Of a stretch of 64,000 bases of DNA, positions 1-64,000 are shown piece by piece (the first letter of the stretch is position 1; every line of letters starts with the position of its first letter). Both the position numbers and the translations under genes were made by a program. A model generated the notes under the pieces. The model searched no databases and was not told where the DNA came from. It saw only the letters and a list, made by a program, of their open reading frames with translations. This DNA is from an uncultured Bacteroidota bacterium (GTDB taxonomy: Bacteria > Bacteroidota > Ignavibacteria > UBA10030): contig CAVUAC010000063.1 in assembly GCA_963739335.1 (NCBI GenBank), positions 36,672 through 100,671 of the forward strand, in the 5' to 3' direction.

Positions 1-342
1 GCCTATCAGAATGGCGTCGGCATCGAGCAGGCGGGCAACAACGGTTGCATTGTACAGCGATACGAAATTCTCGAGGATTTTGGAGCCACAGGTGACGCGC
101 TCCCCTTCCACACAAATGACATCCTTGATCGCGACGACCATGCCGGCCAGCGGTCCGGCTGTTCCGTCAGAGAGCTTTCGGTCGACACATCGCGCTTGCT
201 CGAGAGCCTTTTCAGAGAGCACCGAGAGAAATGCATTGAGCCCGCGACGCGCTTCGATTGTACGAAGGTACTCTTGCGTGAGCTGCTCGCAGGTAATGGT
301 TCCCGCGCGTAACTCCTGTTGAATGGTGTCAAAGGTTTTCAT
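1..342 (-). CDS. gatA: Glu/Asp-tRNA amidotransferase subunit A, N-terminal 114 codons (gene runs off the left edge)
   Basis: Absent from the ORF track because no stop lies in the window. Hand translation from ATG 342..340 gives MKTFDTIQQELRAGTITCEQLTQEYL...PLAGMVVAIKDVICVEGERVTCGSKILENFVSLYNATVVARLLDADAILIG, a GatA/amidase-signature N-terminus. Confidence 0.8.
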   Translation of the reverse strand, partial: MKTFDTIQQELRAGTITCEQLTQEYLRTIEARRGLNAFLSVLSEKALEQARCVDRKLSDGTAGPLAGMVVAIKDVICVEGERVTCGSKILENFVSLYNATVVARLLDADAILIG

Positions 343-495
343 CCGGCTGATGCAGTACGGCTGTGGCCGCAATTGAAATGCTGCGGAATGCCGCCGATGG
401 AGTTGACCAGCGCGCTTCTGCAGCAATGAAAAACGTCGCTCCCCTTGTGCATCTTGCCGGGCAGGAGCACGCTGTCTGGTGCAGGAGGTCTGAAA

Positions 496-708
496 CTACT
501 TCTTCGGTTCTTCTTTGGCTTCCTTGTTCTCTTTGGTATCGATCTGCTTGACGTCCTTCTCAATGTCGTCCTGAATCTCACGCGCTGCCTTGCGAAACTC
601 CCGCAAACCGGTTCCCAGTCCCCGTGCCAACTCTGGGATCTTCTTTGCACCAAAGAAAATGAGGATGACGAACAATATCAGTATTATCTCGGGCGCTCCA
701 AGATTCAT
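496..708 (-). CDS. tatA: Twin-arginine translocase subunit TatA/E
   Basis: Track ORF 496..729. The internal ATG at 708 is preceded by [49 protein letters not shown] is a TM helix plus amphipathic helix typical of TatA. Confidence 0.85.
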
Positions 709-725
709 ACTCTCACGCTCTCCTT

Positions 726-1439
726 TCAAACAAGTTGTGGATGTAGAACAAAACTCTCGACAATCGAATCAAAAATCTTGCGGCCGTCGGTATGGCGAAG
801 AACCGGATCGGAGGCGCGTTCGGGATGAGGCATCATCCCCATGACATTCCCTCGCTCGCTGATAATCCCGGCAATATCGGAGAGCGATCCGTTGGGATTG
901 GCCTCCTCCGTGATATTTCCGGACGCGTCGCAATACCGGAACACAATTTGACGGTGATCCTCCAAACGCTTCAGTGTGTCGTTGTCTGTGAAGTAGTTGC
1001 CATCGCCATGAGCGATGGGAATCTCGAGTACCTCGCCCTTCCGGCATTGACCGGTGAACCGGGTCTCGGGGTTTTCCACCCGCAGATAGATGTACTTGCA
1101 GACAAATCTGAGTGAGCTGTTTCTCAACAGGACGCCGGGAAGCAGACCCGCTTCAACGAGGATCTGGAATCCGTTGCAGATGCCGAACACCATGCCGCCA
1201 TTGTTCGCGAAGCGGACCACGTCTTTCATGATCGGCGAGAATCGCGCCAGCGCGCCACAGCGAAGGTAGTCCCCATAGGAGAATCCGCCCGGCAGAATGA
1301 CGACATCCACATCCCCAACGGATGATTCCTTGTGCCAGATCAGACAGGCCTCCTGGCCAAGAATCCTCTCTGCCACGTAATGCGCGTCGTGGTCACAATT
1401 GGAGCCGGGAAAGACCACTATGCCGAATTTGAGCTTCAT
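726..1439 (-). CDS. purQ: Phosphoribosylformylglycinamidine synthase I (glutaminase subunit)
   Basis: [18 protein letters not shown]...[13 protein letters not shown]...[10 protein letters not shown]...MMPHPER shows class-I amidotransferase Cys/His motifs. The start is taken at ATG 1439 inside track ORF 726..1460. Confidence 0.9.
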
Positions 1440-1458
1440 GCTGGTTGGTTCAGTGGCC

Positions 1459-1612
1459 AATTAGTTAACTGGTTAATTAGTTAACTGGTTAATTGGTTAA
1501 CTGGTTAATTGGTTAACTGGTTAATTGGTTAATTAGTTAAGTAGTTAAGTAGAAGATTGGCTGACCTTCACCCACCACTCACCAATTAACTACTCACCAA
1601 TGAACTACTCAC
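1459..1612. repeat. Low-complexity tandem repeat (TTAACYRR units, 8/16-nt period) plus an inverted partial copy, in the purS-purQ spacer
   Basis: The plus strand reads aattagttaactggttaattagttaactggttaattggttaactggttaattggttaactgg...gttaagtagttaagtag. It is followed by caccaattaactactcaccaatgaactactcac in the opposite sense. On the gene (minus) sense it is almost G-free. Confidence 0.8.
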
Positions 1613-1866
1613 TTAGCCTTTGTCTCCTCAATCGTAAAGCTATAATCCTCCATCACGGGATTTGCCAGGAGCTTCTCACTCACTTCTTTTGTAATTCTCT
1701 CCGCCTCTTCACGCTTCTCCGTGTCCACATTCAATTCAACGAACTTTCCGATGCGGACGTTCCGCACTCGATCGTAACCAAGAGAATGAACTCCGTGTTC
1801 AACGGCCTTTCCCTGAGGATCGAGGATTGACTGCCTCAATGTCACCAAGATTTTTGAATGATACAA
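1609..1866 (-). CDS. purS: Phosphoribosylformylglycinamidine synthase subunit PurS
   Basis: KILVTLRQSILDPQGKAVEHGVHSLGYDRVRNVRIGKFVELNVD...EKLLANPVMEDYSF is PurS-like. No ATG is available, so a TTG at 1866 after GGAGAAA is the assumed start. The upstream part of track ORF 1609..1965 overlaps pssA. Confidence 0.75.
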   Translation of the reverse strand: MYHSKILVTLRQSILDPQGKAVEHGVHSLGYDRVRNVRIGKFVELNVDTEKREEAERITKEVSEKLLANPVMEDYSFTIEETKAK

Positions 1867-1885
1867 GTTGTTTCTCCACGCTAGA

Positions 1886-2650
1886 TTAGATGTCGATGCT
1901 TGAAATTTCGCTCTCTTCGTCCGTGTCTTTTTCGACGCGTGTTGCGACTGAGCGAACCCACTCATAGAGAGATCTGAGAACGCCGAAACCGATGAACGCG
2001 GCCATCACATAGAAGAGATACGCTCCCATCGATGCGACCACAACGACTGCAGCCGCGGAAATGGAAGTTGCCCGCCACGGATGCGCGCGCAGGCCCCGCT
2101 TCGTGAACTTGGGCAGTGTATCGTAGCGCACCTTGCTGACCATCAATAATGAAAGTATCACGACCAGGACCGCCAATCCGTCACGGGTCCAGCCGTTAAG
2201 ACCATAGCGCTCCGTGTTGTACTGAAGGAGAAACGCACAGACGGTGATGGCCTGCACCGGTATGGGCAGACCCTTGAAGTAGTCCTTTTCAAACCCCACG
2301 AGCTGAACGTTGAAGCGTGCAAGGCGAATGGCGCCGAACACGAGCGGAAGCGAACTGATGATGACGCCGAGGCTCTCAAGGGAGCTGAGGTGGGCCTGGT
2401 ACACCAGGAACGATGGCGCCGCTCCAAAGGAAACGACATCAGACAGCGAATCAAGCTCAACGCCGAACTGACTGGACGATCGGGTGATCCTCGCCATGAG
2501 TCCGTCAAGCATGTCGAAGACCCCGGCGAGGATGATGAACCATGCAGCCATCTCAATCCTGCCCTGGCTTGCATTGAGGATCGAAAGGAAGCCACAAAAC
2601 GCATTCAGAACCGTGAAGAGACTTGGGACAATAGCTCTCGTAATTTTCAT
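1886..2650 (-). CDS. pssA: CDP-diacylglycerol--serine O-phosphatidyltransferase
   Basis: It has the CDP-alcohol phosphatidyltransferase motif DMLDGLMARITRSSSQFGVELDSLSD and multiple TM helices. The start is taken at MKITRAIVPSLFT (ATG 2650). Confidence 0.85.
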   Translation of the reverse strand: MKITRAIVPSLFTVLNAFCGFLSILNASQGRIEMAAWFIILAGVFDMLDGLMARITRSSSQFGVELDSLSDVVSFGAAPSFLVYQAHLSSLESLGVIISSLPLVFGAIRLARFNVQLVGFEKDYFKGLPIPVQAITVCAFLLQYNTERYGLNGWTRDGLAVLVVILSLLMVSKVRYDTLPKFTKRGLRAHPWRATSISAAAVVVVASMGAYLFYVMAAFIGFGVLRSLYEWVRSVATRVEKDTDEESEISSIDI

Positions 2651-2776
2651 ACCCTGATGTCTCCGCAGAAGCTGAAGCCACTTCCAACAACGGGCCCAGC
2701 ATTCAATAAGGCGAAGTGCTCGTTTCCACTTTGCAACCGACTTTCGAATATCCAAAATGTGGTTGTGGAAACGGCA

Positions 2777-3427
2777 CTAGTGAAGTTCCGCAAGGACTGT
2801 TTCTCCGGCTACGGTCTGATCACCGACCTTCGCGTGGACAATCGTCTGCGCCGGCACGAACACGTCCACCCGAGATCCGAACTTGATCATCCCAAACCGC
2901 TCACCCGCTTTCACCTGGTCCCCTATCTTCAAGGTGCAGACAATGCGCCGCGCCACAAAACCGGCTATCTGTTTGAAAAGCACGCGCCCGCGTGGATGCT
3001 CGATCCCGATCACCATTTGCTCGTTCTTCTCTGACGCTTTATCTTCAAAGGCTGCGAAGTACTCACCCTTGACGTATCGCAGATGCTTCACGGTCCCACT
3101 GATGGGATTGCGGTTGACGTGGACATTCAAGGGGGACATGAAGATGCTGATCATCGTTGCGCTCGATCCCAGGAATTCCTTTTCGTCGACCTGGCGTACG
3201 GCAATGACCTTTCCGTCGGCGGGAGCAAGGACAAGCCCGTCCCCGTTAGGAGACGATCGCTCGGGATCACGGAAGAAATTGGCCGTCAGCACGAAGAGAA
3301 CAACGGCAAGCAGCACGATCCCATATTTCAGAATCTTTGGTTCGGCAAATACAAGAGCCAGGACGACCGCTGCCAGGCATATGATCGCGACCACAAGGAA
3401 TACATCATAGCCATACTTCGTAATCAT
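2777..3427 (-). CDS. psd: Phosphatidylserine decarboxylase-related proenzyme
   Basis: It has an N-terminal TM, LNVHVNRNPISGTV, and the C-terminal FGSRVD (GS self-cleavage motif). It sits adjacent to pssA. The first ATG is at 3427. Confidence 0.8.
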   Translation of the reverse strand: MITKYGYDVFLVVAIICLAAVVLALVFAEPKILKYGIVLLAVVLFVLTANFFRDPERSSPNGDGLVLAPADGKVIAVRQVDEKEFLGSSATMISIFMSPLNVHVNRNPISGTVKHLRYVKGEYFAAFEDKASEKNEQMVIGIEHPRGRVLFKQIAGFVARRIVCTLKIGDQVKAGERFGMIKFGSRVDVFVPAQTIVHAKVGDQTVAGETVLAELH

Positions 3428-4092
3428 AATCTGCAATCTAATCCTGGAAGCATTTACTCTTACCGTAGTTACCGCTCCTGCCTCGGTCCATGGACACCGA
3501 CAAATCTACAGACACCCGCCCTACAGGTGAACTGCAAAGTAGTGGATTTTTCTCCAAAAAGTCCGCTTTCCGGAAAGAGGTTAGGTCTTGGACAGCGTCG
3601 AATGGGAGATATCTCGAGGTGGTGGTAGGAGCAACAAAGAGTATCACTGTCGGGGGAATCAAGGCTTGGAGTCAGCTCGTTGTGACCGTTCTTCCCTTTT
3701 GATAGTTTAGCCTTGGGTTTTTGAAGTCGAAACAAGATTGATGAGTTTCGACAAGCTTCTTAAATATTTCTTTAGATGAAACTCAATTGAATCTGTAACA
3801 AGTATACCGAAAAAAGGCCCGAAAGTCAAGGTAAGCGGTATGTAGTGAGGGGGGAGATGGATGGTTGATGGATGTTGGTAGATGGAAGAGGTGAGAGGTG
3901 AGACGTGGGACGGAATACATTGGAAAAGAAATCTTTTTTCTATAAATTGTTTTTCACAGTGCATTGCCCTGTGGTGTAATCCCGCCACAAACCGGCGGGA
4001 TGCTCAATCCGACGAACAAGTTACTTCGCTTCGCTCGCTAACTTGTGTCGGATTGGCATTGGCAGCACGTGTGTTTTGACTTTTTGAAAACT

Positions 4093-4165
4093 TGCCCCGT
4101 GGTGTAATTGGCAACACGTCTGACTCTGGATCAGAAAAGTCTAGGTTCGAGCCCTAGCGGGGCAG
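4093..4165 (+). tRNA. tRNA-Gln (anticodon CTG)
   Basis: Hand-folded cloverleaf: acceptor TGCCCCG/CGGGGCA, D stem GTGT/ACAC, anticodon stem TCTGA/TCAGA with loop CTCTGGA, and T arm CTAGG-TTCGAGC-CCTAG. Confidence 0.85.
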
Positions 4166-6109
4166 CGAGTTAATGCAAAAATCAAAGTGTGAATTGAAAA
4201 ATGAAAGCGGCTCGTTCATTTTTCCAATTTGATTTTTGCATTTTGCATCGATTATGGCCCTATCGTCTAATGGTTTAGGACGCGGCCCTCTCAAGGCCGA
4301 AATACGGGTTCGAGCCCCGTTAGGGCTACAAGCTGCACCATGTAACTCAGTTGCGTTTTTGGCGTGAAAACGCAGTTGGTCGTTGACAGGGATACTTGGC
4401 TCACCCTGAAAGATCGAAGGCTCCTGCAATCGGTCTGCGATGTTGGGGATCGAAGGCAAGCGCTTGAGGTAGCATCGAACTTTCCGCTCTTCTTTATCGA
4501 CCAGAATCGTCTCGACGATTCTCCTGAGGAGCTCTTTCCTTTCCGCAACCGAGAGTTCATCGAAGGTTCTTTCAAAGTTGTCCAGGAAGCGTTTTACAGC
4601 TCCAGCAGTGAGCTTGGGATCCAGTTTCGGAGGCTTGTACTTTTCCAGTCGCCTCCTCTCCTGTTCAAGCTTTTCCTGAATCTCTTCGAGCTCTCTTAGG
4701 CGAACAGCAACACTTTTCAGGTTGGTTCCTTCCTCTGCGATTGAGAGTAGGTTTGTGGTTTTGCCAGCGTTCTCCTTCAGTATTTCATCGATACTGTCAA
4801 TCCTCTTCTCGACGGCTGAAGGCTGTCGTCTGTTGAACTCCTCGACATATACCTGTGTGCGCGTCATGAAGTCAGAATCATAGAACGTTTGTTTTATGCT
4901 GGAAAGGATGAAGTCTTCCAGTTTGTCTTGTCTGATTGAAAACCAGTGACAAACATTGTTGCCCTTGTTGACATAGCCACCATCGATGTAATACTTGTTT
5001 CCGGTGGGCTTGTGACGATAACCTTGATAGTTGTGTCCACATTGGACGCACTTGACAAGCCCTGTGAGCAAGTACGTGCCTCTGTAGAAATGCTGATTGG
5101 GCCTGGTTGGACGCGGTTCTGATTGCGCGTTTGCTTCCTGGAAGAGCTCGTTAGAGACGATAGCCGGATGTGCGTTCGGGACGACAATCCATTGAGCCTC
5201 GTCATTGTACCATTTGCCGCACAGATCGATGCCCTTCTCCTTCGCTAAGATTTTGCTGAAGGATAATCGATTATAAACCCTGTCGCCGACGTAGGCAGGA
5301 TTCCGGACGATGCCGTAAATAGAGACTCCCGCCCACTTCTGATCTTTGTTCCTCCACCGGCCATGTTTCGGGCACGTGATTCCCTCCGCGTTCAAGATGT
5401 CTGCTATCCCTACATATCCAAGACCGTTAGCTCTCATTTCAAAGATTCTTCTGACGGTGCTAATCTCTGCTTCGTCGGCGAGCTCCCATACCACTTTTTC
5501 TTGCTTTGGAACCGAACGCATGCCATCCCTCATCGTCCTTCTCTCACCAGTCTTCAAATCGATAGCTATCCTCTTGTAACCATAAGGAGCGAGACCGCCT
5601 CTCGAGTAAATACCCTGCTGGGAAGACAACATTCCCCTTCTGATAGATCTGGAGAGTTTTTTGGAATACTCAGAGGCTTCGGCGGATTCCACAACCTCCA
5701 CAACGTAACTGCCAATGTCGTCTCCGTTCTTGGAGTTGGAGTGGATGATTCGGACCTTGACATCAAACCTCCCGAAATGCACTTTCCAGTAGGCGTTCTC
5801 TCTTGGGTTCAAGGCCCTCCCCCACCTGCTCTCATCATAAACCAGCACATACTCAAAATCGGGATCGTCTTCCACCCTTCTTACGAGCTCTGCAAAACTG
5901 GGACGTCCAAGAAAGTTCGTTCCGCTCCTTCCTTGGTCCGAGAACCATTCAACAATCTTGAAATCGTTCGCGGCGGCCCAGCGTTCAATCTCTTCCTTCT
6001 GCTGAGGAATCGATGTTGCACCTTGCTCGTCGGTGGAGCATCTGCAGTATCCGACAGCAGTTTTAGGACCGATCGGGTTCTGTTTCGATGTCACAGCGTT
6101 GACCTCCAT
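4154..6109 (-). CDS. Large serine recombinase (resolvase domain, recombinase domain, zinc ribbon, coiled coil)
   Basis: AVGYCRCSTDEQ holds the catalytic Ser. It also has YVLVYDESRWGR, the ribbon CVQCGHNYQGY...NVCH, and a C-terminal coiled coil. The last ~95 codons read antisense through tRNA-Glu and into tRNA-Gln, so the true C-terminus is uncertain. Confidence 0.85.
   Translation of the reverse strand: MEVNAVTSKQNPIGPKTAVGYCRCSTDEQGATSIPQQKEEIERWAAANDFKIVEWFSDQGRSGTNFLGRPSFAELVRRVEDDPDFEYVLVYDESRWGRALNPRENAYWKVHFGRFDVKVRIIHSNSKNGDDIGSYVVEVVESAEASEYSKKLSRSIRRGMLSSQQGIYSRGGLAPYGYKRIAIDLKTGERRTMRDGMRSVPKQEKVVWELADEAEISTVRRIFEMRANGLGYVGIADILNAEGITCPKHGRWRNKDQKWAGVSIYGIVRNPAYVGDRVYNRLSFSKILAKEKGIDLCGKWYNDEAQWIVVPNAHPAIVSNELFQEANAQSEPRPTRPNQHFYRGTYLLTGLVKCVQCGHNYQGYRHKPTGNKYYIDGGYVNKGNNVCHWFSIRQDKLEDFILSSIKQTFYDSDFMTRTQVYVEEFNRRQPSAVEKRIDSIDEILKENAGKTTNLLSIAEEGTNLKSVAVRLRELEEIQEKLEQERRRLEKYKPPKLDPKLTAGAVKRFLDNFERTFDELSVAERKELLRRIVETILVDKEERKVRCYLKRLPSIPNIADRLQEPSIFQGEPSIPVNDQLRFHAKNATELHGAACSPNGARTRISALRGPRPKPLDDRAIIDAKCKNQIGKMNEPLSFFNSHFDFCINSLPR
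4171..4242. other. Long AT-rich hairpin between the two tRNA genes
   Basis: AATGCAAAAATCAAA (4172-4186) pairs perfectly with TTTGATTTTTGCATT (4228-4242). An inner arm GAATTGAAAAATGAA pairs with TTCATTTTTCCAATT. Confidence 0.6.
4256..4328 (+). tRNA. tRNA-Glu (anticodon CTC)
   Basis: Acceptor GGCCCTA/TAGGGCT (G1-U72 wobble), anticodon stem CGGCC/GGCCG with loop CTCTCAA, and T arm ACGGG-TTCGAGC-CCCGT. Confidence 0.85.
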
Positions 6110-6257
6110 GAGGAGTGAGAGACTTTTCGCTCTCGAGTTGCCGGTTGATCGCCTTTGCGACTAATTTTGCCATGAAATCGAGATCGGCATCAGATAGCTG
6201 GGAGCCCTGCACGATCTCGAGAGTGATTCGTTTCTTGGGAATGTCAGACCGGGTCAC
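6063..6257 (-). CDS. Hypothetical small protein (64 aa)
   Basis: The ORF shares an ATGA overlap with the upstream small ORF and overlaps the recombinase start by 47 nt. No recognisable domain. Confidence 0.3.
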   Translation of the reverse strand: MTRSDIPKKRITLEIVQGSQLSDADLDFMAKLVAKAINRQLESEKSLTPHGGQRCDIETEPDRS

Positions 6258-6466
6258 CTCATAGTCACCGCCCCCTTGCCATCTTCTTGTCCTCCCTGTC
6301 GAAGGACACCGGCCCGGTCCGATCTATTTCCTAGAGTCTTCGATACAAGTTCCCTCACCTTTCCTTGAAGCCCATTGCCACCGTACAAATCGAAAACAAC
6401 TTTTCGAAACGCTCGAAACTGGCTTTGCGACATGCTCATTTCCCCGAAGGTCAGGACTGATTTCAT
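6254..6466 (-). CDS. Hypothetical small protein (70 aa)
   Basis: The ORF lies in the same operon orientation. No recognisable domain. Confidence 0.35.
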   Translation of the reverse strand: MKSVLTFGEMSMSQSQFRAFRKVVFDLYGGNGLQGKVRELVSKTLGNRSDRAGVLRQGGQEDGKGAVTMR

Positions 6467-6613
6467 AACCTCTCGATTCAGGTACTTCGAGCTCGGTTAT
6501 CAGTCTTTCTGAGATGTCAGATTGCCATTTGTTCACAAATGCTCCGGACTGTAAAGAATTTGCCAATCAAGTTCAAGATTAATCGCTTTGCATTTTGTGC
6601 TTCTATCCATACC

Positions 6614-7687
6614 TCATCTGTATTTTTGAGGCCTGAAGAGGAAGAACGCTCTGAAGACACGAAAGATCATGTACGCAAAGAAACCGAGTGTCGAGAAGTA
6701 GATATAGAATTCTCTGTTTTCCATGCCGATGGAGAAAATCTTGAAGATCGTGAATATGCTCACACCAAAGATGTAGATCGGCCCCATGTTGAAGTAATGA
6801 CCTTCGTCGACCTGGCGGAGTTTGCGAATCTCGTCGGTGTCGAGATATTTCTCACGGGAGCCGTGCCAGAGCATGTTCTTGATATGAAATGGATTGCCGT
6901 TGGATGCTTTGAGGATCTCCCTTCGATATAGTTCTGGGTCAATGATGTGCAGAGGGTAGTTCTCGAAAAAGTAGTTGATGAGCTGGATGGAAACGCTTTC
7001 CGGCAAAGGCTCCAATTCGATCTTGGTGAAGGAAGCCCAGATGCGCTTGAAGAAGAAGTTCTCCTTCATTTGAACAACCGCCGCACAGATGAGAGCAATG
7101 TTCAAAAGGGTCTCCAAGAATTTCTGTTGAGTGGGCGAGATTCTGTCCAGGTTGTCAAAGAAGATGAGATAAGGTTTTTGCGATTGGGAGATCCCTTCGA
7201 AAATCAACGCTTGCAGTTTGTTGGCCCCGAGGCCTGACAGCTGCTTTTTTGCCGAGGTCCAGTCTGAGCGCTCCTCGTCGAGCTCTACGTGAAGATCCCC
7301 CAGATAGAAGAGGTCCTCGGCAATTTCCTTGAGGCAATCACCTAACGGGCTGGAGTGTTCGATGAAGAGCATCTTGTATTGGTCTGGTTTGATTCGAACA
7401 CCCAGGTTGCCGCGTAGCTGGGCGATGATGTTCGCTGAGAAATCGATACGCCTGGTTCGCCCCGAGAGGATCCACTTTGCTTCGAGCATTAGCCGACTCT
7501 TGCCAATGCCCTTGTCTCCTGCGATCAGTGTGTGACGGCCTTTGGAAAGATTCTTGACGAGTTGATACAATTCTTCGGTCCTGCCAAAAAAGGTTGTGTC
7601 CTGCCGTAGGTCTGATGAGGGCCCGGATTTGTTCACGGTTTCATCCGGAGGAATACTACTCCTGTGTTTCGCATATATAGCATGCAT
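6614..7687 (-). CDS. AAA+/ORC-Cdc6-like P-loop ATPase with C-terminal transmembrane segment(s)
   Basis: FFGRTEELYQLVKNLSKGRHTLIAGDKGIGKSRL is the Walker A region and LIFFDNLD is Walker B. The C-terminal GPIYIFGVSIFTIFKIF...YIYFSTLGFFAYMIFRVF is hydrophobic. Confidence 0.7.
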   Translation of the reverse strand: MHAIYAKHRSSIPPDETVNKSGPSSDLRQDTTFFGRTEELYQLVKNLSKGRHTLIAGDKGIGKSRLMLEAKWILSGRTRRIDFSANIIAQLRGNLGVRIKPDQYKMLFIEHSSPLGDCLKEIAEDLFYLGDLHVELDEERSDWTSAKKQLSGLGANKLQALIFEGISQSQKPYLIFFDNLDRISPTQQKFLETLLNIALICAAVVQMKENFFFKRIWASFTKIELEPLPESVSIQLINYFFENYPLHIIDPELYRREILKASNGNPFHIKNMLWHGSREKYLDTDEIRKLRQVDEGHYFNMGPIYIFGVSIFTIFKIFSIGMENREFYIYFSTLGFFAYMIFRVFRAFFLFRPQKYR

Positions 7688-8421
7688 CGGGGCGCAGTTG
7701 ACCCAAAGCGATTCTTGGAAGCAAATAGAATACGGTGATGACTCTGGCCTTCTTGAATGTCGAGATGCAAAACTACGTCGACAGCGTGCTCGAGAAGTTT
7801 CGGCCCAGCCGCTGTTTTGTTTTTTGTAACCTGTCCGACAATGATGAGCACAAGGTTCTTCTGCTGGGCCAGTCGGCGCAGGATATAACTACATTTTCGT
7901 ATTTGCGTAGCACTTCCCGGCAAGGAGGTCGTCGCGTCGGAATATATGGTTTGAATTGAATCTACAATGAGCATCCGTATCTTTGTCTGGTCGACGTGTG
8001 AAAGGACTGCGCTCACGCTCGTTTCGAAGAGGACGAGTATGTTCTGCGACGATATCCTCAGGCGATCGGCTCGAAGCTTTAGCTGCTGAACAGACTCTTC
8101 CCCCGTGACGTATAGTGACGGGATGTTCATCTTCTTGAGCAGCTGCATGAGTAAGGTTGACTTGCCTGCGCCTGGAGGTCCGGTGATGAGAACCGAGCTT
8201 CCGGGAACAAAGCCATCGCCCAGCAATATGTCGAGTTGTTCGATCCTGGTCTTGATTCTTGGTACGACGAACGATTCAATTTTGGCAAGTGCAACAGGTT
8301 GTGCGCTCGGGTTAGAAATGACATTCGTTTGCTTTCTGAGAGAATTCCATCGGCCGCAATCGGGACACGCAAGTTGGAAATTCTGGAAGATGGAATTGCA
8401 TTTTGCACAGACATAGGGCAT
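7633..8421 (-). CDS. RadA/Sms-like protein: N-terminal zinc ribbon plus RecA-fold ATPase, no Lon-like domain
   Basis: MPYVCAKCNSIFQNFQLACPDCGRW is the ribbon. VLITGPPGAGKSTLLMQ is Walker A. LIVDSIQ...KNLVLIIVGQVTK...HRILFASKNRFG follows. ATG 8421 was verified by hand, and the upstream part of track ORF 7633..8820 is low complexity. Confidence 0.75.
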   Translation of the reverse strand: MPYVCAKCNSIFQNFQLACPDCGRWNSLRKQTNVISNPSAQPVALAKIESFVVPRIKTRIEQLDILLGDGFVPGSSVLITGPPGAGKSTLLMQLLKKMNIPSLYVTGEESVQQLKLRADRLRISSQNILVLFETSVSAVLSHVDQTKIRMLIVDSIQTIYSDATTSLPGSATQIRKCSYILRRLAQQKNLVLIIVGQVTKNKTAAGPKLLEHAVDVVLHLDIQEGQSHHRILFASKNRFGSTAPRCMLYMRNTGVVFLRMKP

Positions 8422-8579
8422 GAGAGATCCATGTGTTTCGGAATAATGGAATGGTGTAGTGGAGTATGAATCTGTTCGACCTCTCCTTTGTCCCCTCCTT
8501 AGGAGGAGGGGAAGGCTTGGGAGGCAATGGAAGTGCGACCTCCCCTTCGTTACCTTCTCGGAGAGGAAGGGATGAATTG

Positions 8580-10238
8580 TCATTTGAGGCGCTTGATGAT
8601 GAATGTGATTTGGGTTTTGTTGTTGTGTGGGACCTGACGGATATCCATAAGCAGGCCGTTGACGGTTGAGAGGACCTCGGATTGTGTTTCGGCTGCCTTT
8701 GCTTTTGCTCTGAGCTGTTGATTTGCAAGAATCAGTTTTCGAATGTCCAGTGCGATCTTCGATGAGGTCGCGGCTCTTGACGCATTGAGCTGAGAAAGAA
8801 GAGTCTTGCTCTTTTGCCATTTCAGCTCGGAGAGCTTGAGGACGGGATCAGATGTGAATCCGTCTTTCGAGAGCTCGGTTCGATGACTATGTTCTATTGA
8901 GTCGATCTTTACGGTTTGCTCCGCGTTGGCGATCTTCTGATCGATGTCTGATAAAAAGGAAACCTTCTGGCTTTCGAGCAATTGGATTCGCTCTTGATTC
9001 AGGCTGATTTGATCCTGGAAAAACTGGGCAAGGTTCTTCCTGGCGATGAGTTCTTTTTCTCTGACTGTGTCCCCCCTCGACTTGTAGAACACCACGGATT
9101 CCTTTGGATCGAGCGTGAAGGAAATCTGGGTAAAGTTCTCGAGTTTTGGCAAGGTCAACCCTACCGGAGAATGACCCTCCTGGCCTTTGCCGGGAAGAAT
9201 CGATTTGACTGTCAAGATGCCCTTCGTGATGAAGACGTACTCGAGATTGAAGGTGCAAATATCGTGGTATCTGGCGTAGTTGAACTTGATCGTGCCTCCA
9301 CCCCCGGTGACCGGGCTGAAGATTCTAATGTTTTCAGGGAGTGAGACTCTGTCCGCGGTCGAGAGATCGCCGAAGAGATAGTTCTCCATTGATGTGTCGA
9401 TGTACGTCGTGATTTGCGAAAGCAGTTGGTTGCTGAGATCGATGCTTCGAACGAAGGAACGAGCGGGCTCACCTTTCTGACAAAGTATGTTCTCCGCGAC
9501 ATAGTCGGCCTCAAAGTCTTTTCCGAGGGTGTGCAGGTCGCCATCGACTCCCTTGAAAATCAGAGTAGAGGGATTTAGGGCCCCGATGACCTCAACTGTA
9601 CCGTTGGAGGGTTGTTTCGTGAGCATGTTGTAGGCCGTAGTGTTCGCGAACACCAGGTTGTCTTTTGAAAATCCGTTGTAGTCACGGACAGCTGACTCAA
9701 TATTCCCTTGTGTGGATCGGATGAACCGTTCATATCCCTGGTTGGCGATCAAGAAGACCGGAATGCAGCCAAGGAGGAAGAAAAGCCCGAGTATCCTGTC
9801 CATCCTGGATCCAGTCTGTAGCCGATACCGGTGGGGATTATTGACCTCCAACGGGAATACGCACTTCAAGCTTGACAGAGGATAGAAAAGCTTGACGCCG
9901 TGGACCGTCATTGTGTCAAGGAAAGGGTGTGAGGCGTATCCGGCCAAAAGGCAAGTGTAGGTGTTTGGGCTCAGCAAGTGGAGAGGAAGGAGAATGGTGG
10001 CAAGCGTGACGATGAATATGACCGAGTGTGTGAGGGTGCGATGACCAAATCGGCGCTCCAGTTTGTTGGAGATGAATGGAATTGCCCGGCCGGGGAGACT
10101 TGCAGCTGTGTCGATGTCCGGCAAGACTGATGCGATCGCAATGGTGGCAGCGTTGGGAGTGTTCAATGCTACACCCGTAGTTGTGAGCAGGAGCAAGTAA
10201 GTGAATTCAGCGAATGTTATGTGAGTGGGAGCGGTCAT
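8580..10238 (-). CDS. YdjM/DUF457-like membrane metal-hydrolase domain fused to a ~370-aa TM plus coiled-coil (membrane-fusion-like) region
   Basis: MTAPTHITFAEF...LPDIDT...GHRTLTHS...HPFLD are His/Asp motifs within TM helices, as in YdjM-family proteins. A long coiled coil follows. The start ATG 10238 was verified by hand. Confidence 0.6.
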   Translation of the reverse strand: MTAPTHITFAEFTYLLLLTTTGVALNTPNAATIAIASVLPDIDTAASLPGRAIPFISNKLERRFGHRTLTHSVIFIVTLATILLPLHLLSPNTYTCLLAGYASHPFLDTMTVHGVKLFYPLSSLKCVFPLEVNNPHRYRLQTGSRMDRILGLFFLLGCIPVFLIANQGYERFIRSTQGNIESAVRDYNGFSKDNLVFANTTAYNMLTKQPSNGTVEVIGALNPSTLIFKGVDGDLHTLGKDFEADYVAENILCQKGEPARSFVRSIDLSNQLLSQITTYIDTSMENYLFGDLSTADRVSLPENIRIFSPVTGGGGTIKFNYARYHDICTFNLEYVFITKGILTVKSILPGKGQEGHSPVGLTLPKLENFTQISFTLDPKESVVFYKSRGDTVREKELIARKNLAQFFQDQISLNQERIQLLESQKVSFLSDIDQKIANAEQTVKIDSIEHSHRTELSKDGFTSDPVLKLSELKWQKSKTLLSQLNASRAATSSKIALDIRKLILANQQLRAKAKAAETQSEVLSTVNGLLMDIRQVPHNNKTQITFIIKRLK

Positions 10239-10437
10239 CAGATGGTTGATGGATGATGGATGATGGGTGATGGTGCACCTTTTCGATGTATTGGCATAGG
10301 ATGCTAGTGAGGCGATACAAATCCATTTCGGTGACGATGGATTCGCCGCTCCGCCCATCCAGCTGAAGCGTCTTGGACCAAGCGTTTAGGATCGTTTGAA
10401 TCTCAGGGGCAGTAGGGATCCTGCGCACGATGGACAT
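10207..10437 (-). CDS. Hypothetical small protein (76 aa)
   Basis: ORF only. Its tail runs through the CCATCA low-complexity leader. Confidence 0.3.
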   Translation of the reverse strand: MSIVRRIPTAPEIQTILNAWSKTLQLDGRSGESIVTEMDLYRLTSILCQYIEKVHHHPSSIIHQPSDDRSHSHNIR

Positions 10438-10439
10438 TC

Positions 10440-10982
10440 TCAGTACTCCCTTTCCTCAGGCGGTCGATACTCTAACCTCAAATGGCGAAAAATCTCTTCT
10501 TCGCTGCGAATGGGAATGATGCTTCCTGTGTCTGTCAACAATCCGCTGCCATCCGCCTTGAGGTGCATATGGAGTTCCATCGCTCTTCGAGCAAGTTTGA
10601 CGTTGTGGTTACGGCTGCCTGTGCGAATTAGGAGCAAAGTCCACCACGTCGGCTCGGTGGCGACGTACAAGTCGATAGGAACGGCATCATCATCGACCGT
10701 TTTGAAGAAGCGTTTGATCTTTGAGCCGTTTGCCTCAAGCTCTAAGTCTCCCTGCAGACAGAGTTGAGAAAGCTGTTTGTCGAGCTGATTCTCTTGAACT
10801 GGTTCACCGAAGAGGGTGTCGTCGTCCGCCTGGATGAACCTAGGAATCGCGAGGATATCGATGTCGTTGACAGCGACTTTGAGTCGGCGAAGTGAACCTA
10901 CGATTTCGATGCGGTCGCAGGCTGCGGATATCTGGTTGATGAAGTCTTCGGCGATCTCACGGGCGAAGGTGTCGGGGAACAT
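10440..10982 (-). CDS. Minimal family-X DNA polymerase / polymerase-beta-type nucleotidyltransferase (181 aa)
   Basis: IVGSLRRLKVAVNDIDILA...IDLYVATEPTWWTLLLIRTGSRNHNVKLRRA...EEEIFRHLRLEYRPPEERE has the palm-thumb layout of minimal Pol X enzymes. ATG 10982 was verified by hand. Confidence 0.7.
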   Translation of the reverse strand: MFPDTFAREIAEDFINQISAACDRIEIVGSLRRLKVAVNDIDILAIPRFIQADDDTLFGEPVQENQLDKQLSQLCLQGDLELEANGSKIKRFFKTVDDDAVPIDLYVATEPTWWTLLLIRTGSRNHNVKLARRAMELHMHLKADGSGLLTDTGSIIPIRSEEEIFRHLRLEYRPPEEREY

Positions 10983-11056
10983 GGACGGATCTAGATTAGT
11001 TAATTGGTGATTGGTTAATTGGTGAGTGGTTAGTTCGTTAATTAGTGAATGATGTC

Positions 11057-11245
11057 GCCGCTTTTCTTTTGCTTGTCCAAAAGAAAAGCGGCAGAAAAGA
11101 AAAGGACACCCGAAATCAAATCGCACGCACAAGGAGCAACAGTCTTGGGTAGAAGTGATGCAGGAACTGTTAGCTCGACGAGTTTTCTCGTCGACCACCT
11201 TTGACCGGAGATCTACCTACGCACACCGCCGTGATTTCGGGGCCA
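11057..11245. repeat. Structured intergenic element, family 1, copy a
   Basis: It has a perfect hairpin GCCGCTTTTCTTTTG-cttgtc-CAAAAGAAAAGCGGC, then GGACACCCGAAATCA ... TGATTTCGGGG (P1 halves), with an inner hairpin CTCGACGAG-tttt-CTCGTCGA. Confidence 0.7.
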
Positions 11246-11290
11246 ACGCACAAAAGCGCACATACAAGTCGAACATATCAGCATCCTAAA

Positions 11291-12424
11291 CTATGGGGGA
11301 CGGTTGTGGGGTAAAGAGCGCTTCATCAGCACGGTGGCGGATTGTTCTTCCTCCGCTGTGAGCAGCTGAACCCAGGGTAGCGTTCCATCGCCGTTGCCGT
11401 GGAGGCAGGTCCACATCCAGGCGAAGGGATTGGCAATACGAGCTTTCTCACTGGCCTTCAACATCAACCTCAGAGCACGCAGGACAAGTTCTGGGTAGTT
11501 CACCTTCTCAGTGAGGACGTTGTATGCGTGATAGCACATCCTGAGTTTGTAGTCATCAGAGCCGCCTAGGAAAAGTTTGCGGAGCTCTGAATCGAGCGGG
11601 ACCCAGTCAAACCTGTTTGAACGATCTTCGTTCCAATTGGCTATTTCGGACCGGAACGATTGGGCGTATTCCTCGAATGCGGAGTCTGAGAGAGCGATGA
11701 GATACAGATCGGTTCCTGACTCGACTCGGTCAGCCTGAATTGCAGGCTCAGCAACCTCCGGCTGAGTGGAAAACTTGTGAATATCTCTGGCGTCTTTAAC
11801 AAGCAAATCTTTTTCTGTTCTCTCTCTATTCTCCTTCTGTATCTGTTCTTCTTCTGTTTCTAGGAGAACTTTCTCTGACTTTGTTCGAAGCGAGTCCGGA
11901 GTTTGTCCGATGTTGTCCGGACAAACTCCGGAGAGTGTTCGGAGATTGTCCGAACAATGTTCGGAGTCTGTGCGAACATTGTCCGTGTTCTTATGCCGGC
12001 GTCGCGTGTAGTCATCCGCACGTTGTTCGAATGAGGGACTGTATAAGACGTTGAATTTCAGCCACTTGTGAGAGTCGAAGAGTCCAACCTGAACGCAGGT
12101 CTCGATGACTTCTTTCAGTTTGCGCAGAGAAGTAAAGAGATTCTTTCCGAGGATTCTTACCGGAAGCCTTGGGACCCTCGCCAGGTCGAGGTGAACTGCA
12201 GAGAAGTTGTCTGCGGCTTTTTCGGAGGTTTGAAGGAGATTCATGAAAGTTTGGTCACTTTCTTCAGAGATTTGCATGACTTTCAGGTGAAATGTGTCAG
12301 AATGTTGTCCGATTTCTTCCAGGAGCCCCCAGTAGATGCCAAGACCCTCGGCTCCATGAGTTGAGCCGAGGATCTGGAGCTTCGGATCATGCCGCGCTGC
12401 ACATTCATGGTGGAACCATTTCAT
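11291..12424 (-). CDS. DUF4373 (Lin1244/Lin1753 N-terminal)-like replication-associated protein
   Basis: MKWFHHECAARHDPKLQILGSTHGAEGLGIYWGLLEEI matches the N-terminus of phage/plasmid replication-initiation-associated proteins. The coding sequence carries iteron-like repeats. Confidence 0.65.
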   Translation of the reverse strand: MKWFHHECAARHDPKLQILGSTHGAEGLGIYWGLLEEIGQHSDTFHLKVMQISEESDQTFMNLLQTSEKAADNFSAVHLDLARVPRLPVRILGKNLFTSLRKLKEVIETCVQVGLFDSHKWLKFNVLYSPSFEQRADDYTRRRHKNTDNVRTDSEHCSDNLRTLSGVCPDNIGQTPDSLRTKSEKVLLETEEEQIQKENRERTEKDLLVKDARDIHKFSTQPEVAEPAIQADRVESGTDLYLIALSDSAFEEYAQSFRSEIANWNEDRSNRFDWVPLDSELRKLFLGGSDDYKLRMCYHAYNVLTEKVNYPELVLRALRLMLKASEKARIANPFAWMWTCLHGNGDGTLPWVQLLTAEEEQSATVLMKRSLPHNRPP

Positions 12425-12461
12425 AGGATTTACTTTACTTGCCCAATCGAAAATAGAGGCT

Positions 12462-12790
12462 CAACCCTTACGGGTTGTCACTTCTCTTGCTCGTCCAAGA
12501 GAAGTGACCAAGAGAAGGACGCCGAAATCGAAACCCGCTTCATAGAGCTTCCCCCCACATGCCAGAAATTTCGGTGAGGAGTGAATACTGCATTCTCGAT
12601 GGTTGGGTTGCCTTTCACCGAAATTTGAACGCACGTGATTGAGCTGCCGACGCACACTGCCATCGATTTCGGGTAGCTCGGGGCAGGTGATCGTTCCGCT
12701 GTGAAGAAGATGGAAGAAACTCAATTCAGTAAAGCGAAGTAACTCCTGGATCAAATGGAGCAAGAGGAGAATGTAGGGATTAAGCTTCAT
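12462..12790. repeat. Structured intergenic element, family 1, copy b
   Basis: CAACCCTTACGGGTTG; hairpin CACTTCTCTTG-ctcgtc-CAAGAGAAGTG; P1 CCGAAATCGA...TCGATTTCGG; P2 AAATTTCGGTGA...TCACCGAAATTT. The right end overlaps the ATGA junction with the upstream gene. Confidence 0.75.
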
Positions 12791-14262
12791 TGAGATCCTC
12801 CGTAAGCAACGTGGGTCACTTTTTCAGCCGATAGTAGAACTGCTCGACTTTGTCGATGACACGATTTCTTTCCAAGAGCTCGGTACTGTTTGTTATAGAG
12901 ATCAGCCACCAGTGCCAGTGCAGCCTGTCGGAGCCGGGGACGTTTCAAGAACGACGCTTCAGCTGCGATGTTTTCGATGAGGTCTAGTACGACGATAGCA
13001 GTACCTTCGTTGAGCGAATGGAGATCAAACTCCGGAGTGAGAAACCGGACCTTGGATTCTGCGTCGGCGATAACTGAATCGCATTTGTGACCAAAGCTAT
13101 CAAATACCTGCTGACGAAAAGAGCGAAAGAGACGCTCGAGGAGTCTGACGTATTCAGATGGTTCCTCTTGCGGTCGTTCGTGTTTGGAATCTGACGTGTC
13201 CTCCGTCGGTTGGCCCGCTGCCAATTTCTTGGTTTGGCTCTTGAGTCGCCTTTGAAGGCCCGTGACCCGCCTCTGAAGCCCTGTGTCCCGCCTCTGAAGA
13301 GGCGGGCTAGCCCCTGGCGGCTGGGTAGCTGAAGGAGGTTGGTCTGGCACCCGATGGGTGATGACAAAGGTGCTGGCTTGGGAGCTGTCGTCGTGAACGC
13401 TGTGAGTGTGATGGTCAACGGCCCGGGGCTCGCCTACAGATGAGCCTTCCGCCAGAGAGGCGGCGGGCATAGGCGAGTTGAGAATCTTATTGATGAATGA
13501 TGTGAATTCCTCTGCCTCTTTCTCATCGTCTGGTGCCAGGGTCTCATCAGCTGAAGAGTCTTTCGAGGTACTCAGCGAACCTGGGGGAGTTCTGCTCACA
13601 CTCGCTGATGTGTCGGCCATTGTGTCAGGAACACGAATGGTCGACTTTATTGATCGTATGGACTGTGAAGCATACCTTTCCTCGATGAGATCTTTGTTCT
13701 TCTCGATGTCGTAAACTAGAATTCGCCCCCGCTTGAAAGCTGGCTGATAATGAATGATGTCGTCGGGCGAATTGATTTCCCGAAGGTCAAGGGATGGAGT
13801 CGGATTCACAAATTCATTGCATTCGATGATCCCCTTTTGGCACTCAGTGCATCTCAGGAGGGTCGCGATTTGCTTCCTTGAGAGACCGTCAATCTGGACT
13901 TTCACGCAAGGCTCATAGTAGAAGGTTGACCGGAAGCGGTTGAGAACCTGGTCGGATGCGACGTAGAGAGAGACTCGCGTTCGGTCTTCTCTGCCCAGTA
14001 GCGTAAATGTCTGGTACGCAACCTCAGCACGGATTTGAAATCGCAGATCTCGATTCATGCGTGCGCACTCGTAGATATCAGGTCCTCGGAAAAAGAGCAT
14101 ATCGTAGTAGCGTGACGCGGGCGTGTCCGAAATTGCAGGTTTCTGTTCGTATGAGATCATGATGAACCCCAACGAATCGCCAGCTTGAGAGCGGACGAGC
14201 AACTGGGGGTCTAGGTGTTTTCCTGGCACGTCGGCGATGATCTGTACTGCATCGTTCAACAT
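12787..14262 (-). CDS. Hypothetical protein (491 aa) with a low-complexity acidic/Ser-rich centre
   Basis: Long ORF in operon orientation with the internal tandem motif LQRRDTGLQRRVTGLQRRL. No domain recognised. Confidence 0.6.
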   Translation of the reverse strand: MLNDAVQIIADVPGKHLDPQLLVRSQAGDSLGFIMISYEQKPAISDTPASRYYDMLFFRGPDIYECARMNRDLRFQIRAEVAYQTFTLLGREDRTRVSLYVASDQVLNRFRSTFYYEPCVKVQIDGLSRKQIATLLRCTECQKGIIECNEFVNPTPSLDLREINSPDDIIHYQPAFKRGRILVYDIEKNKDLIEERYASQSIRSIKSTIRVPDTMADTSASVSRTPPGSLSTSKDSSADETLAPDDEKEAEEFTSFINKILNSPMPAASLAEGSSVGEPRAVDHHTHSVHDDSSQASTFVITHRVPDQPPSATQPPGASPPLQRRDTGLQRRVTGLQRRLKSQTKKLAAGQPTEDTSDSKHERPQEEPSEYVRLLERLFRSFRQQVFDSFGHKCDSVIADAESKVRFLTPEFDLHSLNEGTAIVVLDLIENIAAEASFLKRPRLRQAALALVADLYNKQYRALGKKSCHRQSRAVLLSAEKVTHVAYGGSQ

Positions 14263-14279
14263 TGTTCTTCAGTGCTCAG

Positions 14280-15563
14280 TCATTTGAGCAAGACGGCTTT
14301 CTTCGTCAAGACTCCCGACGGAGTAATGATTCGGACGAGGTATACACCCGACGGCAGAGTTGGGTCGAACAGATGGATTTGATGAATGCCTGGCAGGAAG
14401 TGTGTTTTTGGTTGTTTGTCAACCTCCTGACCCAGGATGTTGAAGAGCTTGACCCAAACATCCATTGCCTCAACAAGGTTGAGCATAAGAAAACCATCTT
14501 CGACGGATGCACTAACGAGGATTGCAGGAGCGATTTCTGGCGTTAGGGCTATCGAGGATACCAATTGAGACTTGCAGGCAGGCCGGGACTGCAAGCGAAA
14601 CGTGTCGGCTCCGATGGTGAAGAAGGAATCGAAGACAGAAATCGTTACGGTTCCCAGAATTCTTGCTTTTGCTGTTATTCCACCGTTTCCTGTCTCTGTC
14701 TGATAGATGTATCGGACCGAGGTCGTGCTCTGCAGCCGATGAAGCGTTTCCTGCGCAGGATGACGATAGATGTTCCGATCGCCTACAGAAATGACGACTG
14801 CTTCGGGTCGCAGGCTATCAAGGAAGGTGCGATTGGTTGAGTAACGGCTACCATGGTGGTTGATCTTCATTGCATCGACATCGCCAACGAATGCGGCCAG
14901 AGGAGTCTCGATATCTGTATAGGTTTCTGTCACACCTCCGCAATCTCCGCCTGTAAAGTACTTGAATGAGAAAGTTCTACCATCTACCGTGTGTTCAGAT
15001 GAAAGCAACCAGGCTATGCTGCGGTTGTTCTCGCCCGCCAGACCGCCGTCGGGCAGGTGGGCTCTGCTCCCCGCGACCTCACCGCATCTGAAAACAGCAC
15101 CATCGACAGCGAGGCATTGAAGAAAAACCTCTTTTGTGAGCTTGATAGTTTGGCCAAGATAGACTGCGGCATGCCGATTGGTGCTTTGGGCAGCTGACCA
15201 GTATTGCCGGAAAGCTCTGGATGTTGGGAGTGGGGGTGTGCCTCCTCTATCTAGAATAGTTCGAACGCTGTCTGGGGAAAGACCTTGGATGAGCTTGTCA
15301 ATGCCGCCGATGTGGTCCGAGTGATAGTGTGAGGCGACCAAGTAGTCGAGGGACGTAATCCCTAGGCTATGGAGATAAGGGAGAATGATGGTTTTTCCTT
15401 TGCCTGTGTCACCGGCGTCGATAAGGACGGTCTTGCCGTGAGAGGTTCGAATGAGTGTGGCGTCGCCCTGACCGATGTCGATGTGGTGGATTGTCACTCG
15501 CTGCGAAAACAGTTCCGTATAGACAATGAGAAGCGAGAGTAGTGTGTATAGATGAAGATTCAT
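14280..15563 (-). CDS. Secreted metallo-beta-lactamase-fold hydrolase (ComEC C-terminal-like) with T9SS C-terminal sorting domain
   Basis: The signal peptide is MNLHLYTLLSLLIVYTELFSQ. IDIGQGDATL...ASHYHSDHIGG is the HxHxDH motif. The C-terminus is ...LPSGVYLVRIITPSGVLTKKAVLLK. ATG 15563 was verified by hand, and the upstream 136 codons of track ORF 14280..15971 are repeat copy c. Confidence 0.8.
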   Translation of the reverse strand: MNLHLYTLLSLLIVYTELFSQRVTIHHIDIGQGDATLIRTSHGKTVLIDAGDTGKGKTIILPYLHSLGITSLDYLVASHYHSDHIGGIDKLIQGLSPDSVRTILDRGGTPPLPTSRAFRQYWSAAQSTNRHAAVYLGQTIKLTKEVFLQCLAVDGAVFRCGEVAGSRAHLPDGGLAGENNRSIAWLLSSEHTVDGRTFSFKYFTGGDCGGVTETYTDIETPLAAFVGDVDAMKINHHGSRYSTNRTFLDSLRPEAVVISVGDRNIYRHPAQETLHRLQSTTSVRYIYQTETGNGGITAKARILGTVTISVFDSFFTIGADTFRLQSRPACKSQLVSSIALTPEIAPAILVSASVEDGFLMLNLVEAMDVWVKLFNILGQEVDKQPKTHFLPGIHQIHLFDPTLPSGVYLVRIITPSGVLTKKAVLLK

Positions 15564-15993
15564 TGAGGGTCTGCGCGAGTAGTCATGGTCATGCAGATGA
15601 GTAGATGTGAACACCCCTGCTGGATAGCACTCGGAAGGATGTTTGTCTTTTCTCTGAGGAGAACGTTGAGTCCACTTTCTTTTTGCTCGCCCAAAAAGAA
15701 AGTGGACAGAAAGTCGCGCTGTACGGGATCCCGCCTTTCGTATTTTGAAGCGGGAAAAAAGGGCGCCGAAATCGAAACCCACGCGGGAGCGCCTCCTCCC
15801 GCCTGCCGGAAATTTCGGTGAGGAATGGTAACTGCTGTCTCGACGATTGGATCGAGACTCACCGAAATTTGAACCCACGTGGTGAAGCTGCTCACGCACG
15901 CCGCCATCGATTTCGGATAGCTCGGGGCAGATGTTCGTTCGGGCTTGAAGAACGTAGAGAAGAAGTTTCATTGAGGGTCTCCGTGAGTAACGA
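15564..15993. repeat. Structured intergenic element, family 1, copy c (with flanking ~28-nt direct repeats)
   Basis: Hairpin CCACTTTCTTTTTG-ctcgcc-CAAAAAGAAAGTGG; P1 CCGAAATCGA...TCGATTTCGG; P2 AAATTTCGGTGAG...CTCACCGAAATTT enclosing GTCTCGA...TCGAGAC. It is flanked by agattcattgagggtctgcgcgagta (15556-) and agtttcattgagggtctccgtgagta (15964-). Confidence 0.75.
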
Positions 15994-16026
15994 CGTTATG
16001 CGAATTCGGAAAAGTGCTCGGAAGTA

Positions 16027-16100
16027 TCAAATCCCCCCGACCCCCCTTTTGAGAAAGGGGGGATGTTGTGCTGGTACTCGATGCCGTGGATTTCGGTGGC
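16027..16100. repeat. Intergenic element, family 2, copy e
   Basis: caaatCCCCCCgaCCCCCCttttgagaaaGGGGGG is a G6/C6 hairpin. It is followed by the gtgGATTTCGGtggcc box. Confidence 0.6.
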
Positions 16101-16123
16101 CATATTTGCCATCTGGCAGAACA

Positions 16124-16891
16124 CTAATATGAAAGCTTCAATTTGATGAGAGCCTCCTCGTGACGGATTTGAAGAAGCGATCTCATTGCGGCTGAAAGCT
16201 CGAGCTTGGAACGTGTAAGGACGTCGAATTCGATCTTACCTTGTTGGAAGCGCAATTCATTGAAGTGGAGCAATTCCTGGATGAGGCTCATGTCTCTTTC
16301 AAGCAATGCCGACTCGGCCTGCAATGCTTGCAGTTGCTTTTCAAGAGACCTGCGAGCCTGTTGACGCTGGGCGGTGCGCAATGATAGCTCAGCGTTCAGC
16401 CGGTCCAGTTCTAAGGTGGCGTCGGTGTGCCTAGATGAATTGATAGCCTCGTTCAATGGCAGGCTGATCGATAGTCTGTATGCGTCGCGTGGAAGAATGT
16501 AGGGTGTGAAGGAACCCGGGTCGATGAATATCAGATCGTGCATGCCGAAGCTGGCCGATAAATGGATCTGTGGAATGATGCGTCTCCAAAAGCTGGTTTC
16601 CCGAACTTGTTCCGATGCTTTGGCGATCTCGAAATGCAGCAAGACGAGTTCGAGACTGTCAATAGAGGAGCTCTGAACCAAGGTGTCGATGAAAATGAGT
16701 TGAGTAGCTGCCACACCTGCGTCTGATGCAGGACGACTAACAGGTTCGCTTGCATTCAGAGAGCCCTGGTGGGCAGGTCCGCCTGCGCCCATAGTATTTC
16801 CGCGGACCTGTCCACAGAGTGGGATGCTGCAGGAGGTGAATGTGAGCAGGAAGAAAATGCTGACACGTATTGAGATTGATTGTAGGGTCAT
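16124..16891 (-). CDS. Secreted coiled-coil protein, weakly TolC/outer-membrane-efflux-like
   Basis: The signal-like N-terminus is MTLQSISIRVSIFFLLTFTSC. The C-terminal half has TolC-style heptads: LELDRLNAELSLRTAQ...ELLHFNELRFQQGKIEFDVL. Confidence 0.5.
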   Translation of the reverse strand: MTLQSISIRVSIFFLLTFTSCSIPLCGQVRGNTMGAGGPAHQGSLNASEPVSRPASDAGVAATQLIFIDTLVQSSSIDSLELVLLHFEIAKASEQVRETSFWRRIIPQIHLSASFGMHDLIFIDPGSFTPYILPRDAYRLSISLPLNEAINSSRHTDATLELDRLNAELSLRTAQRQQARRSLEKQLQALQAESALLERDMSLIQELLHFNELRFQQGKIEFDVLTRSKLELSAAMRSLLQIRHEEALIKLKLSY

Positions 16892-17165
16892 AGGTTTTTC
16901 TGTGGTCAAGAACGACGACAGAATTCCAATGCGTACTTATGCTGAAACAGGTATAGGCGGTTTCGCTATCGGCATTGCCACACCAGAACAAAGTGATCGA
17001 GTGTCCCAGGTTGCCTCACGGCGAGAGGGGCGGCCAACTGCAAGGTTCGCATCTTGAGAAGTTCGTCCGCAGATCGTAAGGATTGGGGGTTTCGGAGGAC
17101 GGCCGACAGCGCAGCCAGAGGCAAATGATGAGATTGCTGGTGACTGTTCGCGAGTGGTCGCTCCA

Positions 17166-18074
17166 TCAGCTTTTGCGTGCCCGTGGGGAGGGATGCACCG
17201 GAGGACCGGAGGGCGGGGGGTTGCAGTACCTCCCAGACCCCAAAGACAAGAAGCCAGATGTGGTTTCGCGAGTAATGGTGCCACCGGCTCGTCCCAGCGT
17301 GCGAACCTGTCTCCACGAGCAATCAGGAAATTCCGTTCGCGTGACTGTGCTGCCATCGGCCTGGCCATAGCTTTTGCGGAGTTGGACGAGGTTGCCGTCT
17401 CCGTCCTGGACCTTTGAAATGATGGCTCCATTTGATGCGTACCGCGTTGCTACCCGGATCGAGCCATCTTGCGGATTGACAACCCTTGTGACGACAGGCA
17501 GACGAAACGTATACGTCTCAAGCCTCCCGTTGCGCAAGACGTGCGTGACGATTGTGTCCTTTTGAAGGCCGAAAAGCTCGGTGACGGTGGTTTGCTGTGG
17601 ATTGTCATCGCGGAGATTTATGTATGAGGCATACCTCTTGGTCTCCGTGACGATATGTCCGTTTCCCTTCCCGTACGATTTCCTGATCGTAATAAGCAGC
17701 AGGCCTTTGGGATGTGCGTAACGCTCAGTGACAATCGCACCGTAGCCCCCTGAGATGACCTGGCCATAGATGTAAACTGTGTCGTTAGCCGTCTTCGTGA
17801 GCGTCATCTTTTTGGTGGCTGAAGCGTCGTTCGAGACTGAAAGGTTGGGTCCATTCGTGAACGTATCTGCCCAGTCGGCGATGGCGTGGACTTCATCAAG
17901 CGCTGAGATGAGAAAGTCTTCGCCGGTGGCTTCGAAATCGTATTTCGAGATGTCCGGGGGTTCGGACATTTGAGTGAGATGGCTGTCGGTTTGACACGCT
18001 CCGAACAGGAAGGCTGCGAACAGGAATGCAGCTGTCGCAAGAAAGAACCGGCCGAGAAAGGGTGATGGGGTCAT
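17166..18074 (-). CDS. Lipoprotein, unknown function
   Basis: MTPSPFLGRFFLATAAFLFAAFLFGAC is a lipobox-like signal. ATG 18074 was verified by hand. Confidence 0.6.
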   Translation of the reverse strand: MTPSPFLGRFFLATAAFLFAAFLFGACQTDSHLTQMSEPPDISKYDFEATGEDFLISALDEVHAIADWADTFTNGPNLSVSNDASATKKMTLTKTANDTVYIYGQVISGGYGAIVTERYAHPKGLLLITIRKSYGKGNGHIVTETKRYASYINLRDDNPQQTTVTELFGLQKDTIVTHVLRNGRLETYTFRLPVVTRVVNPQDGSIRVATRYASNGAIISKVQDGDGNLVQLRKSYGQADGSTVTRTEFPDCSWRQVRTLGRAGGTITRETTSGFLSLGSGRYCNPPPSGPPVHPSPRARKS

Positions 18075-18196
18075 GTGAACCTCCGAGGATGTTGTGAGAG
18101 TTATGAGAGTGTTGGAAGGGGAAACCCTCCCCCGAAGAAACTTCTTCGGGGGAGGCAAGACCGCTGAGAGCACCAAAAAGAATGTTCGGCGGAAGA

Positions 18197-18295
18197 ATCA
18201 AATCCCCCCAACCCCCCTTTGCGAAAGGGGGGAAACGCATAACTGTGGGGATCTTGTGGATGACGCAGGCCAGCACCGCCATCGATTTCGGTAGC
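18197..18295. repeat. Intergenic element, family 2, copy f
   Basis: caaatCCCCCCaaCCCCCCtttgcgaaaGGGGGG is followed by caccgCCATCGATTTCGGtagc. A nearby perfect hairpin is CCCCCGAAGAA-ac-TTCTTCGGGGG (18127-18153). Confidence 0.6.
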
Positions 18296-18427
18296 AAGTG
18301 GCGATTGAGAATTCCGGCGATCAGGATCAGATAATTGCTCATTAGGTCGCTCAGAAGTGGAAGACTAAGACTGTCGTCCTTCGACTCGCCTGCCAAAAGA
18401 CGGCAGTCTCGCTCAGGACAGCAGGCC

Positions 18428-18847
18428 TCAATAGTGAAAGATCAAAACTGCTGCTTCGAACCGCTTGTGTTGAATCTGGATCACGCCGATATAGGTGCCG
18501 GGTGGTGCGAACAGGTTGTCATCGGTATCGCCGAGCCAGGTATGGGCGTGTGAACCCTTTGATTCTGTAGCATTGAGTACGAGAGTCTTCACGAGGTACT
18601 CCTTTCCAGTTGAATCAGTTTTGACTATGAATGCGTTCAATGTGGCTGGGACTTTGAGCGAGTAACAGATCTCAGTGTTTGACTTAAACGAATCAAACGC
18701 GCTGGGTGAAAAGCGAAGACTGCTCACCAGCTCCGGATCATCCAGTGCAGAGGGAAGCTTACAACTGCTCAGGAGCGACAAGACTATGAGCCTTGCCAGT
18801 GTGCGATTATGCGTTTGGTGCCGCGCCATAATTGTGGATGAATTCAT
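18428..18847 (-). CDS. Small secreted/lipoprotein with FlgD-Ig-like C-terminal fold (tentative)
   Basis: It has the signal LARLIVLSLLSSC and ...SHAHTWLGDTDDNLFAPPGTYIGVIQ. An alternative start is at 18829. It overlaps the recombinase 3' end. Confidence 0.5.
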   Translation of the reverse strand: MNSSTIMARHQTHNRTLARLIVLSLLSSCKLPSALDDPELVSSLRFSPSAFDSFKSNTEICYSLKVPATLNAFIVKTDSTGKEYLVKTLVLNATESKGSHAHTWLGDTDDNLFAPPGTYIGVIQIQHKRFEAAVLIFHY

Positions 18848-19676
18848 TCGACAGAATTCTCTTAATGAGCGATTCTCTCATCTCTGGGTGTTGCTGCAGA
18901 TGCACATAAGTGTTGTGTAAGGTGTTGGGAGTACAGTCGAGGTGAAGAGCATAGCTCAATTCGTTCAGGGCATGACGAATGCTCATCTTGTCTACAGGTT
19001 TCTCGCTGAAGGACTCGAGAAAGATCGTGTCGGAGCTCGAGTTTCTGAGCTCCAAGTAGGTGCGTAGTTTCTTCAGGACCGATGCGTGGAGACGAAGGCT
19101 GAACAGCGTGCTAATGATGAGCGACACAGATTTCTTGGTTGTGTGAATAGAGGAGAGTCGCAGTGTGCGCAGCTGGTATTTTCGGACTCCGTAGAAGATC
19201 ATGAGCAACAGGATCAGCTCGTCTCTTCGATAGCGGACAACGTCCGAATCCTCTGAAGAGCGTTGGCGCCGATTGAGATAGTGAAAGATTGAGACGATCT
19301 GATCTGAGGAGAGAATGCCTCCTCTCACAGGCGTCACGGCCAGCGTAGCCGCAGGATTGCTATGAATCAGGCCCTGGTTGAGAAGGAACAGGAAGAAGTT
19401 TTTGAGGGCGAAGGAAGCACGTTTGACAGATGCGAATCTCAATCCGGAACGGGCCAGGGTGTGAAGGTAGTCTTCCAGATCCTTTGTCTGAATTGCGACA
19501 ATAGAACTAAGGTCAGGGGAATCGGACTGGCGAGCAGAACGGTGCAAGAAACCATTGACATCTGAAGCATAGGCCTTAATGGTTCTGTCTGACATTTTCT
19601 TCTTCCTGAGATATCCTATGAACTCCGTGAGGGTGACCTCTATGGGTTGTGGTGTTTCCTGAGGGCCCATGAGCAA
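18807..19676 (-). CDS. Tyrosine-recombinase-like protein (XerC/D-type core-binding domain, degenerate catalytic domain)
   Basis: The N-terminus TEFIGYLRKKKMSDRTIKAYASDVNGFL...KRASFALKNFFLFLLNQGLIHSNP is SAM-like. The catalytic region keeps GVRKYQL (Arg I). It has TPNTLHNTYV where sPHxLRHsfA is expected, and there is no clear LGH...Y tail. Confidence 0.65.
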   Translation of the reverse strand: MLMGPQETPQPIEVTLTEFIGYLRKKKMSDRTIKAYASDVNGFLHRSARQSDSPDLSSIVAIQTKDLEDYLHTLARSGLRFASVKRASFALKNFFLFLLNQGLIHSNPAATLAVTPVRGGILSSDQIVSIFHYLNRRQRSSEDSDVVRYRRDELILLLMIFYGVRKYQLRTLRLSSIHTTKKSVSLIISTLFSLRLHASVLKKLRTYLELRNSSSDTIFLESFSEKPVDKMSIRHALNELSYALHLDCTPNTLHNTYVHLQQHPEMRESLIKRILSNEFIHNYGAAPNA

Positions 19677-20447
19677 TTGGTCCAGAAAAAAATCTTCTAG
19701 AGGGGGTCCTTTTCGCTGTTTTGAGTGAAATAACCAGCTCGGGACAGATGGTGGTTATCCAATAACTACTAGTGAGCAGATCACGGTTATTGCCCCGGTT
19801 GGGTGCACTTTGTTGATGAGATCACCTGGATCTCAAAGAACTGGGCACCAATTAAGAGGAACGAGTGAGGGAAAACAAGCCGGCATTTTTGCCGGATATT
19901 TTTGGGGCGGGGGTGGGAACTTTTTCGGTGAGAAGTGAAACGGAAGAAGGGAGACGGTGGCAAAAGAGCTAGTTGGTGAACCGTGAACCGGAAAGCGTGG
20001 ACCGTGACGGTGATGCTATTGGATACGTCGGGTTGTTGAAGAAGAGTATGGTGATTGACTCTAGGGAGTACTTTCTGCTTCAAGAACTGATCGTTCAAAC
20101 TCTCCTGTAGGCCAGATCAGGCACATCGGCATTACGGAGAATGGCCTGGAAAAGCACAACTTCTATAGCGGATTGACTTTTAGGTCAGACTGTTCTAGCT
20201 TGATGTGAGCGCACCGTGCCCGCGATTGACAAACGAGAGTAACTGCGGGAAAGTGGGATTGAGAACCTCCAGATTCGCAAGAATCGATGAAGGAGGTTTT
20301 GTGTCTAGGGACGAATAAGACGCGGTACCATGTCTACTGTGCCAAGCAAGAAGGAATGACGCAACGCTTAATTGCACGAGTTGTACGCCATGCAGCCCAA
20401 GGTGCCGATAGACGTATTTAATCCTCAATATCGTAAAGGTCACCAAT

Positions 20448-21065
20448 ATGCTAATCGATTGCGCTCGTTGTGTTGCAAGAGTCGATGCGAAAATACTCTA
20501 TAACTACGTCTATCCGCCTTCCGACGAAGGCGATCCTTACGGCTATTTTCTGTTGGATTGCCCCTCTTGCCACGAGGTCTTGCTGGCGGGTGCGGAACCT
20601 GATCCAGATCCGAGTAACCAGTTCGGCTGGTATGCGGTTCAGCGCCTCTGGCCCGAGCCCAAAGAATCCCTCGACGGTCCGATTCCTCCATTAGCACGCA
20701 AAGCTCTTGAAGACGCCCACAAATGTTACTCCGCCGGGGTCTATTCTGCTTGCGCGGTGATGTGCGGGAAAGCAATTGAAGCCATCTGCGTCGACAAGAC
20801 CGGCAAAAAGACTCTGGCCGAAGGCTTAAGGGAATTGAAGAATCAAAATGTAATCGATGATAGGCTTTTTGCCTGGAGTGAGGTGCTACGAGAGCAACGA
20901 AACATAGGAGCGCATGCAGTCGAGGATTCCACCACGGAAGAGGATGCCAGAGACATCTTGGATTTCGCGACAGCCATCTGCGAATACATCTACGTTCTTT
21001 CTGAAAAATACGACCAGTACATCCGACGAAAATCGAGACACAAGAGACGCACCAGCCAAGATTAG
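20448..21065 (+). CDS. Cassette protein: N-terminal zinc ribbon plus DUF4145/HEPN-like domain
   Basis: The ribbon is CARC...CPSCH. The C-terminus is ARKALEDAHKCYSAGVYSACAVMCGKAIEAI...LREQRNIGAHAVE (R-x4-H). Confidence 0.7.
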   Translation: MLIDCARCVARVDAKILYNYVYPPSDEGDPYGYFLLDCPSCHEVLLAGAEPDPDPSNQFGWYAVQRLWPEPKESLDGPIPPLARKALEDAHKCYSAGVYSACAVMCGKAIEAICVDKTGKKTLAEGLRELKNQNVIDDRLFAWSEVLREQRNIGAHAVEDSTTEEDARDILDFATAICEYIYVLSEKYDQYIRRKSRHKRRTSQD

Positions 21066-21091
21066 GATTTTGGTGCTTAGTTAGCTGCACG

Positions 21092-21285
21092 GCTTGTAAC
21101 AAGCGGCAAACCGACGCTCGTGGCTAGTGCTGGCAAGCTATCATGAAGTCAAATGATTGTGAAACCTATTAGGGGCTCATCCACTCGCTCCCCGAAGGGG
21201 TCCTTCGGACAATGCGGTTGCCCTCACAATATCAGACAGAAGGTGTTCGCAACGGCACTGCGGTTTGCCTGAACTCGTTATGCGC
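21092..21285 (+). repeat. attC-type site 1 of array 1
   Basis: 5' cttGTAAC-aagcg-GCAAACCG ... CGGTTTGC-ctgaactc-GTTATGC 3', with the conserved inner blocks GGGCTCAT(C/T)CACTCGCTC and GCAACGGCACTG. Confidence 0.65.
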
Positions 21286-21313
21286 AATGTTGCATAATAA
21301 CGGAGACCAATAT

Positions 21314-22054
21314 ATGTGCGAGAACGTTCTAGCAGGTGTCATATCGAATACCATCTTCTTCGGAATCACCATTGTCATCGGCTGGTCAGCGTTCTTGATA
21401 GTTCGACGACGACGACTCCTTAAGTTTTTTGGAATCGGCGAAACCAAGAGGATAACCGTCTATTTGTCGAACATTCGTGTTGTTGAAGGTGGTTCTGTGG
21501 GAACAGACGGGAAGCCGAGGCGTTATGCAGGCACCACCGTGACTATTGGTGAGGCGGTCCAAGCCAACCTTTTCCCGAATCTTTTCAGCTATCGGATACC
21601 TGGTCTGAGTGACAAACCAGGGATTTTGAAATATCTCATGGTCTCTGATGTTAAGGTCGTCGTCTTGCCTTCCCCACTGAAGGAGGAAGATATCGACAAG
21701 ACGTCATCCATGATCACGTTTGGCTCACCGGGATACAATGTCGTATCGCAATGGGCCGAACGAAAGTTCGTGCCACGAATGAAGTTCGTGCAGGACAATA
21801 GTCAAATTGCGGTGGACAATCTGCCGAACATTGCCGATGGTAAACAGTCTTTTGTGCAAAGGCTTTATGACTCTGACAACAAGCGATGGGTCTTCTACAC
21901 GGCAGGCCTGTCTGAGCTTGGAACCATCGGAGCCGCTTACTTCTTGGCTTCACAATGGCGAAAACTGTATAAGAAATATGGTGCGAAAGATCCGTTCTCT
22001 CATATCATTTCGGTTAATCATCAGAATTACCAAGATGCAACTGTAGTCGTGTAA
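21314..22054 (+). CDS. Cassette protein: N-terminal TM anchor plus uncharacterised alpha/beta-like domain
   Basis: ATG 21314 follows GGAG (8-9 nt). The TM is VISNTIFFGITIVIGWSAFLIV. The upstream part of track ORF 21212..22054 lies inside attC. No family recognised. Confidence 0.6.
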   Translation: MCENVLAGVISNTIFFGITIVIGWSAFLIVRRRRLLKFFGIGETKRITVYLSNIRVVEGGSVGTDGKPRRYAGTTVTIGEAVQANLFPNLFSYRIPGLSDKPGILKYLMVSDVKVVVLPSPLKEEDIDKTSSMITFGSPGYNVVSQWAERKFVPRMKFVQDNSQIAVDNLPNIADGKQSFVQRLYDSDNKRWVFYTAGLSELGTIGAAYFLASQWRKLYKKYGAKDPFSHIISVNHQNYQDATVVV

Positions 22055-22076
22055 GACTATTTCATTCGGCAACACT

Positions 22077-22250
22077 GCGCATGACAATCGGCAAACCGGC
22101 GCTCGCGGGCTAGAGTGGCAAGGGAAAAACCACGTTGGGCTATTGCACTCGCTCAATTGTTTTTTTGGTGTGATTTCTTAGGCTCAGGTAGTACTCGGTC
22201 AAGTCTTGGTCACCAAGAACCGCTGGGTGTAGCCGCGGACTGCGCCACTG
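22077..22250 (+). repeat. attC-type site 2 of array 1 (3' half diverged)
   Basis: 5' gcgCATGAC-aatcg-GCAAACCG gcgctcgcgggctag...cactcgctcaattg... The 3' half, ccgctgggtgtagccgcggactgcgcc, only loosely matches the family. Confidence 0.5.
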
Positions 22251-22265
22251 GCTTCAATAGAAGGT

Positions 22266-23475
22266 GAAACCTCTGAAAAACATCTCGTTGATGGTTCTTT
22301 GCTTAGTGCCATGTAGAGTTTAAGAGGTCATTGGGTGGGAGGAAAATTTAAGAGCTGTTCATGATGATTGAGTTGAATTAGATCAGTAGCACTTTATTAT
22401 GGTTTTTTGGCCGTTTGGTTGGACGGCTTTTAGCCCCCGACTAAGCGAAGGCCCCGTTTGAGATTGACACTGATGGCAGCACAGACAACCTGAATCAGAT
22501 TACGCTTGATCGTGAAGTATTTGAGTCTCTCGAGATGACACCAGCGTTTCAGATCGTTGATACGTGGTTCGATTGCAGACCGAATCTGCGCTAGGGATTT
22601 GTTGCGGCGTTGGTCTTTCGCAGTGAGGGGATGGTAATGGCATCCCTTGCGTAAGATGCCATTGCGCTTCTGATGTTGCTTCAGATACCGATGATGTTGT
22701 TCTGAATCATAGGCTTTATCGGCATAGACAACCTTCGTCTGAGGAGGAATCAGCTCTTCGAAGACATGATGATCATGAACGGTAATCGGTGTCAGGCTAA
22801 TGTGTTCAACCAATCCGGAGCCGTGATCCATCGACAGGTGAACCTTCATGCCCTCTTTGGCCTTTCCCTTACGGCTGGTATAGGCAACATCGGGATCGAC
22901 AAGCTTACCGTTCTTTCTCCTTCGTCCAGGACGAGTCGCTCCTTACACAATGGTCGAATCGATGATAGTGCCCTTGCGAATGAATAAGCCCTGTTCATCC
23001 AGTTGCTCGTTGATCAGGTCGAACAACCGCCGCTCAATTTTGGCTTGCCGAATCCGTCCACGGAACTTCACGAGCGTGGTGTCATCGACATGGTAACGAC
23101 GAATATCCTGACCGACCAAGCCTTCAAAGCTTCGGCGGTCATGCACTTCCTCTACGACCCTCACATCCGACAGGCCATACCATTGTTCCAGCAACAGCAT
23201 CTTGAACAACATCACGGGGGGAATCGCTGGTCGCCCTATCTGTCGGTCATACAGGGTTTTCAAGAGAGCTCCGATGCGATTAAAGTCGATGATCTGATCG
23301 ATCCTATCCAACATCGTGTCCTTCTTGCGCATCAGATTGTCTTCTTGCATCCCGAACGTCAGTTGCGAATCCTTCTTGAGCATGTCCGTTCCTTCTCTAG
23401 TTGATGATGGGAAAAACTCTCCCTCATTGCTCAAAAAGAAATACAACCATCGTGCCAGACTTTTTCAGAGGTTTC
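22266..23475 (-). mobile_element. IS5-family insertion sequence (~1.2 kb)
   Basis: It has 15-bp perfect terminal inverted repeats GAAACCTCTGAAAAA (22266-22280 and complement 23461-23475). It is flanked by the direct repeat AAGGT (22261-22265, 23476-23480). It encodes a DDE transposase. Confidence 0.8.
22430..23383 (-). pseudogene. IS5-family (DUF772 N-terminal plus DDE_Tnp_1) transposase interrupted by one in-frame TAA
   Basis: Track ORFs 22943..23446 (..GRPAIPPVMLFKMLLLEQWYGLSD..) and 22430..22849 (..YADKAYDS..) are in the same frame. They are separated only by TAA at 22943-22945. The intervening codons read GATRPGRRRKNGKLVDPDVAYTSRKGKAKEG. Confidence 0.75.
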
Positions 23476-23488
23476 AAGGTATATACCG

Positions 23489-24652
23489 ATGACACCAGAT
23501 GAACAATACAGAGATTTGGCAAGAAGGCTTGAGGAAATTGGCAAAATCCACGCAAAGGTCTTCTCCGAATTCAACACGTCTCTCAGATTCGCCGAATTGA
23601 ACAGCCTCAAGGTAATTGAACCTCTTATGAAGGAATTTGATAGAATAAACTCTCTCAAACTTCACTTGCCCGCTGTCGAGAACCTTTTGAATTCCCCCGC
23701 TCTTGAAGCTGCTCGTGCTGCTAATCTTGCGATTTCCAAGTTGTCCGTATCACCTCAAATAGAACTTCTTTCCAAGGAGTTAGGTAGGGCCTCTGAACTA
23801 TGGAAAGCCCAGCTTGCTCCGATTTCCTTGGCGACAGAGTTAATTGGCACCTCGTTTCTGGGCATTCAGTCTCAAGTCGCCCGGATGTCTGAGATTTCCC
23901 TTCTCGCTGAACGAAGTCTCGCAAACATTGATTTTGCGAAACTCGGCGGGCTCGCGAACATAGCGCAAGAAATGCAGGATTCCCTTAGAGCTACTCATTT
24001 TTCCTTTTCCGATTCCTATTCTCAACTATTCAAGTCACTTGAAGATTCTCGCTTGAGCATCCTGTCCGTCGCGCCAGTGGTAACCTCACTCCCCCCGATT
24101 GAATTCTATTTTGGAAACAGATTTGTGGAAGTGATCACGTCCTCGGAGCGTGAGGATTCTGAAGAGGATCAATCCATGTCATTTGACCTTCAGAAAGAGA
24201 CGAAGGATGATATTGAATCGCATCTTTCCCGCCTCGACAAATCGTTGATCAAACTCTGGCAAGGAGCAACACAATCAGTGGCTTCCGACAATCCTGATGC
24301 CGTTCGTCACTACTCAATTTCGCTGCGAGAGTTGCTCACCCATATCATACATAGACTGGCTCCAGATGATCAAATCCGAGCTTGGTCCAACGCACCTGAG
24401 TTGTACCATGATGGAAAACCTACTCGGAAGGCAAGGTTGCTCTTCATCTGTCGTGGTATCAACCATCAGCCTTTCAGTCAGTTTCTGCAAAAAGACATCG
24501 ATTCAACCTTGGCTTGTGTTGATTTATTCCAGGAAGGGACGCACGCCATTGATCCCGATCTCTCAGCAATCCAACTCGATTTGTTAAGGATTAGAACTGA
24601 ATCGTCAATTAGGTTCTTAGTTAGGACTTACTTTGATGCCAGCGGCGCATAA
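23489..24652 (+). CDS. Cassette protein (387 aa), helical, C-terminal R-x4-H (HEPN-like) region
   Basis: Long ORF starting 9 nt after the IS. The C-terminus is DNPDAVRHYSISLRELLTHIIHRLAPDD...GKPTRKARLLFI. The stop lies inside the next attC. Confidence 0.6.
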   Translation: MTPDEQYRDLARRLEEIGKIHAKVFSEFNTSLRFAELNSLKVIEPLMKEFDRINSLKLHLPAVENLLNSPALEAARAANLAISKLSVSPQIELLSKELGRASELWKAQLAPISLATELIGTSFLGIQSQVARMSEISLLAERSLANIDFAKLGGLANIAQEMQDSLRATHFSFSDSYSQLFKSLEDSRLSILSVAPVVTSLPPIEFYFGNRFVEVITSSEREDSEEDQSMSFDLQKETKDDIESHLSRLDKSLIKLWQGATQSVASDNPDAVRHYSISLRELLTHIIHRLAPDDQIRAWSNAPELYHDGKPTRKARLLFICRGINHQPFSQFLQKDIDSTLACVDLFQEGTHAIDPDLSAIQLDLLRIRTESSIRFLVRTYFDASGA

Positions 24653-24806
24653 CAGGCGTAACCAAGACGCTTATTCATTTGCAAAGGCAATGTCAAAGCT
24701 GAGTCTGGATGACGGTTGTATTCGCTCCACGGTTTTTGTCGCGGGAGGATTGATTGTTTTGTAGCGGCAAAAGCAACGGCGTTGTTAGAGCAGATGTTAT
24801 GCGTCG
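24645..24806 (+). repeat. attC-type site 3 of array 1
   Basis: GCGCATAAC (contains the TAA stop of the cassette) ... cagatGTTATGCGTC. The inner sequence is unlike the other sites, as is usual for attC. Confidence 0.55.
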
Positions 24807-24846
24807 TTGGCTTGCTGCAGTACGGGAATAGAATTGGAGGGTACAG

Positions 24847-25416
24847 ATGTCAACCAAAGCATCAACAGTTCTTTGGATCGCCGCAGGCTTTGTGATTCTC
24901 GCGCTCCTGTATCTCGTTCAGAGAAAGACCAGCGACATCAAGGAGCTCAAATCGCAGATCGATCAAAACAAAGAACTCACTGAGGACGTGCGGCAACGCC
25001 TTCTAGATTTGCTTCAGTCAAATCGCGATATCGATCCCCAGGTTGCCCAAGAACTGACACAGATCTGTGGGCTTCTCGAAATCCACCAGGACACAAAAGC
25101 GATACTGTCACTCGCCAAGATAATAGAAAAACTCCTGCGGCAACTGTACCAAGACGATCCCGAATTCCTGGCAAAGAAAAAGACTCCGTCGTTTGCCGAC
25201 TACCTCGAACACGCGAGGGATAAGAATGTCATTTCCACAGAAGACTACCATCTCATTTCTGTTCTTCGGCTCATCAGAAACGAAGAGGCACACGAACTCG
25301 CTGTGAAGAAAGAACGCAGTCGAATCGTTGCAGTGCTCATAGCCGGTATCGCCTTTGTGCTTACTCTTAGTCGGTTGCTCAGGAAAAAGTTAGGCGTTGT
25401 CGCACCATCGGTCTGA
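24847..25416 (+). CDS. Cassette protein: TM anchor plus DUF4145/HEPN-like domain
   Basis: GGAGGG precedes the ATG. The TM is VLWIAAGFVILALLYLV. It has ...LRLIRNEEAHELA (R-x4-H) and a second TM at the C-terminus. Confidence 0.65.
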   Translation: MSTKASTVLWIAAGFVILALLYLVQRKTSDIKELKSQIDQNKELTEDVRQRLLDLLQSNRDIDPQVAQELTQICGLLEIHQDTKAILSLAKIIEKLLRQLYQDDPEFLAKKKTPSFADYLEHARDKNVISTEDYHLISVLRLIRNEEAHELAVKKERSRIVAVLIAGIAFVLTLSRLLRKKLGVVAPSV

Positions 25417-25468
25417 GATCAAATGACCATCCGAGAGGAATTGTGCAACAAACACGCAAGCCAACGAA

Positions 25469-25643
25469 CGTATAACAAGCGGCAAACCGGCGCTCGTGGG
25501 CTGGTGTTGGCAGGCTATTACGAAACCAAAGTTGTTGTGAACCTATTTTGGGCTCATTCACTCGCTCAATGCCGTTGCTCACACAATAGTAAATAGTAGG
25601 AGTTTGCAACGGCACTGCGGTTTGCCTGAAATCGTCATGCGTC
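25469..25643 (+). repeat. attC-type site 4 of array 1
   Basis: cgtATAAC-aagcg-GCAAACCG ... internal hairpin GCCGTTGC/GCAACGGC ... CGGTTTGC-ctgaaatc-GTCATGC. Confidence 0.7.
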
Positions 25644-25697
25644 AGCGGCCTCATTTATTACGTCGCTTTGCGGCGCGCTGGTTTCGGAACTCTTGGA

Positions 25698-26114
25698 ATG
25701 TCACTCATGAAATCCTCGACAGCAGGCCACGCAAGACAGATTTGGGATGACATCCGTAACGGCATCTTTTCGGTTGAGATGTTGGCCATGATCAACTTGG
25801 AGAAGCTCAGGTATCTTGCCACGCGCGACAAGACCTATATTGATATGCGAAACTCTTCATCTGCGGAGGTGCTCAAACTCATCGAGAAGCTTCAGTCCGT
25901 TCCAGATCTGGTTGTACCAGAGATGAGCGCCATTGTTCAAGAGATGCCATTGTCTGTGCAATCATTCCTATTTGATCGGTTTCTTTATGTGGATGAATAT
26001 TTAGAGAAATTAGGTCAGACAGAGTTCTTCTTCGAGGAGGGTCCACATGAATTCCTCCGTTGGGGTCTTATGGACATATGGGACTCTCGCGAACGCGTCG
26101 GAGACTGGCGATGA
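25698..26114 (+). CDS. Cassette protein (138 aa), unknown function
   Basis: ORF between two attC sites. ATG 25698 is preferred over the TTG at 25668. Confidence 0.5.
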   Translation: MSLMKSSTAGHARQIWDDIRNGIFSVEMLAMINLEKLRYLATRDKTYIDMRNSSSAEVLKLIEKLQSVPDLVVPEMSAIVQEMPLSVQSFLFDRFLYVDEYLEKLGQTEFFFEEGPHEFLRWGLMDIWDSRERVGDWR

Positions 26115-26182
26115 TCTTTACTTGCTTCATACGATCTCGACAACACGTGCGCCGCAAAGCGAAAAAGAATTGAGGCCGCCCA

Positions 26183-26377
26183 ACGCATAAGATGCGGCAA
26201 ACCGACGCTTGCGGGCTAAGATTGGCAGACTATTCTAAAGGCAAAGATTTGTTGAAGCTGTTTTCGGCTCATTCACTCGCTCAATGGTTTTTGGTGTCAG
26301 TAATAGGCTCAGACAAAGCTCATCAGATTTCAGTGTCACCAAAAACCACTGCGGTTTGTCGGAGACCTTTGTGCAAT
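26183..26377 (+). repeat. attC-type site 5 of array 1
   Basis: cgCATAAG-atgcg-GCAAACCG ... GGCTCATTCACTCGCTCAATGG ... CGGTTTGT-cggagacct-TTGTGC. Confidence 0.6.
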
Positions 26378-26401
26378 GCATCTGCACACCAGAACCTGTA
26401 G

Positions 26402-27631
26402 ATGACTATGATACCAATGACTAATGACATTGCCAGAGGCTGGGCGGGTGAGCAATTGATCGCTCGGTTTTTCGACTCAAAGTTCTCAAAGTTCTTCTCA
26501 TTCCCTAATCCCAAGAGTAAGTCGAAGGCTCAAGTGGCAGATGTTCTCGTCTGGATGAACAGGATAGTCTTTCTTATCGAAGTCAAGACTCGAGATAAGG
26601 GTACTGCTTCAATCGATTCTTGGGCTGGCAACAGAATCGAGCGAGGAATTGAACAAATTACCACGAACTTCAATCGTATCAAGCGAAACGAGAGGATATT
26701 GTTACACAATCGGTACTACCACACCGACCTTGATTGCCTCGGAGTTGCGACCGTCGTTGGTTTGATCATTCTCGTTCACGAGGAGGACTGCAAGATTCCA
26801 CCTTCTTCAGTCGCCCCCGACATCTACAAACAGCCCTTGGCGATCCACGTTTTCTCTTGGTCAGACCTTATGCAAATGACTGCCGAGATTGATACAGTTG
26901 CTGACCTACACTACTACTTGACAGACCGTTTCCAGTACTTGAGTTCGGCTGACATTCCGCTAGGAAGCGAACAAAATGTGCTTGGATATTACAGGATGCA
27001 ATCGAACAAGTTTCCGCCCGCTCCTGTCGATTTTGCCGTTTCAAACTACTGGCACCAGTACCAAGTGGAAATGGCAGACCGAATCCTTGCCCGTAACACA
27101 CACAACGAATACTCGTTCTGGCTCAACAAACTGGAATCTGCGTACTCAGATCAGCGGAAGCTCTTCTCCGGCTATCCTCTTGGGCTGTATATGGTTTGGG
27201 AAATAGGTGCAATAAGCCGCAGGGAGCGTGCCTATCTAGGCGAAAAAATCTCATCCGTGCGTAAATGGTTCGAGGCTGGTAACTCTACAAGGAGGTTTGC
27301 TTGGCTCAACCAATCAACTGGCAACTGGCTTGTTTTCTATTTCTCCAAGAGCGAGCCGAAGTTCTTGGAGCGTGAACTGTATCGGCTTGTCGAACTTAAA
27401 CTGATCAAAGAAGTTCACGACGACGCGTTTGACTTCGGTGCATATGGTTTTGGTTTTCAAGTGTCTCTAACGTTTCCGCCTCGCCTTCTTGGATTAGGAG
27501 CCACAATCATAATGGGAGCCGACCTTGTCAAAGGAAAGTACACGCAGGCTGATGTTGATGAATCTCGTATCCACTTCGGCCACAAAGACGACATCCAGAA
27601 AATGAGAATAGAGGAGTTTCCAAGTGAGTAA
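26402..27631 (+). CDS. Cassette protein: NERD / PD-(D/E)xK nuclease-like N-terminal domain plus C-terminal extension
   Basis: GWAGEQLIARFF...QVADVLVWMNRIVFLIEVKTRD matches the D...E-x-K pattern of NERD-type nuclease folds. Confidence 0.6.
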   Translation: MTMIPMTNDIARGWAGEQLIARFFDSKFSKFFSFPNPKSKSKAQVADVLVWMNRIVFLIEVKTRDKGTASIDSWAGNRIERGIEQITTNFNRIKRNERILLHNRYYHTDLDCLGVATVVGLIILVHEEDCKIPPSSVAPDIYKQPLAIHVFSWSDLMQMTAEIDTVADLHYYLTDRFQYLSSADIPLGSEQNVLGYYRMQSNKFPPAPVDFAVSNYWHQYQVEMADRILARNTHNEYSFWLNKLESAYSDQRKLFSGYPLGLYMVWEIGAISRRERAYLGEKISSVRKWFEAGNSTRRFAWLNQSTGNWLVFYFSKSEPKFLERELYRLVELKLIKEVHDDAFDFGAYGFGFQVSLTFPPRLLGLGATIIMGADLVKGKYTQADVDESRIHFGHKDDIQKMRIEEFPSE

Positions 27632-27644
27632 CTTTGCAGGTGCA

Positions 27645-27805
27645 CTGCGCATATCAAACGGCACGCCAGCGCTCGCTCACTGGATAGGCGATGCTAAAAC
27701 GAAGATTGGCTAAATGAAAAGAGCTCGCTCAATGCTGTTGCTCACACATTAGTAGATAGAAGGAGTTCGCAACGGCACTGCGACGCGCCTAAACTGCTTG
27801 CGCCA
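27645..27805 (+). repeat. attC-type site 6 of array 1 (arms less complementary)
   Basis: gcgCATATC-aaacg-GCACGCC ... GCTCGCTCAATGCTGTTGCTCACAC ... GCAACGGCACTGCGACGCGCC-taaactg-CTTGCGC. Confidence 0.5.
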
Positions 27806-27855
27806 CGCATCCTCACAGGAGTTTTTGAGCTACCAATCAACTAGGAGATCAGCAG

Positions 27856-28992
27856 ATGCCCGGAAGACTTCCTGCCCCTCGAGCGGGCGGTTCTCAGTTA
27901 GTCATAAAAGTCAGACCCGTCGACTTTTCATTTTGGTCAACCGCTAGACAAAGACACGGTCACGCTGCGCTACAGTCGCAGGTCTTTGCAAATGATCCCT
28001 GGAACGTCATTGAGTCAGCGATCAACTCACGCTGCGTGAGCGCTCGCAGAACTGCCGCAATAGCGTTTCTTGAGCAGGCGAAAGACTTCTACGAAGCCGC
28101 TGCGTCATCCAGACTGACCACTTCGAAACCTCTACTTTCGTACTACGCGATGCTCAATATCGCAAAGGCCTTCATTCTAAGCTTTGGGGCTCATTCGAAT
28201 CTTGATTCATTGAGGCATGGGCTTTCTGAGGCAAATGCTAGAAATCCAAGGTTGACCACTCATACCGTAGACGCACACGCGTCGACACCGGCGAGCCTTA
28301 ATGCATTTGCCGAGTTTCATCTGGTAGTGTGTGGTCACCCCTTGGCCCGTACCATTCCAATTCCCATAACACAGCTTTATGCCCAATCAATCCTTGGTCA
28401 TCGACTTTGGAGCACGGCGACAGGGCGAAGGGAACGTTTCATCCATATTCCACGCATCTACTATAATCACGATCATATAGCAAGGCATCTCTGGCTAACA
28501 CTTTTCTTCTACGCTGATGACTTACAGAGAATGTCAATCGGTCACACTCAGCTCCTGAACGATGCGCGCCTATCAAGAGACTTCCGGCAAGTCGTCACTG
28601 ATGAAAGCGAGAATAACCGGCGGCTTATTTGCTTCGAACAACGAACTCCTATCAACTTGACCAGTTTTCCATCGGACAGTCTAGACACTCTCAACGGAAT
28701 ACTAAAGAACAACCTCTGGACAATATTGCTATCGTCTCCACCATACCGAAGATTTTATGCCTATGCCGCCGCGGCAGGTGAAATTGTCCTACACCAGCTT
28801 CTGTCAACCTACGCTCTAGCATACTATTTTGGATCCGTAACTAGATATCGACCTCATCAATTTCAATTAATGCTCGAATCACGATATGGCTCTTTCATTC
28901 GGGAGTTCGTCGATCATCAGATTCTTCAATTCATTTATCTGCTTGCTGCGCACTTTGACAGGCGAGACGTGGTGAAACCAGCCGTAATCTGA
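27856..28992 (+). CDS. Cassette protein, YaaC-like
   Basis: AGGAG precedes the ATG. FLEQAKDFYEAAASSRLTTSKPLLSYYAMLNIAKAFIL resembles the YaaC family signature. Confidence 0.5.
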   Translation: MPGRLPAPRAGGSQLVIKVRPVDFSFWSTARQRHGHAALQSQVFANDPWNVIESAINSRCVSARRTAAIAFLEQAKDFYEAAASSRLTTSKPLLSYYAMLNIAKAFILSFGAHSNLDSLRHGLSEANARNPRLTTHTVDAHASTPASLNAFAEFHLVVCGHPLARTIPIPITQLYAQSILGHRLWSTATGRRERFIHIPRIYYNHDHIARHLWLTLFFYADDLQRMSIGHTQLLNDARLSRDFRQVVTDESENNRRLICFEQRTPINLTSFPSDSLDTLNGILKNNLWTILLSSPPYRRFYAYAAAAGEIVLHQLLSTYALAYYFGSVTRYRPHQFQLMLESRYGSFIREFVDHQILQFIYLLAAHFDRRDVVKPAVI

Positions 28993-29037
28993 AAACTCAC
29001 AATGGAAGTTTCTGACTCTGCTAAACGTGCGGCTGCG

Positions 29038-29133
29038 CGGTGCATAACACGCCGCACTACTACGCACGCAAAATAGCATCACCAAGCTCTTGGGTTCGCA
29101 ACGGCGCAGCGGTTTGCTGCAGACCTTAGGTGA
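29038..29133 (+). repeat. attC-type site 7 of array 1 (short, ~95 bp)
   Basis: gtGCATAAC-acgcc-GCAC ... GCAACGGCGCAGCGGTTTGC-tgcagac-CTTAGGT. Confidence 0.55.
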
Positions 29134-29161
29134 AACAGTGGCCAGCTAGGAAGGAGTGAAA

Positions 29162-30190
29162 ATGGATCTCTATCAGATACTTGAAACCATTGGAAAGATC
29201 ACGCTGGGTGTTGGCTGTTTTGGCCTTGTTGCTTGGATTATCAAATTGCTTACCCAAGTGAATAAGAACCAAAAAGAATACATCTCTCTGCTTGAGAAGG
29301 AGTTTCAAGAAAGAGAGAAAACCAGAGAACAAAGAATCGCCAGCATGATAGATATTCACAAACAGGAAGTTAATCTGCTGGAACGCAAACACGAACTATT
29401 GGTTGCTTCCATTGAGTTGGAAAAGAGGACAATTGAACAAAGGTATGAGATGCGTGTAGGGAAGGACACAAAGATACCAAATTACTCGACAACTGGCCTG
29501 ACATCTCTTGCTCTTGACAAACTTGATGACAAAGAAGAATGGAAAAGACTTTCAGATTACCTCTCACATAACATCAAACAAATACTTATCCCCATTCTTC
29601 AGCAGGTGTCTGAACTAAGGGAGATTGGTAAACCTGATGCCACGAGGATTGAACATCTATATGACTACATACATGATCTGAATGAGCAATCGAACCTACT
29701 CACTATCTTCTCAGGAGAGACTCTCACAAAGAACACTCAGATTGACTTGATGGAAGTGTTTAAGAAAGTTGACACCACAATAACGCGTGGAGCTCTTAAA
29801 ATGGTTTTTTCTCCACCTGGGATAACGAGGGTGATGGTGTTGGCCGAAGAAGCAATGCTCTACTACGCCTTGTCCGAAACACTGGAAAATGCAAGAATAC
29901 ATGGAGCTGATTCCAAGGTGTATGTCACAATCACAAGGGACTCTGGTCTTGTTCGTGTAGAAATCAAGAACGTGGCAAGCAGTTGTGTACCAGACCTGGC
30001 GCCAATGAGAGGATATGGTTTGCTGATGTTGCGAAAAACAATTGAGGCAATGCAGGGTGAAATGTCCTACGAAGCCAGAGAGGAAGATGGTCAACCGTTT
30101 TTTGCGGTCAAGGTTAGTCTAGTGGCCGCTGCTTCGCCTGATAGCAGCAACAGCGACGCTCACTCATCTGGTAAGGTTCATGACGAATAG
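29162..30190 (+). CDS. Cassette protein: TM-anchored histidine-kinase-like (H-box plus GHKL ATPase) protein
   Basis: GGAAGGAG precedes ATG 29162. The TM is ITLGVGCFGLVAWIIKLL. It has an H-box-like LSHNIKQIL and the ATPase motifs LENARIHG...GYGLLMLRKTIEAMQG. Confidence 0.6.
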   Translation: MDLYQILETIGKITLGVGCFGLVAWIIKLLTQVNKNQKEYISLLEKEFQEREKTREQRIASMIDIHKQEVNLLERKHELLVASIELEKRTIEQRYEMRVGKDTKIPNYSTTGLTSLALDKLDDKEEWKRLSDYLSHNIKQILIPILQQVSELREIGKPDATRIEHLYDYIHDLNEQSNLLTIFSGETLTKNTQIDLMEVFKKVDTTITRGALKMVFSPPGITRVMVLAEEAMLYYALSETLENARIHGADSKVYVTITRDSGLVRVEIKNVASSCVPDLAPMRGYGLLMLRKTIEAMQGEMSYEAREEDGQPFFAVKVSLVAAASPDSSNSDAHSSGKVHDE

Positions 30191-30194
30191 AGTG

Positions 30195-30343
30195 CACTCA
30201 ACGCCGTTGCTCATCCCGATGCGACCAAAATCGCATCGGGGCAACGGCACTGCCCGCCTTCGCTTGCGCTACGGCGGGTAAACAAACCCGCCTACACTAG
30301 CGTTATGGTGGGCAGGCGGTTTGCCTAAACTGCTTGCGGGCGC
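30195..30343 (+). repeat. attC-type site 8 of array 1 (no clear 5' core)
   Basis: It has the hairpin GCCGTTGCtcatCCCGATGCGA...TCGCATCGGGGCAACGGC, then CGGTTTGC-ctaaactg-CTTGCGG. Confidence 0.5.
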
Positions 30344-30379
30344 ATGGAATAAAATACAACGAAAATTTGGAGGGATAGC

Positions 30380-31210
30380 ATGAATCTGGTACTCTCTGCC
30401 AACTCGATGTCGTTTGTCTGTCCGAAGTGCAAGCGTCCACTTCGCTCAGTGGACAACTCTCTCTACTGCAGCGAATGTGACCGGACGTATCCCATCACCA
30501 GCGGCATCCCAGACTTTATTGCAGGAGATTCGCAGGCCAGCCTCGCCCCTGTCTTACGTATCGCCAAGGTTATGGACTTTCTGGCCCCCATTTACGAATC
30601 CCGGTTCTGGCAGCAACTTAACCTTAAACTGGCTGGTGCTCGCGGCAGTTCGCTTCGCAGTATCGCGAGTTTCCATTCTCAGACCTTGGAGGGCGTAACT
30701 GGGTCTGTGCTGGATGTGGCATGCGGACCAGCGACCTACGGACGCCGTATCGCATCCGCATCTAGAAGCGTTTATGGCATTGACATCTCAATGGGCATAC
30801 TACGGAAAGGTATGACCTATGTAGCACGAGCCCGCATGTCAGGTGTTTATCTCGCGCGAGCCCGCGTAGAGGAACTGCCATTTGGCAACGCCGTCTTCGA
30901 CGGGGCAATTTGCTCCGGATCTCTCCACCTCTTCCCCGATACAGTGCTCTCTCTGCGCGAAATCGCGCGAACTATGAAAACGGGTGCACCTCTATCGGTT
31001 CAGACTTTCATTGCGGGAAATACAATAGTGAATCGTTTGTTGAAGAAACAGTCCTGGGTTCATAATTTCGAACTTGTTGAATTGCAGCAATATCTGACCG
31101 AGGCTGGTTTTCAGGGATTCCGGTGGAAACTTGATGGCCCCATTGTCATAACTTTCTGTGCACGCAAAGCCGTGTCTGATCAACAGATGTGCATCGTGCT
31201 GGCACATTGA
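30380..31210 (+). CDS. Class I SAM-dependent methyltransferase with N-terminal Trm112-like zinc ribbon
   Basis: The ribbon is CPKCKRPL...CSECDRTYPITSGIPDFI. VLDVACGPATYG is motif I. It also has FDGAICSGSLHLF. GGAGGG precedes the ATG. Confidence 0.8.
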   Translation: MNLVLSANSMSFVCPKCKRPLRSVDNSLYCSECDRTYPITSGIPDFIAGDSQASLAPVLRIAKVMDFLAPIYESRFWQQLNLKLAGARGSSLRSIASFHSQTLEGVTGSVLDVACGPATYGRRIASASRSVYGIDISMGILRKGMTYVARARMSGVYLARARVEELPFGNAVFDGAICSGSLHLFPDTVLSLREIARTMKTGAPLSVQTFIAGNTIVNRLLKKQSWVHNFELVELQQYLTEAGFQGFRWKLDGPIVITFCARKAVSDQQMCIVLAH

Positions 31211-31262
31211 AGTTAGCGGCGAAAATACTACATCTAACAGAACCTTTATAAAAGGTCGGAGT

Positions 31263-31290
31263 CCCCGCAAAGAGCGTGCGGGGTTTCGTC
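31263..31290 (+). terminator. Possible rho-independent terminator closing array 1
   Basis: CCCCGCA-aagagcg-TGCGGGG followed by TTTCGTC, a weak T tract. Confidence 0.4.
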
Positions 31291-31427
31291 CCGGTGACTT
31301 TCATCGGGACTCAACAAGAGAAAACTCTTCCCCCCGATTGCTGCGATGAGCACGATACACTCACCTTCTATCAGAGCATGGAAATAGAGACATACGCTTC
31401 GCTGAACGACAAAAAAACCATGATACG

Positions 31428-31667
31428 ATGAAAAAGAAGAACAGGCAGCCATTGAGTGCTCGCGAGACTGAGGTCCTCTACTACATTGCCCACGGTTGGA
31501 CAGCGCCGCAGATTGGTAAGAAGTTAGGCATTACTTGGCGCACAGTAGGGACTCACGTCAAAACGATCATGCGGAAGCGTAGGATTAGGTCTCGTGCAGG
31601 CTTGGCAATTGAGTGGTTGCGTCTGAGCGGGAGAAAGTCTATTCCACCACGTAAGGACTTCAGGTGA
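31428..31667 (+). CDS. LuxR/FixJ-type HTH protein (stand-alone, 79 aa)
   Basis: LSARETEVLYYIAHGWTAPQIGKKLGITWRTVGTHVKTIMRK is a GerE-type HTH. Confidence 0.8.
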   Translation: MKKKNRQPLSARETEVLYYIAHGWTAPQIGKKLGITWRTVGTHVKTIMRKRRIRSRAGLAIEWLRLSGRKSIPPRKDFR

Positions 31668-31692
31668 AAAAGCGCTCGGGAGAGAGGAGGGT

Positions 31693-32664
31693 TCACCTTC
31701 GGCGGAACGCGCGGTCGCTGATGCCCAGGAGTTGTGCAGCCCTGGTTTGATGACCTGCATTTTTCGCTAGAGCCCGCTGGATTATCCCTTCCTCAATGAC
31801 AGACAGAGACTCGCGTAAGGAAAATTCGCTTCCCTCTTCGATCATTAGCATCATTTTCATCAGTTCGATTTTTTCCTGCTCCTGGATGGATTCTTGAAGG
31901 CTGGGCAGCAGTATGCTGCGAACATAGGCCTTGAGCTGGATGACGTTTTGTTCCCATCGTTGATGCTGCAGTAGTCTAATGAGCGCTGCATCGATCTTCC
32001 CGCTGCTTTTTATGTTGCGTGTCACCTGGGCCCGTTCCGGCTGCGGTAGGTCCCATCCGTCAGGTAACTGATTCAAAAAATGGTGGACAAGGAGTGGTAT
32101 GTCTTGCTTCCGTTTGCGCAGGGGTGGGACGGAGACCTTTACGCATTCTCTAAGCCTGAGGAAGAGAGGCTCGATTATTCTCCCCTTGCGGTAGAAGCTC
32201 TGCAATGGTTGTTTGAGGGTGAAGATGGTTCTGGCGAGAACGGGATTCACCGTGTCTGATCCGAGTCTAGTGATCTTCTTCTTTGTCAATGCTTCGGCTA
32301 GCCTCTCCTGCAGGAATGGATTTGCGTGGTCGATGTGCTTGAGTAGTACCGTCGAAGTAGCTTCGAGGCAACTGCGTCGAGTGGTAGTGAGGTCCGGCGG
32401 GCCACCACCTAGTAGTGCTACCCGCTGCTCTCGTTCGCTCAAGATGCTGAAGTTGACTGAACCTAGCTCTAATGACTTCCGCGGGCTACGGGCATGGATA
32501 GCTTTGGCTAGCAACGTTTTGCCGACACCGGTTTCTCCGATAATTACGAGGGGCTCAGTATCGGCGGAGAGGTGCTGGATTCTCGCCTTGAGCCTTGTGA
32601 TCGAAGGGCTGCGCCCTATGATTTGGATGGAATCCAGAATCCCGGTCCTGGGGTGAGAGACCAA
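31693..32664 (-). CDS. NtrC-family AAA+ enhancer-binding-type regulator lacking a receiver domain, with Fis-type HTH
   Basis: IIGRSPSITRLKARI...LVIIGETGVGKTLLAKAIH and C-terminal AGHQTRAAQLLGISDRAFRRR. The GAFTGA loop is not evident (reads LLGGGPPDLTT). Confidence 0.75.
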   Translation of the reverse strand: MVSHPRTGILDSIQIIGRSPSITRLKARIQHLSADTEPLVIIGETGVGKTLLAKAIHARSPRKSLELGSVNFSILSEREQRVALLGGGPPDLTTTRRSCLEATSTVLLKHIDHANPFLQERLAEALTKKKITRLGSDTVNPVLARTIFTLKQPLQSFYRKGRIIEPLFLRLRECVKVSVPPLRKRKQDIPLLVHHFLNQLPDGWDLPQPERAQVTRNIKSSGKIDAALIRLLQHQRWEQNVIQLKAYVRSILLPSLQESIQEQEKIELMKMMLMIEEGSEFSLRESLSVIEEGIIQRALAKNAGHQTRAAQLLGISDRAFRRR

Positions 32665-32715
32665 ACTGAGGTGCGTAACTTGGGCCGCCTGGGAGAGAGG
32701 GTCCTTGCGGCTGGA

Positions 32716-32749
32716 GGTCTCTTGGACTCTATGGGTCTCTAGGACTCGG
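32716..32749. promoter_or_regulatory. Tandem 16-nt boxes GGTCTCTTGGACTCTA / GGTCTCTAGGACTCGG upstream of the EBP gene
   Basis: The same pair of boxes recurs at 34101-34132. Both loci lie 50-100 nt upstream of a minus-strand start codon. Confidence 0.55.
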
Positions 32750-33082
32750 AAACTAGACTATTTGGATGGAGCTAGGTCGCGGGAAGAGGCGCGATGCAGG
32801 ACTACTTAGATGTCAGGTGTTGAGGTGATGAGAGGATCAGTAATGGAGATCGATTGGTTTGGTCTCTGAAGGTCACGTTGGTGCTTTGCTGAAGGTGCGC
32901 TTCCTTTTACAGAGTGCGTGCGGCAAGATAATGAACAGGCGAATCAGAAAGCAAAGGGAATCGATTGGCGGTTTGAGTGGGGACAAAGGGCGAGAGTCCG
33001 CCGGGGAACCAGAAGATTACTGCGCTGACCATTCGACATTGAGCTGATGATAATACCGACGGGCGAGCGCACCTTTGGGTGT

Positions 33083-33340
33083 CCATTTTCTTTTTGCTCG
33101 CCAAAGAGAAATCTCGGCACTTTAGATCTCGACCCTTACGGGTTGTTACCTTTTTGCTTGTCCAAAAAGGTAACCGAAAAAGGACACGGAAATCGTAACC
33201 CGCGTGATAGAGCTGCCCACGCACAAGCCGAAGATTTCGGCCTTATAGAGTTCTGCAATCGATGAAGTGTCAGCAATCGACCGAAATCTAAACGCACCTG
33301 ACTGAACCGCCATCCCACACCGCCGACGATTTCCGGGGCA
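33083..33340. repeat. Structured intergenic element, family 1, copy d (diverged)
   Basis: CGACCCTTACGGGTTG; hairpin TTACCTTTTTG-cttgtc-CAAAAAGGTAA; P1 CGGAAATCGT...ACGATTTCCG; P2 AGATTTCGG...CCGAAATCT. Both helices carry compensatory changes relative to copies b and c. Confidence 0.7.
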
Positions 33341-33517
33341 ATGGGCGAGTTTTGCGCAGTGGAGTAGAAAACGACCCAGGTAACAGAAACCACCAGCGTG
33401 GGTGGGAGATGAATTTGAGTATCACAATGCAAAGCGATTTGTCGCAAAATGCAAAAGGCAATTCATTGCTTTTCCCCTGTTGCCGGTCTACCTTTCCGGA
33501 CAACGCATGGGGGAAGA

Positions 33518-33721
33518 ATGAATGGACACACGAGACCTCTGAGTTTCTTCTCGGTCGAGGTCAGGCTGGAAGCCCGCTACAAGTTGCTCGTCGCTGCTCA
33601 GAGCGAACAGGAAGCGATCAACGCGGCATTCTCTGAAGATTTGCCTGCGCAAAGTCTTGAGGATTTTGAGAGAGAGCTTGTTAGGGTCGTGGAGATGAAA
33701 GAGCGGGTTTATGTGTCGTGA
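33518..33721 (+). CDS. Small DpnD/PcfM-like protein (67 aa)
   Basis: FFSVEVRLEARYKLLVAAQSEQEAINAAFSEDLPAQSLEDFERELVRVVE. It is a paralogue of 43118..43342. Confidence 0.5.
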   Translation: MNGHTRPLSFFSVEVRLEARYKLLVAAQSEQEAINAAFSEDLPAQSLEDFERELVRVVEMKERVYVS

Positions 33722-33789
33722 GTTCGCCTGGGGATCGTATGCAGGTGCTGATCATCCGTTGATTCGCGCGGTCTATCTCTAGAAAATGC

Positions 33790-34035
33790 TCAGGGTTCTG
33801 CGACCTCGAGGAGGAGTTCTATCGTCGGCGGAGAGACATTCGTATTGATGCGAACCACTTCTCTCTGATCGCCCTTTAGCTTCTTCGTCTGGATTGTTAC
33901 AACGCCGCCATCAAGAACAGCCCGGATATTCCCATAGTTATTGAGCAAGACCTCCCTCGATTTCTTTGAGATTGGGATGGGGGTTTCAAAAGGGATCCGG
34001 GTTCGTTTGAAGTCCTTCGTCGAGTCCATATTCAA
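33790..34035 (-). CDS. Hypothetical small protein (81 aa)
   Basis: ORF preceded by the GGTCTCT boxes. No domain recognised. Confidence 0.4.
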   Translation of the reverse strand: MNMDSTKDFKRTRIPFETPIPISKKSREVLLNNYGNIRAVLDGGVVTIQTKKLKGDQREVVRINTNVSPPTIELLLEVAEP

Positions 34036-34100
34036 TCCGAGATGTGATTGAAAAGAAAAAGACCTAAGCCGTCGGCCTGGATGCTGACCGATGGGGCTGA

Positions 34101-34132
34101 GGTCTCTGGACTCGGAGGTCTCTTGGACTCTA
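34101..34132. promoter_or_regulatory. Second copy of the tandem GGTCTCT(N)GGACTC boxes
   Basis: GGTCTCTGGACTCGG-a-GGTCTCTTGGACTCTA, 63-97 nt upstream of the start at 34035. Confidence 0.55.
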
Positions 34133-34768
34133 GGATAAGGTGTTTAAAACTGTGTGAATATAGTCATCAAAGAAAAGAGAAACAACCGGGTGAGGTGGGG
34201 ATCAGAGCGGGCCCCCTCTCCAATCAGCGCTTCGAGCTTCTGGATGAGCCGATTGTTCTGTTCCATGGCGCGTTGGTCAATGGGGAATCTGTATCCCCAA
34301 TATTTCAAATCAAGACACTACGAGAAACATCCTCGTTCTTGGCGACTCGGTTTTTGATTTCTTCTTCGGCTTCTCGGCAATCCGAACACAACCACAGCTC
34401 TTTGCTGTTTGATACTTGACATGACGGGCATTCACTGAAAACAGTTTTCCGCCAACCAGGCATTTACAATCCGCTACAGGTTTGCGAGGTTGGGATTTCC
34501 TTTCACTGGACTTCTTGATCTGAAGAAGGCCATCGACCGAGGCTACCCCAATCTGATCTCATTGAATCAAGGCTGGCATTACTCGGTGGTCTGCGGATAC
34601 TCCAATTCGCACCTCTTCGTTATGAACTCATCTTTGAATATATGGGTGATGGGGAGTGTCCGGTGCCGTGCGCCGAAAAAGGAGTTCAATGAAGTTTGGG
34701 ACCGGGGGGTGGTTATTTGCTGAACGATTGGAAAGCGGCTGAGCATGTAGCAGTTTTTTCTTGTGCAG

Positions 34769-36112
34769 TCACTTTGCTTGGCGCCCTCCCATTTCCGCAT
34801 CAGCAAAAAGCCTCAACACTTGCGCAGATGGGTAAGTGGACAGAGAAGCGATTGAATGAGCTAGTTCGATGGGCACAAGTGCATTCTCGTGACGACTGCT
34901 GAGCAGGGGAGGCAAGGTTGCGATCATTCGTTCGTAGCCAATCAAAGAAGAGATGTCTGGAGTCATGATGTAATCTCGCATCGGTTTCGTAACCGGCACG
35001 CTTAGGACCAAGAAATGGCGACCGGCAACATTGATGAATACTTTTGCCCCATAGTTGGTATCCTTTCCATAGGGTGCACCTTCTGCAGGCCGATGTTGTA
35101 TCTGCTCACATATGTAGTGATGATCCGGAATGAAGAACGTGTTTTCGGGTGCTGCACGCTTAATCAGATCAAAGTGCTCTACGAAAGAACCTGTTTTTTC
35201 CTGGCCAAGGATAGAGACTGGATAACCTTGGTTATAAGCGTGAATGAGAAAGCGTCTGATTGGCTGTACGAGCTTCGAGTACTGGGCACGTATCTGAAGT
35301 GGCCCATCCTTTAGAAAAAGGCATCGATGCAAAACTTCGCGATTCGTTTCCCAGAAGTGACGAATTCCAGTGAAGAGCAACAGAGTCTCGTGAACACCCA
35401 TGTAGGACGTCGCAACTACATCAGCGGCAGAGTCTTCCACCATGTCGTGATGGAAACCAAGCATGTCTGTAAGATAGATTGTTTTTCCGCACGCCGGACA
35501 ATTTCCTTCTTCCAAATCATAATCAAGTGTAGCCCGGCCACTCGCACACTCAGGGTGGGGACATTCAAAGAATGGCAATTGTCTCCTTTGTCCTGACCAT
35601 TTCTCAAAGGCAATCCACTTTAGTGTCTCCATAATCTCGCCTTTAATCGAAGGCGAGGGATCCTTGATAGATTCATAGATTATCTGCCGAATGGTATGGT
35701 AGACTGTAGTGCCGGGTACCTTGACGTGACGTAGAGGAAATACTGTGGCATGATATATGGCCGAGTCCGACATTATGTCTCGAAGTGCAAATGGATGTGG
35801 AGATTGTTTGTCAACTCGCGCCAGTCTGACTTGATCGACGACCATCAAAGCAGTCTTAATGAATGCCAAGGCCTTGTGAGGTGGGACTTCATCCTGAATG
35901 ACTTGAAAGGAACCATCCACAGCAAATACCAGATCCAACGGTTTGCCGGAAAAATCGAGAGGGTTCCATCTGGACTTGTCCACTTGTGGATCAGCTTCGA
36001 TTTCCTCAAAACTTTTTATCAGCTGCTTCACAAGCGGGCTATTGAGCACATCCAGATGTCCTAGTCTTGATGCTCTTTCGCCAGGGAGTCTCTTACCAGA
36101 ACTATAGGGCAT
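34769..36112 (-). CDS. NurA-like nuclease with inserted zinc ribbon
   Basis: It has DLVFAVDGSFQV, FLKDGPLQ and GQEKTGSFVEHF (NurA D / DG / EK-type motifs). The Zn ribbon is CPHPEC...CPACG. It is operon-linked to the HerA-like ATPase. Confidence 0.7.
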   Translation of the reverse strand: MPYSSGKRLPGERASRLGHLDVLNSPLVKQLIKSFEEIEADPQVDKSRWNPLDFSGKPLDLVFAVDGSFQVIQDEVPPHKALAFIKTALMVVDQVRLARVDKQSPHPFALRDIMSDSAIYHATVFPLRHVKVPGTTVYHTIRQIIYESIKDPSPSIKGEIMETLKWIAFEKWSGQRRQLPFFECPHPECASGRATLDYDLEEGNCPACGKTIYLTDMLGFHHDMVEDSAADVVATSYMGVHETLLLFTGIRHFWETNREVLHRCLFLKDGPLQIRAQYSKLVQPIRRFLIHAYNQGYPVSILGQEKTGSFVEHFDLIKRAAPENTFFIPDHHYICEQIQHRPAEGAPYGKDTNYGAKVFINVAGRHFLVLSVPVTKPMRDYIMTPDISSLIGYERMIATLPPLLSSRHENALVPIELAHSIASLSTYPSAQVLRLFADAEMGGRQAK

Positions 36113-36136
36113 AAGTTAGCCGAGCTCCTCCTAGGA

Positions 36137-38095
36137 TCAACCGGTGCGGTTTGTTCCTCGCACCTTGGGATCAAATTTGCGAGCTTGCACCGGTATGACA
36201 AAACGATGGCTGCGCGTCAACATCCTTATGTAGCCGGGCGTTTTCGCCCGTAAGATGTCGTCTTTCATATTTTCGTAGGAGACATTCATCTTCGCCAACG
36301 CGGTCACTTCATCCTGTGATGACATATGTGCAATGAAAAAATTCTCTGTCTGAGCCAGAAGATCTCTATTGATTGAGGTTACCGATTGAGTTGAATAAAC
36401 CATCCCAATATGATACTTGGCACCTTCTTTTGCTAACCTGCGATAGATATCGACCGCTCCCTCTTCCCTAGCTGGAAATAGGTTATGAGCCTCTTCAAAA
36501 TACAACTGAATGTAGTGATTGCCTAACTTGTTGTTTGTGAACTTATCCACTTGGTGTGCAAGCACAGCGAGAGAAAGCTCTTCGGAGAAATACTTCATCA
36601 CTTCTTCATCAGCGTTCCCAAAATCGAGGATAACAGTCTGCCCATCATCCAGCTCATCAACTATATCGTTTATGAAATCACCTGCTTTCGCATCGTGATA
36701 GATATCAAACCGCTGTATCATTTTTGTCCCAGCCCCACTTGTCGGCTTGAGGAAATCGAGCAATGCTATATCATCCGAATCCAAGAGAGGTTTGTTGGAA
36801 GACGAAGTTAGAGGGCTTTCTCTATTGGCATTGATTATAAACTCCATTTCTTGTTGAAGTGCATCGAGGTCCAGGATCTTCGGCGGTTTCTGGCCTCCAT
36901 ATATTCGATCACGAACTTCTTTGTTGAACCCCGGATCAATGTTGAGCAGGCCCGCTAATTTTTTCTCGTCGGCGCGGAACCCCGCCTTGTGTAGAATTGC
37001 CCAATACATCAAAACCTTGCGTTTGGCTCTTAGTTGTTCGTTCTTTGGGAGGGATTCAAGAGTCTCAATTGGTGACAGGCTAATTCCTCTGAATGATTGG
37101 ACGTAGATAGCGGTTCGGCCTTCGCCACTGAGAAGGTTCGAGAGTATCCTATGAGATCGGTCCGGATGTTCATAGAAGTCGAGCTTCAACGGTCGCGAGG
37201 GAGGACTAGTCTTTGGGGTCAGAGCATAAACAGCGCACCTATCTTTATAGGCACTCGACAGAGAATAGTTACCATCCTGTGGATTGTCGTTTGCATATTC
37301 CCCATTGATATCGAATATCAGTTGTCCAACGTTTTTGGTTGCAGAGGTTGTTTCAATTAGGCTTTGCGCGATGAGCTTTATAACATTGCTCTTGCCTAGG
37401 CGTGTCTTGCCGAACATTGCTGTTCGTGCAGCAAGGAAGTCCCTCGTTGATACCCACACAGGGACATTTGGTTGTTTCTTGTTTGGTAGCGGTAAACGAC
37501 ATTCTGTTAGGCGAAGGCCTCCAAGTTGAAATCGATTTTGCTTAGCAACTAGAATGTTGACGACCAGATCAAGAAGTGCGTCATCAGGAGCATATACCCG
37601 ATATTTGTGAGCGCTGACAAAGTTGTTCATGTCACCAGAGAACTCCACGGTGTCCTGTTGTTCTGGGTTGGGATAAAACATTCCTAGAACCGATGTGTTC
37701 AATGCCCCCCATTGAAGCTCTGACTGTGTAAATACGTCGAGCTCGGGCATCGACTTCTTTTGCAGCTCGAAATAGGTCTGTTGGGTTTCTTTCGAAAGCG
37801 GCGTCGGTGCAGCATCGAGCACACGCAGGAGCGTGAAGTGCGGCGTAACCATTGCCTCGGGGACCGAAGCTGTCATTATGAGAAGTGAATTCCTTGGGAC
37901 GCCTCCTACTGCAATTTTGAATGGATCTGAAGTAATGATCGTTACAGTGTCATAGTTGATGTCGAGTACGTAGCCGACAAAGCGCATGTCATCGTAGCGC
38001 TTCGCCTTCTCGTTAGATTCCTCATTCTCCATGAAATTTTGTAAAGCGCGCAAAGGATGATTTTGGTGGGCCGCCTTAATAAAGAATTCTTTCAT
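36137..38095 (-). CDS. HerA/DUF87-like P-loop translocase ATPase
   Basis: It has an N-terminal barrel (FVGYVLDINYDTVTIITSD). FGKTRLGKSNVIKLIAQ is Walker A and IQLYFEEAHNLFP is Walker B. It also has GMVYSTQSVTSI. Its ATG overlaps the Dam stop (ATGA). Confidence 0.8.
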   Translation of the reverse strand: MKEFFIKAAHQNHPLRALQNFMENEESNEKAKRYDDMRFVGYVLDINYDTVTIITSDPFKIAVGGVPRNSLLIMTASVPEAMVTPHFTLLRVLDAAPTPLSKETQQTYFELQKKSMPELDVFTQSELQWGALNTSVLGMFYPNPEQQDTVEFSGDMNNFVSAHKYRVYAPDDALLDLVVNILVAKQNRFQLGGLRLTECRLPLPNKKQPNVPVWVSTRDFLAARTAMFGKTRLGKSNVIKLIAQSLIETTSATKNVGQLIFDINGEYANDNPQDGNYSLSSAYKDRCAVYALTPKTSPPSRPLKLDFYEHPDRSHRILSNLLSGEGRTAIYVQSFRGISLSPIETLESLPKNEQLRAKRKVLMYWAILHKAGFRADEKKLAGLLNIDPGFNKEVRDRIYGGQKPPKILDLDALQQEMEFIINANRESPLTSSSNKPLLDSDDIALLDFLKPTSGAGTKMIQRFDIYHDAKAGDFINDIVDELDDGQTVILDFGNADEEVMKYFSEELSLAVLAHQVDKFTNNKLGNHYIQLYFEEAHNLFPAREEGAVDIYRRLAKEGAKYHIGMVYSTQSVTSINRDLLAQTENFFIAHMSSQDEVTALAKMNVSYENMKDDILRAKTPGYIRMLTRSHRFVIPVQARKFDPKVRGTNRTG

Positions 38096-38957
38096 GGTTT
38101 TGGGACTCCATTAATGGGACAGCTTGACAGCACGATTTCGCCCGACTTTTTCGTTATCGCACCGGGCATGCGCCCAGTTCCGCGTGGCAGGGCAAGGGAT
38201 TCACACCCACGGTACAACTTAACAATGTCCGGATGAGAGGAAATCGTCAATAGCCATTTCACCTTTCTCTTTTTCGCTCCGGCCAATACACTCGCCAGCC
38301 GACGATGATCATCGTAGGTAAATTGCCTGCCAACATAGTGACCATTGACCAGCGCTTTTTCACCTGGCCGGTAAGGCGGGTCGAGAAAAACAAAATCGCC
38401 TTCGTCGCAATTCTCGATAACTTCCTCGAAGTCGCAACATCGAATTGTTGCGCGTCTCAAGGAACGTGACAAATCATTGAGTGTGCACTCATCGATTACC
38501 CAACGACGAGCTTGCCCCCCATAGCCAACATTGAATTTTCCATTAGTGTTGTGACGCCACATTCCCTTGAAGCAGGTTCTGTTCAGATAAAGCACTCGGG
38601 CAGCTCGCTCAGCAATGTTACACGGTTCAAAGTAATCGCGAATTGAATGGTAATCTCGCTTAGTACTGCCAAATTTCCATACCATTTCCAAACTGTGCGG
38701 GGATCGTACCGAATTCCACGGTACAGGTCGATGAGATCAGGATTAACATCGGACAAAATGGCTTGCCTCGGTGATGTGTAGAGAAAGACGGCGCCACCAC
38801 CAACAAACGGCTCCACATAGCGCCCTTCAATCTCTTCGGCAGAAGGTATGAGCTGCCCTAAGAAGTCCAACATTCTGCGTTTACTGCCTGGGTATCGCAG
38901 AAAACTCTTAATGTGAGCTTGCTCTCTTCCTGCCATTAGATGATTCATCTGAACCAC
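38092..38957 (-). pseudogene. Dam-like (D12 class) N6-adenine DNA methyltransferase split by one frameshift
   Basis: Track ORF 38583..38957 carries RYPGSKRRM...EPFVGGGAVF...SDVNPDLIDLYRGI. Track ORF 38092..38691 carries YLNRTCFKGMWRHNTNGKFNVGYG...FVFLDPPY. The frames overlap at 38583-38691. Confidence 0.75.
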
Positions 38958-40833
38958 TTATGTTTCCTTCATCATTCTTTCAAATCGTCGCCTAGTCGAT
39001 CCATCCAAGAAATAGAAGAATGTTCCCCTGATCCCTCGTGTGCACAGCACACGATAAAGGTGTTTGAGTTTTTCGAGCGCCAATTCAGGGTTTTTTGTCA
39101 GGCCCATTTTAAACTGTCGATCACAGTTTTCATCGAGGTCGCCGAGCCATTTGTTCGTCGTTGAATCCCATCGAAGATCAGAGCCAAATATAACGCCAAC
39201 GTAATCAAATTCAAAGCCCTGGGCTGAATAGATGCAACCGATTTGCTCAAATCCCTCTGGTTGCATTGCCCAGATCTTGTACGGATGCTTTGAGGGATTC
39301 TCGGCGCTTCCCTTATTGGTTCTCCACATGTCTCTGGGTTTGCGATTCCATGGTCTAGACCAAGCACCGATCTGCACATCATTAACGAGCTCCCCATCTT
39401 TCCCTGGATCCGACCAAAGCCAATCAAAGCCTGCCACTATTCGGGCGGAGAATCCTTCTTCCGTTTTCCGACGAAGTGCCTTCTCAAGATCACGAGGGGA
39501 TTCGAACACGCTCACTTCGTATTCTTTGTTACGCTGCCAAGCCAATGATTTTAACCCAGAGAGATCCAAAACAGTATCGACCCATCGGACATATGATTCG
39601 CTTCCGGCACATCGAAACTGAGTCTTCAAGTCATAAACACTCACAGCAATGTTCTTGCGCTCCGCGCAATTCGTGATATGGTCAAGAGATCCAACCTCAG
39701 CCACTCTCACGCTCTGTTGTCCATCAAGCAGAAAGACCGAAACTTTCGACGCACGGATGAGTTCTTCTGCCTGCGGATTGTGAGATAATATCCGCGGACC
39801 AAACTGAGTTCTCAGGCGCAAACGATGAGCTTCGTCACAAACCACCAATTCAATACTATCTTTCGCTGCGTTGATGAAGTTGTGTGTGTAGAGGAATGGT
39901 TCTTCTCGACCAACGATTCCTCTTAGATTCGTGGTAAAAGCCTTGGATCCAGTGGCGTGAACGGCATTATACCCTCGGCGGGCCGCAGCACCCAACACTT
40001 GGACTGCGATGACACTTTTTCCCGTTCCGGGGCCACCGAGCACAACGATTACTTTTTTCAGCTTTCTTTTTCGGGCATTTTCGACGTCTGAAAGAATGCG
40101 GTTGAAAACGACCCGTTGTTCGTCCAACAAATTCCAGGGCTCGTACTTCTCGATGGAGTCAGCAACGAAATCAAGAAGTTTCTTGCTGGGCTTATACTGC
40201 CCCGTGAGAATGGAGTCAACGAGCTTCGTTGAGGCCCCACACCACGTCCGTTCGCCAACAAACTCGGACAATTCTCCCATAGTCTCGATGGTGAATGCTG
40301 GTGAGTCTTTCAAGATTTCTGAATATCGAGCATCGAAGAAATGCGATTCTATCTCCGATTTGACGTTATGCAGGTAAGCGCAACTAGCAAGTTTGATGCG
40401 GCCATTACCAAAAGCTGAGTGAGCATCCTGAAGATACCGGCGATAAGCCCTCACTTGAGCACTTGGATGAAGCAAGTCTGAATTCCCAATACGAACGACC
40501 TCTGACGCATCTGTGGCTTTACAAGTATCCCATTGTTTGAATTCAGTCAGGACTGCGTGTTTTTGTTTGCTCTTATCTGATCCAAGAACCATGCAGTCGA
40601 TAACGGCATGAAGACAAAGGAAGCTGGTATTCCAAGACTATCCATGCATCGTCCATTCCCACATCAGCGACTACTTCGGCGAAAGCACTAAGTGAATTCT
40701 TCCAAGATCGGACTTCCGACTCCGACGGACGAGCATCAAGCCTCTCTACAAACCGCTCTCGGAGTAAATCAGCAATTTGGCCGGAGGTAGCCTTGGGAAT
40801 AAACGTCCTCAGTCTGCAATCATATAGATGCAT
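38958..40833 (-). pseudogene. DUF2075-type ATPase/helicase-like protein split by one frameshift
   Basis: The N-terminal ORF 40573..40833 reads ...SWKNSLSAFAEVV...VLEYQLPLSSCR. ORF 38958..40592 reads MVLGSDKSKQKHAVLTEFKQW...VLGGPGTGKSVIA...VVCDEAHRL. Removing one T in CGTTATC restores ..SCRIDCMVLGSD.. Confidence 0.7.
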
Positions 40834-41867
40834 TATGATGGCCCAGTCCCTTTTAACAGTTTCAATGCTGCTTCGTATGCGTCCTTGAAATCAAGCCCTG
40901 TATCTAAGTTCGGGTCGATCTTCTTGAACCCGACATACATGAAGCTAAGCAGCTGAAGTCCAGAAAACTGTTCTTGAGGTATCGACTTGAGTGAGTACCG
41001 CCTGTCAGCCTTCGTAAAGTCAATTCCTGCCGTTCCAAGCGTCCCAATCTCGAAAGCGATGCTCTTTATCTCTTCGGATGTCATGTGCTCGAATCGCTCA
41101 AGAGCATTCATAAGATACATCACCGTGGCTGGTTCTTTCAACTTGAGTAGCTCTGGGTTCGTCGTCCCCTGTGGATGCTCCTTCATCGGGACGTCGTCTC
41201 TGAACTCGAACCACTCTCGGAGCCTGAGTATCTCGGCAAACTTGCCAACGAGCTTGTACTCATCTGCTGCACCAATGTCCTTATACATATCAAGCCAAAC
41301 ATGGAAGAGCTTGTCGCCTGTTGCAAAGACGTTGGATGCCTTATAGAGCTTGGTGTATTCAGTCTTCCCTTTGTAGAGCCAATCTGCGAACAGAGCATAA
41401 GAGGTATTCATCGCAACATTGGCTTGATAGATCTTTCGCGGAGTGAGCTTCTGAACGTCTTCGGAAGTCAGAACAGCGGCGTTCTCTTGTTGGGTGGAGT
41501 ACAATGAAACGAACTGAAATGGACGAATGTGCGGATACCGATGGAAGAGACGGTACTCAATCACCATGTCAAGAGGACAATTGAAAAGTTGGTTGGTCAA
41601 TCCCGACACCCACTCCAGTGTTAACCGATTGGCCTCGTCACTCGGAATCCCAGTTTGACGCAGTTTGTACTTATCATCTCCAAGCGATTGAAGCGCCTTC
41701 TCCACTGTCGCGTTGGTCGTTACGAACAGTTTGCTTTTGCCAGCATTGCGTGCTTCGAACTCGAGCGTGATGTGCTCCAATTCATGAGCAAGCAAGTGGG
41801 GGACGATGGAAGGCAAGTTGGGTCGGTAGATAATCTTGTGCTCAGGTCCGATTGTTCTTCCACGCAA
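40833..41867 (-). CDS. HExxH zinc-metallopeptidase-like protein
   Basis: It has HLLAHELEHITLE. The listed start is a TTG, and the frame overlaps the end of the TPR ORF by 26 nt, so the two may be one frameshifted gene. Confidence 0.55.
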   Translation of the reverse strand: MRGRTIGPEHKIIYRPNLPSIVPHLLAHELEHITLEFEARNAGKSKLFVTTNATVEKALQSLGDDKYKLRQTGIPSDEANRLTLEWVSGLTNQLFNCPLDMVIEYRLFHRYPHIRPFQFVSLYSTQQENAAVLTSEDVQKLTPRKIYQANVAMNTSYALFADWLYKGKTEYTKLYKASNVFATGDKLFHVWLDMYKDIGAADEYKLVGKFAEILRLREWFEFRDDVPMKEHPQGTTNPELLKLKEPATVMYLMNALERFEHMTSEEIKSIAFEIGTLGTAGIDFTKADRRYSLKSIPQEQFSGLQLLSFMYVGFKKIDPNLDTGLDFKDAYEAALKLLKGTGPS

Positions 41868-42777
41868 GTTGGGTTTTGGCAGTCACCCCTTTGAGTTCGT
41901 CATCCCGAACTATTTCAACAGGGAAGCCCGTCACTTTTTCGATGGTCTTGCACCTCTCGTCGATGAACTTCGTCAGAGCTTCATTGGGCTTTTCAGCGAG
42001 GTCTTTGTTCAGTTGCAGGTACATCGCACGAGCCTGTTCATAGACAGGTGCACTCCGTATGTCAGGTGAAGGTTCTTGGCTGAACAACTCATCCAATGTA
42101 CCGAGAGCCGACTGATTATCGTTCTGTTTCGATTGAAGAACAGCCAGTCCTAGGAAGGAGTTTGGGTATTGAGGGTTGAGGCCGATTGCACGTCTAAAAA
42201 GATGGCTTGCCTCTTCATGTGCACCCTTCTCTGCTTTCAACGCTGCGTATGCATTCAGTAGGTAGGGGTCATCAGGATTGAGTTCGTATGCCTTCCTGTA
42301 GAACGGTTCAGCCGAATCGGGGTCGTGCTCAGACCCGAAGTAGATGTTGCCCAGGAGCACGTAGCCCCACACATCCTTTGGGTCTAATCGTAGGACATCT
42401 ATCAACTGATTCTTTGCCTCTTCTACGTCGCCTCCCTCCATGTTTGCCATTGCCAAATTCCTACGAGCGTCGTTGTGATACGGAAAGTATTCGAGACTCT
42501 TCTTCAGGATTTGGATAGCCCCACGATAGTCACCCTGCTTCGCCTTGTTGATTCCTCGTTCAAACAACCTTTGAGCTTCTTCGATTGCCTTCTCCTTCTG
42601 CTCGGGAAGGTTAATAACCGCCACTCCGTTCTCGATTGAGACCTCAACAGCAAAGGAGAGAAATCCATATGATTTCTTGATTAGGGCGATGGCTTGCTCA
42701 TCCGGCAGTTTGGTTAGATCAATTTTCTCGTCGGCGTCAACGAGAAAGTCTTTGAGGGCAATGAGGACGATTGACAT
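41842..42777 (-). CDS. TPR-repeat protein
   Basis: Several TPR units: GDYRGAIQILKKSLEYFPYHNDARRNLA..., EEAKNQLIDVLRLDPKD..., AEPFYRKAYELNPDD..., EEASHLFRRAIGLNPQY. Confidence 0.7.
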   Translation of the reverse strand: MSIVLIALKDFLVDADEKIDLTKLPDEQAIALIKKSYGFLSFAVEVSIENGVAVINLPEQKEKAIEEAQRLFERGINKAKQGDYRGAIQILKKSLEYFPYHNDARRNLAMANMEGGDVEEAKNQLIDVLRLDPKDVWGYVLLGNIYFGSEHDPDSAEPFYRKAYELNPDDPYLLNAYAALKAEKGAHEEASHLFRRAIGLNPQYPNSFLGLAVLQSKQNDNQSALGTLDELFSQEPSPDIRSAPVYEQARAMYLQLNKDLAEKPNEALTKFIDERCKTIEKVTGFPVEIVRDDELKGVTAKTQLAWKNNRT

Positions 42778-42849
42778 TGGTTTGGGTCACCGAGGCAAAT
42801 ACTGTCCGCAGACAGGCTTGCTGAAGGCTCTTTCCCTACGGGTCATCAG

Positions 42850-42869
42850 TCCATTCACGTGTGAATGGA
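42850..42869. promoter_or_regulatory. Palindromic operator candidate TCCATTCAC-GT-GTGAATGGA
   Basis: It has 9-bp perfect arms and lies in the divergent spacer between the TPR operon (minus) and the DpnD-like gene (plus). Confidence 0.45.
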
Positions 42870-43117
42870 TCCTGAACCATCAAATCTCTGTTTTGACAGT
42901 TCTTTCAGCAAGCCCGATGTAAAAGTAAGACAAAATCAGCCAAAATCAACCTTGAGGTTGACCCCTGATAATGACCGCGTTGTGTGGAGTCCGGACCAGG
43001 ATCCCCGCTTCTATGCCGCGAGTTTCCTGCCGCCAGAAATTGCGCCGGTTGGAACTGCCAAGGAGTCTTGCTTGATTCTACTTTTCTCTCCGAATACCTT
43101 GGTGCGGGAGATTATTC

Positions 43118-43342
43118 ATGGGTGAAAAGAAACCATACGATGTAGAGTGGTTCATCATACAGGTGACTCTCAAAGCCGACTATACGCTCGCGATTCCTGC
43201 AGGAAGCAAGGAAGAGGCAGTGATGTCTGCGTACAGTAGGAGGATTCCAGTTGATAGTCTTCATAACGTTGAGAAAGACGTTGTGAAGGTTATGAAGATA
43301 AAGCAACAGTGCGACAGGATTGAATTGGAAACCCTGCAATGA
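43118..43342 (+). CDS. Small DpnD/PcfM-like protein (74 aa)
   Basis: WFIIQVTLKADYTLAIPAGSKEEAVMSAYSRRIPVDSLHNVEKDVVKVMKI aligns with 33518..33721. Confidence 0.5.
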   Translation: MGEKKPYDVEWFIIQVTLKADYTLAIPAGSKEEAVMSAYSRRIPVDSLHNVEKDVVKVMKIKQQCDRIELETLQ

Positions 43343-43378
43343 GAGCAATAAGCTGCTCGATGTGGGAACGTGCTATCA

Positions 43379-44374
43379 TCATCCTTCCGACGGGACAATC
43401 TTCACCCAAAGAGGTCTGTGGTCAGAAATGTAGTACCTGCAGTAAGTGAAGAAGTCGGCATGCTTCTTCTTGCCTCCGGTGTTCTGGTACAGATCTGCGA
43501 AAATCATCTGGTCATAATCGAACACACCCGTTTCCTCAGTCACGTGATGTTGCGTCGTTGGAAAGAACATTATCTGGTCATAGTGGTTGACCTGTTTGGC
43601 GACATTTCTGTCTTGTCCTGGAAGAGTTGAGCCGATAGAAGTGGCGTGGACGGTGGAGTGGAAGCCGTTCTTGGAGAAAATCTTGTATATCGGGTCTTCC
43701 TCTTCCATATACGGGAGATTGAAATCACCGAGCAAGAGAATGTCTTTTTCGGTTGCATACTTTGAGGCCACCATTGACTTCGCCCATTGAGCCATCGCAA
43801 GTGCTTCCAGTTGTCTTCGTTGTATGGCGATCTTCTGTTCACTCTTGCCTTTGAAATAGAGGTGGGCGTTTACAAGGCAGAACTTGAAGTCCTTGAAGGT
43901 AAACGACTGCAAGAAAGGATTGCGGTCAAATCCTTGGAACTGGACTTTGGCTCCGGGGATGGTGATTCGCTTGAAGTGGCTCGGAGGCGGAGCAATCTCA
44001 CCGACAAGTTCACGAGTGCTCAGCTTGTCGACATCGAAGACAAATGTCATCCGCTCAACGTTCCCTGCAAGATCAGTGTAGAGCACTCGATATTTGCTCC
44101 CCAAAAATCCCATCAGTTCTTGAAGGTGATCAAGATTGCTACCCATCTCCTGCAAGGCGATAATGTCAAACCATCCGATGATTTCTGACATGAGGTGGAT
44201 GTCGTCTGGTCGTCGCTCTTGCACTCCGAAGTTGGCGAGATTCCATGTGGCCAACAGTAAGCTGCGCTGGTCCTTCTCTGGAATCTTCCGATCCACCTTG
44301 TGCTTGCGAAGAGCTTCCAGCTCCGTTTCGACCTTGTAGATGTATGTGAACTTGGGTTTTGGGTTTGCGCGCAT
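43379..44374 (-). CDS. Endonuclease/exonuclease/phosphatase (DNase I-like) family protein
   Basis: It has LLLATWNLANF, FDIIALQEM, LLLGDFNLP and YISDHRPLWVKI. Confidence 0.8.
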   Translation of the reverse strand: MRANPKPKFTYIYKVETELEALRKHKVDRKIPEKDQRSLLLATWNLANFGVQERRPDDIHLMSEIIGWFDIIALQEMGSNLDHLQELMGFLGSKYRVLYTDLAGNVERMTFVFDVDKLSTRELVGEIAPPPSHFKRITIPGAKVQFQGFDRNPFLQSFTFKDFKFCLVNAHLYFKGKSEQKIAIQRRQLEALAMAQWAKSMVASKYATEKDILLLGDFNLPYMEEEDPIYKIFSKNGFHSTVHATSIGSTLPGQDRNVAKQVNHYDQIMFFPTTQHHVTEETGVFDYDQMIFADLYQNTGGKKKHADFFTYCRYYISDHRPLWVKIVPSEG

Positions 44375-44816
44375 GGCAAGCTCCTTTAGATTAAGGCCTT
44401 TTTTTCACGAAAAACCTTAATGTGCCGCGTTATTCACGATGGCAACTGTTATTGGTGCAACTTGAACAACGAACGATGGGACGGTTCGGTGCGTTCTGTA
44501 CGCGACGCGAATCTATCGACTGGGAGGCATACTGTCAATACCTAAAACGCGGTATTTTTGTATCTGAGCTTACAGCACGCAGAAAGCAACCGCCGGACGG
44601 CAGAAAGCAGCGATTAACAAGCGATCAGAGTGATAACGGCCCATCCAAAATGGCCTCTAAGCTGCAGGGAAGCATTGAAACGATTGTGTCGATATCAAGT
44701 CGCCTGAAGTGCCGACATTTCCGCGCAAGCAGAAATCCGTACAGATGAGGATATGGGTAATGAGTATTTGAGTAGTAAGTATGTAGGAGGGCCGATAGAG
44801 CGAAGGTCAAGAATCG

Positions 44817-44839
44817 GGGTGGCTGGCCTGCGCCACCCC
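44817..44839 (-). terminator. Hairpin just downstream of the AAA_24 gene
   Basis: GGGGTGGC-tggcctgc-GCCACCCC. The T tract on the minus sense is modest. Confidence 0.4.
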
Positions 44840-44852
44840 GGTTCAACCGAGC

Positions 44853-45830
44853 CTATGACCCAATCGCCTGGGAAACAGACTGCAATTGACGGCGTCTCGA
44901 ATCAATGGCTGTGGCGATCCGCTTGCCCTGATCCTCAATAAGCCTCTTGGAGCTGATCCCCTTAAGCCTACTCTGCTCGATAGAGTTCAGTCGGTCAACA
45001 GTAGTTGCTTTTTGGATTGCTTCCAACATCGCTACGGCTTCCTTCTCGCCTGTCAAAAAGCCTGACTCATTGAACATCGGCGTCCCGATTGACGCAACAA
45101 CGGTCGCAGCCGGCGCCGGTTGTTGACCTCGGTCGAGCCATTCGAGAATCTGCTTGCCGATCTTCTCGTCCGGTTTGGAAACCAACCTGCCGTCAAAGAG
45201 GCTTGACCGATCTTTCGTGGACTGGGCGTTGTGGTTAAGGTCGAGATCGAACACGATGTCGAACTCATAGTCCATGCCCTCGCGTTGCACGGGGGCAAGT
45301 CCAACCTTCTTCGGGACTGACTTCCCCTTCTCGTTCGTCTCAACAACGTAGTCCATCTTCGAGCGCATCGTTGCGATAAGATGAAGCTTGGAGCGAATCA
45401 TTGCCTCGATGAAAGCGTTGTGCTGGGGTGTGAGTTTGCGCCAGGCCGTGAAACTATTCATGCCGCCATCAGCCATTTTGCCCTGTGTATCGAGCAGGCC
45501 ACCCTCGCCTGCCCAGGCATGAGAGATGCTGTCTAGGATGAGCACATCGTAGGCGGCAGCCTCGGCCTGGTGGATAGCTTTGATGTACTTGTCGATCTCA
45601 AATGGGGGTTCGATGTTGAGAACATCGAAGTCGATGCGGTCGGCATAGAGCACGCTGGAGTTGTTCTCGGTGTCGACGAGGGCGATCCTCTGGCCAAGGC
45701 CAGAGGCAAGTTTGAGTGCCGAGAGGGTTTTCCCGGATCCTGCTGCGCCGCAAAGACCGATGCGGGCTTTCTTGACGATGCGTTGGGCTTTTTGGAAGCC
45801 AGAGAGTTGAGATGATGATGTGGTGTTCAT
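44853..45830 (-). CDS. Phage-type AAA_24 / Sak4-like RecA-fold ATPase
   Basis: KARIGLCGAAGSGKTLSALKLA holds the Walker A motif. It also has VLILDSISHAW and LIATMRSK. Confidence 0.75.
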   Translation of the reverse strand: MNTTSSSQLSGFQKAQRIVKKARIGLCGAAGSGKTLSALKLASGLGQRIALVDTENNSSVLYADRIDFDVLNIEPPFEIDKYIKAIHQAEAAAYDVLILDSISHAWAGEGGLLDTQGKMADGGMNSFTAWRKLTPQHNAFIEAMIRSKLHLIATMRSKMDYVVETNEKGKSVPKKVGLAPVQREGMDYEFDIVFDLDLNHNAQSTKDRSSLFDGRLVSKPDEKIGKQILEWLDRGQQPAPAATVVASIGTPMFNESGFLTGEKEAVAMLEAIQKATTVDRLNSIEQSRLKGISSKRLIEDQGKRIATAIDSRRRQLQSVSQAIGS

Positions 45831-45893
45831 GGTGAATCTCCTTGTACTGGAATGATGGAGTGATGGATTAATGAACAGGTGAGCGTTCCATTT

Positions 45894-46391
45894 CTAGAAC
45901 GTGACCTGCAGAGTTGAGCCTTGAGCAATGAATCGCGCCGGGTGGATGATTTCCCCGGATGCGGTATCGGCGACCTCAGCCGGGAGGTTTTCAAGGAATT
46001 TCTTCCGGGCCTTGAGCTTCTCTTCGATCGCCTTCTTCTGAGATTCGAGGTCGTCGATGATGCTGTCCTGATACTCGTACTTCTTTGGGAGGGATTTGAG
46101 TTGGACCTTCGCGCCGCAGACGTCTGCGCTCGTTCCCGGCATTGAGTTGATTGCCCGGTCTTTGATTCGTCCGAGCGCCTGGTCGAGAATGTCGGCGACA
46201 TTCCGGATGCGGACGTAACCTTCGATGGCTGACTGCTCCTCGAGCAGGGCGTCAGTCAAAGCTCCGGCATAGGTGGCGAATTCAGCCTTTGGAACGACAC
46301 GGTGAAGTACAGTCAAGTGCTCGGACTGGACCGGACCCGCTTCTATGACCTCGGGAAAGAATTCGTCTTGTGGTTGATTGTTTGACTTCAT
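45894..46391 (-). CDS. Phage-like protein, possibly Gp157-type, upstream of the Sak4-like gene
   Basis: ATG 46391 follows AAGGAG. It has a helical/coiled C-terminus. The assignment rests on position only. Confidence 0.45.
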   Translation of the reverse strand: MKSNNQPQDEFFPEVIEAGPVQSEHLTVLHRVVPKAEFATYAGALTDALLEEQSAIEGYVRIRNVADILDQALGRIKDRAINSMPGTSADVCGAKVQLKSLPKKYEYQDSIIDDLESQKKAIEEKLKARKKFLENLPAEVADTASGEIIHPARFIAQGSTLQVTF

Positions 46392-46481
46392 GGTGTTGGT
46401 CTCCTTATTGTGCGTTGCCATGCGCACCCCGGTTGTTAGTGTTTTTGTCATGCTTTTCTTCGGACCCATTCTCTCGGGGGA

Positions 46482-46685
46482 CTAACCACGTAGGCCAGCT
46501 TCGCGCTGCCGTTGTTTTGTGGCTTCAAGCTCGTCCTGGGTTGCCGCTTCCACCCTGTCTGCTTCAATTGAATCCACGGATGAACCGAAGGACACGTACT
46601 GCAGCTTGCCGTCTTCACAGATCCTGTAGAAGTACCCGATGACTCTTCCTGTAGATTTCATTTTGAGTGGTTGAAAGATCTTCAC
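46482..46685 (-). CDS. Hypothetical small protein (67 aa)
   Basis: A GTG start follows GGGAGGA. No domain recognised. Confidence 0.4.
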   Translation of the reverse strand: MKIFQPLKMKSTGRVIGYFYRICEDGKLQYVSFGSSVDSIEADRVEAATQDELEATKQRQREAGLRG

Positions 46686-46734
46686 AATTCCTCCCGACGG
46701 TTTGACGCCGGACGACTACCGCCCCGAAAAAAAG

Positions 46735-46927
46735 AAAGGGAAAAGAAAAAAAGCGGATGTGGGGATGAAAAACGGCAAACCAAAAAGGCAAGGGCGCCGC
46801 GAGCGGTATCAACTTTCAATTTCTTCCCGCTTGCGGCGTTTATATACCCTTGCCTTTTTGCACATCAGCTCAGAAAGAGCCGTTTGCCGTTTTTATATTG
46901 ACCCGCTTTTTTGCTTCTTTTCCCTTT
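46735..46927. repeat. ~190-bp imperfect palindrome built from four matched blocks
   Basis: AAAGGGAAAAGAA..AAAAAGCGG pairs with CCGCTTTTTTGCTTCTTTTCCCTTT. AAAAACGGCAAAC pairs with GTTTGCCGTTTTT. CAAAAAGGCAAGGG pairs with CCCTTGCCTTTTTG. CGCCGCGAGCGG pairs with CCGCTTGCGGCG. Confidence 0.75.
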
Positions 46928-47514
46928 ATGAGAGAGGAGCGATGTATCTTCGTTTTGTTCGAGGGAATTTTCGATTGCCGATTTGCGATTGACGATTTGG
47001 GGGCGGCTGGCGCAGAGAGAGAATGGCGTAGGCAGTTTTTGCGTCGATGAGGTCCGAAGTGGCTGCAAAAACTGTGACAGCCGCCGCTGTTCACAACGTG
47101 TGGCAATTACGCCGAGGACGAAGGAGCGAACGGAGCGGAGTGACTAAAGAGATACCACTCTTATGAATGATTAGAAGGTGGAACGAAGCGGAGTGAGTGA
47201 CAGAGTTGAGGCGTTATTGCTACCGGAAGCTTTTGGCGAGGCGGCATGAAGCGACCCCCGCTATACTGGATTTTAACTTGGCGGGGGCGAAGCCGCACGT
47301 GTCTATGTGCGCTAGGAAATTTCACGTGCGGGCGCTTGATGCCGCCGTGTGGGGGGATAGGATCTTTGCGTGAGTTTCAGGATCGAACGGTTTTAGACCT
47401 ACTACCTGCCAGCAGGCAGGCGTTTTGGGCTGCGGTATAGGTGGAGGTCGGGATACTGTTTGTTCAATCCACTTCTCTTTCCTGACGATCTCTGGCTTGG
47501 CTATTACTTGGCGC

Positions 47515-47546
47515 GAGGCGCCGTCAGGTTGAGCGAGCGGTTAGGT
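47515..47546 (-). repeat. Half attC site (R''-L'' side only) terminating array 2
   Basis: ccGTCAGGTTGAGCgagcGGTTAGGTg matches the high-coordinate halves of the other array-2 sites. No partner GCCTAAC...GCTAAGC was found in 47400-47515. Confidence 0.5.
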
Positions 47547-47557
47547 GACCACACCTA

Positions 47558-48743
47558 TTAGGTTGAAAGATTCTTGCTGATGAAATTGCGATCAATTATC
47601 GAGACTCCGCCGCCAAGAAAATGGACGTTACCGCGTTGAAAATAGGGCACCGAAGGCTTTTTGATGTCGATGACAAACATCACTTTGCGTGGATCGTTGA
47701 GGAAGTGCTCTTCTATGTATGCATTGATTCTTGAGTCGCCAAATCCATATCCAACGACGATTAGGTTGATCGACTCACTCAAGTTGTTGCGAAAGTGTTC
47801 TAGTAAGATCGGGTAGTAAGTTCCATGTTGGGTACTGGCTTACCTTGTGGGTCGTACCGGAAAGGAAATCTGCTACAACGTCTGATGGCCTGTGAGCATA
47901 TTCGAGTTTTCCATTGTTTGAGAGCTGCTTGTGGATTTCATGGGATGAGAGGCCCCAAGGGATCTTCACAAGATCGGATTGATCGCCAAAGCTTGCCCAG
48001 AAATTGTCTATGCTCCCATGAAGCTTATAAAGGCAAAAAGGTTGCTCGTACTTGTTTGTGAACCTGCGAAGCCTGACCATGTAGGTTGCATACTTATCAT
48101 ACTTCTTGGCAAAAATATCTGAACCTAAGTCGTCAAATCCGTCATCCATGCAACCTTGTATTGTGTCAGTAAGAGAGAACTGCTCGAAATAGAGATCATG
48201 GTTGAGTGTGTGAATGTGGACAGTATGATGATTGGCAAAATCCTCAAGCATCAAGAGAAAGTCACTGTATCTTGGGTCGTACGGCTTACACTGATGTACT
48301 CGTTCAATCGGTTTCGTGAGTTGTTGCGCGAGGAGTTGCGAAAATGTGTCATTGAACTGCATCAATATGTGGTGGATGTCTGAGATAACCTTGTTCTGGC
48401 GACGGAAATCAGTCAGGAACTTCAGCAAATGGTGAGAGTACGATTGAGTGCGGTAAGCAGAAATGTAATAGTCGTAGAAGGTCTCATAATGAAACGATTC
48501 GCCCGGTCGGAGCACTTTTGAATTGTAGAATGCAAGGAATTCTTGCACGAAAACCCGCTCTTCGACACCCATCCAGGACGCGTTTGGATCAGGTTGACCA
48601 TTGAGAAACCAAGCTTCACGACTTGTGTGAACGCAAATCTCAGAGGCAACAATTGTGCACAGGCGAAGATTGAGCTTTGAGGTTGTTGGATAGCCCGCAG
48701 GTACTGAGAAGCCTGATCCGATCAGCAAGGATAGTTTCTTCAT
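47558..48743 (-). pseudogene. SIR2_2-family (SIR2-like) cassette protein split by one frameshift
   Basis: The N-terminus is MKKLSLLIGSGFSVPAGYPT. The C-terminal ORF 47558..47782 reads INLIVVGYGFGDSRINAYIEE. The alternate frame reads ..TYYPILLEHFRNNLSESINLIVVGYG and is open only from ~47842. Confidence 0.65.
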
Positions 48744-48762
48744 GTATTTGAGCGGTGTGGTG

Positions 48763-48920
48763 GCCTAACGATGGCGGCTAAGCCGCGGGAACGAAAACTT
48801 TCAAGATAGTTGTACACGAAACAAGTTCCGCGTAGATTATTTCCTAAATTCACTCGACCTATGCAAGCCATGCTAATTGTACCGACACTCCTTCCGTCAG
48901 GTTGAGCGACTGTAACGCCG
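48763..48920 (-). repeat. attC site of array 2
   Basis: Plus strand: GCCTAAC-gatgg-CGGCTAAGCCGC ... GTCAGGTTGAGC-gac-TGTAACGC. Confidence 0.65.
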
Positions 48921-48930
48921 CATCTATTCG

Positions 48931-49383
48931 TCAGCAAAGTGTCTTCCAAATCAATACGAACCAGAAACACAAGGTTGAGGCAGGAAGTAGCCATACAAGT
49001 ACGAATTTGCCGGAGGGGTGTCTGTGCACCGCCTCCATGTAAATCTTATACGTTGGATCGCCGGTCATGAGGCGCTCGTTTAGCGGTTGCATGCGCGCAG
49101 CAAGCCGCTTGCTCATGTAGAACCAACCAAGGGTGTAGATCACGCCTAAGGAAGCGATGGCCATACGGAATGTCTGGGCTGCGTAGCCTTCGTGAGGTAT
49201 CGTAAAAAAGGCGACAACCAACATGGATTGGGCGACAAGGGAGAAATTCTGGCGCGCGTACTGAAGTGTATCTGCGTGCTGCAGATATTTCCAGGTGTGA
49301 TCAAGATCTAGCAAATCAGGACGCTTAGCGTTATTTTGGGGTTTCTTCGACAAGATTCTATTCCTTAATTGAGAGTGCGGCAT
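48931..49383 (-). CDS. Cassette protein: small 2-3 TM membrane protein
   Basis: Hydrophobic segments are FSLVAQSMLVVAFFTI, MAIASLGVIYTLGWFYM and FVLVWLLPASTLCFWFVLIW. Its ATG lies inside the attC core (GTTATGC). Confidence 0.6.
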   Translation of the reverse strand: MPHSQLRNRILSKKPQNNAKRPDLLDLDHTWKYLQHADTLQYARQNFSLVAQSMLVVAFFTIPHEGYAAQTFRMAIASLGVIYTLGWFYMSKRLAARMQPLNERLMTGDPTYKIYMEAVHRHPSGKFVLVWLLPASTLCFWFVLIWKTLC

Positions 49384-49526
49384 AACGGACGGCAGCTAAG
49401 CTGCGGAGTAGACTGTCTCGGACTTCACTGTCCCGAGCGTTGGCTGATGCAAATTCATTCATGTGTGTGGGCATTAGTTTTCACCGACGCTCAGTGCGTC
49501 AGCTTGAGCCGCTGGTTAGGCGGGCC
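49379..49526 (-). repeat. attC site of array 2
   Basis: Plus strand: GGCATAAC-ggacg-GCAGCTAAGCTGC ... GTCAGCTTGAGC-cgct-GGTTAGGC. Confidence 0.75.
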
Positions 49527-50341
49527 TCACTATCGGCCTCGGGCTCTGGTGACTTTGGTTTCGGGACAACCTCGTGAAACAACTTGGCTATTCGAGGATT
49601 TGCGGTGTCAGAGTTCATACGAACAGAATATGTATGACTTTCCCGAAGCACCTCTGTTGAACAGATGAAATCAACCTTTCTGTAGAAGGGGCTTGTCTTA
49701 GAGACAACCTCGTATCTATACCGATACAGGCGTTGAACTGAAAGATATTTGCTCTCAATAATGCGTATGGTAATGCGCTGACCTAGCATTTCTACGCTAC
49801 CGAGCTTGGTCACCTCCTTTGAGCGCTTCCTTCGAACTGTACTAACTGCTAATGGCTTGTTCAGCGGAATCGAGGCAGATTGTTTCGCGAGCTTGTCAAC
49901 GGCTCTGTTGAAGATGTCGGAGGAATGTGCCTTCACCTTTTGGAATTCAACTCTTGCTCTGGTTTGGCGAATTGCCTTTATCAAGTTCTTCCATAGTCGT
50001 GCATTAAGAACCGGTGCTCCAGATTTCTTCAGCCACCTAGTTCGCGGCCATAGAAACATCGCATTCTTGTAGTTTGTGAAAACATAATTGGAGTCTGTGA
50101 GAATTATGATCTTGCGGAATTGCCGTTTCTCCAAATAGGGCCCTGCGTTTTCGAGTGCAACAATGCAAGCGTTGATTTCCATCTCGTTGTTCGTGGCACT
50201 CTTGTAGCCTGGCAAATTCAAAGGCTCGGAGACTTCCTTCCCATTGTGATCTACGTAAACAAAGATAACTCCGATGCCGCCTCTTCGGGGCCTTGACTTA
50301 GAAGATACCATCTGTATAGATGTTGAGCGCCCGTTCGTCAA
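49499..50341 (-). CDS. Cassette protein: RNase HI-like domain plus ~130-aa unknown C-terminal domain
   Basis: It has TNNEMEINACIVALE, IIILTDSNYV and VKAHSSDIFNRAVDKLAK. The first catalytic Asp of the DEDD set is not evident at the N-terminus. The stop lies inside the attC. Confidence 0.65.
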   Translation of the reverse strand: MTNGRSTSIQMVSSKSRPRRGGIGVIFVYVDHNGKEVSEPLNLPGYKSATNNEMEINACIVALENAGPYLEKRQFRKIIILTDSNYVFTNYKNAMFLWPRTRWLKKSGAPVLNARLWKNLIKAIRQTRARVEFQKVKAHSSDIFNRAVDKLAKQSASIPLNKPLAVSTVRRKRSKEVTKLGSVEMLGQRITIRIIESKYLSVQRLYRYRYEVVSKTSPFYRKVDFICSTEVLRESHTYSVRMNSDTANPRIAKLFHEVVPKPKSPEPEADSEARLTSGSS

Positions 50342-50370
50342 TCATTGGAGATATCTGTGATGCCAACTCA

Positions 50371-50508
50371 GGCCCGCCTAACAGCCGGAGCTAAGCTGCA
50401 GCGAGACCAACGTGAGCATTAGGTACTACACGAACCATAGACCTACCCTAGCAATGGAGGCTTGACCGCTGCCCGTTACGTCAGCTTAAGCGACGGCTTA
50501 GGCGGGCA
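50371..50508 (-). repeat. attC site of array 2 (textbook architecture)
   Basis: Plus strand: GCCTAAC-agccg-GAGCTAAGC ... GCTTAAGC-gacgg-CTTAGGC. On the minus sense R' reads GTTAGGC. Confidence 0.8.
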
Positions 50509-50509
50509 C

Positions 50510-51514
50510 TCATTTCAGTTCCCGTTTCACGTGGTACGGAACACGAGGCACGCCGAGATGCAGTCCCTCAGGATAGACAGTGGCAATCTGATTCAGTTGC
50601 CGGCCGTCCGGTCCGAATGCTGTGATCCAAGGCGTCTGAAGGTCTTGGATCATCTTCTTGTCTTGATCGTAGAAGCAGGTGCCCAATGTGACGGCTATTG
50701 AGATGGGGCTTCCGGTCAGCGAACCGCTTGTCAACGTCGCCCCGGAATGGGTCATATCGAAACGGATTGCGAGCTGAGTTGGATTCTCTGTGGCAAAAGG
50801 GGTTACGTGGTGGTCTATGAGTTCATTGGGAGCAATCTGCCAAGCGCTCACGCTTTGGGCGACTTCGGACTTCAGAGACTGGTCCAGAAGTTGGGTAATT
50901 GACTTGATGTCTGGCTTCAATTCGTCATGAGGGATGGAACTGAGGTACGAATCAATGTCGCCAAAGACTGCAAGCAAGAGCTTTTGCGTATGAATCTCGG
51001 CTGACAACTGGGGATGCAGTTCATTCGAAGTCGCCCAGAAGGCTTTGTCGTCCGTGATTAGGACCGCCTCGTTACTGCGTGCCACGTCGACAATGGTCTC
51101 CCAGATAACGCTATCGCGGAACTGCTCCTCGCGATGTGAGGGAGGGACATGTAAGATGACGCGTTGTACGGCTGAATCAAACTTAGAGTGGTCCTTCGGA
51201 CTCTCCAGTATGAGAGGCGAAAGCCTTTGAAGGCGATCCGAAATGGCCTTCACCAGCTCCCCTTCAACGGGCCATTTTATGCCGGGTTTCGTTCCAGTGA
51301 GAGCTTGTAGGGTAACCAATTCCCTCTCGATGCGCTGAATTGTGGTTTGGCACTCGGCGAGGACTCTCTCTTCGACCTCACAGCGAACTATCCAAGGCAA
51401 AAGAATCTGGGATTTGGTGTTCTTGAGGGAGAAAAGGAAGGCGGCGGCCACAGACGAGCGCAGGAGGCGTTCCTTAATCCAAACATTCGCGTCGAGGCAA
51501 ATGAGGCGTTCCAT
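50510..51514 (-). CDS. Cassette protein: N-terminal PIN-like domain plus C-terminal extension
   Basis: It has MERLICLDANVWI and ...VLITDDKAFW (acidic PIN-type residues). It is 334 aa. Confidence 0.6.
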   Translation of the reverse strand: MERLICLDANVWIKERLLRSSVAAAFLFSLKNTKSQILLPWIVRCEVEERVLAECQTTIQRIERELVTLQALTGTKPGIKWPVEGELVKAISDRLQRLSPLILESPKDHSKFDSAVQRVILHVPPSHREEQFRDSVIWETIVDVARSNEAVLITDDKAFWATSNELHPQLSAEIHTQKLLLAVFGDIDSYLSSIPHDELKPDIKSITQLLDQSLKSEVAQSVSAWQIAPNELIDHHVTPFATENPTQLAIRFDMTHSGATLTSGSLTGSPISIAVTLGTCFYDQDKKMIQDLQTPWITAFGPDGRQLNQIATVYPEGLHLGVPRVPYHVKRELK

Positions 51515-51540
51515 GGAATTGTGGATGGGTGATGGTTGAG

Positions 51541-51755
51541 TGCCCGCCTAACGGATGGCCGCTAAGCTGCGGCACTGAAAACATTGAAATTGTACTACAC
51601 GAACCGAGTTCATGCGCTTCACCTTCGGTCTTGTACCTGTACCTATGCTCGCCATGAATTTTGCAGTGCGCTCATCCGGTAAGCTTGCCTGTTTACCCCA
51701 CCTATTCTGTCGGGGCCCCGCTGTTATTTAGCGGGGAGTCGCTGGTTAGGCAGCA
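51541..51755 (-). repeat. attC site of array 2 (long, ~215 bp)
   Basis: Plus strand: GCCTAAC-ggatg-GCCGCTAAGCTGC ... cggggagtcgct-GGTTAGGC. Confidence 0.7.
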
Positions 51756-51763
51756 TTGCCGAG

Positions 51764-52228
51764 CTAGATGTTGCGTTGAATCGAATCAATTACCGCGTTG
51801 TAGTCCGATATTCTTGCTTCTAAGATGCTCTTAGACAATCTGATTGGCTTGCGTCCGGCGTACCAGTTTGGGTGAACCAAGTTCCGAAATTTCCTAATGC
51901 GCTCGGATGCCTGAAAAGCATTATGATCCAACAGCCCATTTTGGTATGCAAGCTCACTGAGGTCTTTCAGAGTCCAGTGCTCACTCAACTTTCTGTGTCG
52001 TGCATATACCACTTCCGGGAATGCCCGTGTCCAAGCAGCAAGCATATATTCCACACCGGCACCTATCAACACGATGGCTGCTAGGTATGCGCTGACATCT
52101 TGACACTTTTTCATCTCCCTTCGACACCGATTGATGAACCGATAGAGAGATTGAGAAGACAGCCTTTTTCGTCTCCGGATTGTCTTCATTGGCAATGCTA
52201 CCTCACGCTCAGCTTCAGCGGGAGCCAC
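51764..52228 (-). CDS. Cassette protein with HEPN-like R-x6-H motif
   Basis: It has a TM/helix AAIVLIGAGVEYMLAAW and then ...ASERIRKFRNLVHPNWY. Confidence 0.55.
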   Translation of the reverse strand: MAPAEAEREVALPMKTIRRRKRLSSQSLYRFINRCRREMKKCQDVSAYLAAIVLIGAGVEYMLAAWTRAFPEVVYARHRKLSEHWTLKDLSELAYQNGLLDHNAFQASERIRKFRNLVHPNWYAGRKPIRLSKSILEARISDYNAVIDSIQRNI

Positions 52229-52261
52229 CGGCGATCCGCTGTAAGCCGTTGTTAGACCTCT

Positions 52262-52786
52262 TTATATTTGCTCCAAGAGCAGAAGTAACTCCTCGAAGGC
52301 ATCAATACCTTCTTGCATAGACTCGAATCTTTTCTTTGTTGTCCTTGACCGAGGTTCATGTTTGAACTTATTCACTCGGCTTCGGGCTCTGTTGATGTTA
52401 CTCAGTGTTTTTCCATAGCTCGTCTCATACCATTCTGAAAGCCACGGATATAAGGGAGGCGGTTTCGTTTTTGCTTTTTGTTCGAAGAGCACTTTCAATG
52501 CGATTTCTGTGAGAGCTACCATTCTAAACATAGCATTATTGAAGTAATAGCCGCTTTCCCACTCCCTATTACCCGCTTTGGAAGAGCCCAAGGACTTGAT
52601 TCCGAGAACTATGCTGTCTTGCTTGCCTTTTGGCAGTCTTGAAAAAGCATCTTCCTTATAGTTCAGCGCATATGCCCTCTTTAGAGATAGATATGTCGAG
52701 ACCAACCACGATCTATCTATTACGTCGGGTAGCTTCGGGACCAACGGAGTCAATCTTTTCCCAATTTGATTTAGTCTCTTCTTCAT
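52262..52786 (-). CDS. Cassette protein with HEPN-like R-x5-H motif
   Basis: It has ...NRARSRVNKFKHEPRS. Only a GTTAGAC core (52249-52255), with no full attC, separates it from the next ORF. Confidence 0.55.
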   Translation of the reverse strand: MKKRLNQIGKRLTPLVPKLPDVIDRSWLVSTYLSLKRAYALNYKEDAFSRLPKGKQDSIVLGIKSLGSSKAGNREWESGYYFNNAMFRMVALTEIALKVLFEQKAKTKPPPLYPWLSEWYETSYGKTLSNINRARSRVNKFKHEPRSRTTKKRFESMQEGIDAFEELLLLLEQI

Positions 52787-52792
52787 TTTGTG

Positions 52793-52866
52793 GTCTAACG
52801 CGGCGCTCAGCCGCCGGCGAAGCCGGTCGGCTGTAGCGGCTTGTTGGGCGCTAGAGACGACAGCCG
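52793..52866 (-). repeat. Short (~74 bp) attC site of array 2
   Basis: GTCTAAC-gcggcgctcaGCCGCCGGC-gaa-GCCGGTCGGC...gggcgc-TAGAGAC. The stop of the upstream cassette (52807) lies inside it. Confidence 0.6.
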
Positions 52867-53874
52867 ATCGAACACACGCCCGTTCGACGAGAACGGTACA
52901 CCAAGACGGTGCCTCAGCAATTCGGCGGCGACGTCCTCAAGCAAGTCTGTTCGCGCTGCCAGGTCATCTGGCGCATCGAGCGCCTCGTGCACGATTCTTC
53001 CTCGAACGTCGTACAGGTGCTTAATCTCCAACACACGCTCGACATCTGCCTTACGAAGCTGAGACCGATGCGAGGTCTGATTCCAATGCGACGTCAGAGC
53101 TTCAGCAACCCTGCCAACTTTGCCGCCTTTCGCTTTCACGAACAGGGTGGCGAATTCACAGCACTCCCAGAGGTCGCAGTACCTGTCGATCGGATCCGTC
53201 TCTGTCTGCGAAGTTACGTAACGGCGAGCCGCAACGCTGACAGCTTGCGCCGAGTCTCTGTCTAGTTCCGCACGGATGCGCACGAAGCGGTCGATGGCCT
53301 GCTTTACGGAATCCATCACTATTTCGGGCCGTTGTCGCACGGCGATAACAACGGCGTCATCAAGCTGTGATCCGTGGTCAGCGAGGGCTCGTACTTGAAG
53401 GGGCGCGACAGGCACGAGGAACTCTGCGGCGGAGAGATTGATCAGCGCAAGGACCGATATACAGATTGGCGACGCTACCCGCGCTAGCTCCTCAGCTGAC
53501 GCGGAATGCGTTAGGCCAATGTGGAGCTGGATGTCGATCTCCCCTTCATACGGTTCTTCATAGTGCAGGCTAAGGGGCAGCTCATCTTCTGGAGCCTTGA
53601 GGTAATGCATTCCCATCCAATAACCAGTCTCCATTCGACCCCGCCAGAGGATTGGACCGGCCTTCTCGAGAGGCCTGGCGGCTATGGCCTCTGGGCGATC
53701 CCGCTTCGCGTAAGTCGCGACGTGGATACTCAGCAGTAACCTGCTGCCATCGGGCAGCGGCAATGGTTCTTCATACGCGGGGAGGACACAGCGGCTCCGC
53801 TCCGGCCACACGCCCCAAGTCCGACACCTGAGTATGGCGACGTACTTGTGAGTGAACTCCTCGGTTGAGGTCAT
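52807..53874 (-). CDS. Cassette protein (355 aa), C-terminal R-x4-H (HEPN-like) region
   Basis: Long ORF with ...KHLYDVRGRIVHEALDAPDD. No other domain recognised. Confidence 0.55.
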   Translation of the reverse strand: MTSTEEFTHKYVAILRCRTWGVWPERSRCVLPAYEEPLPLPDGSRLLLSIHVATYAKRDRPEAIAARPLEKAGPILWRGRMETGYWMGMHYLKAPEDELPLSLHYEEPYEGEIDIQLHIGLTHSASAEELARVASPICISVLALINLSAAEFLVPVAPLQVRALADHGSQLDDAVVIAVRQRPEIVMDSVKQAIDRFVRIRAELDRDSAQAVSVAARRYVTSQTETDPIDRYCDLWECCEFATLFVKAKGGKVGRVAEALTSHWNQTSHRSQLRKADVERVLEIKHLYDVRGRIVHEALDAPDDLAARTDLLEDVAAELLRHRLGVPFSSNGRVFDRLSSLAPNKPLQPTGFAGG

Positions 53875-54073
53875 GAGTCTCCGATCCGTTGCTCAAACTG
53901 ACTACTCGTTACTGGTCGCCCAACCATTGATTAGAATGATCCGCCCATTATGTAGAACACTGGATCGCGATCCGTGTCGCACGCCGCTGACACTCTGGAT
54001 GCAATTGCAGCAATCCCTCCGTGTTGAGCCACTTGTGTCTCTTGGCTTTCTGTGGCATGGCGTCTTATGTGGG

Positions 54074-54210
54074 TAGACATTACGGATAGCCGCTAAGATC
54101 CAGCAACCATAATTTTCAAAATGTAATACACGAAACAAGTTCAATCACTGCGCTTTCAAATCTGTACCGCACCAATGCTCATTCTGTCAGCTTGGGCCGC
54201 TGGTTAGCCT
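54074..54210 (-). repeat. attC-like site at the upstream end of array 2 (low-coordinate core degenerate)
   Basis: Plus strand: GACATTAC-ggata-GCCGCTAAGATCC ... GTCAGCTTGGGC-cgct-GGTTAGCC. Confidence 0.55.
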
Positions 54211-54329
54211 TAGCCACCGCCGCCTTCAGCAGGATTCTTTCAGAAAGCATCTCAAAATCATCACTTGCTGACCGCTTCAATCCCAAGAAGTTACATTGAG
54301 CTGCTAAGGAGGCGCAATTGCACTTGACA

Positions 54330-56914
54330 CTATTTGAGCAACACAATTCGTTTCGTTTCCGTAAACGACGATGTCTGCAACCGGCAGAAATACACACCAC
54401 TCGGCAAATGCGCTGCATCGAATGTTGCGATGTAGCTTCCTGGTGATTTCACCTCATTGACAAGCGTTGCGACCTCTCTTCCCAGCAAATCATACACATT
54501 CAAACTGACATTTCCGAGGCTTGCTATCTGATAACTGATAATCGTAGAGGGGTTGAAGGGGTTGGGAAAGTTTTGACTCAAAGAGAATGTAGATGGTGCA
54601 ATAAGAGATGACTGCTGAACTGAGGTAGTTGGTTTCTTTCTGAGCCAACCCTGACACGAGTAACCGGTTCCCAATTGGGTGCCATCAACCTTAAAAGTTC
54701 CACCAGACCCAGTTAGCGGAAATGTGTAATTTGCATCATCTGAATTTTCCCGAACATTCTGTTGAATTACTGTTATAGACGTGCTTCCAACATTTCGAAC
54801 AATTGCTACATGCCCAGCAGAACCACCAGAAAAACAAAGGATATCTCCTACTTGTGGGGCGGTTACACCTCCATCAGGGTAACTGACAAGTTCGGGTGAA
54901 GATGGATTGCCATAATATTGATATGCATCTCGTCCCGCAATTCTGATATTTAATCCATAAATGATATAGTAATATCTATTAACATATTCTACGCATTGCC
55001 ATTTCATCCCTGTATTAACGCCTGCTGTTGAATTATAGTCATTACTAACGCACTCAACGCTGTCGTTCGAGTATGCCTCAACTCCATTGAATGATCCTAT
55101 CAACGTACCAAATACTGCTCTGCCGGTTTGCTGGGCTAGAGATCTTCGCCACACGCCGTTGCCAACAGTTCCAGCAAAGAGATTGCTACCCGAGGCGGCA
55201 AGAGACGCCACGTCAATATTCGTTAAGCCAGTATTGAATGATGTCCAACTTTTGCCGCTGTTGGTACTAACGAACACGCCGCCGTCATTAGTCCCCGCAT
55301 AAAGATTGGGGCCAGAAACTGCAAGGGAATAGACATAAGTGCCTGACAAGCCGTTATTGACTGATGCCCAACTTGTGCCGTTGTTGGTCGAAAGAAACAC
55401 GCCGCCACTAGTTCCAGCAAAGATAGTCGTTCCGGAGATTGCAAGAGCCCAAACGAGAGTGTTCGTCAAGCCGCTATTGACTGATGTCCAACTTGTGCCG
55501 TTGTTGGTCGAAAGAAACACGCCGCCATATGTCCCTGCAAGGAGATTCGTGCCAGAGAGAGCAAGAACATTAACATGAGTATCCGACAAACCACTATTTA
55601 CTTGACTCCAGTTTGTACCGTTGGTCGAAAGAAAGACGCCGCCATCAGTCCCGGCAAAGATATTCGTACCGGAGACGAGAAGAGAATTGACAAATGTGTT
55701 CGTCAAGCCGCTATTGACCGGGGTCCAACTTGTGCCGTTGTTGGTCGAAAGAAACACGCCACGATAATAAGTCCCGGCAAAGAGACTCGTGCCGGAGACG
55801 GCAAGAGCAAAGACGCGAGTGTTTGCCAAGTTGGTACTGGCCGAAGTCCAATTTGTGCCGTTGTCGGTGGAGAGAAACACACCGTCGCCAAAAGTCCCGG
55901 CAAAAAAATCCTTGCCTGAGACAGCAAGAGACGGGACATCTGTGTTCGCCAGGCTGGTATTGACTGCGGTCCAACTGGAGCCGTTGTTGGTAGAAAGAAA
56001 GACGCCGCCGCCACCCGTCCCATGATTGCCGCTCCCAGCAAAGAGATATGTGCCTGAGACTGCAAGAGTCCACACTGTAGTGTTCACCAAGCCGGTGTTT
56101 GCGGCAGTCCAACTTGTGCCGTTGTTGGTGGAAAGAAAAACTCCACCCGTTGTTCCGGCAAAGAGATTGGTGCCGATAATCGCAAGAGACAAGACCCCGT
56201 GGTACGTCAAGCCGGTATTGATAGCACTCCAGCTTGTGCCGTTGTTGGTGGAAAGAAAGACACCGGCGCCATATGTCCCAGCAAGGAGATTTGTGCCAGA
56301 GACGGCAAAAACATCAACATGAGTATTTGTGAAACCAGAACTTACCTGACTCCAATTTGTGCCGTTGTTGGTGGAAAGAAAGACGCCGCCGTCGACAGTC
56401 CCGGCAAAAATATTCGAGCCGGAGATGATAAGAGCATGGACATCAGGTAACTCGTCAAGCCGGTATTGACTGCTGTCCAAGTTGTCCCATTGTCAGTGGA
56501 AATAAAGATGCCACCGCCATTAGTCCCAGCAAATAGATTCGAGCCTGAGACAGCAAGGGCACTGGCGACATAAGTATTCGTCAAGCTACTCTGAGTCCAA
56601 TTTGTGCCGTTGTTGGTGGAAAGAAAGAGGCCGCCGGCATCAGTCCCGGCAAAGAGAGTGCTGCCTGAGACGGCAAGAGTATAGACGTGTCTACCCGTCA
56701 AGCCAGCATTGACTGATGTCCAGCTTGTGCCGTCGTTGGTGGAAAGAAAGACACCGCCGTCAAATGTCCCAGCAAAAAGTTTTGACCCTGAGACGGCAAG
56801 GGCACGAACCTCGCCGCCGTAGGGACCGTTGGTTTGGGCCCATTGACCGATTAACGGTCTTTCGAAATAAGCAACGGAAGTAATCAACAACAAAAACCGA
56901 AACACGTTTTTCAT
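54330..56914 (-). pseudogene. Secreted BNR/Asp-box repeat protein with CHAP amidase domain and T9SS C-terminal domain, split by one frameshift
   Basis: There are more than 15 repeats of GGVFLSTNNGTSWT..NTGL. The CHAP region is WQCVEYVNRYYY...GDILCFSGGSAGHVAIV. The tail is ..LPSGVYFCRLQTSSFTETKRIVLLK. ORFs 56342..56941 and 54330..56480 overlap, with the frame switch near 56450-56470. Confidence 0.75.
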
Positions 56915-57559
56915 ATACCTATTCTTTCGAGAAACGAACAATTTCGCCTAACTATGGATTATCTGGTTTCCGTGTAAGACCACGGAATCTTGCATAACAA
57001 TATAACATGCCACGGCTAGGGTTTCCAAAGGTGTTATGTGCAAACAAGCTGTCGGCGATCAGCGCACTCGCAAGAGTGTTATACGGTTTTGGCATAAAAC
57101 GCACCGCCCCACGTTCCGCGGGCAAATGAAGTTTGACAGAGATGATCACAGTGCTGGGTCGATTGTAATAGAGTATCAGGCCAAAGTCAACGTCCGGAAA
57201 CTACCGACAAGGGTGTACGTAGAAGTACCGACACCAAATCAGGGAGGATTCCCTACAGAGAGGAATAGTCTGGTATGACTGAAGGATTTCGGCCTAGAAA
57301 GAAGAATCCTCACCGATATGCGTCGATGCTGATTCTTCAGCACACTTCGTTTTCGCCTAGAGCATGTTTTGAACCGCAACCGAAGCTCATACCACTGATA
57401 TCTAACGTGAGGTTGTAAGCCTTTCAAGCAAGACTGCACGGAGCGATTGTCCTACCAATATCCGGACAAAAGAGGCTTGAGAAACGGCGATGTTTTTACG
57501 ATATCGTGGTTAGTCAAGCTCTAGAGTGAGCACTATGCACGCATTTACATGGTGCTCGA

Positions 57560-57815
57560 GGATCCCTTTAGGGCTACGGAATAATTGATAATTGTCAATT
57601 CACAATTGTCAATTGACAATTAGGGTTGGGCCTTCAACTCAACTTCCAGAGCGCCGGACGAGCGGCTGTCGGTTGGAGCATCCCGCCGTCTTGTGGCGGG
57701 AACCGAATTGACAATTTGTCCGCGCTTTCTTGTTGCATCTCTTCTTGGTCAAAACAAAAGAGGCAATTCCAAGTTTCCGGGATTGCCTCTTTGCTTTTCT
57801 ATGACGTGTTTCTGC
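57560..57815 (+). repeat. Mosaic intergenic repeat, copy 1 (ends in a terminator-like hairpin)
   Basis: ggatccctttagggctac...ataattgataattgtcaattcacaattgtcaattgacaatt...gggccttcaactcaacttccagagcgccggacgagcg...AGAGGCAATtccaagtttccgggATTGCCTCTttgcttttct. Confidence 0.75.
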
Positions 57816-57924
57816 TTCACGCGATGCACTGCGCACTACCCCGCAGAGTCAGCTCTCCTCCAGAGAAATGCTTTCCTGTGCATCGCAGTCGGATCATGTC
57901 ATGATTCGCACGGCCACTTCGTTT

Positions 57925-58320
57925 TCACCGAGCCAAAGTAACGGTCAAGCCATTCGAGGCTCTGTTTGGCAACCAAGTTAGAGGAACCGCATGAGATGCC
58001 TCGTAGATGTACTGTTTCTTGTGGTCCCGTGGGGTTCCAAGAAGTTCATACATTGGTTTTTGCGAGGTCTGGACCGGGAAGAACTGATTATGTTTCCCGC
58101 CGATCATTAAGACGGAAGCCCTCATGTGAGTGACAAAGTTTTTGGGTCAACTTCTGGCGGTGATTTATGAAGGTCCCGCCCACGGTAAGCGATTTTGCTT
58201 GAGCCGAGATCTCTAGGAGTTTCAATATAATCCATTGCCCTCCAGAAATCTTTGACCCATTGAATCACATGCTTCTTGCACGAATTTGGTTCGTTTGGAG
58301 CATCAGAGTTCGGGGTCTCT
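57925..58320 (-). pseudogene. Degraded alpha/beta-hydrolase remnant
   Basis: Track ORF 57925..58125 reads ..LMIGGKHNQFFPVQTSQKPMYELLG...YIYEASHAVP, a C-terminal Asp/His region. Upstream frames read ..KIAYRGRDL.. with frame breaks. Confidence 0.4.
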
Positions 58321-58322
58321 GA

Positions 58323-60152
58323 CTACCAAAGACTGTAAGGCAGGGCGTTCCGATCAAAGTACATCTGATACGGATAATCCTCTCCGACCGCGTAGAACGC
58401 CCTGAACTTTGAACCGATGCGGCCTCCCCCAGGTGGCTGTATGCGGAACACGGTCGATGGTGTATCGGGCATGAGCCACGTGGCGAGTTCGCCGTCCTCT
58501 TTTGGCAGGCGGAATCCCGATTCGTGATGATCCGAGTCAAGCACGAGCACAGCCGGTCCGCGCAACACGGCAACTCGGTCAGGATGCTGCTTATCCACCG
58601 CTTCCATCCGTAGCCGCAGTGGAATCCGAACCTCCACCTTATCGCCAGGACTCCAAGTACGCTCAGTCGTCGCCCAGGTCCCAGGCACACATCTCACATC
58701 CACTGCTGCACCATTCACCTTTGCCGAAACGTCTCGTGACCACCCTGGCACCCTGAAATGCAAGCGGAAGCTCATCCCCCGCGCCATCTCAAGCCGTAAG
58801 GTGATCTTCTCCTCCTCCGGATATTGGGTTTCCTGGATCAGCTTGACCTCTCCGCTCGGACCTCTCCACGTGACCTCGGAGGGGATGTATAGATTAACAT
58901 AGACGCCTGCTTCGTCCCGAAAATAGATGATATTATAATAGTCTGATGTGTCCTGAATATATGTGCCGGAGCAACAGGTGTAGAACTCCCAGAGGTACAC
59001 CTTCATCCCTCCGGCGACCCGGTAGTCTGAGTAATAGAAGTTCTTTCCGCCGGTCGTGATAGGAAGGGCTGCCCCAATCCCGTTGTAGAGGAGTCGCTCA
59101 ATCCAGTCGCCATAGCGCGCCTCCCCGGTGAATTGCATCAGGTACCTCGACAGCTTGAATCCCGCCCACGAACCGCAGCCGGTCTCAAATGTATTGTACC
59201 GGCTCTCAAGAGCTCGACCGAGACTTCCATTCGGCGCCATGAGCGTTTCAGCCGGACCGAAACCTCCGGTTGCATAGCACTGGAAGTCCTGCAGGTAGTC
59301 GTAGGCGTTCTTTATGATCTTGAGGTATGCCTGATCGCCCGTGACGGCGTACGCCATCGCAGCGCTGCTGAAGGAATTGACGTGGCTATATGCATGGACG
59401 CCGTGCGCATCGGCCGGAGCAGCAGTGTCAGCGAACTTGTTCCAGTAGGAATGGTACAACCAGACCTCAGAGAAGGTCTTGAATTTCGGATTTCCCGTTA
59501 GTTGGTAGGCACGGTAGAGGTTCTCGGAGAGCGTGTACCACTCACTCGGCCGCCCCTGGTACACGCCGTCCGGCTTGGCTCTCGCCGGAATGTTCTCACG
59601 GCTGAATGTCCCGTTGGCCCAATTCGTGATCTTCTCCAGCATCGGGACGGCCTCCGGGTCGTCAGCGTACAGCTGCATATCCACCAAGCCGCACACCATC
59701 TTGTCGTACGTGTAGTGCCGCATGCCGCAGTCGCCGTCACGCTTCACCGTCTTCGCCCACTCGGTCACAAGGCGCACCGCCTTGTCGCGGATGGCACCGT
59801 CGCCCGTCGCGCGGTACATCCTCGACATTCCACTGATCCATTGACCGAAGACCATCGAGCTGTCCTTCTCACACCATCCCCCGAGAGTTTTCCCCGGGGC
59901 AGGGAGACCTGCGGTCGCGCGAAAACCCTTCAGGATGTCGTCATCCGGCACCGAGTAGTAATACTCCCGCGCGTGCTGATACTGATGAAGAAATCGACTC
60001 TCCAGCAGCCGCACACTGCTGTAATCGAAGGGCTGGAGCTTGATCTTGACAGCCGAGTCCTCGGATCTGAGGGGATAGGTGCCGGCCTTCGCAGTCTGAG
60101 CAACCATCAATGCCGCAGCAGGCGCGGCCTTCAAAAAGTCTCTGCGATCCAT
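58323..60152 (-). CDS. Glycoside hydrolase family 127 (DUF1680, beta-L-arabinofuranosidase-like) with Tat signal
   Basis: MDRRDFLKAAPAAALMVAQTAKA is the Tat signal. FETGCGSWAG and FYTCCSGTY match the Glu/Cys3 zinc-site pattern of GH127. Confidence 0.75.
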   Translation of the reverse strand: MDRRDFLKAAPAAALMVAQTAKAGTYPLRSEDSAVKIKLQPFDYSSVRLLESRFLHQYQHAREYYYSVPDDDILKGFRATAGLPAPGKTLGGWCEKDSSMVFGQWISGMSRMYRATGDGAIRDKAVRLVTEWAKTVKRDGDCGMRHYTYDKMVCGLVDMQLYADDPEAVPMLEKITNWANGTFSRENIPARAKPDGVYQGRPSEWYTLSENLYRAYQLTGNPKFKTFSEVWLYHSYWNKFADTAAPADAHGVHAYSHVNSFSSAAMAYAVTGDQAYLKIIKNAYDYLQDFQCYATGGFGPAETLMAPNGSLGRALESRYNTFETGCGSWAGFKLSRYLMQFTGEARYGDWIERLLYNGIGAALPITTGGKNFYYSDYRVAGGMKVYLWEFYTCCSGTYIQDTSDYYNIIYFRDEAGVYVNLYIPSEVTWRGPSGEVKLIQETQYPEEEKITLRLEMARGMSFRLHFRVPGWSRDVSAKVNGAAVDVRCVPGTWATTERTWSPGDKVEVRIPLRLRMEAVDKQHPDRVAVLRGPAVLVLDSDHHESGFRLPKEDGELATWLMPDTPSTVFRIQPPGGGRIGSKFRAFYAVGEDYPYQMYFDRNALPYSLW

Positions 60153-60798
60153 GATGTGCACTCCTAAGCTTGTGTCATTGCGAGTCTTCCTCGACATGGA
60201 ATATGAATGATAGAGTCTAGCTTGTGGTGGTCAAATGCAGGATGGCTACGAATTTGTCATTCGGGCAGCCTGTAATGAGAGACAAGCGTTCCAATCATAT
60301 GTATCGCCTCGCTAGAGGCGTTGGGCTTCCGCCTTCACCAACTTACTCAAGAATGCGGAATTGTGAGATTGTCTGCCCGATCACAAGGACCTCCTATGGT
60401 GGGAATCGGGACTTACGGTGCGGCGGGTTGATACACCACTACAAAGCTACTGCAGTTCAGGCTAAAAGGCAACAGCACGAAAATGAGGCAGGTTTCGGTC
60501 TTTCCTGGTGATTCTAACACGTGGATCGTCACAAAAGAGTCAACCCGCCTCGAGGTTGGCATCTTGGGTATGGTTCTTCGACTCGATGAAGAATGCGGGG
60601 CATGATAGGTCAGCTTGGCCTCAAGACGCCAGACCCTCGCCAACCAACTGATCCATAGCGCGAAGTCGTGAGGCTGACTAAAGCAACGTGGCAGGCCAAC
60701 TTCTACAGAATCCAAAAACGCTTGAAAACGAGGGTTTTCTCTGTGTTGCTACGATAGCTGCAGCTCGGTAACCACCAGCAAGCTTACTGGGTACAGAA

Positions 60799-61208
60799 GG
60801 ATCCCTTTAGGGCTACTTCCAAAACGACAGAAGTTAGCGAGCCCTCCAGGGCGAAGCTAACTTCTTTGTCGTTTTGAGAATCCCGTTGAGCGAAGCGAAA
60901 CGGGAGAGATAATTGATAATTGTCAATGCACAATTGTCAATTGACAATTATGGTTGGGCCTTCAACTCAACTTGCAGAGCGCCGGACGAGCGCTGTTCAC
61001 GAGTGGCTGTGGTTTTGAGAACCCCTTCGAACGCAGCGAGACGGCAGAAATAGTTATCAATTCACAATTGTCCCCGCTAAAATGCAGCGGGGCGCACAAA
61101 ACGCGCAATTTACAATTTGTCCGCGCTTTCTCGCTGCATCTCTTCTTCATAAATAATGAAAGAGGCAATTCCAAGTTTCTGGGATTGCCTCTTCGCTTTT
61201 CTATGTCT
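60799..61208 (+). repeat. Mosaic intergenic repeat, copy 2 (with extra palindromic insert modules)
   Basis: It has the same ends and core as 57560-57815. It has added hairpin modules, for example CAAAACGACAGAAGTTAGC...GCTAACTTCTTTGTCGTTTTG and CCCGTTgagcgaagcgaAACGGG. Confidence 0.75.
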
Positions 61209-61543
61209 ATGCAGCCCGATCAAAACTGCAGTCGAACTCATCGAGAAACTCTTTGCGACGGCCTCTTCTTGTACGACGAGTCGCGATTCGCTTTGAAGGG
61301 TGACCCTATACGGAAAGAAAGCTCGTTCAACTGAGATTTGTTCATCGATTTCTTAAGCAGCCGCTAGCTAACGTTCTAGCTCACCGGGGCCAGCCGTTTT
61401 TTGGCGGCCATCCGGCGCAGCCAGTTGTTAGCATCATCGAGTATTCTATTGGCAAGCACTGTCCGCATGGCTTCCAGCAAAGAAGATCAAGGCAGTTGCC
61501 ATAAAGTTGTGCCGATACCCCATACCTATTCAGGGCGTACATC

Positions 61544-64000
61544 TCACTTATTGGGAGTGCGCAGTCGATACGCCCGCGGCGGTGCTGCTTTCACGTAGCG
61601 GTCGAACCACGACAGCATTTCGTAGAGAACGTGTTCTGTTGACTCCCGCGCCAAGTAACCATGGCTCTCGTAGGGCAGCATGACAAGCCGCACGGTGCCA
61701 CCAATTCCGCGAATGGCCTCGAAGAGCTTTTCCGACTGCAGCGGGACAGTCCCAGGATTCTGATCCAGTTCGCCGTGGATCAGGAGTAACGGTTCGTTGA
61801 TCTTATTAGCCTGCAAGACTGGCGAGAGCTTGATGTATACATCGCGGGCCTGCCAAAGCGTGCGCTTCTCATTTTGAAATCCGAAGGGGCGCATCGTGTG
61901 GTTATAGGCGCCGCTCCGCGCGATGCCTGCACGGAACAGGTCGGAATACGCGAGCAGGTTGGCCGTCATCAGCGCGCCGTGGCTGTGGCCCGCAACGCCA
62001 ACGCGTTCCGGATCGGTCACACCCAGATCAACAGCCTTGTCAATAGCCGCTTTGGCGTTTGAGACGATCTGCTCGATGAAAGTGTCGTAGACAGTCTCCG
62101 GGGGACCGACAACAGGCATTGCTACGTCGTCCAGCACGGCATATCCTTGAAGCAGAAAGAAGAGTTCAGAGGTGCCTGTAATGGTCGTGAACCGTTTGGA
62201 AGATCCTTCGATCTGACCTGCGACCCCCTTTTCCGCGTAGTCAAGCGGGTAGGCCCAGAAGACAGTGGGCAGGCGAGTGCCTGGTTTGTAGCCTGGGGGC
62301 AGATAGAGCGTGAACGACAGGGGGATACCATCGTCGCGGGTATAGGTAACGAGGCGCTTCGTGATACCACGCAGTTGAGGCGCCGGATCGGGAAATTGTG
62401 TGATGGCACGCGAGGTTGACATCCAGGAGGCTTCTCCCTCAGGTGCTCTTGTCATGGGTGTCTGCGCCAAGGTCCGAATGAAAAAATTGGGAGGATCGAT
62501 AGGTGACTCCCGCCGCGTGATGAAGGCTCCTTCTGCTGGATTCACCCAGGCAACAAAGTACTCGTAGTTTGATCGATCCGAGCGGAAGAGCCGTTCTGTT
62601 TTGAGCGTGGTCAGGTTCAGTCGATCAATGAATGGGCGATCACCTTCGGGGGAAGACCCGACGCCATCGAGGTAGATCCAGTCACTCTGCCGCATGACCA
62701 CCCAGGATCCTGCCGGCAAGACACGGTAAACGGGATATCCGGGATGCTTGTACTTCTCGTCTAAGCTCATGTCCCACAACAGCCTGGAGGGTTTTGCAGG
62801 GACATCGGCGTTGACGATAAAAGTGCGTGTCCAACGACGATCAAGGTCAAATTCGGAGACAAGAACCAACCCGCCCGTCTCGATCCATTGCAGGCCATCG
62901 AGTCGTTGCTCAGTCTTGCAGAGTTCAGTGGTTGTTGCCCCGACCGGCTTGAGGACCAAGCGATCGCGGTGGGGTACCTTTGTTTTGGGATTACCCCCGT
63001 CGAGCGCCTCAGCCCAGACGAGTGTGGCTGGCTCGGTGGGGCGCCAGGCATGGTCGCGAGGACCAGTGGGTACACCATCCACCGGGACTTGCTCGGCAAG
63101 GGGTATACTCGCCAGAGTTTCAACCAGCTCACCGCTCGTTGTCCACACCTCGACCTCTTTGGGGAACCGGTAATATGTGCGTAGATAGGAGTATGGACGG
63201 TGAATACGTTCGACCAGCAAATAATGCCCCCCAGGCGCGGGAACAACCTGGCCGAAAATGGCAGCCTTGCCGATGCGGCTCACCTCACCAGACGCTACAT
63301 CCACCAACGCCAGCTGAGAAGTGGTATAGTAATCGAACAGATCCGCGTCATAGGGACTCTTTAGAACATCCCGAACCTCATAAGTGCTGCTGGCCGCAGA
63401 CGCGCCTGAGCTCTCCTGGATTTTCGGACCCGGGGGGGAGATGGGTTGTTCCGGTGGAGCACCCCGTTCGGTGGGTACGAGCTTCAAAAGCAGCGTCTTC
63501 TGGTCTGGCATCCACTGTACCGAATAGTACAGAAGGGGATTGATCCTCAGCCCTGACAACAACCGCGCCTTCCCAGTGGCAGCGTTCGCCACCCACAGCT
63601 CGACCCGGTCCGTGGCTTCGTTCGTGAATGCAAACATAGTTCCGTCGGCGTTCCATTGTGGAGAGCCAATACGAACGTGGGCAGGCAGGGCGATCGGAGT
63701 TTCGGTGCCGTCAGTGAGGTTCTTCAAAGTCAGCCCAAGAAAGTAGTGGATGTAACTACGTTCTGCATTGGTGAGCGGGTTGATCCGTATGCCAGCCAGA
63801 CGAAGCATCGGTTCAGCCAAATCAGAAATGGGCGGATAACGTACCGGCTGCGCAAACACTATTTTGTCGTGCGTCGGGCTTAGGAAGGGCGTGGGCGGCA
63901 GCGGCGCATTCAAAACGTCCAAGATTGCCTGTGGCGGTTTTTCGTACTTTTGTTGGGCAATGGCACGGGAATTTCCGGACAAACCGACCAGGTGTGCTGC
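61544..64000 (-). CDS. Prolyl oligopeptidase (S9) family serine peptidase with N-terminal beta-propeller; 5' end probably beyond the window
   Basis: It has GVAGHSHGALM (GxSxG), LLIHGELDQN and YESHGY. The listed start at 63982 is a TTG, and the frame stays open to the window edge. Confidence 0.8.
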   Translation of the reverse strand, partial: AAHLVGLSGNSRAIAQQKYEKPPQAILDVLNAPLPPTPFLSPTHDKIVFAQPVRYPPISDLAEPMLRLAGIRINPLTNAERSYIHYFLGLTLKNLTDGTETPIALPAHVRIGSPQWNADGTMFAFTNEATDRVELWVANAATGKARLLSGLRINPLLYYSVQWMPDQKTLLLKLVPTERGAPPEQPISPPGPKIQESSGASAASSTYEVRDVLKSPYDADLFDYYTTSQLALVDVASGEVSRIGKAAIFGQVVPAPGGHYLLVERIHRPYSYLRTYYRFPKEVEVWTTSGELVETLASIPLAEQVPVDGVPTGPRDHAWRPTEPATLVWAEALDGGNPKTKVPHRDRLVLKPVGATTTELCKTEQRLDGLQWIETGGLVLVSEFDLDRRWTRTFIVNADVPAKPSRLLWDMSLDEKYKHPGYPVYRVLPAGSWVVMRQSDWIYLDGVGSSPEGDRPFIDRLNLTTLKTERLFRSDRSNYEYFVAWVNPAEGAFITRRESPIDPPNFFIRTLAQTPMTRAPEGEASWMSTSRAITQFPDPAPQLRGITKRLVTYTRDDGIPLSFTLYLPPGYKPGTRLPTVFWAYPLDYAEKGVAGQIEGSSKRFTTITGTSELFFLLQGYAVLDDVAMPVVGPPETVYDTFIEQIVSNAKAAIDKAVDLGVTDPERVGVAGHSHGALMTANLLAYSDLFRAGIARSGAYNHTMRPFGFQNEKRTLWQARDVYIKLSPVLQANKINEPLLLIHGELDQNPGTVPLQSEKLFEAIRGIGGTVRLVMLPYESHGYLARESTEHVLYEMLSWFDRYVKAAPPRAYRLRTPNK

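Follow-up and report, generated by a model that had tools for sequence, protein, structure and literature searches.

The locus studied here raises two questions: are the hairpin-forming repeats between its minus-strand genes the attC sites of an integron, and if so, what became of the integrase? In the window (the whole stretch of DNA that was analyzed, 64 kb of a 107-kb contig), we read the region from 47.5 to 57.1 kb as a minus-strand integron cassette array without an integrase gene, i.e., a CALIN in the terms of IntegronFinder, with the sites called by a covariance model of our own (R1); we put the probability of this reading at roughly 0.88. About eight cassettes, each made up of an ORF with its own attC site behind it, carry a T9SS BNR/CHAP protein, a 355-aa protein (c355), two small proteins (c174 and c154), a PIN protein, an RNase H fusion, a small membrane protein, and a SIR2-like protein. 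According to the ORF list, every cassette ORF of the array lies on the minus strand.

Geometry and relatives of the attC sites

The 62 sites from which model R1 was built all came from other genomes, none from the window, and the model was run on the whole window with filters off. Six sites were matched with 33 to 76 bits (E values of 1e-8 to 5e-21), all on the plus strand and inside 47.5 to 54.2 kb; the best R1 score elsewhere in the 64 kb was 10 bits (E = 0.12), and the opposite strand of the same sites gave at most 13 bits. The sites of the array, including one read by eye and a terminal half site, are the following.

attC G, 54076-54210, minus strand: attC of the T9SS cassette; R1 56.1 bits, E = 2.5e-15
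attC F, 52792-52850, minus strand: short site (59 nt) that travels with c355; R1 33.4 bits
Site E, 52196-52258, minus strand: short attC-like hairpin, doubtful and degenerate, that separates c174 from c154; read by eye
attC D, 51545-51753, minus strand: R1 60.9 bits over 51545-51699; nhmmer match stops at 51687
attC C, 50375-50504, minus strand: R1 44 bits; single hairpin with closed R and L boxes, z = −2.5
attC B, 49379-49522, minus strand: R1 64 bits; hairpin fold
attC A, 48762-48921, minus strand: R1 75.5 bits, E = 4.5e-21, over 48762-48919
Terminal half attC, 47522-47547, minus strand: distal array end; R1 15.5 bits, E = 0.003, over 47479-47547

The recombinogenic bottom strand corresponds to the plus strand of the window, on which the sites read GCCTAAC, 7 or 8 nt, GCTAAGC, a central part, GTCAGCTT(G/A)AGC, 4 or 5 nt, and GTTAGGC; re-reading this strand recovered the GCCTAAC/GTTAGGC pairs where the preliminary description had placed them. 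The folded plus strand is a canonical imperfect hairpin with R′ (5′-RYYYAAC), R″ (GTTRRRY), and an L box that has an extrahelical G and, six bp further in, a second extrahelical base, T. GCTT(G/A)AGC of the window pairs against GCTAAGC, and in the family consensus columns 162 (G) and 155 (T) are bulged on the 3′ arm with six pairs between them. In this consensus, pairing holds in 99.1% of the cells versus at most 46% with the partners slid, and the compensatory changes at five pairs were matched by 0 of 500 shuffles; the fold is kept although the middle of the sites varies in sequence. By definition, the attC bottom strand has R′ (5′-RYYYAAC-3′) first and R″ (5′-GTTRRRY-3′) last, with an extrahelical G in L″ and a T on the L″ arm and a 6-bp stem between them (PMC5027507). 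Since the geometry of the repeats matches this published definition, they are, as judged from sequence and predicted fold, genuine canonical integron attC sites.

The sites differ in their state of preservation. GCCTAAC/GTTAGGC or one-off variants are present in A, B, C, D, and F; the AAC triplet is mutated in G (TAC) and E (CAC). The R′-side core of attC G is degenerate (CATTAC and GCTAAGA; top strand GTAATGT). Site E gave no R1 match at E ≤ 10 and folds weakly (z = −1.45), with GTCTAAC as R″ and GTGAGGT, not GTTRRRY, as R′; it is a degenerate short attC at best. Thus, the count of seven attC sites given before holds for the six that match R1, but not for site E, which the model missed. Because site E fails R1 and the crossover triplets of G and E are mutated, part of the array has decayed. 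A half site had also been described at the array end, and R1 indeed matches there the R″/L″ half only; L′-R′ is missing, no hairpin is formed (z = 0.01), and the sequence belongs to repeat family D4. Site lengths were corrected from 74 to 215 bp to about 57 to 209 nt.

Among the individual sites, attC F has a DNA fold of −20.8 kcal/mol (z = −4.0), in which two T residues of the 3′ arm are bulged at a distance of six bp, and the ORF that follows attC B has its start codon within R′ (GTTATGC). The longest site, attC D, is an ordinary site of about 155 nt plus a 49-nt hairpin insertion (51688-51736) directly behind GCTTG, where L″ has its extrahelical G. Comparable insertions were seen in other genomes, and the recurrent insertion of small hairpins at this position of attC sites is worth recording.

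A pattern scan found the family in at least 119 genome blocks, mostly from Ignavibacteriota/Bacteroidota MAGs, with 3 to 6 exact matches per 8 kb on one strand; large one-strand arrays are thus what the family forms in relatives. There were 555 sites in 107 sequences, with two length modes (~150 and ~190 nt), and ORFs between sites were on the cassette strand in 363 of 391 cases, with one strand switch. In CAWGZY010000005.1, the one-strand array extends over at least 96 kb. Full-length IntI homologues are encoded in eight fetched loci carrying this family, and the one protein scanned on NCBIfam, the IntI of L017, scored 485.9 bits on TIGR02249 (cut-off 265). In L017, intI is directly upstream of an attI-like segment and co-directional with the cassettes; in L009, L014, L104, and L024, the same attC family occurs with a classical divergent intI. 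The co-occurrence with intI suggests that an integron integrase acts on this family. The other repeat array of the window (array 1) had been assigned to a different attC family, and indeed, its repeats are not matched by R1 and do not occur in the fetched arrays. Ignavibacteriae and Chlorobi were already known to have integrons (PMC9024848); the attC family to which the array considered here belongs is large and little described, and its MAGs are Ignavibacteriota/Bacteroidota from soil and peat.

Cassettes and attI-like segments

The ORFs and the two attI-like segments are listed in the order of cassette reading.

attI-a, second attI-like segment, 56947-57100, minus strand: directly upstream of the T9SS ORF
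T9SS cassette ORF(s), 54330-56941, minus strand: Pfam Sortilin-Vps10, CHAP, Por_Secre_tail, and BNR
attI-b, attI-like segment, 53919-54083, minus strand: 165 bp, between attC G and the c355 cassette
c355, 52807-53874, minus strand: 355 aa; 39 homologues found
c174, 52262-52786, minus strand: 174 aa, from the ORF list
c154, 51764-52228, minus strand: 37 homologues, mostly of about 141 aa
PIN-domain protein, 50510-51514, minus strand: 334 aa; Pfam PIN_12, E = 3.4e-11, 44.3 bits, cut-off 32
RNase H fusion, 49499-50341, minus strand: Pfam RNase_H, E = 2.1e-23, residues 13-156; C-terminal extension of ~120 aa
Small hydrophobic protein, 48931-49383, minus strand: 150 aa, from the ORF translation
SIR2-like protein, last cassette ORF, 47558-48743, minus strand: two frames, 322 aa and 74 aa

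Mobility is indicated for one cassette of the window, c355. Together with its 59-nt attC, it is 90% identical in L121 to L125, where it is found in three different sets of neighbors with attC F behind it. Homology of the cassette begins at G↓TTGGGCGACC and stops at GCG↓TT, and in each of four other contexts its boundaries fall precisely on G↓TT. A c154 homologue in L132 is likewise followed directly by an attC of the same family. In sum, attC geometry, the link of the family to IntI, and the G↓TT boundaries bear out the original reading as an array of minus-strand cassettes whose attC sites are canonical.

The T9SS gene had been taken for chromosomal flank, with the array starting just past it. 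However, full-length homologues (41 to 43% aa identity) are located between attC sites and in cassette orientation in L096 and L090, and a partial one in L025 (~41% over 432 aa) is also flanked by attC sites. The gene is therefore probably a cassette that owns attC G, and the array accordingly reaches to about 56.96 to 57.10 kb. The encoded T9SS-sorted BNR/Sortilin and CHAP protein is split into overlapping ORFs (54330-56480 and 56342-56941), with a likely ATG at 56914. T9SS-secreted proteins are a common cassette cargo in this attC family.

As to the other products, Pfam confirmed the PIN protein and the RNase H fusion, the latter reaching 84.5 bits against NCBIfam ribonuclease HI, under the equivalog cut-off. 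HEPN-like proteins, as previously suggested, found no support from Pfam or the fold search: c355 had no Pfam, NCBIfam, or PADLOC match, and its structure model (pLDDT 83.8) had no fold match in the PDB; Arg291-x4-His296 is nearly invariant in its family. No family match in Pfam, NCBIfam, or PADLOC was obtained for c174 either, and c154 is probably a protein of 141 aa starting at the ATG at 52189. All Pfam matches of the 150-aa hydrophobic protein were sub-threshold. The assignment of the last ORF as SIR2-like is weakly supported: both pieces match PADLOC SIR2/Aga_SIR2 (E = 1e-7 and 3e-6). It is probably an intact 394-aa gene whose frame is broken by an assembly indel, and a 1-nt change found in the independent contig L001 restores the 394-aa frame.

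Contrary to the first description, attC G does not border the c355 cassette, for attI-b intervenes. This segment ends in TCTAATCAATGG↓TTGGGC, the start of the first cassette, so that its junction with a known cassette falls on G↓TT. It is 79.5% identical over 156 nt to L017 (2761-2916), where the homologue begins 18 nt past the intI stop, and 78% identical over 164 nt to L053 (4034-4197), where it follows a 12-codon intI stub. Substitutions are spread evenly over the three codon positions (12, 9, and 11; 13, 8, and 13; 9, 10, and 5), and the 49-codon ORF at 53931-54080 within the segment is probably non-coding. We take attI-b, whose layout presumably resembles that of attI1, to be the retained putative attI-type insertion site of an integron. 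Its terminal simple-site motif is shared with the attI position of L104 and L024. The second segment, attI-a, begins with TTATGCC..CCGTATAACAC and ends in the simple-site motif GATAATCCATAG↓TTAGGC (56947-56963); a motif search found [AC]TAATC-xAT(x)G↓TTAGG also at the attI position of L017, L053, L104, and L024. Since the similarity is weak outside its two ends, we infer the attI-a assignment from these ends.

Because an attI-like segment homologous to the region after intI lies between attC G and the 355-aa cassette, the array is probably an integron platform minus its intI and not just a loose cluster of sites.

The missing integrase and alternative explanations

Neither an IntI nor a remnant of one was detected in the 64-kb window by motif scan, tblastn, or an IntI profile run on the six-frame translation, although an integrase may be encoded farther along the 107-kb contig or on a different contig. 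The result agrees with the earlier statement that no integrase is adjacent and supports the label CALIN-like: 6 to 8 sites are clustered in 7 to 9.5 kb without an IntI signal across 64 kb, and an intI adjoining attI and cassettes, as in a complete integron, was not found in the window. Could another recombinase of the window serve the array, so that it is still complete? A tyrosine-recombinase-like (Xer-like) ORF is located upstream of array 1 (18807-19676), and a large serine recombinase (4154-6109) adjoins two tRNA genes. However, the Xer-like ORF is 28 kb from the array, scores 55 to 63 bits on Xer models (cut-offs >220), does not match TIGR02249, and has neither the HxxR-H nor the GH...Y catalytic motif, and elsewhere, the attC family is paired with canonical IntI. 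Furthermore, serine recombinases are not known to act on attC hairpins. Service by either enzyme is thus very improbable. Even less credit can be given to the idea that the repeats are a lineage-wide intergenic palindrome, REP/BIME-like or terminator-like, that merely separates genes and is unrelated to integrons. They do form intergenic hairpins, and copies are found at several places in complete chromosomes (e.g., OY969585.1), but they stand in dense one-strand arrays strictly co-oriented with the ORFs, possess the attC-specific extrahelical bases and core sites, have integron integrases next to them and exact G↓TT cassette junctions, and according to R1 have no copy outside the array in the window. 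A dispersed repeat of the REP/BIME type, of which many solitary copies in either orientation would be expected among unrelated genes, is effectively refuted.

A more serious objection, unlikely as it is, comes from the assembly: the real locus might be a complete integron whose intI was lost by collapse or mis-joining of near-identical attC or attI repeats, which would have created the attC G-attI junction. It is known that assembly is made harder by repeated attC sites (PMC9024848), the SIR2-like and T9SS genes look frameshifted, and between the window and the independent contig L001 of the same organism, there are five indels of 1 to 2 nt and three mismatches over 4.5 kb; the attC G/attI junction and attI-a each rest on one assembly. 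Against this, the cassettes of the array are colinear with L001 over 47057-51592, the range that L001 covers. Pairwise identity among the window sites is 60 to 89%, and attC G is not near-identical to any of the others, which leaves a collapse without an obvious substrate. In L053, moreover, intI was lost independently, at a different place but beside the same attI type, which argues that losses of intI are real in this lineage.

Origin of the array and comparison with known systems

We propose that one or two integron platforms became the present array by deletion of intI. The ancestral intI would have been located immediately upstream of attI-b, as in the intact relative L017; with intI gone, the attC-bearing T9SS cassette would have come to abut attI-b, and the second attI-like site to precede the T9SS cassette. 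The array may now be a parked reservoir of accessory, partly defense or toxin-like genes. A, B, C, D, and F, the sites whose AAC triplet is intact, could be excised or reshuffled only with an IntI from elsewhere in the genome, and a promoter either within the cassettes or ahead of the whole array would have to drive expression; matches to sigma-70-like promoters were at chance level (9 found versus 9.0 expected). An integrase-less array that keeps its putative attI is a traceable example of the origin of a CALIN from an integron, with L053 as a second, independent case.

How intI was lost may be hinted at by the junction of attC G and attI-b, which reads G↓TAATGTC versus c↓TTATGCC in L017 and L053. 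It is imaginable, if rather doubtful, that this is the trace of an integrase-catalyzed recombination of attC with a secondary R′-like site at the attI edge, by which intI was excised. The locus would then comprise two tandem integrase-stripped platforms, attI-a with the T9SS cassette and attI-b with seven cassettes. If true, integrons are able to "disarm" themselves, and this would be one concrete way in which a CALIN derives from a complete integron.

The relatives of the array resemble sedentary chromosomal integrons such as the Vibrio cholerae superintegron with its VCRs in their huge one-strand arrays and their ~150-nt attC sites conserved along the length, with branched variable terminal structures. 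In contrast, the array of the window is short, has sites of mixed length (57 to 209 nt) and no integrase, and its host lineage is Ignavibacteriota/Bacteroidota-like, probably that of a soil bacterium. In "inverted integrase" integrons, e.g., that of Treponema denticola, intI is co-directional with the cassettes. The same holds for L017, where intI, attI-like segment, and cassettes all have one direction, and the window keeps an attI-like segment of that type; however, the attC family is also found with divergent intI, and since the window has no intI, its original layout can only be deduced from such relatives. With the class 1 site attC-aadA7, the sites share the RYYYAAC/GTTRRRY cores, the extrahelical G in L″, the T six bp further in, and recombination at G↓TT, but their R-L spacer, which is partly paired, measures 7 to 8 nt on one arm and 4 to 5 nt on the other (canonically 5 to 6 nt and unpaired), and most of the sites are much longer.

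The closest counterpart is the CALIN, reportedly described by Cury et al. in 2016 as a cluster of attC sites lacking an integron integrase. The array, with about 6 to 8 sites, comes near the mean of about 6 that has been published for CALINs, which comprise at least two nearby attC sites with no intI close by and are thought to be degraded integrons (PMC9024848, Neron et al. 2022). CALINs are defined without attI, whereas this array keeps a recognizable attI-like segment, possibly two, and can thereby be traced to a specific type of platform. In sum, the element is of a well-known and fairly ordinary type, and its extras, the putative attI kept, the T9SS cargo, and the hairpin insertions, change nothing in what is known of integron biology.

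Array-2 repeats as attC sites

Between 47.5 and 54.2 kb, the + strand of the window contains repeats that read GCCTAAC-7/8 nt-GCTAAGC ... GTCAGCTT(G/A)AGC-4/5 nt-GTTAGGC, and the ORFs between them lie on the minus strand throughout. For a non-circular test of these repeats, sites of the same kind were gathered from other genomes, 62 of them were aligned (alignment A1), and the resulting covariance model (R1) was run over all 64 kb with filters off.

Array-2 sites matched by R1
48762-48919, + strand, attC A, 75.5 bits
49379-49522, + strand, attC B, 64 bits
51545-51699, + strand, attC D, 60.9 bits
54076-54210, + strand, attC G, 56.1 bits
50375-50504, + strand, attC C, 44 bits
52792-52850, + strand, attC F, 33.4 bits
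47479-47547, + strand, terminal site, 15.5 bits (E 0.003)

The best score outside these sites was 10 bits (E 0.12, whole 64 kb), and their opposite strand reached at most 13 bits. A preliminary description had listed seven canonical sites; A, B, C, D, F and G stand by R1, and E (52196-52258), a short hairpin by eye with R'' = GTCTAAC and R' = GTGAGGT, had no R1 match in the 64-kb scan. Homologues of the protein encoded next to it (ORF 51764-52228, 141/154 aa) lie in cassette-like gene rows in L130 and L131, two loci in which R1-type sites are absent, and one in a further locus, L132, has an array-2-family attC behind it; site E remains a candidate boundary. The half site described at the end of the array was recovered as such, with the R''/L'' half only and no hairpin in the fold test (z = 0.01). 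Site D owes its length to a 49-nt hairpin insertion (51688-51736) in an otherwise ordinary site of ~155 nt. A search with a fixed 20-nt consensus allowing mismatches was too rigid (2 matches versus 1.8 expected) and gave way to gapped regular expressions and then to the covariance model. In Rfam, no family covers the array-2 sites, and the only matches in the window were two tRNAs.

The bottom strand of an attC site is defined by 5'-RYYYAAC-3' in R', 5'-GTTRRRY-3' in R'', folding into an imperfect hairpin, and extrahelical bases in the L'' arm, namely, a G in L'' and a T, with a 6-bp stem between them (PMC5027507). In the family consensus, TAAC pairs with GTTA and GCTAAGCTG with CAGCTT-G-AGC, and the 3' arm has a bulged G (column 162) and a bulged T (column 155) with six pairs between. 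In the MAFFT alignment, 99.1% of the cells pair, versus at most 46% with slid partners, and five pairs show compensatory changes, a number that none of 500 shuffles attained. In the window, sites B, C, and F each form one hairpin in which both boxes are closed, and site F (z = −4.0) has two bulges six bp apart. Because of this hairpin and bulge geometry, compared with the published definition, the window + strand is the bottom strand and the cassettes are read on the minus strand, matching the ORFs. Every testable defining feature of attC is present in the array-2 sites. A promoter within the conserved interior of the long sites was considered and dropped, since sigma-70-like matches were at chance level and full-length conservation is normal in attC sites of chromosomal integrons; indeed, a long, conserved variable terminal structure is known from sedentary chromosomal integrons (PMC5027507).

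Relatives of the array and the search for an integrase

An exact-pattern scan (GCCTAACN{7,8}GCTAAGCYGCRG) of one genome per species found at least 119 eight-kb blocks; among the blocks listed, most belong to Ignavibacteriota or "Bacteroidota bacterium" MAGs from soil, peat, fen, and groundwater, and many hold three to six exact matches on a single strand. In CAWGZY010000005.1, the pattern occurs in at least 9 of the first 12 blocks (1-96 kb). A profile search yielded 555 sites in 107 sequences, with a median inter-site interval of 617 bp; only one adjacent pair changes strand, and where an interval has a dominant ORF, it lies on the cassette strand in 363 of 391 cases. Site lengths in the relatives have modes near 150 and 190 nt. 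Furthermore, eight loci of this attC family encode a full-length integron-integrase homologue. These are mutually 45 to 58% identical over more than 310 residues, and the IntI of L017, a complete integron, scores 485.9 bits on TIGR02249 (cut-off, 265). The intI gene is divergent from the cassettes in six loci (L009, L014, L024, L103, L104, and L042) and co-directional in two (L017 and L061).

Small GC-rich hairpins (CCCGCC...GGCGGG or CCCCGC...GCGGGG) are inserted just before the L'' AGC in attC sites of different genomes, around the position of the extrahelical G: after GCTTG in four sites and after GCT in L053. Other long sites have similar hairpins within the loop.

attC sites with hairpin inserts
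51688-51736, window (insert in site D)
6591-6744, locus L013
7634-7830, locus L025
2072-2335, locus L120
5466-5750, locus L053

That no integrase lies near array 2 was borne out across the 64 kb: a catalytic-motif scan found nothing, tblastn with the L017 IntI gave a best E of 0.76, and an HMM of the eight family IntIs against all stop-to-stop segments a best E of 0.19. Upstream of the T9SS gene (57.1-58.3 kb), the search for an IntI remnant was negative with the family profile, and the sole tblastn match spans 24 aa (E 0.76).

The other array of the window belongs to a different attC family, as had been proposed:
21085-29130, + strand, array 1, with an IS (DDE transposase) inside at 22430-23446

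Its repeats, of the form ATAAC-4 nt-GGCAAACCG ... CGGTTTGCC-7 nt-GTTATGC, are ~160 to 200 nt long and form branched hairpins closed by the GGCAAACCG/CGGTTTGCC stem; they score at most 9.6 bits with R1, and no counterpart was seen in the fetched loci of the array-2 family. Array 1 carries, among other cargo, a pPIWI-associated nuclease domain and NERD and YaaC-like proteins. Beside it, a tyrosine-recombinase-like ORF (18807-19676, minus strand) scores 55 to 63 bits on Xer models; a SAM-like N-domain can be made out in it, the catalytic half is degenerate, with no box II HxxR-H and no GH...Y, and by NCBIfam it is not an integron integrase. Between the two arrays (31693-46469, minus strand) runs a row of minus-strand genes with the look of a defence island, including a sigma-54-type AAA+ protein, a HerA-like ATPase, a Schlafen-group-3 helicase (E 7e-79), a TPR protein, an EEP nuclease, and an AAA_24 ATPase, and no array-2-family attC lies between these genes. 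Elsewhere, 57581-57669 and 60909-60996 are copies (95.5% identical) of an ~89-nt repeat with many TTGTCAATT palindromes, and a 33-nt piece of it lies at 3981-4013, next to tRNA-Gln/tRNA-Glu (4093-4329) and the gene for a large serine recombinase (4154-6109, minus strand).

The head of the array

Directly upstream of the cassette with the 355-aa ORF (c355) lies a 165-bp segment (53919-54083), not attC G. Its identity is 79.5% to L017 2761-2916 and 78% to L053 4034-4197. In L017, the homologous segment begins 18 nt past the stop of intI; its own end, TCTAATCAATG|TTAGCC, is where the first cassette starts. In L053 (JBEKIL010000005.1, region 3935-4033), it follows an intI stub consisting of the last 12 codons (GPAGVRSPVDGL*), itself preceded by unrelated sequence containing GTTATGC; this is an independent intI loss. 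The divergent-type integrons L104 and L024 have the end motif, [AC]TAATC-xAT(x)G|TTAGG, at their attI positions as well. We read the window segment as a putative attI of a co-directional integron (attI-b) and infer that IntI would bind it; its layout presumably resembles the L/R arrangement of attI1. A 49-codon ORF within it (53931-54080) was rejected as a gene, with no third-position substitution excess (12, 9, 11; 13, 8, 13; 9, 10, 5), and is probably non-coding. A metagenome scan with a conserved attI 22-mer returned two contigs with the ORF and attC layout of L017 and L053, probably from the same organisms.

The T9SS gene next to the array (54330-56941; BNR/Sortilin, CHAP, and Por_Secre_tail domains) had been regarded as chromosomal flank and is more probably itself a cassette: in L096 (3085-5211) and L090 (4166-6322), full-length homologues, 41 to 43% identical, are flanked on both sides by attC sites and oriented like cassettes, as is a partial one in L025 (5500-6747; ~41% over 432 aa), and the window gene has attC G behind it as a site of its own. 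With the window protein, tblastn found matches in 36 of 119 fetched loci (T9SS sorting domains). Proteins with T9SS C-terminal sorting domains are frequent cassette cargo in this attC family, with about 30 loci beyond these three. The homologue search with this protein turned up distant relatives by the thousand and nothing near-identical. An R'-like GTTAGGC (56947-56953) lies 32 nt before the likely ATG (56914), within GATAATCCATAG|TTAGG, where the attI end motif occurs a second time; the module, ~150 nt long and reaching to 57100, begins TTATGCC..CCGTATAACAC, parallel to the downstream segment. This second attI call (attI-a) is based on short motifs and is less certain. The order attI-a, T9SS cassette with attC G, attI-b, seven cassettes, and half site appears most likely.

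Cargo, mobility and origin

Copies of c355 at 90% identity occur on soil-metagenome contigs (L121-L125) with three different neighbour sets, and behind each copy stands the 59-nt attC that is window site F. Over five contexts, the stretch of nucleotide homology is bounded precisely by G|TTGGGCGACC at its start and by ...GCG|TT at its end, and these limits are the canonical attC crossover point. By this comparison, the c355 cassette of the window is demonstrably mobile. None of its 39 homologues has a known domain. One distant homologue, in L126, adjoins genes for an OLD-family ATPase and a UvrD-family helicase, a pairing that we take to resemble the Gabija defence system, and another, in L127, lies within a methylase/Vsr island.

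Among the functions first proposed for the cargo, the PIN protein (PIN_12, E 3.4e-11) and the RNase H fusion (RNase H domain, E 2.1e-23) were confirmed by Pfam. The three "HEPN-like" calls found no backing: Pfam, NCBIfam and PADLOC gave no match even at E 5, and the AlphaFold model of c355 (pLDDT 83.8) had no significant neighbour in the PDB (best E 0.16; HEPN entries only at E ~2.4). A HEPN-like active site in c355 is possible, because Arg291-x4-His296 is nearly invariant across 31 homologues. The SIR2-like last gene (47775-48743/47558-47782) retains its label through PADLOC matches that are weak, in both frames. An independent Logan contig, L001, is 99.8% identical over window 47057-51592, and the two differ by five indels of 1-2 nt in these 4.5 kb. 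The SIR2-like gene is frameshifted differently in the two assemblies, and mixed states give an intact 394-aa ORF; the frameshift in the window is probably an assembly error, because a 1-nt state of L001 restores that ORF. Apparent pseudogenes in the window should thus be read with caution.

Array 2 is an integron cassette array without intI, a CALIN by definition (PMC9024848). In our model, the array would have lost intI and would now be a passive store of accessory genes, whose sites keeping the AAC triplet (A, B, C, D, and F) could recombine only by IntI acting in trans. That IntI itself deleted intI, by joining attC G to the R'-like TTATGCC at the intI-proximal attI edge, is conceivable and rather doubtful.

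An assembly mis-join as the source of the missing gene is improbable, since there is no pair of near-identical repeats that could have collapsed, and intI has truly been lost at this attI type in L053. Still less credence is given to another recombinase of the window serving array 2. The least probable alternative is a REP-like dispersed repeat, the lineage-wide intergenic repeat unrelated to cassettes that was raised at the outset as refuting the cassette reading; it is contradicted by the one-strand arrays, the attC structure, the association with IntI, and the G|TT junctions.

Integrons in Ignavibacteriae and Chlorobi have already been reported (PMC9024848). To known integron biology, array 2 makes minor additions, namely, a retained putative attI, T9SS cargo, and hairpin inserts at the position of the extrahelical G.
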